Of a stretch of DNA of 64,000 nucleotides, positions 1 through 64,000 are shown in pieces. The stretch's first letter is position 1, and the number at the start of each line of letters is the position of its first letter. Source of the stretch: Cycas panzhihuaensis (taxonomy: Eukaryota > Plantae > Cycadophyta); the NCBI GenBank assembly GCA_023213395.1, contig CM041465.1, positions 94,433,741 through 94,497,740 of the forward strand, read 5' to 3'. A model generated the notes under the pieces. The model did no database searches, was not told where the DNA came from, and saw only the letters and a list, made by a program, of their open reading frames with translations. A program made the position numbers and the translations under genes.

Positions 1-1003
1 CTGGTGGTGGACTGTTCAGATTGATTCAACTCCTGGGTTCTACCCTCATTCTGGATCCTGTCCTCAACCCCTTTTAGCTCCACCATCAAAGCCCCTTTAT
101 TTTCGAATATATTACCAAAGACTTCCCTGTTCCAAGTCTTAATTTGTTGCTTGACCCAATTCAACTTCTTCGAGAACCTATACATAACACAGCCCTGTAC
201 CTGAACTCCCCACCAATCACTGATCCTTGCTCTCAAATCTGGATGTTTCTGCCACATAAGCTCAAATTTGAAAGGCGCACCCTTGTGAAAAACCGGGGAA
301 GAACCTTCTAGTAAGAGAGGAGAGTGATTCGACCCAGATTTCGGAAGGGCTTCCAGCCTAATACCTTCAAAGTGGCAGGCCCACTCATAGTTCGTTAACA
401 CCCTGTCCAGTCTACACTGAATGTGGTTCAGGCCTAGCTGCCTGTTGGACCATGTGAACTTAGCTCCCCCAAGGGGAACGTCCATCAAGCCCCCCTTTTG
501 TAGGAACGCTCCAAGATCAGACATGCTCCTGGTCCAGCCTCCTTGCCCCCCTTTCTTCTCCTCCGGACTAAGGGGGGAATTAAAATCCCCCCCACCAACC
601 AGGGGCCTTTCCAATCTTTGTGGACCTCCACCAAACTATCCCAAAGTCTCTTCCTTCCCTCAGCAGTAGTGGGAGCATAGATATTAGTTATCCAAAACGT
701 CTTGTTTGTCAATACACTAACCAGACCAACAGTAATGAAGTGCTCGCTCTTGCACACCTCATACCCTTGCCAACTATTCGAATTCCAAAGTGTGGCCAAC
801 CCGCCAGAGTTTGCCGATCCAGCACTAGTTACCCCCTCTCCCCTCCTCCAGATCTTATAAAGCACCTCTCTTTCCTTAGTCTGATCCAATTTAGTCTCCT
901 GTAGCAGAACAAGATTTGCTTCTATCCTAATCCTTAAATCTCTCACCAGTCGTTGCTTAGAAGGAGCGTTTAGCCCCCTAATGTTCCAAGATAGGACCTT
1001 CAT
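1..1003 (-). pseudogene. LINE ORF2, N-terminal APE endonuclease domain, frameshifted
   Basis: Starts MKVLSWNIRGL..LLQETK..NIYAP. Adding one G to the G7 run at 587-593 restores GGDFN and gives an open frame to base 1 (FTWSN, RLDRVL, SNHSP, PFKFELMW, KTWNREVFG). The catalytic SDH reads SNH. Confidence 0.92.
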
Positions 1004-1024
1004 GGATGACTCTGAGTTGCCCCC

Positions 1025-2500
1025 TCATCCTTTCCTACTTCTGAGGTTAGGTCCATCTAACGCACCCCCCTCCTTTAACGTACTCTGGTGACCCATGTCT
1101 ATCTGAACTTGGGTCTCTTTCTCTCTAATAGCCTTTTTAGGGGGTCTACCCACCTTCTTCTCTATCCCATAATCTGGAGCCCTCCTCACCTCTGTTGTAT
1201 TACTCTTTGATACCCACTTGCATATCCCACCCCCACCTTTTTCTGAATCTGCACCCTTAGATCCGATTCCCGCACCTCCTTCATTTACATTGCCTCCTTG
1301 TCCCTCCTCTTGAGTCTGTTCTCTCGATCCCCCCTCTTCGGGCTCTGAAAAGTAGTCCTCTAGATCCCAATTAATATTCTTTGCAAGCCTTGCCAAAACC
1401 GGCTCAATGGCTGAAGGGGGGGGAGCTTCCCCCCCCTCCAAACCGCCCAAGCCCTTGGGCTGACTCTTAGCTTCCTCAACCACCCGCCCCATCTCCTAGC
1501 TCGGCACTGGACCCTGACTACCTATCTCAACATCTTTGGTGAAGCCCTTTCCCTCCTCAGGAACCACTGAATCCTTTTCCCCAACTGCCTGAACTGTGGG
1601 GCCAGCCATAACAGAAGTCGACTCACCATCAACTCCTTCAGACACCTCTAACCTACTAGGATTCTCGGATCTATCGTCAGTCTCGTGTCTGGTATCAACT
1701 TTGTCAGATCTCTCGATCTCCCCTCTTGTCTCATCTTTCTCATTACCTATCTCTTGAGTATCCATCCTCAATGGGACTCTTGGGCACTGGAAGGGGAGAT
1801 GCCCCCTGGTCTTGCATTTTGCGCACCTAAAACCCTCCACTTCATAAAATAGACCTTGGATGATAGATCTGCCTTCCGACTCAATCTCTACCTCCTCTGG
1901 GAGCTCGCTGTCCAGCTTGGCTGAATACGTAACGGCATTCATCAATCTAGATCTGTGTTTAGTGGCCGAATCCAAAGCCAATAGTGGTCCGATCATTCTG
2001 GCAGCCCCTTTGACCGTCTCCGGATTCCAAAAGTGCAACGGGAGCCCAGGTAACTGAACCCAAACCGGGGCTTGTTTAACCACGGGGGTGCTAGGATCAA
2101 AATCAGGGTGCCACTTCTCCAATGACATGGCCTTCCTCCCGAACATCCAAGGGGATTTTAGTAGGATGGGGATCATGTCCTCCTGGTTTGCGAACCTACA
2201 AAGGATGCACCCCTTGGGCATAGCCATGACTTGAACTGGATTCCTGGTCTTCCATTTGTTCCTAATCCACTCTCTAATAATGTCCAGTCCTGGCCTGGGA
2301 CCCGAAAACCTACCAACCAAACTGTTTTCCCAATATTGTATGGTCTTTTCGGTTACTTCTTTCGGTATCGAGAGTTTGTATCTATTTCCGATCTTTACTG
2401 GGATTATTTCTTGTTCCTCATGGTCACCATTTCTTAAAACTTCAAGGTAGGTTCTCCCCGAAGGAGAGAACTGAGATTGGTTCAGAGATGTTTGCATCAT
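1025..2500 (-). pseudogene. LINE ORF1 (DUF4283-type RNA-binding region + zinc knuckle), split by one in-frame stop
   Basis: ORFs 1496..2500 and 1025..1492 are in the same frame, separated only by TAG (1498-1496) and GAG. Motifs: LVGRF, PWMFG, PVWVQLPGLPLHFW, CAKCKTRGHLPFQC. Confidence 0.92.
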
Positions 2501-3352
2501 ATTACCAGCAGAAAAAAATTCAAACTACAATGACAGCAAAAACTCACCATTTGCCTGCATTTGTCTTTGCAAACCCTAGCCCCTTTAAGTGAATTTTCTG
2601 CCACCCTGGGCTTTCGCGTTGTACCAACAATATTCGGCTTAAGACCCAAGCTCTTGGTGCATCTGAACCCTTGTATAACTCGGCTAAGGGCTGCTCTGCG
2701 TCAGATCCTTGTGGGGATACCAGCCTCAGAAGCTGAAGCACATGCAAAACACCACGCTGTCCGCTCCACTGCCCTCCTCTATCCTTGCATAAATTTATAC
2801 GTCGCCCCCAACCCTGGGTATACCACCTCAAGCTTTCTATGCTCCGTACTGAGCGAGTACCCTTCTCAACAGCCCCGCGTGGGGTCATCCATCTCACACC
2901 GTCAATGCTGAAGGCGCCTTGAACACTCACGGGCCCACACCATCGAACGGCCCTACTTGGGGGGATGCCCCCCCACCTCCGTCCATGATCCGCCCTTGCC
3001 CTAGCCACCAGAGCCAGAGGCCCAGACCCGTCCCGGAGCCGTTCGCCTCGCTTACCAGCCGCTTCACTGCCCTTGATATCAACGGCTAGAGAATGGTCAT
3101 ACTTCTGCACAGTCAATTGAAAAGGGCTTCTAGCTGGGGGACGCACCAACTCAGCTCTCTTTACAGAGAATAGTCTTCGTCTCCATAGCGTCGTCGCCCT
3201 AGGGTTGCTCCCCCACGAATCTGCAAGGCCGGAATCAAAGGCCAGTAGGGCCCATTTCCTCGTCCAGTCGGCCCGACAAGAGGGCCTCCCCGTCTCGATC
3301 CTGATCTGCGAGTCCGCAGCCGTCGAAACCCTACACGTAGGTCGCCAATCTA
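2501..3352 (-). promoter_or_regulatory. LINE 5' UTR / putative internal promoter
   Basis: CpG-rich ~850 bp upstream of the ORF1 ATG. Contains AAACCCTA (2571, 3326) and GGCCCA (2932, 3249) motifs. Confidence 0.6.
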
Positions 3353-5408
3353 ATAAAAAAAATCTTTTGATTGATTTTAATTGCAATAGTTTTTTTGCCT
3401 TTAATACTCAGAGAAAAATTATATTCAAGTTCAATAGTTTTGTTTATGCAATCAGGATGAAGAGTCTCAAACTAGTTTTCCCTTCTTGTCATATAATTTG
3501 AAGCTCTGGACTTTATGAACTAGCAACAACAAAAGTAGTTTCTTCCTCTTCTTCATCTTTAGATTGCTCATTGTTGTAGTTGTCTTCCACTCACTTTCCC
3601 TTTGAGATCTCAGATCTTTTGTAAAAATAGTTGCTTGAAAGATGTTCAAATCTTCCATAGTAATAATAGGGACGAGTTTTGATTGATCTGAAATCAATAA
3701 AAAGGTGTCCCGGTTTACCGCAATGATAACATACCTGATTGTCTGTTGATCTTCCCCTGATAGGTCCTAATCTTCCTCTGTTGAACCTCCCTTTGCTTCC
3801 CCTTGTATCTGTTGATCTTTCTCTTATGGATCTACTTCTGTTGTAATCTCGTTCTCCAATTCTTAGTCTAGAAAAAAATGCTTCTTCAACTTTAGTTTCT
3901 TCATCATATCTTTGTATCCTTTACTCTTGTTGAAGATGTCCATACAGGGTGTCAAATGACATATTGAGAGCTTGTCCTCCAACAGTGAGAGTATTTACAA
4001 GATTGTCAAATGACTTGGGAAGCTTGTCAAGAACCAAATGAACAATTTATGTGTCTGATATAGACTCACCTACAGATGTCAGATTATATTTGATTTCAAC
4101 CACTTTAGTGGTAACGTTAGAGGTTTGTTCACTCGCCCTTAAATGGAGTTGATACAGTTGTTTTTGAAGAGTAATAATCCAAGCTTCATTCTTTTTTACT
4201 ATAGAGAGCAATAATAATTTTTCAAGCTTCTACTGAAGTGGAGGCTTTGCTTATATGAGTTGAAACAGAGTCACTTATGGATAGTGTAATGGTTGCCAAG
4301 GCATGTTTGCCCCTTTCTTCCCAACTAGCAAGCTTTACAGTAACTATGGTAACTTTTTTTTTTTTCCTTTTACAGTAACAATATTCCAAGCATTTTTGGC
4401 AACTCGAAAACCCTTCATTTTCATTTTCCAAGCACCATAATTTTGTCTAGTTAACTTATCTGAGTCTCCTAATGAGTAAACTTAGGCCATTTACTTTTAT
4501 GCAAAAGAGAAAGGACTGTAAAAAACATTTTTTTTTCTTTCTTTTGTTATAGGCCAAAACTATACGACTGTATGGTTATACAAAAAGAGTATAGGTGTAT
4601 GGATTCCAAAAAAAGACCCCCCCTAAAATGTAGATCTCTTCAACATCTATTGGGATGTGTAGATTAAATTTTGATTAGAACTTTTCGTTTGACTAAAAAA
4701 TGGCCCGAAAGACATAGAGGTAGCTAGGGTTTAAAATTTATTTTTTCTCATAACTTAAAATTTTTTCAAAATCTCTTGGAAAAATTATACTTGATGGAAA
4801 GCTTATGTCCTAAGGAAGATTTTAAGACCAATTTTAGGCATTGAAACTAAAAAAAATGAGAAAAAACAACAGAGGAACCCTCAAACCCACCCTCTTAATT
4901 TTTTGTGATTTCTTGCTTACAGAAGCCAAATTTGTAGTTGGCTCTTTGGAACAGTAGACTCTATTGGCCAAAATGCAAAATGTCTTTGCTGGTAAAATTT
5001 GGTTGCGATCTGAACACTTTGAATTTTGGTTGTACAATGTTGTACGGATTTGTATAGGGTTTTTGTACAGTGTCTTTTGGGATTGTTCTCCTTTGAAAAA
5101 CCTCTGTTTTAATCCTTTAATCTCCTTCTGATTTTTTTCCTCTTTCTAAAAAATTCAAATGCTTTATGCCCTAACCGTCTTGCCCTGATACCATGTTGGA
5201 AAAAAGACAAAATATGAAAAGAAAATGATCTTTCTTGATTAATGGATGAGAGTTTCTCTCTCATATAAATGCATCTAGTTTACAAGAGAGGATCAATACA
5301 TGTATGGTAAGTGTTATTTTAAATAGAAGAGAGGTCATGACACACCTTTAATTACACATAAGAGACCCCCAAAGTAAAAACATGGGATAGAACATTAATA
5401 TTCTAAAA
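3353..5408 (-). mobile_element. Ty1/copia element A (5' LTR, PBS, decayed gag-protease), interrupted by the LINE
   Basis: Minus-strand LTR end ..CCAACA at 5194 followed by PBS TGGTATCAGGGC (5193-5182, tRNA-iMet). Decayed gag (DKL..NY..WKMKMK) and protease (S.AS.YMT) lie downstream. The LTR start at ~5408 is inferred from a degenerate TGTTAGAAT. Confidence 0.8.
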
Positions 5409-5465
5409 CTTTTTTGTATCTCATGAATAACTCATCTAAATTTATTTCGAGAGTCCCAAGTGTTT

Positions 5466-5662
5466 TGTTAGAGTATAATCTTTTATCTTAAGATTATTAA
5501 AGAAGAGGGGTAACGTAATTAAACCCTCATTGTACTTAATATACATGTTTAGTTACAATAACCATGTAACGGTTATATAATCTAATGTATAAAAGAAGGA
5601 TTTCCTCACATAATAAAATATTGATTTTTTCCCTCTATATTCTAAGGAGCCTATTTTTAACA
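5466..5662 (+). repeat. 5' LTR of copia B
   Basis: TGTTAGAG...TTTAACA, direct repeat of 10446-10642. Confidence 0.95.
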
Positions 5663-6370
5663 TGGTATCAAAGTAGGCTGTGTTGTTCGTTAAATAATTC
5701 TGAGGAAAAGTAATCATCTAGATTGTGTGAAGGAGTTCAATTTTCTATCAATCATTCACAGAGGAAGATAAAGTCATTAAAGGCCGGAATCACTTATTGT
5801 ATAGAATTGTACGGACGAGTACGAACTCAAATTTTTCAAAGTTATTAGATTAACCTAAAATTTTACTAGCGGGTGCGCCTTTATACGAACGTCATTTCAT
5901 CTAATTGGGTTGACTTCATTTGAAGAGTTTTTTGAGGAGAAAATCAAAATTTTCTGTCTATGCGAGTTTTAGAAGAAAATCATTCATTATGATCAAATTT
6001 ATCCATCAAATTGGGCAAAATCGAACTCGATCTCTTAGTTTTTGAAATATGATTTTATTGATACTAGTCTTGCAGATTTTCTTGGTTGTTTTGAATTTTT
6101 TCAAGCATTTTTTATCAAAACCCTGGGCACGCAGTTTAGATCTTCGAGTGTTTTTTTTTTTTTTTTTTTCCCTGTCTAGAAAAGATATTTCAAAAATAAT
6201 CATAGATCCAGATAACCATTTGAGAGATCTACATTTTAAGGTAGTTTTTGATTAATTGTGTACAATTTTAAATCCGCACAAAAATTCGTATAGAAATCTA
6301 TACAGTTGTATGACCTTAGTTTCTCAGACTTGCCTGGCTTCTCAGACCTGCTTTTTGACTTAGTATAATC

Positions 6371-9300
6371 ATGACATCCTTAATTTTGGGCCTTAGTGAC
6401 ATAGATAAATTGACCGAGAACAATTATCATGTTTGGAGAATTAAAATGAAAGCCATGTGTGCCAAAAATGCCTGGGAATTAACCATTGGGGAAGAAAAAT
6501 TGCCAGAGACTGAAGGCGATGCCTAGAAAAACTGGAAAGAAAGAAATAATCTAGGTGTAATAACTTTGAAGATGTCAGTGTCTGATCATCTTTTAATATA
6601 CATTGATAAATCAAATTCTTATTCTTAAATTTGAAAGACTTTTGAAAATCTCTATGCCCAAAAGAATAGAACAAGGATTATAACCTTGAAGAGGAGTTAT
6701 TTAAACTGGTTATGAAAGAAATTGAAATAGTAGCAGACTTTATTCACAAAGTCACTACTATCTAGAACGAACTCCTAAGCATCGGGGCAACCATTTTTTA
6801 AAAAGAAATAGTTGAAATGGTAGCAGGAAAACTCCCAAGGGCATTTGATGTAACCATCAATACAATAACCAACACTAGTATAATTGAAGAAATGACTCTT
6901 GATGAATTGACTGGTATGTTGTTGAATCAGGAACAAAGAAACAAAAGGTACAAAGACATTAATGAAATAGAAGATGCCTTTGTGACAAAATTAAACATAG
7001 GAGGTCCCAAAGGACGAGGACGATTTAGAGGCAAAGGACGTACTTCTGAATCCAGGACTCCTTCGCGAGGAAGATGGTTAGAAAATAGGGGACACGGTTG
7101 TATGTATCCTCCAAGGGATGTTCAAGTCTCCTTCAACTGTGGTAAACTTGGACACTTTTCAAGCCAATGTTGCACATTCGATGTTTGTTATCAATGTGGA
7201 CAGCCAGGATGCTATCCATATCAGTGCTCTCAATGAAAAGTAGAGATTTAGAGAGGTAAGAGACCAACTAGAAATTACAGCAAAGAACAACCAAAGGAAG
7301 AGGAAGAAGAAACAACCTTCATTGTTGCTTTATCAACAAACCTTGTGGTACATTGACTCAGGAGCATCACGTCACATGACAAGAAGAGAAGATTGGTTGG
7401 AGTCCATCAAAGCCTACTCCTAAAAATTAGTCAAATTGGGAGATAAGTATGCTTTAAACATTAAAGGAATAGGGACTATTGCTGTGAATTTGCAAGGTTG
7501 TATAAAGAAAATTAGTAATGTACTTTTTGTACCTGGGCTTAAGATGAACCTTCTGTCAGTATCTCAACTAAGCAACAAGGGTTTAAGGACTATATTTGAT
7601 GAGAAGGGCATGTGTTATGTGTTGGACATGAAAAATGACGATGTTGTCATTGCTAAAGGGGTAAAGTATAATGATTTGTATAAATTATTGCCCATTCTTG
7701 TTGATCCAATAAGGATGCAAAAGCATTCTCAGCTATGAATTCTAATGATAATAATAAAGTGTGGCATTTGAAGTATGGACATCTTCCCATAGATAAATTG
7801 GAAATGATGAAAAGAAACAATATAGTTAATGGGCTTCCTTCTATTTCGTCAGAGCATTTTGTTTGCAAAGGTTGTCAATTTGGAAAACAACATTGTTTTC
7901 CCTTCAGAACTAACGAATGACATGTTCAAGAAAAATTAGAACTAATACACATATTTATATGATTCTCTAACACCACTATCCATAAATGGCTCTAGATATT
8001 TCTTAACCTTCATTGATGATTTCACTAAGAAGGTGTGGGTGTACTTTATTCATAGTAAGTCGGAAGTGTTTGATACATTTAAAGAATTCAAGGTTGAGGT
8101 AGAGTTAGAATCAAGATGTAAAACTAAATGTATTAGGTCTGACAATGGAGGTGAATATATTTCAAAAACATTTTTGGACTACTACAAAACTAAAGGTATA
8201 CGAAGACAATTAACAACTCCCAATATATCTCAGTCCAACGGTGTCGCTGAATGGAAGAATAGGACCATAATGGAAATCACACGTAGCATGATTCATGGAA
8301 AATAAATCTCAGGGACTTACTGGGCTAAAGTAGTAAGTACATCATGCTATCTAATAAACTAGAGTCCAACCACAACATTACAACAAATCATTCTTGAAGA
8401 AGGTTGGACAGGAAGGAAGCCTGATGTAAGTAACTTAAAAGTTTTTGGCAGTCAAGATTTTGTTCACATACTAGATAAAAATATGACAAGACTTGATTCA
8501 AAATGCATAGAATGCATTATGATCAGATACAACAAAAACTCAAAGGGATACAAGTGCATAGATCCCAAAACCAATAAAATTTATGTAAGTAGGGATGTAA
8601 TATTCAATGAAGAAATTCCTATAGAGATCAAACCTCTGGTCCAAACAATTGAAGAAGTACCAAGGATTAAGCCTCAAATAGAATCTTTAGCTAAAGAATC
8701 TGGAATAACTACAAAAACTAGTTTTGAAGAATCTGAATCCGCTCCTCTCACAGAGGGAGAACAATCATTAGAAGAATCAACCGTTGAAGCACCAAAGAAG
8801 GAGAAGAAAGTACCAAAATGGTACATCAAAACCATAGAAGAAGGTAGAGGAAATGTGTTTACCCATAGAACTAGGAGTTAGCAACATCAAGCTCTCTTCA
8901 ATAGATTAGAGCCATAATCATTTGAATAAGCAAAGGATCATGCCGAATGGAGATCAACAATGGATGCAGAAATGAATGTTGTTGCAAAAAATCAAACTTG
9001 GGATTTGGTGGAGTTGCCTCCAAATAAACTAGTGGTCAATTGCAAATGGGTGTACAAGGTAAAAGAAGATGCTGATGGGAGAATAGGAAAATTCAAAGCA
9101 AGACTTGTGGCAAAATGATACACTCAGACTGTTGGGATTGGTTTCGATGAAACATTCTCTCCTGTGGCTAAAATGAATACAGTCCAAATAGTGATTGCAT
9201 TGACAGCATAAAACAATTGAAAATTTTACTAGTTGGATGTCAAAAGCGCTTTTCTAAATGGAGATATGGAAAAAAAGGTCTACATGTGGCAACCAGAAGG

Positions 9301-10438
9301 CTACATCAAACAAGGGCAAGAGCATTTGCTATGTAAGCTTTAAAAGGCCTTGTACGGATTGAAACAAGTCCCCAGAGTTTGGTATGCTAAGTTGGACAAA
9401 CATTTGTCTCAACATGGCTTCCACAGATGCAAGTCTAATTCTAGCCTTTATGTAAAAAGAAATGATGAAAAAATCTCAATCATTGTTGTCTATGTTGATG
9501 ACGTGATTCTCACTGGAGACGACACCAAATCTATCTCAAATATAAAGAGTCAATTGGAAAAGGATTTTGAAATGACAGATTTAAGTTCCTTGAACTACTA
9601 CCTGGGAATAGAAATTGAGCAAAACAAAGAGTCAATTACACTTTCATAAGGCAAATACATCAGAGATTTACTAGTTAAATTTTAGATGGAGAATTGTAAT
9701 GAATGTGCAACTTCTATAGAAGTGAATTGCAATCTAGCCCCACATGAAGGAGAATCTATAGTTGACAACACTCTTTACAGACAGTTAATTGGAAGTCTGA
9801 TTTATCTCGCTGCCACAAGACCTGACATCTCACATTCAATAGGTTTAGTTTTTAAATACATGCAGGAGCCAAAATTGAGACATTGGAAGGCTGTCAAAAG
9901 GATACTCAGATACCTAAAAGACACTGTAGACCTGAAACTAGTATACAACAAAAAGAAGTCAACTCAATTGATTGGATATTACGACTCTTATTGGACAGGA
10001 GACAGAGAATAGGAGGTCTACCAATGGATATTGTTTCTTCTTGAGTTCAGTCGCCATTTCCTGATGCAGTAAAAAGCAACCAAACTTTCTCTTTCATCAA
10101 CTGAAATAGAATACAAATCGGAAATCAGCGCAACATGTGAAGAACTCTGGTTCAGATAATTGTTAATGGACATGAATCAATTACAACATGAACCGACAAC
10201 TTTATTTTGTGATAATCAAAGTGCAATAAAATTAAACATAAATCCTATTTGACATGCACGAACAAAGCACATAGAAGTACACTGCCACTTCATTTGAGAA
10301 AAGGTACAAAGTAAAGAGATTGATTTAACATATTGTCCCATAGCAAGTCAAGTTATAGATATTTTAACAAAATCTCTTAGCAGAGATAAATTTCAAATTC
10401 TCAGGGAAAGAATAGGACTAAAAAGGATAAAACATTAA
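6371..10438 (+). pseudogene. copia B gag-pol (gag, protease, integrase, RT, RNase H) with many stops
   Basis: ORF fragments show CGKLGHFSSQC, NLLSVSQL, WHLKYGH, IRSDNGGEY, YGLKQ.PR.WY, YVDD, YRQLIGSLIYL..TRPDI, in copia order (INT before RT). Confidence 0.95.
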
Positions 10439-10445
10439 GAGAGGG

Positions 10446-10642
10446 TGTTAGAGTATAATGTTGTGTCTTAGGATTATTAAAGAAGAGGGGTAATGTAATT
10501 AAACCCTCATTTTACTTAATATACATGTTTGGTTACAATAACCATGTAACGGTTACATAGTCTAATGTATAAAATGAAGATTTCCTCACATAATAAAACA
10601 TTGATTTTTTTCCTCCATATTTTGAGAAGCTTGATTTTTATA
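10446..10642 (+). repeat. 3' LTR of copia B
   Basis: Direct repeat of 5466-5662, preceded by the PPT. Confidence 0.95.
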
Positions 10643-13600
10643 TGTTCTAAATCATTGATTGCTTAGAATGACATCTACTTCTCCCACATTGAACACGTAA
10701 AAATATTATGTGATAATAACATCACCAGCGAAGAGTTTAAGAGTTTCCATCATACTTTGCTTTGATATAACTTGTCTTTTTGCAACATTTATTTGAAAAT
10801 GGGATGTCCTTGAGGGAAATTATTCAAGGTGTTAAACAAAGATCTTATCAATGAAATTGTGAGTGCTATTCAGATTTACCAAGATTTTAACATCTTACTT
10901 TTTTATGAATCTCTGTAGTTTCAATGCATCTAGTCTGGTGAGATTGCTTATAATTGAAAATGAAATTTTTGGAATGTCATGCTTATGGTTGTAATAGTCC
11001 ACTTGAGGTTAATAATGATCCTCCTAAGATGTCTCTGAATTTTCTTCCTCCTTATCTCCTTTGTCTTCTATTACGGGTGATAATTCATTTGTATATAGTT
11101 GGTTCTTCTAATATTTATGCCTAGGTACCCACTTCTTGGTGCATCTAAAGCACAAACCTTTTCTTTCTTCCTAAGTCTTCTTGTTTTTTGAAGGACTTGT
11201 TTGACTAGTCGATTGGGCCTACCAAAAATGTCCTAGGCCAAACAATTGGTAGTTGACTAGGTCAGGTAAATAGAGAGATATAGAGTCTCATTTTTTCTTT
11301 TCATAGCTTGTTAATTTTATCTTCATGTATTCTGGCTAATTATATTGCCTTCTTAAGATTAGTAAGTCTTGCAGTTTTTACATATACTTGAATCTCCATC
11401 ACTAGGGCATTAATGTACAATTAAATGAGTACTACATAACTTAAATTGGTGAATGCCATATTACATTCTTTTACAGTTCGTTTTTGCTTTAATTTTCGTA
11501 ACTCATAATAATAATTGTGATTAGTTATGACTTTAAATCTTTTGATGAACAAACAAACAAATTCACTCTACGTTAATAATTGGTTTCAGAACGTGGTGTA
11601 CCTTAAAGCTTATCTACCATTCATAAGCAATGTCGTCCATGTACAATGTAGCTAAAAAGACTTGCTTTGTTGGCTCAATTTCTAATAAGCAAAAATATTT
11701 CTTTATTTGTTAAATCCATACTTGCACACATGTGGGTATAACGCTTCGTGATAAGTTGGTTAACAGGTGATGATAGTGTAGCACCTTGGTGCACTGCTAG
11801 GTAGCTAGCGACTGATAATACAACTAATTGTTGTAACATGGTGAAATATCATTGGTCAATTGATACCAGATACTCAACCGATTGTGGGATTTCCTCACTC
11901 TGTGGAACATACAGGCTGGATACGAGATGATCAGGCTATTCACTGGTCAATTTTAAATGCATGGTCACACGATAGGACTTTGCCGCTTGTTGGAATATAT
12001 GCAAGCAAGATATGAGCTGATTATGAGGAGTACTAAATACGCAACCAACCAATGCAAGACTTACCACCAATGGGATACAAAATGAAACATGTGGAGACTT
12101 TGGTGAAATATGCAAGTGAGATATGACATGATCGAGCGGAGGCTAGGCGGACTGCTGCACAGTGCTAGAGTTTGCCCACGCAAAGCTGAAGGCCAGGCAG
12201 ATTACTACATAGTGTTGAAGTATGCCCACAAAAATTTTTCAATTGTGCACTCCCACAAAGTGCTGGATATGAGATATTTAGGGGCCAGCGATAATCTAGT
12301 AATCACGCGTGCCTCCCTTGTGGTGACCAAGCCTATCTGTTATGGACTAAGTAATCCAAAATTGTTTTCTACAGAGCAAAAAGGCTGCTTTAATATCAAT
12401 TGTTTGGGACCTTTAGATAAACGCCAAATTAGAATGTTAGAAAACTATAAGAGACAGTGATAAAAAAGAATTAAGATTAAATGAATAGATGATGCTTGTT
12501 TACAATGAAAGGGCATTTAAATCTTTCAAAAAAGAATTTATGAAAAGATATGATTTTTTGTTTTAAACTAATTTAATTATTTATTAAAAAGATTTATAAC
12601 AACATTATTGTTTTGAAGACAAATTTCCATTACATAGGCATCAAATTTTGTAACTTCATGTACTTATTCCATATTTATGGATACCATACAATTTGCAAAA
12701 TATGAGTGCTTAAATTCAACAACCCAATGATCCTAAGTTTATGTCACAAATGGCTACTTAAAGTTGGCTGGTTTTTTTATGTGTTTTTTAATTCCTATTT
12801 TTTACAAAAAATTTTGTATGAGAATAAGATAAATAATATTTTTATGCCTAACTTTTTACAAAGATTATACTAAAAATTAAATAGAAAAATTTATGATTTA
12901 GTTAAAAATTTTATTAAGGGATTTAAAATTTGAAAGCTTGATTACTTTCTAATGGCTTTTTAATCTTTGTTTTTTCACGTTTTTCACATAGTGGTAATTA
13001 AACTTCATGAGGGCAAAATGTTGTAGGATTAAAAATATTACTCTATGTTAAGGTTTACATCCAAACTAAACCAGAAAAAAAAAAGCTTTTGAAGGGTATA
13101 ACAAAGACGATCCTTATTGACTAAGAAGTTAATTAAGGATCGTAAACCTGAAAAGTGATGACTGACGACAATGCAATTAAAAAAAATTTGGATAGTCAAT
13201 TTAAATCATAATTAAGTGAAAAAAATTATATTAATAAAGACAAAAGGATAATAACACAATTAAATAAAAATTTAAATAACAATTAAATAGAATAAATAAT
13301 AACTTATATTAAATATATAAGTCATCAATTAAGAAAAAATTGAAAATAAAAAATAATATGCTAGAATATATTCCTATTTTAACAATCTAAAGAACTCCTT
13401 GGCGTGCTGTGTCTGTTGAGAGCTGATAAGAATACTGATGTATAGACAGACTGAAAATGGAAGATGGAACAGGCAGGTGGAAGACAAACAACGAAAAATG
13501 AAGATACGGACGAATTTACACAGTACGGAGTACAACTGGAGAGTAGGAAACCTATATGGGAGGCCAGATCGGGGTCGAATACCACTTTGGTGCGATCCCA

Positions 13601-13799
13601 AGCAGTCCGGGCCAGCCCAAGTGATGAAAAAGCAAATTGATAAATTTTTTGAAGATAAATAAAATTTTCAAAACTCAATAATAATACAGTTTTTCTGCCT
13701 TTCGTCTTTTTATACATATTTGTTGGAGCGTTCAATGGAGCAGACCCATTTTTGATTTAAAGTCGATTACACATTTCATAGATCTTCAAACTCGCATTC

Positions 13800-14620
13800 T
13801 TTATTAAAAGTTCCTTCTAGTGGATCTGGGTAGATTTTGAGGTGGTACATGTAGGTTGTTCCCTTGCTTCCTATGTGTCCTACAGCTAGTTCAGCAAGTA
13901 GGCGAAATATTTTATTATTCTCATATGGCTCTGCTAGTTTTTTTACCTAGGATGCAGATTCTGAACATAAACTCACTATTGGCCCAGTTCCAATAGTGGT
14001 CGATGAGGCCATATATTCATTTGAAATTTTCTTGATATTTTGCCCATTTGAACTCGAGGGCATTGTGGCTGGTTTTCCTTCATTGGAAACCTTGAAAGTG
14101 AATTTACCCCAATTTCAGATTGTTTTTGTGTCTTGCAACTAGGGTCTGTTGAGTAGTGTTGGATATGTCTCTTTTGTGGTTTTGCGTGTGCACTATTGTG
14201 AAATCCAAAACTACTGTAATACTAGCAACTGTTATTGGGACTCCTAAGAGAATACCCACTGGTTGTACCGGCAGTTGGTTTGCCAACCTAATGGAGTAAT
14301 ATGGAGCCACAATTAGTGATTTTCTTAGCAAAATTCAAGTGGCTTCTGGTAGGACATTGACTCCTAATCTCCCATCAATTAATGTTTTGCAGATGGTTTC
14401 TCCAAAGAAAATTATAGGCACACAGGGATCAGTGGCATTATTCTTCAAGGCAATCAATATTAGGTTGCTCAATTTGGTCCAATAGTACCTGCTGAAAGTT
14501 ACCTGCTTCCCATCTATGGAAATGATAGTACTCCTATTTTCCTGAAAAAAACTCTCTCATGCAGAGAAAATGAGACCAATGGCAGGATTAATTTGAATAT
14601 TCTTTGCAAATCTAGCAGTG
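13800..14620 (-). mobile_element. Ty3/gypsy fragment (aspartic protease region)
   Basis: Minus-strand translation LIDG..GVNVL, IRLANQLPVQPVGIL.GVPITVASITVVLDFTIV, Y..LL.RP(W)L matches gypsy protease. No LTRs seen, so boundaries are approximate. Confidence 0.75.
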
Positions 14621-15274
14621 ACACCGCTTAACTATGTCGTTTTCAGCGGCTGCCAAAAGAGGAGTGCTGGCTTAAGTGGTGACTGCTTAGGATATGATGA
14701 AACCATGTGGCATCAAAAAGTTCATCACTCCTTCCAGTTTTTGTTTCTCCCACCAAATTCATTTTGGCAATTTCCTATTTTACTTTTTCCCATTGGCTGT
14801 TTTTTCCATTTATACTTATATTTTGTAGGGTTATTGAGTGAAATGTGGAAATCCATGGTACTTTATTTACCCCTTATCAGCCTAGCAACTCCTGGAATGT
14901 CTTTGCAGCTGCTGTTGAGAAAAAATGGACTGTCTAGTAATAATGCATATGATGGCTTTCATTCTGTGACTGAGCATATTTGTTTACAATTTTGCTCGAA
15001 GCATTGTATGCCACTTGATTGAAAAATTACTCCTTGTATGCTTCTATTTTGAAAGTTTGTTTATATTTCTGTTTTCTAACTGTTTCAAAATTGGCAAAAC
15101 AATCTGGCTGGATAAATAATTGGAATCCAATGGATATAGTTGCTGGTTGATTTGTTGTTATAGAGGTTTGTCAACTGTCACTATGGATGTAACATACCCT
15201 ATCTGCAGGGTTGTTCTAGCTTATGTTATCATTTACAAAACATTTGACACTTTTTTATGGGGGGTTTATTCCAG

Positions 15275-15346
15275 TTTTATACGAAACTGGAAGAGAAATT
15301 AAATGCTAAGGAGGCTGAGATGAATCAGATTCAAGCAAAGACACAG
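15275..15346 (+). CDS. WDL: WVD2-like / TPX2 C-terminal domain protein, internal exon (FYTKLEEKLNAKEAEMNQIQAKTQ)
   Basis: ttccag acceptor, gt donor, 72 nt phase 0, KLEEK signature of the WVD2/WDL family. The AKEAEMNQIQAKTQ wording resembles the WDL7-type subgroup. Confidence 0.92.
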
Positions 15347-15702
15347 GTTTGATTCAGACCTGACATTCAAGCATCAAGTTTTGATTTGATTTGATTTGAT
15401 TTTTTTAAGGCAGAAAGGAGAGAGAAAGTACAAGTTGTTAATTACAGATTAAGTTAAGCAACAAGTTTAACTGATGATCAGATTTATCGTGTATTAATTG
15501 AATATATACCATCCCATTCTCTGTAAGATACAGAAACTAGTTCAAACTCTTTTGTTTCCTCTTTCGGTAGAGGATGGTTCTGAGTCAGTCATTTGCTTGT
15601 TTCTTTTCCGTGGCTACTGAATGATCTAGTCTGAAACTTCTCTGAAGTTTCATTTATGTTCGGTGGTTAGCTGGTGATATGTTTGGTCTTTTTCCATCAC
15701 AG

Positions 15703-15813
15703 GCAGAATTGAAGGCTGAAATAAAACTATTGCGTAGGAGCCTTAATTTCAAAGCTACACCCATGCCTACTTTCTACCAGGAATTGGTACCACCAAAGGC
15801 ACAAATAAAGAAG
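15703..15813 (+). CDS. WDL: WVD2-like / TPX2 domain protein, internal exon ([37 protein letters not shown])
   Basis: cacag acceptor, gtatga donor, 111 nt phase 0, canonical LR.SL.FKATPMP.FY TPX2 motif. Confidence 0.93.
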
Positions 15814-16459
15814 GTATGAATTATTGGAACTTGCACATAGAAATTGCAAATATCTCTGTTCGTTACTATTGATGTCCAATCTACAATCATCATGCATATA
15901 TACATGTTTGGTGCTCTTTCATGAAGAGGTATGACCCATTGGCATACCCATTCCTAAATAATAATTAATTGAGGATAATTGTTTGATTAGGTACATGATA
16001 TCCTTTATCTAGCACCATGGTTTATCAGGTTCTTTAGCAAATGTAGCTACTGGATTTTCCTACATATGTTTAGTGAAACTAAGTTGCACAGCTGCTTCTG
16101 TCCATTTTCTGCCACACTCACACCTCCTGTGTCCACATGTTAGCTCTCCTGCTATCCCAAGGAATTGAACCACACTGATGCAGTCATAGTTTGGGAATAT
16201 TCTGACAACACTCCCACAACTGATGCACCTGCAAGCAACATGCAATCTTCGTTCAGATTCCATTCCTTCTCAAAATGGCTTCTATACTGCACCACCAAAC
16301 CATTGAAAATCCATGCCCTCTGTTTATTCTCTTGCTCAGAAAGGCTTTGTGCCTAATTATAATGCTTGAAACACTGGTTGCTTTGTTGTTTGACTTGCTG
16401 GCTCATTTGTATTTTGTTTGTAAAGGTTAACACTGGAAGTGTTTCGACGATTGCTGCAG

Positions 16460-17278
16460 GTCCCACCAACTTTTGCAAAGTTGCCAAAGCTTGCGAGGAA
16501 GAATGATACTACTGCTTCTCAGATAGATTCAGATGGTAGTTCTATACCGTCTCATAAGACTGTTTCTGAAAAAGAAGTCAAGTACAGTTGTTTAGTAGAG
16601 AAGCACATTGATCTGTCAGAGAAAAATGGCAAGCTTCCATCAGCTAGTGAGAGAACTCCCTATTTAAAAAAGGCACAGAAGGCAGCCTCAACAAATCGTT
16701 TAGGTGGAAATAACTTAAAATCTAAAGTTCCAAGTAATGGGAATATGAAATCAGTATTTATATATCCTGCTGAAACAGAGAGTTGTTCAACAAAAGCAGT
16801 TTGTGATGAATTGGAACTAAAGAATTCCAATGTGATTGAACATCCATCCCTAACCAAGGAAAGCAACAGACAAAGTGCTAATATGTCTTATGGCAAGACA
16901 CAGTCATTGCATGGTGACAGTCTGTTGGGTGGCAAGCAACAGGATTTAACAAATGATATATCTGCAGAATCCAAAGAGATGCCTGATGAGAGCAGAAGAA
17001 ATATTCAAGTTGGTGCAAGTGCTAACAGTGAAATGACCAAAGACAAAGGTGAATCACAGATGATTGTGAACACTCAAGTGAAGGTGGAGTTACAGAAGAT
17101 TGACAGTGCCAAAGACAAGGTTGCTGTACAGAAGAGCAATGGAGTCAGAGACAAAGACTATAATACGGGTATTACTGGAAATCGTCCCAAGCTTAAAGCA
17201 AAGGCTCAACAGCATGCCTCACCCAATGACAATCAAGAATCTAAGGACAGAATTGTTAAGCCAGCAAAACATGATTGA
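16460..17278 (+). CDS. WDL: WVD2-like / TPX2 domain protein, terminal exon with long disordered basic tail
   Basis: ctgcag acceptor. Begins VPPTFAKLPKLARK (family consensus IPPTRAKSPKLGRR) and is open for 272 codons to TGA (ORF 16439..17278). Confidence 0.88.
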   Translation, partial: VPPTFAKLPKLARKNDTTASQIDSDGSSIPSHKTVSEKEVKYSCLVEKHIDLSEKNGKLPSASERTPYLKKAQKAASTNRLGGNNLKSKVPSNGNMKSVFIYPAETESCSTKAVCDELELKNSNVIEHPSLTKESNRQSANMSYGKTQSLHGDSLLGGKQQDLTNDISAESKEMPDESRRNIQVGASANSEMTKDKGESQMIVNTQVKVELQKIDSAKDKVAVQKSNGVRDKDYNTGITGNRPKLKAKAQQHASPNDNQESKDRIVKPAKHD

Positions 17279-19782
17279 CAAAGTTTCGCAACATCTGCTG
17301 GGAGTGTGAAACTGCGCCAATGCCGGTATGAAGTATGCCATTAAAGGCAGTACAGGATCGGCCTGCTTGATTGCAGATGGAGCCGTTGCCTCATAGATTA
17401 AGTAAGCTGTTATTGGATTCATAGGAGCCGCCCCAGCTTACATGTATATGGATAAATCCAGTATCTGTTGAGCTATGCTTGTAGACCTACAGAGAGTTCC
17501 CATTCTGCGCCCTAAAGTACATCAAAGATGCAGTTTCCGCTACAGTTGGAAGGTAAGCCATTGGAGAAATGACCACAGGCTGGGTATTGACTGGATAAAT
17601 TTGAAGCTTTTGGTAGAGCTCTAAAGGGTGAAATGAGAATCTAGTTGCACTGGAGTTTTCACTACAGGGCTTCATATCGAATAAGGGTTCTATAGTATCT
17701 TGAAGTTATAGGATTTGCATCCTCTTAGAGGTCTGTATAACTTGTTGAAGGGTTTGGTAGCAACTTCCACCAATGTTTGTTTGTTCTGGATAATCACCTC
17801 GACAGAATGATGCTTTGTGAATTGTAAAATAATGGGATTAAAAATTCTTGCATGCTTTATTAACTGGTTTCACCATGAGGCAAGGGGAAACATTTCCTGC
17901 CCATTTTTCTCTTAGGGACTTAAAACATATCCGACCATGATACCGTTGGGAATGTAAACAAATCTCGTATGTGGGGAAGAAGTGGGTGAGAAAACTACAA
18001 TGGGTTTTTGAAGAAGAATTGTCCATTATTTTTGTAACCCATAGAAGGATCATGGATTATTATTATTATTATACCCCTTAGGGGGACTTAGGTGTGTGAA
18101 ATATAGAGAGAATGTTTGGTAGAGGAAGTCATCATTTATATAAGGGATATTTGGAAGATCCTCAAAGATGAGTTTCGCCTCACTTGGTGTCTTTTCACTT
18201 TATTCCATGACTTTTCATGTGACTCTTGCATGGTATTATTTAAAGATGAGGTGGAAGGGCAATAGCAAGAATGGATGAATTTTTTGATGTTTGTTTTTAT
18301 GAGTAAGTTTGTTAGGAGAGTTATACCAAAGTGAGCCAAGAGGAATGCTTCTGTGTATATAACACGAGAGTTTTAGCCTAGCTTATGCATGAAAGGGTTT
18401 AAAAGCTAAATGTGGAAGTTAAATAGGTTAATTAGGTTTAATTGGGATGAGTGGGCTTAGTTGTGTTTAATTAATAACTAATTTAAGAAATCTAAGGGAC
18501 GCGGATATTGGTGAAAGGATTATGATGACAAGTCAAATTAGTCTATATAGGTGTCATTTTCATTATAGTTAATGCTGTAATATATTTGCGTTTAAACTTA
18601 CATAGGTCTTTTGACCTTTGGTACCACCTTGTATGATCAGGACTATTTTAAGTGGTATTAAGGGTTCCTATCTTATGTTGTGGAATTATTTCTTATTTTG
18701 TTCTCACCAATTAATCCAACTTACCATGTGCTAATTCTTTATTATTATTAGTCAAACTCTCTCTAACAATTCATCTCCTTATTCTCATTATTGTTCTTTA
18801 TCTCCATCATCTTCTCTTAATTTGGCATCTCTCTAATTAGTAACTTCTATGATCACTTTGCTTATTTTGTTCAAGTGATACCTTCTATATCCACTTATCT
18901 ATCATTATTTCCCATTTTTTTCCTTTCATTTACACATTCCAACATGCTTGACTGGATTTCTTTACCCTCCACCTATTTTTCGTACCTCCCTATTCTTTTC
19001 TTACATCCCATCCCTCTATCTATTCCAGTTGCCACCATCATTATCTATCAACAATTCATTGGTGGCCAATGTCTACCTCATGCAACTAACAATCACCTTG
19101 ATGAAGTCTACCTAGCATTCCTCAAATGCACCACCATAGAGTCCTATGTTCTTGCTATCATAAAAAAATTCTCAAGACTTCCCAAGGTTTACAATATTTC
19201 CCCATCACATAATAGGATATTCCCTTCAAACTCAAACTAAAAGTTAGATAACCAATCCGAGGTATTTAACAAGCATTTGTAAAATAATGCTACCACTACA
19301 AGAATGGACAAAGAAGACTTAAAAAGAAGCCTTAACAAAGGCCATGAAATAACCCAAGGGTTCATTGATCAATCAATTGAAATGCAATGCATTATATAGG
19401 CCAAGTGAATGCACCCAATATTACTAGACTTTAATTGATAGACAAAAAGACCATAAAAAACAATGGATTTAAACTCTAGAAATTGCACAATGGGTTTATT
19501 TACGACCATTGAGAAAAAAGATTTGACCAAGGAGTCATATTTGAAATTAAGAATCAATAATTCACACCATTGAGAATAAGGGAAAATGAGACAACTGACA
19601 TTATGGAACAAAAATAACATTGCTAGCATGTGAATAGAGAAATTGGAATTGTATTTTATATTCCTCCCTATAAAGGAAGATTAAAATAAGATAATGTTTA
19701 TATGATTGAAAGAGTCTAAGATTGGTGGATAATGTGGCCTTAGGAACAAGAAGTGCAAGGCATAGAGACATTCATCTAATAT

Positions 19783-22700
19783 TGTCAGCATGGCAATTAA
19801 TTATTAAGCCACTTGTTAATATTAATGTGTGGTTTAATTATGTGATTAACGAAAATGTGTGAGTTATTCGGAGAGACACAACCTTTAAGGGTTGACACCT
19901 CTTAGGAATTATAAATATCCTAAAGTCCCCTATATATTCATGTCAATCAAGTTGAAATCAAGGCAATTGATAGATTTTTGTGGTGGATTTTTTTTGAAAG
20001 GGTTTTGTCATGTATATCTTGTATACTATGCAATTGTTCTCTGTTGATTTTGTTTGTTTGCTTGTTGTTATGGAAAAGATTCTGCAGTATGTAAATATGT
20101 ATACATTCATTCATGTTTTTTAACATGGTATTAGGGCCATAAGGTCCTACACAGTTGAAGCTGGAGTTGAGTGGAGTGATAAGATCATAGGTTATTGGAT
20201 AAAGTCAATAGAGCCCAAGTTTCTTGAGAATTTTTTCTTCTCCAACAATTTGCAGAGTAGGCATAGTGGTCAATGGTCATTGAGAAGGTGAAACTCATCT
20301 ATTAACAAGGTTAGTACACAATTTGGAGTCAAAAATCAAACTTGCAAGCCTTTTTAGATTGAGTTGGGTTTATTGTGGAGTCATTTGAAGCTGCTTGGGT
20401 GTGTTGGGCACTATCTAAAGCCAATGGAGCAAGCTCTGAAGGAGATTCAATAGTGTTGGGCGTCATTGAATATCATACAAACAAGTTTGGCTTTATTTTG
20501 AAAGAGTTTGATTATTGGCATTAAAAATCAATAATTTACATCAAGGAAATCTAATTTTCTTACCTGAGAGCGAGATTGCATCCATATAAGGTGGTTTTCT
20601 GTCTGTAATAACGCCATTGGGCAGCATTTATAACTATATGTTAGAACTTCCTTATGTATGTTGATTGACGCTGGAGATTAGGCAACTTTGTAAAGCCCAT
20701 GACCCTATTTTCTCTTTGTTCTGAATATAATTTGCATAGAGGGGACCGTAGACCTACTTGAGTGTGAAAGTGATTGCATATGGTTGAAATTCTAGGCTGT
20801 ATAAGGTGTTGATAAGTTATAGAGAGTTCAGACGTCTCTATGCAGGTCACAACCCCTCATATGACAGTCGCATCTCTAAATCACGACGTTTGAAGTCGGC
20901 TCACAGGTATTGAGGGATATTTCACATATATTAAGGTTTTTTAAACTTTACTCATTCCTTAATATTTGTTTATATTTGATTTACACCATATGCATTGAGT
21001 GAAAAGTTGTGTGAGTTTTGTGGACAACCGCCAATTTTAGAATATGCCTTTGGCATATTCCATTATAAATTAGAACTCATAACCTTTGAAAAGCCATTGA
21101 AATAATGTGTTGTGTATACAACATTGTGCATTGGGTGTTTTCTATCAAATCTGGAGATCATTGAAGGCAATTTTTTATTGGAATCTAATTTGGATGTCAT
21201 ACCAACCACTGTTACATTGAGATTTCCTATTTTGTGAAGCATTTTTTATGGATTTTGAGTGTTTTCCGAAGCTATTTAAATGATTGGAGAACCATTTTAA
21301 GTCCCAATGCTATTGAGTTGGTTGTTGGTGGTTGGTTTTTGGCTTGCATAACCATTAATTTATATACCCCAACATATGTGCTTGCGAAGAAGAACAGAGT
21401 GAAGTTGGTGTCATGCAAAAGACTAGAAGTCTAGTAATTTGGTATTATTGACTTATTTTTGAAGCTCATTTCTTGAGAATGGATAAATTAATGCCTAAAG
21501 TTATCTTTAATGGCAATAACTTCGGTGAATGGAAGGTTAATATAGAATTAATACTTATGCTAAATCAACTCTAGGCAATAACAAAGACGAAAGTGGACAC
21601 AATTTCACTTGGCCACAAAGAACGAGTTTGATTTTAGGAGAAGCAACTCATGGCAGTTAGATTGTTGAAACTATCACTGGTGCTAGACCAAAGAGCGTTG
21701 GTTTATAATCTTGACCAACTAGATGAAATTTAGGCAAAGTTGTGTGAAACTTTTAAGAAGAAGACGAGTAGGTGTCTTGCTTTGATGTTGGGGCTTCTCA
21801 ATTCAACGGTGAAAGATGAGACCAATATAAGCACCTACTTGAATAAAGTCATTGATTTAAAGAATAAGTTAGAGGAGTTGAAATCAAATTTGATTAATAA
21901 TGCACTGTCGTTTACAGTAATTATATCAAAACTGCTAGTTGCATTTGTAACTTTCGAGACCATTTATGATAGATATGAGGTGATGGAGGGTGAAATATTT
22001 GATAGTATTAAAAATCTCATTCTAGTTGATGATGCCAAGCTTAAACACCATAGGATGCTTGGTAGTTTCCATGGAAATCGGGCCTTAGTCATGAAGATGT
22101 AGAGGAGAGAGACCGTTTCAGAAGAAAAGTTCACATAGAGAACAGGGAAAGAAACTCAAGAGAAGAAAAACTTCACTAGTGAATGCAACTACTACAAGAA
22201 GAAAGGTCATAGAGAGAAGAACTATTGGTTCAAAAGACGGGATAAACACAAAGCTAGGCAAGATGATAAAGGGAAGAGTGTTGCAACACACTGTGTCAGT
22301 CTTATTAGCCGAATCAAGTCAAAGAAATTTTGGAGTTCACAAGTAAAACTTTAATGCATGGAATGTAGATCCTAGTAATGTTGAGATTATCCTTGGAGAT
22401 GCTCGTGTTTTTAGTCGAAGGTGTTGGTGACGTATCCTTGACAGGTGATAAATTTAAGGGGTATATTATGTACCAAAGATTCAGATGAATTTACTTTCAA
22501 TCTGAGAAATCTATAAATAAGGAATGAAGGTTAAGCTTTATAAAGATAGATATTTGATTAAGGACCCAAAACATAATTTCTCTATCATAGCTACTGGGAA
22601 AGTAAGGGATAATTTTTGGGTGTTTGTAAAGTTTCAATCCTAGAAGAAATCTTATGCTTTTGTTGCCAGCACTGATGATATAAGTTGGTGCATGATCACC

Positions 22701-25700
22701 TAGATCATCTTAATTACAGAAACATCGCATTAATGAAAATGTTGAAAATGGTAGAAGGATTCCATTTATTTCATATTTAGAAGGTGTGTGTAAAGGGCGT
22801 ATGTATGGGAAGCATTATCACTATCCTTTTATTTGGGGTAGTGCTTGAAGAGCCAAGGAGAAGCTTAAACCCGTGTATACAGACTTGATGGAGCCCTTCT
22901 CAAACCCTTTCATATTAAAATCTTGATATACTTTGGTGTTTGTAGATGACTACACTAGAAAGCCTTAGGTTTACTTTTTCAAGAATAAGTTAGATGTGTT
23001 TGATTGCTTTCATGATTGAAAAGTAAGCATCAAAGATGAATGTGACAAAAATATAAAAATATTGATGAGTAATAATGGTAAAGAATATGACAATCGTGTG
23101 TTTAATCAGTTCTACTGAGATTATGATATAAAATAAGAGTTTACAGTCTTTTATATCCTACAATAGAATGGTGTTACAAAGAGAAATAACTGTGCCATGA
23201 TAGAAATGGCAAGGTGTATGATATATTAAAAAACCCATCACAATGTTTTGGATGTGTATTGTAACTCATTTACATTCTAAACGAGGTATCCACTCAAGCA
23301 ATTTGAAGCATGACCCTTGAAGAAAAATAGATTAGTCATTAATCAACCATTAGCTATTTGAAAACATTTGGGTACATAGCACATGCATATATCCTTGATG
23401 ATAATCACAAGAAGTTGGATTACAAGAGTTTAAAGTGCATGTTTATGGGGTATTTTGATCAGAATAAAGCTTGTAAACTTTGGGATCCGTAAGGGGAGAA
23501 AAATTATGATTAATAAGGATGTTAAATTTAATGAGTCATCAATGTATCATGCTAAGAAGTCATCAGAAGAGCCTTTTTACCCCCCACTACTTCCATTTCT
23601 GAATTCAACAGTTGAAGAGGATGATGAGCCAGTCACTATGATTCAAGAGTAGGTTGGATTGAGTGGAGAAGGTAATAGTGAGGCGCTATCACATGAAGAA
23701 GTACCTATAGCACCAAGTTATTATATACCATTATGGGCAAGGAAGACGGTAGAGGATTTCAATCTGATGATGTAGAACCTTGTTGATGATAGAAGAATTA
23801 TAAGCCAATATGTTTGTTAGAATTTAGTGGTCAATACTGATGACTCCAATGATCCTATTTTGTATGACGAATTAAAGGACAATCCACGATGGAGAGTTAC
23901 AATGGAGGAGTATGGCTCAATCATGAAGAATTCCACATGGGATTTAGTTCCCTTACCTCTGAAAAAGAACCTAGTTAAATGCAAGTGAATCTATAAGACA
24001 AAGTTCTGCTCCGATGGAAAAACAGACAAGCATAAGGCTCAGCTTATTACTGAAGGGTTTAAACAAAAGGAAGAAATTGATTATGAGGAGACATTTGCAC
24101 TACTCTCCATGATAACCACAATCCAATTAATCATTTTCTTAGTAGTTGCATATGGTTGGGAGTTACACCAGATGGATGTTAAGTCCACGCTTTTTAATGG
24201 GGAGATTTATATATTATAGCCTTTGAGATTCATTAAAAAAAGCTAAGTGCATCTTGTGTGCCATTTGAAGAAATCACTCTATAGCCTAAAATAATCACCC
24301 TATACTTGGTATGGTAAGATTGATGTTAAATTAAAAGAAGAAGGTTTTGTTGCTATAAACTTGGAGCCGAATCTGTATGTTAAAAGGAGTAGGACTTTGA
24401 TAGTCATTATTGTGTTATATGTTGATGATTTAATCATTGGAGGCAACTGTAATAAGACTATTATTCAAATTAAATCCAATTTAGGAGCTACCTTTGATAT
24501 GAAAGACTTCGGGCCTCTATATTACTTTTTTAGCATTGAAGTTAGGCAAATAGAAGATAGGATCGCGATGTTGTAGATTCAATATGTGAAGAACCTAATG
24601 GAGAAATTCAGGATACAGGATTACAAGCTGGTTGCAACATCATATGTTAAATGTGCAAAGCTGTAGAAAGACATGGCTAAATCCTCTGTAGATGGAATAC
24701 TATACCGTCAATTGGTAGGAAGTCTGATCTATTTGACTCATATCAGACTAGATATCACCTATGTTATTGGATTGGTTTCACGATATATGTAAAATCCTCA
24801 AGAACCACATTGGGTTACAACAATGTAGATTCTAAACTACTTGAAAAGAACACTTAACCTTGGTTTTCAACACCTTTGTGGGGAAGAGACAAAGTTGTAC
24901 GACTCTACTAATGTTGATTAACGAAGTGACTTTAATGTTAAAAAATTCACCACTGGATATATCTTTAGCATTGACAATGGATTTGTTTCACAGTAATCGA
25001 AGTTGTATGGTTGGAAGGTCTTTTTGAAGTTCTTGGAGTGTCATATGGAACCCCAATTATTTTTGTTAATAATCAAAGTATTACTCACTTATCAAAGAAT
25101 CATAAGTTTCATGCTTGTACAAAACATATTGAGATACAACACCACTGCATCCATGAACAGATCAAATTAGGGAAGCTGCAGGTCGACTATTGTCTGAGTG
25201 AATATCAATTTACAGATATCTTTACCAAAGCATTTACTGAAGATCAAGTCACAAAGACATGTACCAAATTGGGACTCATAGAAGTTATCCTTGAGGGGGG
25301 ATGTATCGACAAGGATAAAGGGATATGATATTTCAAACCTTTATAATAACTAAACTATAGTAGGTTCTCCATATTCACATTAAGAGGGGATGTTAGCGTG
25401 GCAGTTAATTATTAAGTCACTTGTTAATGTTAATATGTAGTTTAATTATGTAATTAACAAAACTGTGTGAGTTATTTAGAGGGACACAACCTTTAAGGGT
25501 TGACACATTTTGACAGATTATAAATATTCTGAAATCCCTTGTATATTCATATCAATCAAGTTAGAATCAATGTGATTGATAAATATTTGTGGTGGATTTG
25601 TTTCTGAAAGGGTTTCCCACGTATATCCTGTGTACTATGTAATTGTTCTCTGTTTATTTTGTTTACTTGCTTGTTGTGTATGGAAAAGATTTTGCAGTAG

Positions 25701-25712
25701 ACATGTATGCGT
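19783..25712 (+). mobile_element. Decayed Ty1/copia element C nested in the gypsy gag
   Basis: 5' LTR 19783-20125, PBS TGGTATTAGGGC at 20126, gag ATG ~21479, INT/RT/RNaseH fragments (LYVDDL, TKHIEIQHH, DIFTK), PPT TAAGAGGGGA. The 3' LTR 25391-~25712 lacks its last ~20 bp, so no TSD is confirmed. Confidence 0.92.
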
Positions 25713-27066
25713 AAGGAGACATGGAACAATTTTCTCCTGACTTAGAAAAATAAAACAAATAATATCAATAAAATGTTATTGTCACAAATTCACACATTTG
25801 GTATATAAGGTCCAAGACCTCTTCTAAAGCCTTAGAATAAAACTATTCATAGATCACAAACAAGGGTCATGGTTGATGTAAGGTTCATAAACCCAAAATT
25901 TCAATAAAAGACATGAATTTAGTTAATGGACATGAACTCAAGTTGAAGAATATACACTAATCCTCAATGTTAAAGAATACTTAGTGTTTTAATGATGGAA
26001 ACATCACAAATGATGGAGAAACAAACATCAAAACTTCAAAAACATAAAAGGATAGTTTTAAAAAGGATGACAAAGATCAACGGGACACACCAAAAGAAGG
26101 GCACATGTTATTCTTGTAACAAACAATGGAGCAAGAGACACAAGTACCTAAAATAATGACCATACTTAGTCCTACTAATAGACTACTTAGTCATGCTAAT
26201 AGACAAGGAAGGAAAACAAGACAATGGCCCAAAATATGAAGTAGGTTATGAGGAGATGGTAGAGACTTATTGTAAAAGAATTCGACACAAAAATGAGAAA
26301 GTGTTGTTGTTATTATTATTGGTAATCATAGGGATAAACAGACTTGAAACGTTAAAAAATGGAGGTCTTGGCGAAAAAGAGAAGCCAAAGACCTTAATTG
26401 GTTTAGGCAACGTTACCACTTTGAATGATATGGCGAAAAAGAATATATTTGCCAATATTAAAGATCCTAGAATTTGGTGTAATGGAAGTTTATGGAAGCA
26501 TAGTTTACTATAGAGGTTTTTATTAAAAGTTCGTTTTAGAAATGGGGAAAATAATAATTCAAATTTATTTTTATATTATCTCTCTAGGTGAAGTAGATAT
26601 ACTTTAGTACAATGATGTGATTTAGGATTGATTCAAACAAGTTTTACTAAAATTTTAACATAATAGGAAGAGGGTAATATTTTAGAGCATAATGTTTTCT
26701 AAAACACAATAATCTTGGCACATTGAATGGAGAAGTATATAAAAAGGGGACATTATAGTGTAATAGGCTAATTATTCTACCTTTAAGGAAGAAAAACATT
26801 GAAAGAAAAGAAGTTGCCTAATGTGGATCACACAAATGAGAAATTATGAAGGATATGTTCAAAATTTTCACATGAATTGTTCCTCGATAAGGGAATGAAA
26901 CATATAATTGAGATAAAACTTGGTTAAATACCTAGTACAATTAGACCACACCAACATCTATATCATTATAAAAATAAAATTAAACAATTAATGTAAGAAT
27001 TATTGGTATCAGAGTTTACAGTATAGAGTTAAAGGCCATTAACAATAGTTATTTTGGTGAGAAAAT

Positions 27067-30000
27067 TGTTAGAATATTGAAGTACTAGGGAAATTTAAGG
27101 AGATATTTTAAGTAATGCACATTTATATGATGTAGGCTATAAATGTGGTAGGCTGCTACTCAAAAAGTAAAAGTGTATTACATAGAGTTGTGTACTATCA
27201 TTTGTACATATAAGATATTATGTCAAGTCAATAAAATAAAGGTATATCATGAAACCATTTATGATCCTGGTATTGTTTGCATATTATTTTTGTTTATTGT
27301 TATTTTATTATGGTATCAAAGCTAAAGTGATTATCAAAGCCAAAGTGAAATATCAGAGCTCAAAATGAAGATCAGAAAGATGTTATGTAGATTTGTCAGT
27401 TGTGAGGTGATTTTGTTGTATTAGTGAGCCTGTTGTTTTTAAGGAGGTGGTTTCGCAGAGCCTATTTGCTTGTGGTCTATTGTATTTGTTATCATAGGGT
27501 TTGGGGTAGAAACCTTAATCTATGAGATTGAGTGTGACCTAGTTCTATTTCCATGGAGGTGCATTTTGGAGGTCTTTTAAACCCAGTTGTTAACATTGCA
27601 TGCTGTTTAAACTCATTTGCATCTGTTTGACTCCATTTGGTCTCAAGTCATTTCAAGTCTATTTCATTTGTTTGGCACTCCATTCAACAAGCTATTCAAA
27701 GTTGTTCCATTGTGAAATCTGAGATTAAAGTTTTTGCATATATGTGACTATAAGTGGTGTGTTCGTTGTACATCCTTGATTTTTGGAGCTATGAGATCTT
27801 CGGTGTGCCAATGAATGTATCACCAAATTTATATGACTTACCTCAATCATTCGTGATGTTTATGTTCTCCATACGCCTTATGCCTAATTGTTGTTGTGAA
27901 GAGCACTGCTTATGTTAATGTTTTGCCCTATTTCATGAGTTGTGTTGCCTACAAAATTTGTGACTTACCGCTATCTGATCACTAAATGTGGGACTTGTTG
28001 AAGTGATCTATGTGTAAAGAATTTGCCCTGTTTGAGAGATCAACTATGTGTTTATGTATGTAGTATATGTTTGTTGTGTCATTTGAAGGCGTATTTCTAT
28101 CATTTATAAGAGTTGCAAGGTTTCATTTCTTTCACCATGAAGGTAGTCAAGGTTCGAATCCTAGTGTATTTTGTCTATCCGTAACACCACCTCATCTGTT
28201 AACAATCATCCACCATACATCGAATAATCGTCCAAATCATGGAAAACCCTACTTGAAGTGGTGACTCTGCCATCAAAGATTATTATAATTGAATTTTAGA
28301 TTGATTTTTGTTTAATTCAAGCATTTTTTATCTAGTTTAGTAATATGAGAATCAATTTTTCATGCGTACATTCATAAAAAAATTGCACATGTGTGGCTTT
28401 GAACTTAGTTTTTTTTTTCAAATGTTTTAGTTCATTAAACCGAACTAAAATCAAATTTGAAGTTTGCTAGACCTTTAGTGTGTAAGCCCACAATCACCTA
28501 CAAAGATCATGCGACCAGTGAAGGGTGTTAAAATCATAATGCGCTTAATTTTAAGTTTTCAAAAAGGTATCTCTACTTTTTTTTCTTTAATATTTTCTAA
28601 ATCAGAAGTTTATTTTTCGAATCGTCTGAATCATTAGAATCTTGACTCAAATGTCATCATTTCAAACTATGATATGAGGTATTTTGAAGTTGTGTTGATC
28701 AAGAATTTATAGTTTAAACTTGATACTTTATATCGGGATCATGCATGGTAACTAAGAAATTTTATCTTTTGCATTCAAATAAACATTCTTTGTACCTATT
28801 TTTTGAACCTAGGGGAAGTCCATATTAACCTTGGAGGCTTGTTATAAAGACAATTGACTGGCTAAGAATAATTATATTTGTATTTTGGGTTCTTTCAAGG
28901 ATAAGGAGGTAAGAGGAGGTTCCAAATTTGAGAAACAAGGTTGATATTTTGAGTATGACAGAATAGTATGTTTGTTTGCTTGGTTATGTGGTTGTATGTT
29001 GCACTGTTGACTAATTTACACTTGTAATCATGGATATAGAGATGTTAGTTCCCAGATGTCATAGAGGAAGTTATGTTTTATGGACATATAGAATGAAACC
29101 TTACTTTAAATCTAAGGTTCTATGGAAATTTGCTATAGATGGGTATGATGTTCTTTTTTAGTTTTATACTCACTTGATTGTTGATGAACTTAAAAAGAAA
29201 GACAAAGAAGCACTCTCTAATTTTGTTTCTACAATGGATGAAGCATTTCTTCCAAGAATTTATCATATTAGTATTTCTAAAAAAGCATGGCATATTTTGA
29301 AATCTATTTTTGATCCTAATGTTAAGCTACCTAATGAAAAGTTAGTGATTATTGAAGAGAGAAACAAAGCTAGTAGTGAAAACTTGGAACAACCATTTGC
29401 TTCAATGGAACATTTGAGGGGGGAGATTTAAAAGACTAAATTATCAAGTGAATTGATAAGATTCTCAAGATTTTTGAGTAAACGTTTAAGAAATTACAAG
29501 TATTCAAAGTGATAAAGTTCATATTGAGCAGGTATGTTAGGAAAATATGGTTGATGAATCTATTATTAAATATGATGAGACTATTGACGAGACCACTTAT
29601 CAATATGTTAAGTGTGATGAATCTGTTGTTGGATGTGAAGAACCTATTAATGGTTGTGATGATCAAGTAAAATATTCAATTCAAGATGTCAATGTTTCTT
29701 TACTTACTTCTACACATGTTTGTATTACTTTTAAGGAGATTGTATTTAAAGTCGAAGATGAATCAAGTTTAAATTTAAATTCAAGTATTATTCCTTTTAC
29801 TGGTGATTTATTTTTATCTATTTATGTTATTGATGATTTAAGTGATATTCCAATTTCAAGTATTGATTCAAGTTTGAGTATTCATGTTTTAAAAATCGAG
29901 TGGTACAATGATTCTAGTTGTTAAAATATTTAGAAAGATTCATAAGTTGATGAAAGTAAACAAGTTGTGATTGTGATTGAGTCTAATTCAGGTGGTATTC

Positions 30001-30696
30001 TTAATATAAAATTTGACAAGATCTCAAGTAATATAAAATGATGAATCTCAAATATTTGATAAAGTTGTTGATATTGAAGATAGAAATGTGACATCAATTA
30101 ATTTGAATATGAAAAAATGATCGATAACTTTCTTATTTATAGCTAAAACTAAGTACAAAGAAGTTGAAGTAGTAATTTATAATACAATTTATCTTAGAGA
30201 GATACTACAAGATCTACATCAAACTTGAATTGAATTGATAATAATTTACTTTGATAATTAAAATATTATACAGATGTTGAATAATATAGTTTTGCAAAGT
30301 AGAATAAAACAACGAATTCAATCATTGCTACATTTAAGAGTTGATATAATAAAAATAAATTGAAGATCAAGTTATAGATATCATTATTAAGACATTTTCA
30401 AAATAAAATGTTGCAAATTAAAAATTACATTTGTGTTTCTCAAATGTGCATTAAGGGGGAGTGTTAGAAATGTTGAAGTGTTAGAGAAATTTAAGGAGAT
30501 ACTTTAGGTAATACTTGCAAGCCACAAATGTAGTGGGCTCTCACACAAAAGACAAATGTGTATTATAAATAGAGTTGTGTATTATCATTTGTGCATGTGA
30601 AGCATTATCACAAATCAATAAAATGGAAGTATCTCATAATACAATTTATGATCTTAGTATTGTTTACATATTATTTTATTCATTATTATTTTATCA
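27067..30696 (+). mobile_element. Non-autonomous copia derivative D (gag N-terminus + RNase H C-terminal scrap, pol deleted), nested in the gypsy RT
   Basis: LTRs 27067-27310 and 30462-30696, PBS TGGTATCAAAGC at 27311, PPT TTAAGGGGGAG. Gag-like W..RMK.Y..SK.LW / KKKDKEAL / SKKAW.IL at 29030-29320 and EDQVIDI..K near 30365. No INT/RT. Confidence 0.88.
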
Positions 30697-31215
30697 TGGT
30701 ATTAGAGTATGTAAAATTTCATACAAATAAGATGGCTCACCTTGTTTATGTATAATTTATAAGGCTTTTAACAAGGTTACGATAAAAATTAATATTTGAT
30801 TTTTTAGGTTGATGCATTATTATATGAACTACATAGAACTTTTTTTTTCCTCTAAAGATTGATTGAAGACCAATGAATTATCGAATAAGGACCAAGCTAT
30901 CAGATATGTATATGAACACTTTTAAAACTCATAAGGTCATTATGTATTCAAAGCAATGTCATTTGGAGTTACTAAGGGTTCTACAACATTCCATGCTATT
31001 AAGAATAATGTTTTGGTCCATTTTTTTAATTTTTAATTTTGGAAATTGTCATTAGTATTCTTTAACAATATCATAATTTAGAGTTAATGTTAGGATAAAC
31101 ATGTTTTGAATGTTAGGTTAGTCCTATAAAAATTATCAAAAAATAAGTTATTTATAAAAAATTTAAATAGAGTTTTGATTAGTAAAAAATATAATATTCA
31201 TGACATATTCAGGGT

Positions 31216-31664
31216 TGTGAGAAATACTGTTTGCATGTGTAGTTATTTAGGAGTCGTAACTTAATGTTGTGTACCTAGGGTTTTAATGTCACTTAATAGG
31301 TCATTAATGAGCATCAATTGTGATTATCTCACATAAAGGTCATTGTTTATTAGTCAAGTTATTGGTGTCACGTCATTGGTTAGATGTACAACACATCATG
31401 CTCTTTATACTTGTGTGAGTCATTATGTCAAATTTGTTGATGAGAGTATGTAAGAGAGTTGAGTTAGGTCATGATGTATTATTCCAATGATGGTCATTAT
31501 GTGCTAAACAATTGAGCATAATAAATTATCTACTAGTAGATTAATGCTACCGCAACATTTATTGAGAGAGATTTATGTTGACTATTTGATATTGTACCAT
31601 GTCAGAATTTAGGTGCATTTGATATTATTCATTCAACACATACAAACAATATCAAACATTTGCA
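31216..31664. repeat. Probable solo LTR inserted in the gypsy RT
   Basis: TG...CA bounded 449-bp block that interrupts the RT motif HI..|..GVKV.P. Flanks AGGGT/GGAGT are a degenerate TSD. Confidence 0.45.
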
Positions 31665-33742
31665 GGAGTAAGGGGTAAAGGTAAATCCCTGAAAAATTGA
31701 GGTTATAGTAAGATGGACTTCACATTAAAGCCTCACATAACTAAGATGATTATTAGGAGTAGTATGATATTATTAAAAGTCTATCTGCCAACTGTGCATT
31801 TAAAATAACTTATTGGAGAAAGTCATTAAATGGAACTCAAGAGTAGAAGAATGTTTTAAAATATTAAAAAGAAATCATAACAATTGTTTCAATAATAGTT
31901 ATTCCAAATTGCTTAAAATTCGTCATCTCAAAATGTGACATAAAATTAGAATGTTTATAATATATAATTTTGGGGGAAACGATAAGGTTAGATCTAGAAA
32001 GAGTTGAGGCTATATTGAGTTGACCTTAGTTAAGAAACTCACAAACTAAGAGGGGGATAAAGAAGACATTATTAAAATTTGGCTATAATTATGTACATAC
32101 AACAACTATCCTCACATAATTATTAAATAAAGGAACATATAGATAGGACTAAAAAGTAAGAGAACACTATAAAACATTAAAAGAAATCATGATAATCATT
32201 CTAGCACTAGTTACACAAACTTTTTAAAACCTTTCATCTTATAAGGTGACGCATTAGGGTTAAAAACATAATATTTTTACTACAAGACAGAAGGGCCATT
32301 GACACGGAGAATAGGAAGGTAAGCAATAAAGAAAAGATATATATTTACTTATGATAAGAATAGATGACCAATTCCTAGTACAATAGAAATGGAAAACTAA
32401 AATCTAAGCCTTTAATTTTGATTAGCCTAGAAAAAAGGTAAAATTTAGTGTATTAGTATATGCATCATTGATAAAGTCAAATGAGGGTAAACTATATATA
32501 GGAAGCACCATATAGTTGGGCCATATTACATTTATACATTTGAAATATATGAAATATTGGTAAACTTGATGAAAAAATTGGAGAATTAAAAATAATAAAA
32601 CATACATAAGGAGATTTCAAATGGAAAAATGGTATTCTATGGTAGAAGGGAAGACTATATTTGACACTTATCTCAAAATTCAAAGAGAAAGCACTTTAAA
32701 AACTCTGTATAATTTTTATGGCATGGGACATTGTGTTTCTTAAAACATATTAAAAGGCATGTAAAACATCTTTTATAAGGGGCTAAAAAGTGATATATAA
32801 CAATTCATAGTTATATGCAACATTTACAAAAAGAAACAAATATGAAAATGTTAAGATTTTAGTACTTTAATAGCCATTACTAATTCTATAACAAAAGCAG
32901 AAGACCATATCTATAGACTTTACTAATAGGCTTTGGAAATTTGAAGATAAATATAAATGATATAAACTTTCAATTTATGAGTAACTTTTGCAAGGGATTA
33001 TTTAAATAATGGGAACCATCCATAGTTGGATGGTCAAATGGAGATATGACAAATAAAGGCATTCAAAGCTGCCTATATATTTAGGTCACTAATAAGTAAA
33101 AGGAATGGGTCCAATAGCTTCTATTAGAAAAATTATGGAATGATATGACTTATCACATACATATAAAATAAACATGTTGTAATTCAAAGCATATATTAGA
33201 CATAAAACATCATTTATAAAATATTAGTTAAGTAAAAATTTTAAGGTTCTAGTTATTAAGGAGCATGTAGATGAAAACAATAGTAACTTTCAAACAAAAA
33301 TTGATAATAGCCCAAAATAGGATAAAACTATAAGAAAACCAACATAAAGTGAAGGAGACTCTCAACTAGGAGGTTGGGTTCATGTTATATCAAAACCTTA
33401 TAAACATAATTCCCTTAAGGAAAATTAAAAAGGAAAAGCAATTCAAAGGTTTTACAAGCCTTTCTAGACCTCATTAAATATAGAGGAAGCTTGAAGAAGT
33501 GGATTGTGTATGAGTTCCATTGGCAACGAGGATGCATGATGTTTGCGACACTTCTTGCCTTAAGAAGAAGATTGGTTTATAAATTCCTATACAAATGAAA
33601 CCCATAGCTTTAAATAAAGAATAAAGGCTAGTATTATAACTTGAAGTTATTTTTTAAGAATAAGTTAACCAATTAAGATCCAATACTAATTAAGAGAATA
33701 TAATTAAATAGAAATAATTACCTAAAAAATATATTTAGTAGG

Positions 33743-34032
33743 TGTTAGAATAATATTTAATCCATAGTTATTGTAACCATTCATGTTGCATCCCTCAATT
33801 ATTACACACTCTTAATTGATATAAATAGGTACACAAGTGTTTCTCATAGATGAATACTCTTAATATTTGAGCAACTTTATGAATAATCACAAATTTTCAT
33901 ATATTTATTATAATTTTTCTCAAACTTCTCATGGTCTTTTATGAGATATATGTCTCTCTCTATATGTATATATTCATATTAAAAAATAATAGAAAAATAT
34001 AATAGTAAATATTTCTAACTTGGTATTAGAGT
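33743..34032 (+). mobile_element. LTR + PBS of a truncated LTR element
   Basis: TGTTAGAA...TTCTAAC(T) with terminal inverted repeat, followed by TGGTATTAGAGT at 34021. No partner LTR recognised. Confidence 0.6.
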
Positions 34033-35147
34033 GGAAACAAGTTTAAATTCACTCATGAAGCTAATATAGATTTGTTTAATCATCGAGGACATCATATTTA
34101 TCACCATTTTGGTAGGGTAACACCTACTCTTGTTATGCATATATTATTAGTTATATATTCTTATATATTTATATTTCAAGCGTGATAGTAATAAATATTT
34201 GATTATATATGTTTGTGATTGTTAAATATTATAAATATTTTAGACGAGAAATAGTAGCATAATATAGGTGAAAAAAAGTAAGAGAGAAGTACTTGCTTGG
34301 TTATTATTTTTTCCAATAGATTTGTATACGGTTTTTTGATAATATTTGTAAGCAATTTGGTTCAAGCTAATGGATAAGTTTTCTCTATGTTCAGTTAACA
34401 TTGTATAAGATATTATAGAAAAAACATGGCTATAAAAATCAAATGGTTAGCTTTAGTGCAAAGATAGTGCCTTGTGTTCAAATTCTTGAGAGTTGTTGGT
34501 GATTATTGGATTTCATTGGACATTGTGGGTTTCATGTAATAGTAGCAGTGAATAGAGGTGAGCATGGCCCTGTTAGCATATTAATCTTATGCTTTGAACC
34601 CATGCTTGTAATTCCTTAATAGTTATAGATGCCAAGTATCTTCTAGATATGACAATAAATAAAGGATTATATTTGATTATAGGTGCTCCAACTATAGGTG
34701 TGAAAAATTAAATATTTTTGTTTAACCTCTAAGGGCACTTATCATATCCTCTATGTTTAAAATATATGCTATTTTAGCCAATAACTATGGTAACTATTTA
34801 AGGGAATTTTTGGATGTGGACTTCAACACATATTAAGATGTGGGTTTGCTTTTACCAACAAGTACTATCATGGTGGTCTTTGGACAAGCTACTAGCTTAA
34901 TTTTTTGTTGAAAGAGTTATTTTTATGTTTCTGGGTGTAATGATAAATGATAAATGTATATTTTTAAATTTATATTTATGGGTTACATGAAAGATAATGG
35001 ATCAATACAACATAGTATTTGGCATTTTTTTGTTATTTTACTTATGGTTTTCTTAGCATGTTTGCTATGTTCGATAGTAGAAATTCATTACTTCGAGATG
35101 TGATCTAGTGTTTGATCCATCATATCCTTTATTGAGTGGAAAGAAAA

Positions 35148-38122
35148 AGTTGGGTGTAATATCTAATTACATTAACCTTATGTAAACCCTCTCTATTTCT
35201 TGTATTTTATATTAGAGTTTTAGGCCATCTTGATATGTGTGCCACCTCTAAGTAGACCAATGTGGTTCTCTCACTAGTGGTGAGCATGTATTATAAGTAT
35301 ATACTCTTCATTGTTACTAATTGAGTTTTGACCGATTCTCCACACATTGTATTTATTGTTGTACATACTTCATCATTTTATACTTTATTGCTTTATTTAT
35401 TTACTAACCATTAGGGTTTTATGTGATTATTACATTTCTAATTCTAACATGGTATTAGAGCCCAAGGTTAATCCTTGAGGACACCATTACAAACTCTAGT
35501 GCATTTTATCCTTATTTTTGAACTTTCAAGCCTTGTAATTTTTTTTTGATATGCTTGCTTAATGACTTTGTCAAGTTGAAGATCATTTCAAGTTACATCT
35601 TATGCATATTTTGTTATAGGACTATAATCAAGTTTTAAAGGGTTATTTTTGATGTTGATGAGAGGCTACTTTCAAGCCCATTTTTGAAGTTTTTTGAAGT
35701 TGTTTGAAGGAAGCTACTCAAGTGGACATCTTCCACATATGTGGCGCTATAATAAACTTGCATGTAGGTGAAAGTCCACCACATTCTTTGTGCAGATTCA
35801 ATTACTGTTAAGCTGCCTCCTTTGCATGTCAATGGACAAAATGCTGCAAGAACTGTTAACAGCAATTGAGAGAGTGCTTCTTGCTATCTAGAAGCCAGGA
35901 GTGACTTCAATTTAAAAGATTTATAGATATATAGGTCAATAAATATCATATTTCTGCTAATATGTACTATTTTAAATCAAAAAAATTATATTGTATTTAT
36001 GGCCTTCAAACTTGGCCTATGTTTTTATGTATTTTTCAAAGAAAAGGGGGGGGGGGGGGAGGGGGATTTTCCAAATTTTGTTGTTGAGCAGCCATTATAC
36101 CTGACTCACACTCTTTTCATCTCTTGGATCTATCCCCTACCATTAAACTATTGTAGTGTATACTTCTGTATGGGACTCTCCTGTTTCCTCAAAAAAGACA
36201 TACATGCATGTTCTAGCAAAGGTCATCTTCTATTGAAAAGCTCACCACAGACATGTAGTACATTTTTATAGGAGCAAGATTCATCTTACTTATCAAGCTC
36301 ATATGAAGAATTTAGACTTTTTTATCGAGGATTTATAGACCTTGGTTTTGACGCAGTTGGATAAGGCTGCCTGAGCTTAAAGCAAATGCCTATCTGCAAA
36401 TAGAGGAGTGTAATTCAATCTCTAGCTTTGGTCTGACAGAGATGCTTGCTAGTTGTATTAGAAAGTTGAAAGTACTATCTTTAATTAAATGTGAGGGGAT
36501 CAGGGAAATGCACACAGAATGCCAGTATCAGGTGGCACCTTTGGTGATCAATGGTGAAGTTGGCTTCTTTTTCTTAGGTTCTATCTAAAGGCTGTTTGAA
36601 GACATCTAAGAGCTCTCGCCACAGACTGTGGCTTCGGATAACATGGATGTAGACATAATGTTTTAGCAGCAAGTTCAAGCTCATTAGAAAATGGTAGCTT
36701 GACTTCCAGCAATTGAAGAGATTCATACTCTCCTTGACCGTAGCTTACATGGCATGCTCTCTACCTTTTCCCATAAATATGAGGGCTATCCATCAGGGTC
36801 AATGGTTGATTTCTCTTACGATGAGGATGGGATTCTGATTTTAGTAATTAGTGGCCTTTCACTTCACACTAAGGACCTGGAGGCTTGCCCAAAATGTTAA
36901 CTTCTTGTAGCAAAGGATCCTATAGACAAAATAGATTTGGTGATCACACTACATGGTGATGCAGTTTTTGTTCCTATCAACGAAGGAGAAGCCATTTGAA
37001 CCTTCTACTTGAAAAAGCACCCAGAAGCATTTTGGGTTGATTTTGGTAACTTCCGATTTGTTTGCATTGTACCAAAGATGGTGCGATATGTGTTTGGAAT
37101 TGTAACTAGCATGTAAGTATCGGGAGAATTTAACTGGGATGAATACAAAAATACAAACATTGATTCGATATCCAAGTTTTCAAATCCTATAATGTCCCAC
37201 ATGAATAAGGAATCTGCACTCACAGTAATGCCCCTTCCTCCCTATGAATCATTAAAATCTTTTAATATCCGTCATTGCTCAGGGAGTCAAAAGGCAAACA
37301 AAGGAAGATTGATAATGGCCACCCCTTTAATGCAAACCTGTAATACTACAACTTCAAACTTTGGGCCTTAAAACTAGTGGTAAGTTGTTATCCCAAAGAG
37401 GTATATTTTAGCCCATGTGTCACATGTTTGAGGCCATAGTGCCATTGTATTTCTAGCCATTAGATGCCAAAGAAGCGTTAGTCCTATCAAACAAGAGGTA
37501 GGACACACTTTTAAAGTTACTCTTACCTACCATGTGCCATGCACCGTGTGCCTTATATATATTTTTCTTCTTGCACTCCCATATGAGCAAGGGGTGGGAT
37601 ATTTTTCAGTTACTCTTATCAGCTCTTGATTGATCCATATATACAAAGGGAGTTCCTACCTAACTGGTAGTTGTAGAAGCTGAGGACCCATGCATTCCAG
37701 TAGATAGACTCCACTTCATATGGATTTCACTAGTTTTTTATTCTGTGCAGCAACATTTGTGATCCAACAAACTTTTGAAGGCTCGAGCTTATCATTGATG
37801 TGACAATATTTATGTAATTGACTATTACAGGTGGGAATATTAGGTGTAATACTTAGTTACATTAACCTTATGTAAACTCTCTCTATTTCTTATATTTTAT
37901 ATTAGAGTTGTGGGCCACCTCTAAGTAGACCAATGGGGTTCTCTTACTAGTGGTGAGTATGTATTATAAGTATGTACTATTTATTGTTACTAATTGAGTT
38001 TTGGCCAATTCACCACACATTGTGTTTATTGTTATACATACTTCATCATTTTGTATTTTATTACTTTTTTCATTTACTCACCATTAAGGTTTTATGTGAT
38101 TATTACATTTCTAATTCTAACA
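35148..38122 (+). mobile_element. Non-autonomous LTR element E carrying captured host mRNA sequence (no gag/pol)
   Basis: LTRs 35148-35449 and 37838-38122 (the 3' copy has a 17-bp deletion). PBS TGGTATTAGAGC at 35450, purine tract ACAGGTGGGAA before 37838, perfect TSD GAAAA (35143-35147 / 38123-38127). Confidence 0.93.
36643..37211 (+). pseudogene. HOZ: Processed (intronless), 3'-truncated pseudogene of plastid HugZ-like heme-binding/degrading protein (HOZ; PNPOx-like split-barrel family)
   Basis: One frame of 189 codons with 6 stops and no frameshift: LPAIEEIHTLLD..GMLSTFSHKYEGYPSGSMVDF..SLHTKDL..PKC*LLVAKDP..LVITLHGDAV..YLKKHPEAFWVDFGNFRF..PKMVRYV.G..SGEF..EYK..SHMNK. This is collinear with my recollection of Arabidopsis At3g03890. 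Likely transit-peptide sequence extends upstream to ~36300. Confidence 0.88.
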
Positions 38123-39443
38123 GAAAATGCCTTAACCTTCATTATTCCTAATTAGATAATTATATAGTGCCACAGGTAAGAATAAATCATGTTGGGATAA
38201 CCCCCAATGTTTCTTAAAAGACGTGCACTTAGGGCCCCTCAAAGCCACCTTTGAGACTCCCTAGGGCACCTAGATTCATATATATCAGGCCACCTTGAGA
38301 TTCCAAATGCTAATCCACTACTCTTAAGGTACACGTTTGTATTTTTAATTGTATTTTTTAATATATTATTTCGAATATTATTAGATAACGTGCAGGTCGA
38401 GTTAAGGCACTTACTGCCTCTGCAAAATTTCCTATAAATAGGGTGGAAATACCTCCCTGGTGTTTTTTGACACTGCTAATGATTCAGAAGAATATGTTAA
38501 CTCAAGTATCATGAACTCACTGTTGTAGTCCCACTGCACCTCTGCATCCTTCATTTGGTATTAGAGCGACTTGGTTAGTATGCGATCAATTAACTTTTGA
38601 GAAGTTTATGTGAGATTGACGGCTCATCTTCTGTATACTTTGGTATGTATATAATATCATGATTTATTAAAGGTTAAACCTTATAAAACCATTACTTATA
38701 TTATTTGACTTTTCTTTTATATATATTTGTCTATTATACCTATACCATCTACTTGATTTCATTTGATTCTAGCTTCTCAATCTTTGATCAAAACTATGTC
38801 ATATGACTACTTGTTTTGATCAGAATTGAATCCTCTAGTCGATAATGAAAACGGTTCATGTTTTCATTGATTATATTGAGAGATATATCTCTCTGAGTCA
38901 CAGGCAATTATTTGTGACCTGTTTCACTCCTCTGCTTCATTCTCATCCTATAAGCATATGTTTGATATGAAAATTTACTTATGCCTTACTATCCATGATA
39001 CTCAGCCTCTCCTAAAGTTTTGTGACAAACCATGTCTTTTGTGGTGAGATTGGATCAATAGAGTCTCCATGCCCTCATCCTTCACTGTTTTCTCATTATT
39101 TTTGTTAATACAAATATTTTTTTTTGTGTTTCTTTTTAAATTGGGTCTGCATTGCTTGGGCGCCCCCAGTAAAACCATTTAAGCATAGATCTGTAATCAA
39201 ATAAATCCATTTAATATCTATCTTACCTCTCTCTATTAGTCGTTTCCCTCTTCTGTTTCTATTTTTCTCATAAAAATGAAGGTAAACCTCTATGTTTTCG
39301 ATCTCCTTTCGATTGGCTAGCATTATATGTTGCAGCACCCCTCGTCTCACTGTGGCATAGAGTTCTCGATCGGGTTTCATCACATCTAGAATCTTGTCTT
39401 CGTTTTGTTTGCCTTCCATTTAACGTTCTTCTTTTTTCATATA

Positions 39444-39446
39444 GTA

Positions 39447-39481
<35 letters not shown>

Positions 39482-39509
39482 CTATATATATATATACACA
39501 CACACATAC
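39444..39509. repeat. Palindromic compound microsatellite (TG)n(TA)n(CA)n
   Basis: gtatgtgtgtgta(ta)n...tacacacacacatac, self-complementary. Confidence 0.9.
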
Positions 39510-41905
39510 CATTATTTTAGATCGATCTATAGACTGATCTGTGTAGAGGACTGAAGTACCCCTCTCTGTGTCTAAAATTTAATGTAATCCCATCATTTCG
39601 ATCATATTTTCTCATCGTTGTTCTCGCTCTGGAGTTGTTACACAGGTCGTAATAGTTCGAATGACGTCCGCTATTTTTTTAAATTGATTTTATAACACCT
39701 TATTTTAATTATCTTTCATAAAGGTTATATACAAAAATTTAATTACTTTTAATAAAGTTTCAAATCCTTTATTTAGAGCTTAGCCCTCTCAAGCTTCAAC
39801 CCCCGCCCCCGTGCTCCTCCATGTGTCCATAAAGAGTTTAATAAAGGGGTCAATCAATGTTATAAAAAGTTTTCTTTTATATTTTTCAATTTATTTTTCT
39901 CTAAAGGGGTGACTAGCATATTTTCATCTCTAACTTCTCATTAGAGTCTTAGATTTTGACAAAACTAGTCTTATCCTAACCATAGTTTTGTGAGCTTCAC
40001 CGTAGACTAGTCATTTTCTAGTTTTGGAGATGTTTTGATTAGTTTTTAAGAGTTTAAAGTCACTTCATTTTTTCAGCCTCTAGTTTATTAATTATAAAGA
40101 GGTCACTTTACTATTTTTACTATATCTTTCTCGTTTGGAATCCATTTTATGATCTATTAGTTTTGTTAGAAAACTGATTAAGCTCTTTTCATGCTGATAT
40201 AATCTCTTAAGTGATTTGAAGTCTTTTTGTAGATATTACAGGCCGGTAAAGTTAAAGTTTTGAATCAAGACTAGTTGTTCATGAATCAACATTTTTTGAA
40301 GTGTTTTCTTCAAGTTTTTTTTAGAATAAATCACATTAAAAGGTCTTCTATCTGTAAGTGAGCATTTTTTATACCTTTTATAAAGTTATAATCAATTTTT
40401 ATAATTTTTTAAGTCTTGTATCTCCTATTTAATCCCAAAAAGGGGTTTTTACATATATTTTTTAAAATCTTGAGTTATAGAAATTAGTTTTTTGAATGGT
40501 CAAATCTGTCAGAAAGAAAATTTGATATTCTTTAGTTAAGATAAATTTCACTTAATTCTGAGTTCATTTAGTAGGTATTTAAAGCAAGTTATTTTTAGCC
40601 CTTTATTTAGTCCTTATCGGTATCATTATATAACTTTTTATGTATTACATGATCTCAAAAGGTTACATTTAATTTATTATTTATAAACCATCTTATTCTA
40701 AAAGCCTTTATTATTCCTTGTTTATATTTTTAAGTTCCTTTTTACAACAAGAAGCTAATTTTTTAATACTTCAAGCTAAAAGGACCCATTTAATTAAATG
40801 GGTACATTTTTGTATTCTAGTTGTTCATTTTCTATATTTCCTAGAAGAAACTTGTCATTCTTCAAGCATTTTTATCATCAAAAGCAAGAGTTACACTTCA
40901 GTTTCTTATTTTTTTACTATTTTCAAAAGAATAACTACTCATTTTTTGCATTGATAAAGGTCATTCCTTTTGTTTACTCAAGCTACTTCTTAACTTTGAA
41001 AATTCAAGCTTAGTTAAATAATTTCATTGATTTTCTATATTTTTAGTATGAAGGGAAATTATATTTCAAATATACACGGTTAAAGCCTTATTTGGTTTGC
41101 TAGAAAGGTTATTACTTGTATATTCTTTTGAAAATTTTATTATATCATTTGTTCATTATTACTTAGTAGATATTGTCTTCCTTTTAGTTATTTTTTTGTA
41201 TAAAAAGAATTTTTCAAAACCTTAAGTAATATCACAAGTATTAATTAATTTATTATCATATTAAAAAGATAAATCATGAATTGAACAACCTTCTTTTCCA
41301 GCCTTACAAGGGAAACAGTTAGGACCCCTAAAGTTACCATCTCGCAGACGCTAATTGGCCTACTCATATTGGATGAGGACAACCATTAGCCATCAGGTGT
41401 ATTAAGTGGCAAGCTGGGGTACAAAACCTTTTCCTTATTTAGTGTTTGGAGACCAAGGCTAGACCTGGAGAGGGTGAATGCCTTGATTCGAGTAACATTC
41501 ACTACTAGAACTATCGCTAGGTATAAGTCTGACACAGGTGGGTCCACAATTTAGAGGGGTGTAAAAACCTTCTTAGCAACCTGTGTACTGAGGTATATTA
41601 AGCCTTGCGATCATGTACCAGTATATTGGGTCCTTGTTTTACCATTTGTGAGTAGGCACCACTAGATATGATAGTAACTAAAAGTCTCCCTAGGAGAATC
41701 CTAAATTTAGAACCTATTAGCCTTATTAAGTACTAGTTCATTTTTTAAATTTTGGGTGAAACTTGGATTATTTAAACTTGGTTTAAATTTTAAATTCAAA
41801 ACCCTTTCAAACTTCAAATTCAAATCTTTCTTGAAATTCAAATTTAAAACTTTTGTAAACTCTATCCTTATTTGTCACCTTTGTTCAATAAAACCTTAGT
41901 TCACC

Positions 41906-44900
41906 ATGGCATCAAGTTTTGGCAACATGATTATTCAAAAATTTGATGGGAATAATTTCTTAAATTGGAGTAGGAGGATGCGACCCATCCTCATAGCTAA
42001 TAAAATTTAGGAGATTGTGAAAATATGATACAATGAACTAGGTCCAAATCTAATTGATGGGGACAAAGCCACCTATAAGGAAAATGTTAAGAAGGATAAT
42101 GAATCCTTGGCACTTATCTTTTGTGCACTTGAAGATTATGTAATCCCTGATGTTATTAAGTCTGTCAAATCAAAGGAACCTTGGGACACACTCTAGTTAA
42201 TATATGGAGGAGCAACCTCTTCCAAACTTCAGAATCTTAGAAGCAAGTTTGAAAACTTGTGCATGTTACCCACAGAATCTGTAATATAATTCATGATAAA
42301 AATACAAGATATAGTGAATTAGATGAGGTCTCTTAGAGATACCCTAACATAACAACGAATAATTGATTGGATTGTAAGATATATTGGTGTAGTGAGACAT
42401 TTTGAAATGGTTGCCACTAGTATAAGTATATCAAAAAATCTAAGCATATTAAAAGTGGTATAACTTAATGTTATGCTCATGTTAATAGAAGAACAACAAA
42501 ATGCCAATGAGTCACTTGAACATGCCTTTTCCATAAAGGCTTGTATCTAATCCAATTCTCAAGCAGAAACTTCAAGGTCTAAAGAATCACCTCTAAGAAG
42601 AAGGGTTGGGAACCTTAGAAGGGAAGCTAGGTAAGATCCTCCCAAATAGTAAGCCCCTCATCAAAGGAGGTAAGGAGGACACCAACAAAATGAGAACCCT
42701 CCTAGGTATACAAACCAAAGGAGACTATTTGAAGGTCATACTAGTTATCCTAATTGTCAATCCTCGAGGTCCAATCAAGAATACTATGACAATAGACTAA
42801 GAGATAACCCTCCTCAACCTTATGAGGAAAGGGGGAGATCCTCCAATATTGATCGATCTCATGCAAGAAGCAGGAGATTAAGCTATGGAAGGAGAGATCC
42901 CTTATATTGTACATATTGCCATAGAAGTGGCCATACTGAAGATAAATTTTTCTTAAAATATGAATCACCCACTAGAGTACATACCCACAACACAACTAAG
43001 TCAAAGGACAATAACAAGTTGTTTCTATCTAGCTTCACTGCTAAGGAGGAAGAAGATGATAGTTGGTACATTGATTCAGGATGTTTAACTCATATGACAC
43101 ACAAAGAACATTTGTTTCATACTTTAGACAAAAATAGGAAAGGGTCCATTATGTTTGGAGATAATACCTCCTATGAATTAGTTTGTAGAGGTAATATAGC
43201 CTTGATGACAAATATAGAAGAATATAGACATCTAGATGATGTCTTATATGTCCCAACTCTAAGGAAAAACTTGCTATCAATAGGGCAGATGATGGAACAT
43301 GACTACAAAGTCATTTTTGACAATGGTGAGTGTGTAATAAAAGACAAAAAGAGAAATGAAACTATTATTGCCAAAGGGAATATGACCAAGGATTGCTTGT
43401 TCAGACTTATACTTACTCCTTCAGATACATATGCTTTAAGAACTTTAGCTAACTTGGATAACGACTTGTGGCATAGAAGATTTGGCCATCTCAATTACAA
43501 TAGTTTGGCCCTTATTAAATGGATGGGCATGGTCAATGGTTTACCACATATTGAAGTAAATAAAAACTTATATGAAGGGTGTCTTCTTGACAAACACCAT
43601 TGGGAAAGCTTTTTAAATTTTAGTTATCGAGCGTTAGGTCTAATCTAATTAGTATACATAGATATTTGTGGTCCTATGAATACGCCTTCACTAGTAGGTG
43701 CAAAATACTTCATCACATTCATTGATAACTTCACAAGGAAGACATAGGTGTTCTTCCTCAAGTATAAATTAGATGCCTTCTAACACTTTCTTGATTTCAA
43801 AACCTTTGTGGAGTGACAAAGTTGATATGAACTTCTATCCCTAAGATTGGATAATAGAGGATAGTTTATCTCTAATGCATTTAAAGATTATTATGTACAC
43901 CATGGAATTAGAAGATAGTTTATTAATCCCTATACCCCACAACAAAATGGTGTAGCGGAAAGGAAAAATTACACTATAGTCGAAATGGCTAGGTGTGTGC
44001 TTAAGGACAATAATTTGGGCCATGAGTTTTAGGCTGAAGTAGTTCACACAACTGTTTATTTACTCAGTAGGTGCTCCACCAAAGCTCTTAGGTGGAAAAC
44101 TCTAGAAGAAGATTGGATTGGTTACAAACCAAGCATACATCATTTTAGAGTATTTGGATGTCTTACTTATAGCCACATTCCTAATCAACAAAGATCAAAA
44201 TTGGATGATTACAACATCAAATATATTTTCCTTGGCTATAGTAAAACTTCCAAGTCATACAAGGTATGTGATCCCAAATCAAGAAAAGTCATGTTAAGCA
44301 GGGATGTTAAGTTCCAAGAAGATACCTACTATTAAGACAACTAAGAAAAGAAAAAGGAGGTTGTAATAAAGTTTAATAAATCTTCTAAAACCAAATATAT
44401 GTCTCCTATGTTTGATTCTCGGAGAAGCATCAATGAACCTAGTGGGGAGGGAACTTCAACTCAATCTCTACCACAAAACCTACTAAAATAGATTCATCAG
44501 AATCATGACTTGGGTAACATCTTGGGTAATAATCAAAGATCCATGCACCCACATAGGGTTAATTGACATGAATGTTAGAAAAACGTTATGGAAGATGAAT
44601 ATAATTCCATTGTTAAGAATGACACATGGGAGCTAGTTGATTTATCCCCAATGAGTATAAAATGGGTCTATAAAAGTAAGTTTTGCTTGGATGGATCCAT
44701 TGACAAGTATAAGGCTAGATTGATTGCAAAGGGGTATGTTAAAAACGAAGGCATAAACTATACTAAAACTTTTACCCCTGTTGCTTGGATGGAATCTATT
44801 AGAATGATGATAAGCCTAGCAGCCCAAATAGGTTGGAAAGTTTACCAAATGGATGTTAAAAGTGCCTTCCCCAATGGCTACATCAAAGAAGGCATCTATG

Positions 44901-46033
44901 TCACCCAACCCCTCAGTTTTGAAGTTAGGGGGGAAGAGAACAAATTGTATAAACTAAAAAAGGCACTCTATGGTTTAAAATAAGCACCAAGGGCTTGGTA
45001 TTTCTGTATAGATAAATATTTCAAATATTAAGGTTTTGAAATATCCCAAGCAGATCCTAACTTATATATCTAAATCAAGGGAAGTTCATTCCTTATTGTA
45101 GGTCTTTATGTGGATGACCTTGTATATACTGGAAATGACTCCCACCTCTTGCATCAATTCAAAGATGCTATGTGTAAAGAATTTGAGATGATAGATTTAG
45201 GACTTATGCATTACTTCCTAGGATTGGAAATTTGGAAAGACAAGAAGGGAATTTTCATCTCCCAATGTAGATATACCTTAAACCTATTACAAAAGTTTAG
45301 AATGACAAATTTTAAACCATTGACAACCCCAGCTGAAATATGAATCAAATTCTCCAAGACAGATGACTCTACTTCAGTTGATCTAATACTTTACAGATAA
45401 CTTATTAGTAGTTTGACATATTTAACATCCACTTAACCAGATATAACACACTCAGTTAATGTTTTATCTAGGTTCATGTGAGATCCAAAAACCTCTCACT
45501 AGCAAGCAACTAAGAGAATCCTTCAATATCTCAAAGGAACTCCAGATTATGGGCTATAATACAAAGCTTTCCCAAATTTTTAGTTGAATGGCTATACATA
45601 TTTAGATTGGGTAGGAGATGTTGATGACAGAAAGTCTACAACAGATTATATATTCAGTATGGAATCAGCAGCAATAGCATGGAGCACAAAGAAGCAGAAT
45701 ACGATTTCCTTATCTACATTCGAGGCAGAATATAAAGCAACAGTAGCAGGTACATGTGAGCCAGTTTGGTTGAGAAGACTATTACAGGATTTTCAACTTA
45801 AACATCAAGGTCCCACTAGAATTTGGTGTGCCAATCATACCACCATCCAAATGGTAAAGAATCCGGTCTTCCATGGCAAAATAAAATACATCGAGACTCA
45901 ATACCATTTCATTCGGGAACTAGTACAATCAGAAGAAATTAAATTGGCCTATTGTAGCACTAAAGACCAGATAATAGATATATTTACAAGGCTTTGGGAA
46001 AAGTCAAATTCTAAAAATTTAGAAAAAGTTTAG
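41906..46033 (+). pseudogene. copia F gag-pol with many stops
   Basis: MASSFGNMIIQKFDGNNF.NW; WYIDSGC..HMT; WHRRFGHLN; QQNGVAERK; KWVYK..KYKARLIAKG; YVDDL; AEYKA..; KYIETQYHFIRE. Confidence 0.95.
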
Positions 46034-46824
46034 GAGTCATTCATATTGGACATTATGGGGGAGAATGTTGGGATAACCCCCAATGTTCCTTAGAAGACTT
46101 ACACCTAAGGCTCCTCAAAGCCACATTTAGGTCTCCCTAGGGCACCTAGAGCCACACACCAGGCTACCTTGAGCCTCAAAATACCGACCCAGTACGCTTA
46201 AAGTACGCGTTTATATTTTTAATTGCATTTTTTAATATATTATTTTGAATATTATTGGATAACGTGCAAGTTGGGTTGAGACGCTTATCGCCTCTCCAAA
46301 ATTTCCTATAAATGGGGTGGGAATACCTTCTTGGTATTTTTTAACACTACCAATGATTCAGAAGAATATGTTAACTCAAGTATCATGAACTCATCATTGT
46401 AGTCCTGCTTTGCACCTCTGCATCTTTTAAATCAAGCACACTAAAGAAATTAAAATACGTAGCACAAAGAATTTTAAACAATGGTTATTTATTCATAAAT
46501 AATAATTTTCTAAAGTTTTATGAAATTAAACTTGATTTGATGAATATGTGAAGTCTATGCCCTTTAATTTTAGCCTATGGTAAAATGAATTACAGTGTTA
46601 AAATTACAAAAAATAGTTAATATTAATGAAATGTGCCAAAGTTTACTTTTAGCCCTTTTAAGTAATTTTACAACTCATTTTGACAGTTATTCAATAATAT
46701 GATTAGTTTTGGCTTTGCATGAGCATTAAGGAAAGTATCATGCTCATATAATTTTGGTTTCATATTAGTGAGAAGTTATTTTCTATGAAGTACAAGAAAT
46801 TAAAGGTGTTTTAATATCATATTA

Positions 46825-49800
46825 TGTTGGGGGTTAATGCTCATCACCCCACTCCCACCTTTTACACATATGAGCGCACACATATTAAGGTAAGTTAGGC
46901 AAGGTTAATGTTAACTTGAGTTAAGTATTATTTTAATGCTGTTTAAATTTTAGAGGTTGAGGAGGTTTCTCTTCTCCCTCAAACTATATATTTTCTGGGG
47001 TGACTAACCCTGGTGTCTTTTAACACCACTAATATTTGGAAATCTATTGTACTCTTACAAGATGGATTGAATAATATGTACTTTGCTTATGTTTTCTCAT
47101 GATAGATTAGCATATAAATACCTACTCCGTTCTTCACTCCTTGTATATGTTTTCCTTCATTTAGTATTAGAGCTAGATCTTAGCTCCAACATTGGCCACG
47201 ACAAGTTTATTCAATAAATTTTTAGTTTATACTATATTTTTCAATAGTTTTTCTTATATTTCTTTTGATAAATAATTGATTTTTTCATATATACAATCTT
47301 ATTAGTCATGTTTTTTCAAGTATTTATTGTAAATTAAGTGCACTTAGCCTGATAATAGTTTGGTATAATTGGTTTCTGAATTTAATTGATGAAATATCAA
47401 GTTTTCTATTATTTTACATTATTTTTTTAAGGGTTAGACAAGGCTATGTGATTTTAACAGGGTGGTGAAGCTTTTGCATTGCTTGGAACTATAGCATGTG
47501 ACCACTCATTTGAATGCTCATTGAACCATCTTCATAATGCATTCAACGGATTTGAAAATCGTTGCCTCTACATGGAGATATCTCACCCAGAAGCTTAGTT
47601 GCTTAGTTTTGGTAGTGAAACCCCTTTGCCCCCTTCTCATTTACTTATTTTTTCTCATTTTAATTGTTATTTCATTGATTGAACTTGGGTGTTGGCCTCT
47701 TAGGGTCTACGCAAAGCTATCTCAGGGTCGTTTTAACTTACCTTTCAGGCCATATAACCTCCTAGTGCATGTGCAACCCTCATTGGATCCACATCTCTAT
47801 TTTTAGCATATAAGGACTAGATCTTCATGAAAATTTATAGGGAGCTAGTTATTGAGGAGATCTAGAGGTCTCTCAAGTTTTGTTAGGATCTGTTGCTTGT
47901 GTGAGGAGTACGAGCTACGTGAAATCACCCTTATGTGGACTCACTGGTAAACCCTGACATGATCTTATTTTTATGTATTTTTATAAATATTTTTTAAATA
48001 TTTTCAATTGTTCAAAGGTGCCACTGTTAAATAGACTTTTATTGATTAAGTCCATGTCAATTTGATGAATGTTTAGTTATATAAATTTACTCTATTAATT
48101 ATTTTATTACATTGGTTCCCATTTCATTATTTTTAAAACCATTATTTGTCAGTTTAGAACCAGCTTATACTTCTTTTACATTGCCTACAACTATAGCATA
48201 TGACTACTTGTTCTACTCGCAGTGGATTTATCTAACTATTGGAAAAGAATTCATCTTGTTTCATTGATTGTATTATGATATCGCTTCTGGAGCCAACACA
48301 TATCTATTTTCAGCCATTTTTTGTCTAGAAGCTTGTTTTAATTCTACAAGTAACCATTGCTTGTGAAATTTTATCAGCTTCGAACCATTAGGCAGATCAA
48401 TCTACATTTCAAGTTTCATGAAGATACGTGCTTCCAATGAGGAGTTTGAGTTGTTAGAACCTTTATATCCAAGGTTTTCTTAATTTTCCTTTATTTTTTT
48501 CATTTAAAATAAATAATTTTTTATTTTTACATTTTGGGCCTGTGAAGTTGGGCGCCCCTATATAGTAAGCAAAATAGAAGATTTTTGGCTGCTTTCAATG
48601 ATTGTTCTATCTAGATCTGCTCTTTGTTATCAAATCATTCTATTTATTGTTCATCACCATATACCCTCTTAAACAAGCTTAAAATCAACATTTCTAATTC
48701 ATTTTTGCTCATTTCAACTCCAGATTTGAGTCCACAGTGCCTTGAAACCCTTGTCTACACTTCTCTAATCTATTGTAGGCCTCATATTTACTCCAAATCA
48801 TCCTTTGCGTCATCACGCAGATCACACGACCTCCGTGTGTTAAACAAAAATGATTTTTTAATGTTTATTTGTTATATTAAAGCAATATATATTATAACAT
48901 TAAATTATTAATGAAATTCAATTACTTTTTATAATATTTGAAATCCATGATTAAATGGGCTTAACCCCCTTAGTTATTAGCCCATAATTTTGGTCTACAT
49001 ATGACCTTGTCTTAAGCTCTTTAAGAGACTATATTTTTTAAATTTTCAAGATATTTCCTTCGCTTTGGGTACCCTTGTTGAGTGACAAATATCTTTTGGC
49101 TATTTGAGGCTTATTGCCCTCACAAATATCTGTTTTTTGGTTTAAATCAACCCCATATGACTGTGCACCGTAATTATTAAAAGGGGCTAATTTGATTTGT
49201 TAAATTTTTTTTTATAACTTTACCTTAAGAGATATTATCGCATTTAATAGTGTATCTCATCATTGGCATATTGAATTTTAGTGAAACTGGTCTCATTGAG
49301 ACTATATTTCAGAGTGCTATTAATCGGTCAAAGTGATCCATTCTTTCATCTATTATCTTTCTAGCCATAAAGAGGTCTTCTTACAAATTTTGTAATAACT
49401 TTGTCATATAAACTCTATTTTTCAAACATCATATTCGTTGGAAAGGTGATTCAGTGTACTACACATTAGAATTAGGTTTATTGCATTTTGACATCATTTT
49501 GAAGGTTTTTAAAGTTGGTCAACTTGAACTTTTTGTTAAGCTAAGACATGCCTATGTTTTATAACTTTTTAAGTATTTTATTATTTCAAGGATTATACTT
49601 GAATCATTATTTATTACTAATTGATTCATAGAGTTATTATTGGTTCTTACATGTATTTTTAAGCTATTTTGCAGTCAAGAGTTATCTTTTTCAGCACCTT
49701 AAGCTTCTACCAACCTAAGTGATGCAAATTCAACAAACATGTACAATCTATATCAAATCTATTTATTTCTTATATTTTTAATTGAATACATACAACTTTT

Positions 49801-51505
49801 TAATATTTTTATTACTTTAAGTAAAGGATTTACTTAAAAATTTCAAGTTTTCATTTTACTCTTCAAAGGAATAATTAGGCATTCTCATTGTCTTACATCA
49901 TTTGATAAAGAAGTCATCTCATTTTCTATTAAAGACTTTAGTTCTTATTCATTTGAAAGCTATAAAGTTAGTTACAAAATACCATTGTTTATTTGTATCA
50001 AAATCATTGAAAGCTACAAAGTTCAGTTTGCATTCTAAAGCATTAAAGGAGCATTTAGTTTCTTGTTTCTTTCTACAAACATATTAAGTCGAAAGAACTA
50101 GTTTGTATACAAGCTTATATTCTTTAGTTTACTTGAAGAAGAAAAACATCATTTCATTTACTTGTATTATTAAGATTTAAAGAAAGTTCATAGCATTCAT
50201 TTAAAGAAAGGTTGAAACATATTTCTATTTCATAAAAGTTTATATCATTTTTCATTTAAGACATATACATACTTTGTCTTACTTAAAAAAATTATTGTGA
50301 GTCATCTTCATTTCCTGAATAAAAGAAAGCAAAGTATATTGATCATTCTTTTACTTACTCATTGTGACTTTATGAAAGTTTTTCATTATATGTTCACTTG
50401 AAAATTACTCACTCATTGAATCCATACTGTTGATTATGTACTAAAGCATTTACATGATGGCACTATACTTAAATAATATTAGTCTACTAGTATTTAATGA
50501 GAATGATTTTCATTTTTGGAGGATCATTATGAAAGTGCACCTAATTTCAAATAACCTTTGGAGATATATAAATGATAAATATAAATAAAACAACAAAGAA
50601 GACTTAAAAAGGGATAATGAATCCCTTGCATTTCTATTTTGTAGCTTATATGATAATCTATTTTCAAATGTTTCAGATATGATTACATCCCAACAAGTAT
50701 GGAATATATTAAACTCACTTTATGGGGGAGATTCCCTTGATTTCAATTTTACTAACTATATTGATGACACTTTTCCTGTGAGGCAGATGGTAGAGCAAGT
50801 ACTATATGAAGAAAAGATTAACATTTTTTATATTAATTTAGATTTCATTGAAAATAATATTTCTAATGTTACATTTGATATAAAGATATGTATCAAGAAC
50901 TTAAATTTAAAGAAGGACCAAGATTAAAACAAAGGCACTTCCTTTCCTACAAATCAAGCTACATCAACAAGACCTACTTGGAAGCTACTCTCACTATATA
51001 ATTTTGAAGAAACACATGATGTTGATAAGATGACCAAGCAAGTTGTTGTGTACTTCATCAAGCATGTTGATTACCAAGCCAAAGGATAAAATTTTAAAGT
51101 CATTTTCAAATACAAGTACTACAAATTCAAAGAAAAGTGAAGATGATCATGATGACCATTAAGGGGGATAATGTTGGGGTTAATTCTCATCACCCCACTC
51201 TCACCTTTTGTACATGTGAGCACACACATGTTAAGGTAAGTCAAGTATGGTTAATGTTAACTTGATTTAAGTATTATTTTAATGTTGTTTAAATTTTGGA
51301 GGTTGAGGGGGTTTCCCTACACTCTCAAACTATATATTTTCTGGGGTGACTAACCCTGGTGTCTTTTGACACCACCAATATTTAGAAATCTATTGTACTC
51401 TCACAAGATGGATTGAATAATATGTACTTCACTTATGTTTTCTCATGATGGATTAGCATGTGAATATCTACTCTGCTCTACACTCCTTGTACATTTTTTT
51501 CTTCA
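46825..51505 (+). mobile_element. Non-autonomous copia derivative G related to element F (long leader + gag N-terminus only)
   Basis: LTRs 46825-47159 and 51172-51505, degenerate PBS TAGTATTAGAGC at 47162, PPT TTAAGGGGGATAA, TSD TATTA/TAATA. Gag-like FW...MK..LISNNLW / DNESLA.LF / VW.IL..LYGG at 50454-50930. No pol. Confidence 0.9.
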
Positions 51506-54500
51506 TAATATATGTAGCAATCTTTGAAAGCTTGACAGCTACAAGCTTGTGATATAGCCTCTAATACTCTAAAAAAATACAACTTGTAATCTAACTATTG
51601 GTGTTTTGATTTGTCATTCATGTCTTTGAATATTATTTCTATGATTTTAGGACACTTTTCCAAAACCTACAAATATCACATATGATTTCATTTCTTACAC
51701 ATTAGATATACATTTATTGCTTGTCATTGGTTAACATTACTTTTGATTATTTACATTTACTTTTCATCTTGTCTTATACAACATTTTGATTAAGCATTTG
51801 TTTAGTTTACTTGTCCATATTTCATTTCCTATATAATTGATGCCTCCAACAACATCTACCATTAATTATAGAGCTATAGTAAAGTTGAGTTAATACATAA
51901 AATATTCATTTTTTCTTCCATTGTGACATTTCTTTCTTTTATTGTTCTTCATCGACATTTAATTTCTTTTGTAATTATTACCTTGATATTGAATGTAATT
52001 GATGATTTTATCTACCATATTGTGTAGATCTCTTCAAGTAGATGAAAATAAGTACTCATGACCTAATAATATACTTTATATGAGGAATTTATGCTTCTTT
52101 AACCATTCATTTTTCTTCTAAGATCTCATTTCCTACTTCTCAAGGCTAACTTCATAACCAATCTCTAAAAAATAATATCTTTTTCTCAAAACCCAGCTTC
52201 TATATTAATTTTGAAGATCTATTATCTAAATTAACACACTAGAAAAATCCTTCCTTTACGTTTATTTTATCTTAAGATTTCTAAGGAGTCATTGAGTTTT
52301 AAACCCTGGGACTACCCTCGTTCCATATTTGCTTCCACTTAGACAAAGCACTATTTGTTTGATTTCTAATCTAATACCATTATTAAATCAAAGGTTAATG
52401 CATGTTCTGTTTTGTTGTGATTGTATTTCTAGATTTTGGATTGTTATTTTGCCATTTTTGTTAGAATTCTGCTATACTACAACTCATCCTACTATAACAT
52501 GTGTTGTCTATTAAACTATCATAATTGTATTACATCTTTCTTGTTATGCTCCAATGGCATCTATGTTTTCTATAATGTGCCTTGCTTTTGTATATCTTAT
52601 GGTATTGCATTCACAACACTGCATGTCTTTTCATAAATTTTGTAGTATTATTATGACTCTCTCATAGTCTTTTATGATATCGTTTTACCCTGTTGTATAT
52701 CAACAATACTTTATCCATGGTATTATTACATGTTTCCTTTTATTTATTTGTAATATATTTCATTATTTCATTAGCATGCATATTCCTTGCGTGTTTTGAT
52801 TTAATATTATCATATTTTCTCTTATCATTTTCATTTTAGATTTCTAATTATTGGCAAACTATGAAGATACTTAGGTTTTTAAGGCTTGCAAGATAGGAGT
52901 ATATCCAATCTAATCAAAGGAAAGAGCATGCTTTCTTAGAGAACCTAAGAATTTATATAAGTATGTTATAACTCAAGGTATAAGTAAGAGTTAAAGAACT
53001 AGGTGGAGAGGTTTCTATAGAAGTTTATATGTGAAGGGTAGAAGGTGGCTTAATGTTTCACCAAAACCTAGCCTTTGGTTTGTATTTATGATTTTTGATA
53101 TATCTCTTGTATGGTTTCATAGAAAGTGAATGATGTACTTGTTTAATGATGAGTTAGGCCATGTTTTAATGAAGAAATATATGGATTTTTGCTTTATGAT
53201 GCATGATGAATGATGATGTGATGTGTATTTTATTATCACCTACTGATGATTGAGACTATGGTATTAAAATTTCTTTTGCGATCAATTTAATCTAATGTTT
53301 CCTTTAAAACTTGTGATTTTTATATTTAATTATTGATTTCACCTAATTTTTGATTTATTTCTAGGCTTGTGCTTCTCATTTTTATCACTTTTTGGGCTCT
53401 ATTTTTCATTAATTAAGTCATTTATACCTCAATTTATCAATAAAAATTATTTTTTGACTTTTTCAATCAGTTAATTTTCACTTCCCATTGGTCACATTTT
53501 TGGAGTAAAGTCATGCTTTTGGTAGGTCCAAAAACGAGACTAGTCATGTTTTTGACTATTATGCATATAAAATTTAACCAACGTACCCGATTTTTACATG
53601 TCACCACCCATATTTGATAAAATCTTATCATTTCGATGCCCAGGAATGCTTAGTAGGGTTTTGTAATTCATTATTGTAGATTAGAGTGTGATTTGCTTAA
53701 GTTTTTGGTGGATTTTTAGTGATTTTTGGGATATTTTTTTAGGACTACTACTATTGTGACTTTAAGATTGATTTTTATAATGTTTATGGGTGAAATTAAG
53801 AGAAGATTTTAATTTTGTGACTCGCTACTTCACTGGCATTCAAATATTGATGATTTGATCTTCAATTTTTATGGTTTCTCTTCAAAGTTTTAAGCCTCAA
53901 AATTCTTCTAAATTGGTAAGGTCTTTCCTATGTGATTTTTTCTCATTTCACTATTTTCTAAATGTTGTCCTTCATTTAGAACTTGCTCTTTCTTTTAGCT
54001 AGTTATTGTGGTGATCTTGTATGCATTTTTGGCTTGAAATACTTGTTGAAAGACCAGCCCTTTATGGGGTTTATAAGGGATAGACTAAGGTGAGACGTGT
54101 TATCTCTGCACCATCCATATAGCTACTCCTTCCCATTCTTGCACAGTAGTCTATATTTCAAGTAGTTTTCCATCTCTTTTAGCTTTGTTTGGATGTGGTT
54201 TAGCTCTTCTTGCTTATTTCTTCTCTTTCTTTACTTATTTTAAAAGAAAAAGTTGGAAAGAATTGATCAATTAAAAGAAAAGATCCATTCTAAGGTAAAT
54301 TTTTGCACTAGGAAAGAAGTCTTAATTTTATGGTTTTATTGTTTGCTTAATTTCACTTTTAAGATTGTTTTCTTTTCCTTAAAAAGAAAATTTAAACTAT
54401 TAAGTAGAAAGTGCATGCTTGATTTTTTTAGATAATTAGACATTCAATGATGTTTTTGGAGTCTTTCTTACTCTAATGGAGATATAATCTTCAAAGTTGT

Positions 54501-55379
54501 ATAACTAGTATCTTATATGATGATTGTTATTAATTTTTATTATTTTCATGCAACTTTAAAAGTCTAGAAATTCATTTTAAATAGTAGCAACACATCTTTG
54601 AAACCTCTCTTTTTGCATCGTAGAACATTCATTCAAAGAAGAGATTGCATGCATGGGAAGTAAAATCTTTTAAATAACATTACATATTATAAAAACTCTT
54701 TGAAAGCTTGTATAAAGTGATTGCATGGTGTGTTACATCTCTTGTTAGTGTGTTTTATTTCTTTTATAGTGAAGAGTGCATATTACATTTAAAAGGTTAG
54801 TTTCATAGTTGCATTAGTATCCTTCATCTTTAGAGTAAAAAATATAAAAAGTACTTTGCATGCATCTAGTTCTAGTTCTTCCTTGTTTGTTAGTTGAAGG
54901 TAAAATAGACCTTTTTGCTTCATAGATTAGTTTATTTTGTTAAACACAATAAAAAATAAAAAGGAAATAAAAACAAAAACAAAAAAAAAAAAGAAAAAGA
55001 AAGGAAAAATTTTTCTATTTCCTCAACTATTCTCTTTATTTAAGTAAAACTCAAAAGGTTGAAAAGATCAAAGGATATGAGTCCCTAGGAAGGATATTGA
55101 AAATATTATCAGAGTAGTTCCAAATCTAGAACTCTTTCACCTAGTTATGTAGGTTAGTGGATTCTACCACCCCCTTACATTCAAGTCTTTCATCACATTC
55201 TTCATCCATATCTTATTTGACAATATAACTAGGTGAAGACTCCTTCTTAGGAGTTGGGAAAGGATAGTTACTTAGGTCTTCTTAAACCTCATATCTCTTA
55301 GTTTTAATTGACACAAAGGAAGCACCCTACTGATTGAGAGATATCTAGTTTAGGTCCACCTAAGATGACACCATCTTTT

Positions 55380-55397
55380 TGGCGACCATACTTGGGA
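55380..55397 (+). promoter_or_regulatory. Primer binding site, tRNA-Arg-like
   Basis: TGGCGACCA..TGGGA resembles the complement of a tRNA-Arg 3' end, as used by Tat/Ogre-group elements. Confidence 0.7.
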
Positions 55398-58300
55398 GCT
55401 ACCATTTATTTTCTTTTAAATCAATAGAAACCACCACACCTACTCCTAGGCACTCTTTGAGGCTCCAAGGCCTTCCATCGGATTCTTAAGTGCACCCTTC
55501 ACACTTTGGTCGAGAAGTCTCATCATCCTATGTTGAATCTTTAGAACTTCAAGCACATGACACTTATGCTTATCCCTCTTGAAGATTCAACTCAATTATA
55601 AAACATATTAGTGGAACAAGGATATCTTGAACCCTCTCAATATCTTGGTGATATTTCTTTTGTAAATCCCTCTTTTGCACGCGAAGAACCACCTTCTACT
55701 TAACCATATTCATCCTTCTTTGAGTCAGTTCTTACTAGGATTCCTATTCCACCACACATGCTTGGTTACCAAGATCCATTTTATTTAGAGACTTATACCA
55801 TGATATCCCTACCATAACATCTTTAGATTGATCCTTTAGATGAGGATTATGAGTTAATAGAGGTAGAGTCTCTACCTGTTGTTGTTCAGTCTCCTCATCC
55901 TTCTCATCCCCCTTCACCAAGACCTTCACTATGATCCCACTCCTCTCCTTTGGAGGAAGTGGATGACCATAAGTCAACTCATTCAAAACCCCATCAATCT
56001 CCTCTTAGACAACTAGTTCCAATTCACCCTCTTCATCCTATACCTCCCACCCATGGGGGTGCTACCACTAATTTTGCCTATGGCAACCCTAGTGCCTCAT
56101 ATGCACCTACCTCCAATCAAGTGGTTGACTTCACCTAGTTTATAACCTATTCATTCTTACATTACTAGAGTTATCCCTTCTCATCCTTTTTCTTCTACCA
56201 CTTAATTACCCCCTCACACATCATATACAATCTCATCTCATGGTGTTAGACTTCACCTACCATCTCCTAGAGCATCTAACATGATTCCCTCTTCTCAATG
56301 TATTTTTTATACTCATTCCATTTATCCTCATGCTTCAACAAGCCAATCACAAGATTTGAGAATTTCCAATCCCACTTCTTTTTCATACATTCTTAGACCC
56401 ACTCCATAACTCAATCCTTTCTCCACTTTTAATCCAAATTCCCCTCAATATCTTATACCCCAAACCAACTCAATGGTTAATCCCACAACATAGTTTAATA
56501 CTTCTTATAAATTTCTATCTCACGATGTTTTACAATCACAATAATAACAATAACTACAATAACCCATCCATTCATTTATTCCTCATCCATCATCCTTGCC
56601 TCAATATTTTACTACGTTGAGGCTAAGGAGACCTTTCCTTGATTATATGAAGTCTCCTTTTCCATGTGAAGTTTTATTATCTCCTATGCCTCCATTTCTT
56701 CTTAAGTTACCTAATTTTTTTGGTGAATCCTCTCAAGATCCTACTTCCTATATATAGGCATTCATATTTGCTTGCATGGATTTCATGCCAAATAATTATG
56801 TCATGATACACATATTCCCTAAATCACTTCAAGGTGATTCTCTGAAGTGGTTTTACCATCTTCCTTTGACTTCTATTCTCTCATTCCAACAATTAGTTGA
56901 CTCTTTCATCAACTATTTTAATGTGGTGAGACCATTTGAATCTGACATCAAATCTTTATTAGTTATTAATCAAAACCATGATAAGATATCAAGGGACTTT
57001 GTTAGAAGATTCTAAGACCAAGTATACGCTTGTCACTCATATCTTGATCCTAGCTTACTATTTAATCTGTTTATTAATGCTTTGATGCCCTATATATACC
57101 TAAAAGTTCTGAAACTTAGCTTTTAAATATACGAAGAAGTGGTTGATCATTGCTTAGCCTTAGAAATATTTAAAATTCAAGTGGGTATCAAGAAGGTTGG
57201 GAAACATATCCCTTCTAAAGAAATAGTTCAAACCATAAAGGCTTTTTATCTTGAACCCACTTATGATCATTTGACCTCTTCTATCAAATCGTTAGAACAT
57301 GTGATCAATACTAAGTTGTATGTTGATGCTTCTTCTTAGAGCCAGCCTTCCCAAGAGACCAAAGTTATTCATCTTACTGAAGGAAGGAAGAAATAAGCTC
57401 CTCCTCCCCCTCCTTCTCCCTTCAAAAAGATAAAATGGTGCTCCTACCATCAAACTGATGTATATAATAGAAGTGAGTACCATATCATTGAAAATATAAC
57501 TCAAAATATAAATGTCCAATTAAATTGCTCTTCTAAGTCATCTCAAGACCAAATGATTTGTAAGGATCTGCTACCTCAACATAATGAGAAAATGAGTAAA
57601 GATGATAAAGATAAGGAAAAGCAAGTAGAAGACGATGAAGATGAATCTTCGAGTTCTAATTCATTAAAGAAGATTACCACTCCTTCAAATCCTTCAACAA
57701 AAAGAACCAACAATCAATCATGCCCACCTCGTAAAGGTGGTGATATCAAGAGAACGATAAATATGGTGGAGACCACAAAGAGTGTAAGTCCATCTAAATC
57801 ATCCAATGATTTGATGGTAAGGAATCTTGACTCTTTGCCTCTAGTACCTCTCCATCCTATCAGGTTTAGGTCCATTCCCTCTAGTATAAAGGATGGATCA
57901 TTCTCTTTGGTTGAGAAGTTAAATACCATTCTGACAAGTATATCAGTTATTAATTTACTGAGTGTTGCTCTAAGCAACGTCAACTCTTATTTAATACAAT
58001 GGGAGTTCCTATGATAGTTTCTTCACCTACTTTTATATTTTCTTTTGATCTGACTACCTTATTTAGTCATTTTGCCCATGCACCGAATGACATACCCCTA
58101 ATTTATATTGAGATAGTGAAAAATGATATCAATACTAAATGAGTTATTATTGACAAGTGATCATATGTCAATGTAATTCCTCTTCATCTTGTTGAGGATT
58201 TGGAGATTTCTATTTTTAATCCATATGAGCATATTTGCTAGGGGTATGATAAGAATCAGAAGATACCCTTAGGATAAGTCACTCTCCCTCTCACGTTAGA

Positions 58301-60735
58301 AGAAAAGATAGTTCTTACTGAGCTTACTATTATTGACCTTGATTTAGAATATAATATTCTTTTAGGTGGACTATGGATTACCTAAATGTTAGCAACTTGT
58401 TCCTCCCTCTTTGGTGAACTTAGGTTCATCAATGAAGGATAATTAAAAATTGTTAACCGAAAGTCAAAACCCATTAAATAATCAGTTACCCTTATTGAGA
58501 TTTTTTCAGAACTTGATGAGTCCTCCAACCCTTTGGAGTATTTATTTCAATCACTTGGTTTAAGTCAATACTTTTCCATCGAAGCTCCTTCTACTCATCT
58601 AGAAGTAAAGGACATGGATTTGGTTAAGGTTGTCCCCTTATTGTCAAGTCCTTCTATTCAGACTTTTTTAGACTCAACTAATTAGTCTTTAGCTTCTTCT
58701 TCTTCTTCTATTATTAATGAAGAAATAACCTCTCATTCTATTGTATCTCACCGAGAACCACCTGTAGGTAGACTTATCAATATAAATGCTTTTCCTCCCA
58801 TTCAAGCTCATTTCTCATAGGTTTTATGCTTGCCCTCAAGGGCAAATGCAATGGTTTCTCTTGTTGCCAATCTTTTAGTGAGTACTTCTTCAACTTCAGT
58901 TACACATAATTTATGTGTTGATGCTTCCCTATTTTTCTCTCAATCTCCTTTCTTCATTACCTGGTTGAATAGACATGGGAAGAAAATGTTGTTACATCAC
59001 CATCTAGACTTAGAATCATAGGGTGGAGATATTGATTCACTTGGTACAGGTCAAAATAATCACAATACTTCCACTAGAGTAAGGGAGATTAATTTGATAT
59101 CTACTATTTCTTTCTCTGCCCATTTCCACGTGGATTCTTCCCTATCTTCTCTCATCCTAATATCTTTATCCAGTCAAGAGTGTAGTGTGAATCATTAAGA
59201 ATTTAATTGAATGCTTTCTTCAATTTGGGAGTTTGTTGATAGGCCTATTTTCTTTTCTCATATTTTTTCAATCATTGAGTTTGTTCCCCCCTGTCCAAAC
59301 TACTTGATTAATCCTATTTTATCTTTTAGACCTCTGTCTTTTCCTACTCCTTTACCTAAAAACCTTCTCCTCATTAATCTCTTCTATTTAGATCATTTTA
59401 AAAATGATGAAGTAATTGTTGAGTATCTAATGAGTTCATCTCCTAGTTTCCCTTATGGACATCATAAGTCTAGGTTCTCAAGAGTCATAGTTAATCATTC
59501 CTAACCCCAGGAGTCTACTTCTTTAATAGACCCTGCCCCTCCTCATTTTGAAGAAGGAAACACAATTCTTATGGAACAAACCATCGATGTAGACTTATAG
59601 ATAGAAGATGTTCCTAGAATTATCAAATTGGGAGCTAGTTATACTCCCTAAGAGATTACCTAGTTTAAGGATCTCTTTCATGAGTTTCATTCAGTTTTCA
59701 CATGGGACTATAAAGACATGCATGGCCTTGATTCCCAAGTTGTTGACCATGATATCACCCCTCTATAATGAGGATAAACTATGACTCTGAAATTTTTCTT
59801 TTGCCTAATGAGTTAAAACTATGGGAAAACTCTCATTCTTTCTTATCTTTTCTCACTTTCTATTGAGCGTCATTTTATTTTTATGAGGGATTCGGCTCAT
59901 AATCATATAAGTATTTTGCTCTTTCTAGCATCTGCACTAATTATGAGCATTCTATTACCTTATTTAGATCTTGTTCTCCTTTGAGTTCCATACTCAAAGG
60001 AGAACTTGGGCCCTCAACCTTATTATATTTTCATCTTAGAAAGAGGAATGTTTCCGTCAGCTTTAGGTATTTAGTCATTAGTTGAGATCATATTTTCATT
60101 TTCTAGTACTTCACCTTGAGGATTCCTTTTTGGTCATATATCACCTATTGTCTTTGATTATTTTCATTATCCTTGGTTTACTCTATTTATATTTTGAAGT
60201 GGATACTCATTATACCACCTTCCCCTTACATTTCGAGATATTGTGATTCTAATTTCCTCTTTTCTTGTAGTTCTATTCTTAAGGAGATTAGTCTCTTTTA
60301 TTTTAGATTTTGTTAAAAATGATAAATCTTTACTGTGTTGAGTAAAAGAATTTTATAGTTGGATAATTATGGTTCTCTTCTTGTAAAAAGGAAAAAAGTG
60401 AAAGTGAAAGTTAAAAAAAAAGAAAGAAAAGAAAATAAGAAAGTAAGAAAAAAAGTGTATTGTTATCATCCTCTTGTAATCTGGGACAAGTTGCATGATG
60501 GCTTCATCCCCACCTATCTATCTGTAGGTTGGGTTCATTTGGATGAGTCATTCAAGATTTTCAGATCTAGCTACTTGGGTCTACCGTGGCCTTAGTTATA
60601 ATTGAATCCTGCTTAACACCTTGTTAGTATCGATCATAATCATCCTAATTATAAATTTTCTCTTTCTTTAACACAGTCAAAATTAATTTAATTCATTATT
60701 GTCACCTTATTGATTGATTCCTATACTTTCTTCTA

Positions 60736-61176
60736 TTGATCATACCATCTCCAAACTTTGATCCTATTATTCCCATGGAATTGAATATATTCACTAATAG
60801 AGATAGTAGGGGAAACCCAAGATTGTTTACTTCTACTTTGGTGATTTATGACCAATCAGGAAGTCCCCTTCTTTCCATGGGATATTTTATACCTAGGGCA
60901 ACCAATAATGTAGCTAAATACCTTGCTATTATAGGAGCCTTGTCTAATATTTCTCACTTTTACCTTATACCTATTATTATATATGACTCTCAAGTTGTAG
61001 TTTATCAGTTGGTTGGGATATATTAGGTTCATTCATTGCAACTCCTTCACCTATATCATTAGGATTTATCATTGTTATCCCTTTTTGTTTCAGTTACCAT
61101 TCAGTATATTCCTTGTTCTCTTAACTTTGAAGCTGACACTCTTGTTTCCTCTATCCTTGATGATCATTTTAGTTGA
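60736..61176 (+). pseudogene. Stand-alone archaeal-type RNase H (aRH) of the Tat element
   Basis: FT...SRGNP..VIYD.SG..RATNNVAKY.A.I..DSQVVVYQL.G.Y, continuing past stops to IQYIP...N.EAD.LV. Confidence 0.85.
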
Positions 61177-61202
61177 CTTTTATCATTTTACCTATGGCCA
61201 CC

Positions 61203-61274
61203 CCACTCCAGAATGAGTATAAACTACCACTCTGTAACGAGTATAAACTACCACTCCATAATGACTATAAACTA
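61203..61274 (+). repeat. 24-bp tandem repeat x3 (CCACTCCAGAATGAGTATAAACTA-like), with a fourth copy at 61760-61783
   Basis: Directly visible head-to-tail units at 61203, 61227 and 61251. Confidence 0.9.
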
Positions 61275-62100
61275 TTAGTGTGGGAAAATATAGATTTGAG
61301 TAGTTTAAAGATTAAGACGATAGGTAGGAGATTGAAATAAAGTATTTGAAAGGGATAGATCCACATGGCAATCTTAGTAGGAGGAAAGTCCCTAAAAGCC
61401 TCTTGTCCCTAGAAGGAACCAAAGAGGAATCCAATATACTTAGATGGCTAGTTATTTATTTAGTGGGATTAGTTTTTCATTTGGTAAACAATTTGTTTTC
61501 TTCATGATATATTATATAAATGTGGATTATATTCTATGTTTATATAAATTGTCAGGGGTATGATGTAAGTTATATGAGTTTCCTTTTGAGAGATTTATGT
61601 AATTCTATCTTCAATTGTTATAAACTTATTACTGTCTGTTTCAAGTGGTTTTAAGTTTATAAAAATAGAATAAGTAAACCTTTTACCTACTCCCTTTAGT
61701 CTTTCATTTATCTTCTAGTTTTCACTCTTTCTCACGATCTTTTTCTTTCCTGAACCATTCCACTCTAGAATAAGTATAAACTATCATGTATATATCATGA
61801 CAAAAATCCAAAAAAAATATATAACTACAAAAGAATAAAAAAGTAAAAAATGGTAAAATTATTATACATTTCTTTAGATAGTTACATTGATGAATGTATC
61901 CTATGCTTAATCTAAAAAAGAAAAATAAAAGGGGAAAAAGGTTTTAAAGACAAGTATTCATACATAAGTTTTTGAGAGAAAATGATCAATATATATACAT
62001 GGTAACAAAAATATATAGTACATCTATCACTTATGTGGCTCATGATATATATTAAGGCTCACAAAATGCCTCTCATCTCCCTATACAATACATGATACAC

Positions 62101-63853
62101 TCATCCCTTAGACTCCTGATGAGATCCATTTGGGACACCTGGATTTTCTCTCTCCCTATAGCTTGAAGTCTCCCCATGTGTAGACTCACCATGAGGTGGA
62201 AGGTGGCGTTGTCCCTACTATACAATGGTACTCGTTGATGGAGTATATCATGCTCCTACCTGAGCCAATGTCATCTTGAAAAGGTGTCATTTCTCATCCT
62301 CACCTACCTTGTGCTGTAGCTCTCATATCCTCAACTCTACCCTCGTATCCATGTAAAGATCTCAAACTTGAAGAGCATGGCTATAATAGTTAATATGACG
62401 CCCTAGTAGTTTACGATCCACTATATTCCATACTGACGCCTCCTCCAATGCTGGAATGTAAGGGAATATCACCTTCAGTGTCCTCTATACCTCCTTCAAG
62501 GTTACTATCTTGTTACCTATCTAATGAAAATATGTAATTCATGATTAGTATCCTAGAATAAAAAGTCCTCATAAAGTATAAGTATGACATAAAGTGAAAA
62601 AAATTAATTAAACAACATACCTGGTGATCCCCCTCCTCCTATTGGCTCTGCTCCCATTGCCTCCTTGACTGGTAGTGCTCCCCCTTCTTTTGGCTCATGG
62701 CGAGTCTCTTGGGTAGCCATGCCTTCTCTTGCTCTGCTCCCTTTGCCTCAACCCTATCCATCCATCGAGCTTAGCTCCATGCTCTGTATGAAGCCTCCTC
62801 TACACTCCACAAGTGATCCACTCGCTTTCCCAAGTACCTGACAACTCCCTCCTACTCCCCTACTAGATGAGACACCTCCTCTGCCTCCTCATCCTATCAC
62901 TACCCCTACCACCTCTCCTACTTTATCCTCCTCCATCTCATCCTCTCCCTCTCCCTTGCCCAATTGTAAGAGCCTCCTCTACTATCACCCTCTCTATGAC
63001 ATCCATCTCATCATCACTCTATATTAGTAACCCTACATGCACGTCCTCCATGAGTTATCTCCTTATCATCCTGTTGAGAATAGAGCTATGTGTACTCCTC
63101 GCTATGATAGCTAGCATATTGACGATCTGCAACCTTATGCCACCTATTCATACTCATATCCATTATAGTCATCTCTTCTAGTATGCCTCTCAGCCTCATG
63201 AGTAGAACATGATCATACAACTAACACATCAATATAGAGTTATATGAGAATCCTCCTTTCCCCATCCTCTTGATCCTAGATAACTGGTGACTAATACTAT
63301 CTACTATATACTAACCCTAGTTGATCCAGATCCCCTGCTCATATCTCCTCACTACTTTAGTCCATAGTGTTGGAAACCCCATGAAATTCTAGGTTGTGGC
63401 TATCCTATAAATGATGATCACAGCAATGATCCTCTTGACCATAGGGATGTCACCTATTGTCCAAATAGCCTCCATTAATATCTCATTCTAGTTAATCTAG
63501 TTAGTGAATCCTGTTAGGTACTCGCTACATACCATTTGGGACTTCTCATTAGTCACTCTGATGAGCCTCACCCACTCTCCATGTTAGCTAACCCCTAGGA
63601 TCCTTCCCACATCCCTCAGAGTGATCTCAATCTCTCTAATAGCTCATACTCGGAATACGTTATATCCTGGGACCCAACAATTGATAAAATCATGTAAGAT
63701 CTCATGCTCCATCATAAGCTGGGTCAATCCACTCACTCGTGAGAGTCCATATGCTCTCAAAATCTCTCATCCTATCTCATCTAATTAGCTAACGAGTTTT
63801 CCAATGGCCATCCCCTCATTCTCTTGCATCTCGACTCTCTCTAAGGGTTGCAT
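62101..63853 (-). pseudogene. Antisense plant-mobile-domain (PMD, MAIN/MAIL-like) gene, two exons (63853-62621, 62520-62101), decayed
   Basis: Minus-strand translation from ATG 63853: ..LHDFINCWVPGYNVFRV..EIEITLRDVGRILGV..HGEWV..WIN(W)G.YIV..I..QL..ILMC(W)LYDHV, matching PMD hallmarks (W.P...F..GE.TITL.DV..ILGL..G; NWG; W.YEH). 100-bp AT-rich intron CAG|GTATGT...TTTTCATTAG|ATA. Confidence 0.75.
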
Positions 63854-63957
63854 TATGCTTTTAAAATCATGTTAATTTCTTCATTTCATTTCAAAAAAAT
63901 TAATTTTTAAAGATTTTCTAAGTAAAGTTCAAAAGTATGGTTGTATAACTAAAAATG

Positions 63958-64000
63958 AAACTTCACAGCAAAAAAACGTGACTTCACAGCAAAAAATATG
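63958..64000 (+). repeat. Start of a ~21-bp tandem repeat (ACTTCACAGCAAAAAA..)
   Basis: Two units visible at the window edge. Confidence 0.6.

What the first reader, a model, noticed from the sequence alone, without database searches (positions are those of the whole stretch)
35148..38122. LTR 'cargo' element: a host HOZ mRNA retrocopy mobilised between two LTRs with PBS, PPT and TSD
Seen: a complete integration unit (paired LTRs, tRNA-iMet PBS, purine tract, exact GAAAA TSD) whose 2.4-kb interior has no gag/pol but a single-frame, intron-free 189-codon copy of a plastid HugZ-like heme protein that stops abruptly at SHMNK. Known: LTR elements can capture spliced host mRNAs by template switching during reverse transcription (maize Bs1 is the classic case), and plant HOZ orthologues are, as I recall, multi-exon. 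Inference: this is a member of a non-autonomous family that packaged and amplified host cDNA. It could be a source of retrogenes or of siRNAs against the parental heme-metabolism gene.
Basis: partly seen in the sequence, partly recalled or inferred. Interest (0 to 1): 0.8.

Follow-up and report, generated by a model that had tools for sequence, protein, structure and literature searches.

The report
Jumping gene carrying spliced host-gene mosaic
An old, dead jumping gene in a gymnosperm genome carries a mosaic of at least three host-gene scraps, including an intron-free piece of the heme gene HOZ wedged inside a piece of an ethylene-signalling gene, likely picked up from messenger RNAs while the element was being copied, which is a known kind of accident.

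Summary
The LTR unit is real: LTRs 90.5% alike, GAAAA target duplication, primer site, no gag/pol. The HOZ piece (36625-37205) is in one frame but has six stops. Genomic contigs of related plants show that the parent HOZ gene has introns at five places in this stretch; the window and a transcript contig have none. So the processed-copy reading holds.

HOZ plus an unidentified 111-nt piece sits inside an EIN3-binding F-box (EBF) fragment, which resumes with nothing lost. A third transcribed gene's fragment (GATA-like, by recall) lies upstream. Both borders of the inner insert show 6-10 nt of likeness to EBF, as template switching predicts.

The backbone is highly repeated; the HOZ cargo is rare, with a few diverged sister copies that share the junctions. 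Age about 23 My at a borrowed rate. It is a decayed pseudogene; small-RNA effects are untested.

This is a Bs1-type, LTR-mediated retroposition chimera, a known and common process in gymnosperms. The scan noted the same process earlier in ray genomes with other genes, not this sequence. Interest 0.33.

The parts
35143..35147 (+). Target-site duplication, left copy (GAAAA)
   Evidence: chance 0.2-0.3%
35148..35449 (+). 5' LTR, 302 nt; starts AG (not TG), ends CA
   Evidence: very many variant contigs in three DNA runs
35450..35461 (+). Primer-binding site, tRNA-iMet type (canonical form recalled), one mismatch
   Evidence: similar sites follow other LTRs in the window
35462..35909 (+). 5' internal backbone of a highly repeated family, no gag remnant detected
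   Evidence: 43-63 variant contigs at 35810 in each of three DNA runs
35910..36150 (+). Less repeated internal stretch with a G-run (36046-36065) and a 35-nt match to an RNA contig (36109-36143); origin unassigned
   Evidence: tables 2, 3, 7
36151..36310 (+). Cargo 1: 160-nt piece of a host transcript (positions 376-533 of a 2234-nt contig), two 1-nt frameshifts; resembles GATA26/27-type transcription factors (recalled, untested)
   Evidence: record 12 (16 differences, 2 gaps); record 9
36319..36401 (+). Cargo 2a: EIN3-binding F-box (EBF) fragment, first piece
   Evidence: record 10; tblastn to Ginkgo aa 417-445 and Cryptomeria EBF1 aa 407-435
36392..36507 (+). Cargo 2b: EBF fragment after a 70-nt loss bounded by a 10-nt overlap
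   Evidence: record 10 (positions 1390-1279); Ginkgo aa 463-500
36514..36624 (.). Segment D: unidentified; matches DNA contigs that continue differently on both sides; no RNA contig covers it
   Evidence: records 14, 15, 17, 24 and loose ends; no Pfam hit in six frames
36625..37205 (+). Cargo 3: processed HOZ1 pseudogene piece (about aa 91-285 of 353-360), five parent introns absent (36687/8, 36774/5, 36873/4, 36969/70, 37126/7), six stops, ends in mid-exon without poly(A)
37209..37278 (+). Cargo 2c: EBF resumes exactly where piece 2b left off
   Evidence: joint 36503->37209 in one RNA and two DNA runs; Ginkgo aa 499 onward
37279..37419 (+). Unassigned low-copy stretch
   Evidence: not identified
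37420..37828 (+). 3' internal backbone of the highly repeated family, no pol remnant detected
37829..37837 (+). Degenerate polypurine tract (8 of 9 purines)
37838..38122 (+). 3' LTR, 285 nt; starts TA (not TG), ends CA
38123..38127 (+). Target-site duplication, right copy (GAAAA)

Best explanation
This is a dead, non-autonomous LTR retrotransposon whose interior is a mosaic of host-gene fragments, with an intron-free HOZ piece nested inside an EBF piece, likely built by successive reverse-transcriptase template switches onto co-packaged host RNAs and likely re-copied as a unit afterwards. Shown: the integration unit, the three transcript-matching fragments, the loss of parent introns, the nesting, and sister copies that share the junctions. 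Inferred steps: (1) a helper element, probably Copia-type like its neighbours, supplied the enzymes; (2) an earlier copy took up the EBF and GATA-like pieces; (3) while copying the EBF piece the enzyme jumped onto HOZ RNA at a 6-nt shared word in mid-exon, copied back through five splice junctions and segment D, and returned to EBF at a 10-of-11-nt likeness slightly downstream, leaving a short imperfect duplication and no EBF loss; (4) a chimeric RNA of this kind was integrated here about 23 My ago (borrowed rate); (5) it was silenced and decayed. Whether D-HOZ came from an alternatively spliced host RNA or from another chimeric element is open.
For: Parent introns. Splice-site letters are shown at three places: 36873/4 (acceptor), 36969/70 (donor and acceptor; acceptor in two runs), 37126/7 (GC donor). 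Two more, 36687/8 and 36774/5, are inferred from piece ends. These intron-bearing DNA contigs carry the same variants as the RNA contig, which runs 36622-37205 without a gap (51 differences in 584). Nesting: the EBF RNA contig is contiguous across 36503->37209 and EBF proteins align on both sides in order. Junction likeness: the HOZ RNA continues CAGGGA beyond 37205 and the EBF copy left of the insert has the same word (chance about 0.2%; the window shows two transitions in it). At the left border, 0 of 1009 cargo 20-mers and 24 of 20000 window 20-mers reach the observed likeness (post hoc). No poly(A): longest A-run is 4. Not an assembly artefact: 96-99% identical DNA contigs from other runs cross all four internal gene junctions (X1 record 4; X2 record 1, X3 records 12 and 16). 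Sisters at 84-88% identity cross HOZ|EBF (X1 record 5, X4 record 31) and D|HOZ (X1 record 3; X5 record 24). Decay: 40 of 60 listed differences from the RNA are C>T or G>A in the window, against 9 the other way. The model matches Tan et al. 2016 (PMC5131818, passages).
Against: Tan et al. report replacement of element sequence, never interruption without loss; here EBF is interrupted with a 20-24-nt imperfect repeat that could be read as a target duplication. One DNA contig (X5 record 26) has the intron before 36970 but none at 37126: an assembly chimera, an intron-loss variant, or a partly spliced copy. The D|HOZ junction may be a splice junction, not a switch: D's outside contig continues GT after CAG, and the Gln there is invariant in 14 of 14 aligned sequences. 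Re-copying after capture rests on sisters being more diverged (0.148) than the LTR pair (0.101), z only 2.0; cargo also evolves faster than flanks (2.9% against 1.0% between species), so the order is not secure. No sister was seen with its own LTRs or insertion site. No whole genome was held. The RNA run's type is the tool's guess, and only about half of each DNA run was read.
Confidence: 0.72

Rival explanations
1. The D-HOZ cDNA was inserted at the DNA level (LINE-1 machinery or break repair) into an EBF-bearing element already in the genome; the LTR element only carried it.
For: No EBF sequence is lost and an imperfect 20-24-nt repeat flanks the insert. A LINE-like element lies at 3-2524. 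Non-canonical retrogenes without poly(A) or target duplication predominate in gymnosperms (PMC13477047, passages).
Against: No poly(A). The 3' end is in mid-exon at a 6-nt word shared with EBF. The distal half of the repeat belongs to D's own outside contigs, which match from 36514, so it reads as microhomology.
Confidence: 0.13
2. The element captured genomic DNA with introns, and the introns were spliced out of the element's own transcript in a later round.
For: The D|HOZ junction looks like a splice junction. One contig looks partly spliced (X5 record 26).
Against: No intron is left in the window or in the four sister pieces that cross parent intron sites (X1 record 3, X4 record 31; X2 record 7; X5 record 26 only at 37126). 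At least one parent intron exceeds 850 nt (X2 record 6). Three different genes would each need a DNA capture.
Confidence: 0.08
3. The mosaic formed once, and the sister copies come from segmental duplication, so the cargo was never re-mobilised by retrotransposition.
For: No sister was seen with separate LTRs or target duplication; the divergence ordering is weak (z 2.0).
Against: Sisters differ in internal structure: a joint 36285->36400 in two runs (29 letters on the short side, below the tool's 31), a contig joining gene-C-like letters to 37226, and longer EBF continuation. Copy counts fall stepwise from the LTRs inwards.
Confidence: 0.07

Closest known systems
Maize Bs1 (seen only through PMC13317346 and PMC5131818 passages; the original papers were not held)
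   Same: LTR element with partial exonic pieces of three host genes.
   Different: Bs1's chimeric gene is transcribed and translated; this copy has many stops and no RNA holder was listed. Whether Bs1 has one fragment nested in another I could not check.
LTR-mediated retroposition (Tan et al. 2016, PMC5131818, passages)
   Same: Partial processed mRNA pieces, no poly(A), about 6-nt microsimilarity at switch points, several parent genes, further copying as a non-autonomous element.
   Different: Plant and old. The inner insert interrupts earlier cargo without loss, whereas their cases replaced element sequence. The outer cargo-to-backbone junctions were not resolved here.
TE-captured gene fragments in gymnosperms (PMC13477047, passages and section 26)
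   Same: Same class and scale: about 400,000 captured fragments per genome; 13.68% of host TEs hold two or more.
   Different: In the passages I read, that survey counts captures and does not dissect junctions or intron loss per element.
HOZ1 heme-degrading proteins (PDB 6m09, 9bl1; PMC11602992, passages)
   Same: Split-barrel region in frame, 55-65% identical to plant HOZ1 proteins.
   Different: Lacks the transit peptide and nearly all of the C-terminal DUF2470/DRI domain; six stops; a pseudogene.

Membership tests
LTR retrotransposon (non-autonomous) | Two direct LTRs | tested here: met
   258 of 285 sites
LTR retrotransposon (non-autonomous) | TG...CA termini | tested here: inconclusive
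   Both end CA; starts are AG and TA, each one change from TG at different positions; one related contig shows TG after the purine tract (table 5c)
LTR retrotransposon (non-autonomous) | 4-6-bp target duplication | tested here: met
   GAAAA
LTR retrotransposon (non-autonomous) | Primer site and purine tract | tested here: met
   Primer site with one mismatch; tract degenerate
LTR retrotransposon (non-autonomous) | No gag/pol | tested here: met
   (with positive control)
Ty1/Copia lineage | Copia-type RT or domain order | not testable with these tools
   No coding remnant; inferred only from neighbours and similar primer site and tract
LTR-mediated retrocopy (Bs1/Tan type) | Parent introns absent | tested here: met
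   Three introns with splice-site letters, two by piece ends; one contrary contig at 37126
LTR-mediated retrocopy (Bs1/Tan type) | Microsimilarity at switch points | tested here: met
   6 nt at HOZ|EBF, 10 of 11 at EBF|D; outer junctions with the backbone not tested
LTR-mediated retrocopy (Bs1/Tan type) | No poly(A) or LINE hallmarks | tested here: inconclusive
   No poly(A), but a 20-24-nt imperfect flanking repeat
LTR-mediated retrocopy (Bs1/Tan type) | Further retrotransposition of the chimera | tested here: inconclusive
   Sisters share junctions; their insertion sites were not seen
Functional retrogene | Intact reading frame | tested here: not met
   Six stops in HOZ; frameshifts in cargo 1 and EBF
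siRNA-producing captured fragment | 21-24-nt RNAs matching cargo and donor | not testable with these tools
   No small-RNA data
GATA26/27-type factor (cargo 1 parent) | Homology to named GATA proteins | not tested

The most novel reading that the evidence does not exclude
The family is a long-lived cDNA collector whose members swap cargo cassettes with each other during co-packaging, and the EBF-D-HOZ-EBF mosaic began as one continuous chimeric reading frame that was favoured. EBF piece 2b, HOZ and EBF piece 2c are still in one frame (chance 1 in 9). It would be a gymnosperm counterpart of Bs1, with the order of captures readable from nested junctions and with small RNAs aimed at heme, ethylene and transcription-factor genes at once.
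Probability: 0.1. Interest if true: 0.6.

Novelty: new member of a known kind. Interest (0 to 1): 0.33.

Why it matters
It is a well-resolved plant example of repeated RNA-level gene capture by an LTR element: parent introns, junction words, nesting order and sister copies can all be read. Gymnosperm surveys count such captures in the hundreds of thousands, and this case favours RNA-level template switching, including insertion into earlier cargo without loss. It is not a new gene and not a new mechanism.

Tried and rejected
No whole genome was held, so no genome-wide sister search was possible. No RNA holder was listed for this stretch; no conclusion drawn. The first EBF search found 2 candidates and 0 hits; HMMER on representatives found 11 LRR proteins, and one of them led to named EBF proteins. 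Pfam on 12 short cargo frames gave 0 families; PDB on the EBF piece gave 0. Segment D and cargo 1 remain unnamed by any search. A metagenome scan for the LTR-end/primer motif gave 2 loci that share only that motif with the window. The scan's own notes held nothing by sequence or place. Rejected: unrelated solo LTRs (target duplication, primer site, repeated backbone); assembly artefact (independent contigs cross the junctions); intronless parent; D as HOZ's ordinary exon 1 (the HOZ RNA contig has other letters before 36622, despite a weak BLASTP extension). Read depth was not used as a copy number. The original Bs1 papers were not held. Searches listed no paper on this element or on nested cargo by title or abstract start; that library is partial, so this is weak. 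Supplements of PMC13477047 (capture tables) were not read and could list this locus type.

Full report
THE UNIT. Two direct repeats bound the finding: 35148-35449 and 37838-38122, 258 of 285 sites identical, 20 transitions, 7 transversions, one 17-nt indel, K2P 0.103 +/- 0.020. GAAAA flanks both ends (chance 0.2-0.3%). A tRNA-iMet-type primer site (canonical form recalled) follows the 5' LTR, and a short interrupted purine run precedes the 3' LTR. Neither LTR starts with TG. Six-frame Pfam found only a CREG beta-barrel. tblastx against neighbouring elements found no gag/pol remnant, while a control did. The window is a nest of old elements, several with Copia-type domains. The best protein hits are from gymnosperms; no call names the species. 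At the rate used in PMC9023351 (2.2e-9, passages) the insertion is about 23 My old (14-33); at an illustrative 1e-9 it would be 51 My.

THE HOZ PIECE. It matches PtHOZ1 and AT3G03890 in one frame; 5 of 6 tblastn queries align without gaps over about 200 codons. It has six stops and lacks the transit peptide and nearly all of the C-terminal domain. I laid contigs of six public runs in two calls: X1, X3, X4, X24 on 34400-38900 and X2, X3, X5, X24 on 36215-37330. About half of each DNA run was read, and the tables are cut (one search shows 29 pieces, 27 hidden; 24 loose ends, 26 hidden). A 1173-nt contig of the RNA-type run (type guessed by the tool; it has no cover on the left flank) matches 36622-37205 without a gap, 51 differences in 584, and goes on as HOZ on both sides. 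DNA contigs that share its variants match only exon-sized pieces. Splice-site letters are shown at 36873/4, 36969/70 and 37126/7; piece ends imply introns at 36687/8 and 36774/5. So the parent has introns and the window does not. One contig (X5 record 26) has the intron before 36970 but not the one at 37126; I cannot explain it.

THE MOSAIC. A 3063-nt RNA contig matches 36319-36401, 36392-36503 and 37209-37278; the last two are adjacent in the transcript (positions 1279 and 1278). The joint 36503->37209 is also seen in DNA contigs of X4 and X5. Ginkgo and Cryptomeria EIN3-binding F-box proteins align to the pieces in order (Ginkgo aa 417-445, 463-500, 499 onward). So a 705-nt insert splits an EBF fragment with nothing lost. 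The insert is segment D (36514-36624, unidentified) plus HOZ. A third RNA contig (2234 nt) matches 36151-36310; it resembles GATA26/27-type factors from memory only. All three pieces are 9-10% from their transcripts (91 of 1007). Contigs 96-99% identical to the window cross the four internal gene junctions (X1 record 4; X2 record 1, X3 records 12, 16), so the mosaic is real. Such contigs occur under three species labels. One contig runs from the left flank 30 letters into the LTR, one short of the tool's bridging rule.

JUNCTIONS. Beyond 37205 the HOZ RNA continues CAGGGA; the EBF copy left of the insert has the same six letters, and the window shows TAAGGA at the right border. Chance of six shared letters is about 0.2%. 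At the left border the first 20 nt of the insert resemble the EBF continuation; 0 of 1009 cargo 20-mers and 24 of 20000 window 20-mers score as high (a test made after seeing it). The distal half of that likeness lies in D's own outside contigs, so I read it as the word used to return to EBF. There is no poly(A). The D|HOZ border shares CAG; D's outside contig goes on GT, and the Gln there is invariant in 14 of 14 aligned sequences, so it may be a splice junction. D's other outside end has a donor-like word on the minus strand, so its orientation is open.

COPIES. LTRs and the adjoining 400-450 nt on each side are highly repeated (43-63 variant contigs at 35810 per run); 36100-36150 shows 2-11; HOZ positions show 0-3 (table 3). 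Five hand-picked pieces at 84-88% identity are intron-free or cross the chimeric junctions (162 differences in 1208, JC 0.148). I left out of that pool two gene-C sisters, four short X3 pieces and the odd X5 contig. Nine near-identical pieces pool to 2.9% and three flank pieces to 1.0%. Sisters are more diverged than the LTR pair (z 2.0), which suggests the mosaic existed before this insertion; since cargo evolves faster than flanks, this is weak. Some sisters are rearranged (tables 5 and 7). Forty of 60 listed differences from the RNA are C>T or G>A in the window (p 9e-6 against the reverse), as expected of methylated dead DNA. Stops at 36664, 36685 and 36700 are shared with near-identical copies in other runs.

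MECHANISM AND COMPARISON. Tan et al. 2016 (PMC5131818, passages) describe partial mRNA copies inside LTR elements, median 6-nt microsimilarity, several parent genes and further copying. Bs1 holds pieces of three genes (PMC13317346, passages; originals not held). Gymnosperm elements hold about 400,000 captured fragments per genome, 13.68% of host elements with two or more (PMC13477047, passages). Rice and sorghum captures often become pseudogenes (PMC3726574, passages). HOZ1 is typically single-copy and plastid-targeted (PMC11602992, passages). This locus fits that model (0.72). It differs in that the inner insert interrupts earlier cargo without loss, which keeps a DNA-level insertion alive (0.13). 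Two earlier notes of this scan describe the same process in ray genomes; I did not check them and they did not change my reading.

VERDICT. A real feature, richer than first read but of a known kind: a decayed Bs1-type mosaic. No coding function today; small-RNA effects untested. Interest 0.33.

Noticed in passing
window 16424-17278 (+): 284-aa open frame that reads like a host exon; no Pfam or PDB hit. With other short frames at 12107-15022 it may mean the whole element nest lies in or near a long-intron gene.
   Followed up: partly
window 33743-34032: An LTR-like end with a primer site (34021) about 1.1 kb upstream and no partner LTR in the window; the element may sit inside an older decayed element.
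   Followed up: partly
window 5466-10651, 19783-25699, 27067-30702, 38189-46427, 46821-51506: Five more LTR pairs, all on the + strand, 75-90% alike; Copia-type Pfam domains in four of them.
   Followed up: partly
window 3-2524 (-): LINE-like element with DUF4283 and endonuclease frames.
   Followed up: no
window 37126/37127 (parent gene): The parent HOZ intron here appears to use a GC donor (X2).
   Followed up: no
window 36109-36143: 35-nt match to a further RNA contig; may be a scrap of a fourth or fifth host gene.
   Followed up: no
window 36571-36664: A DNA contig (X3 record 17) crosses D|HOZ and then leaves HOZ after 40 nt, hinting that the D-HOZ join was reused in another chimera.
   Followed up: no
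window 39441-39512: 72-nt palindromic (TG)n(TA)n(CA)n microsatellite.
   Followed up: no
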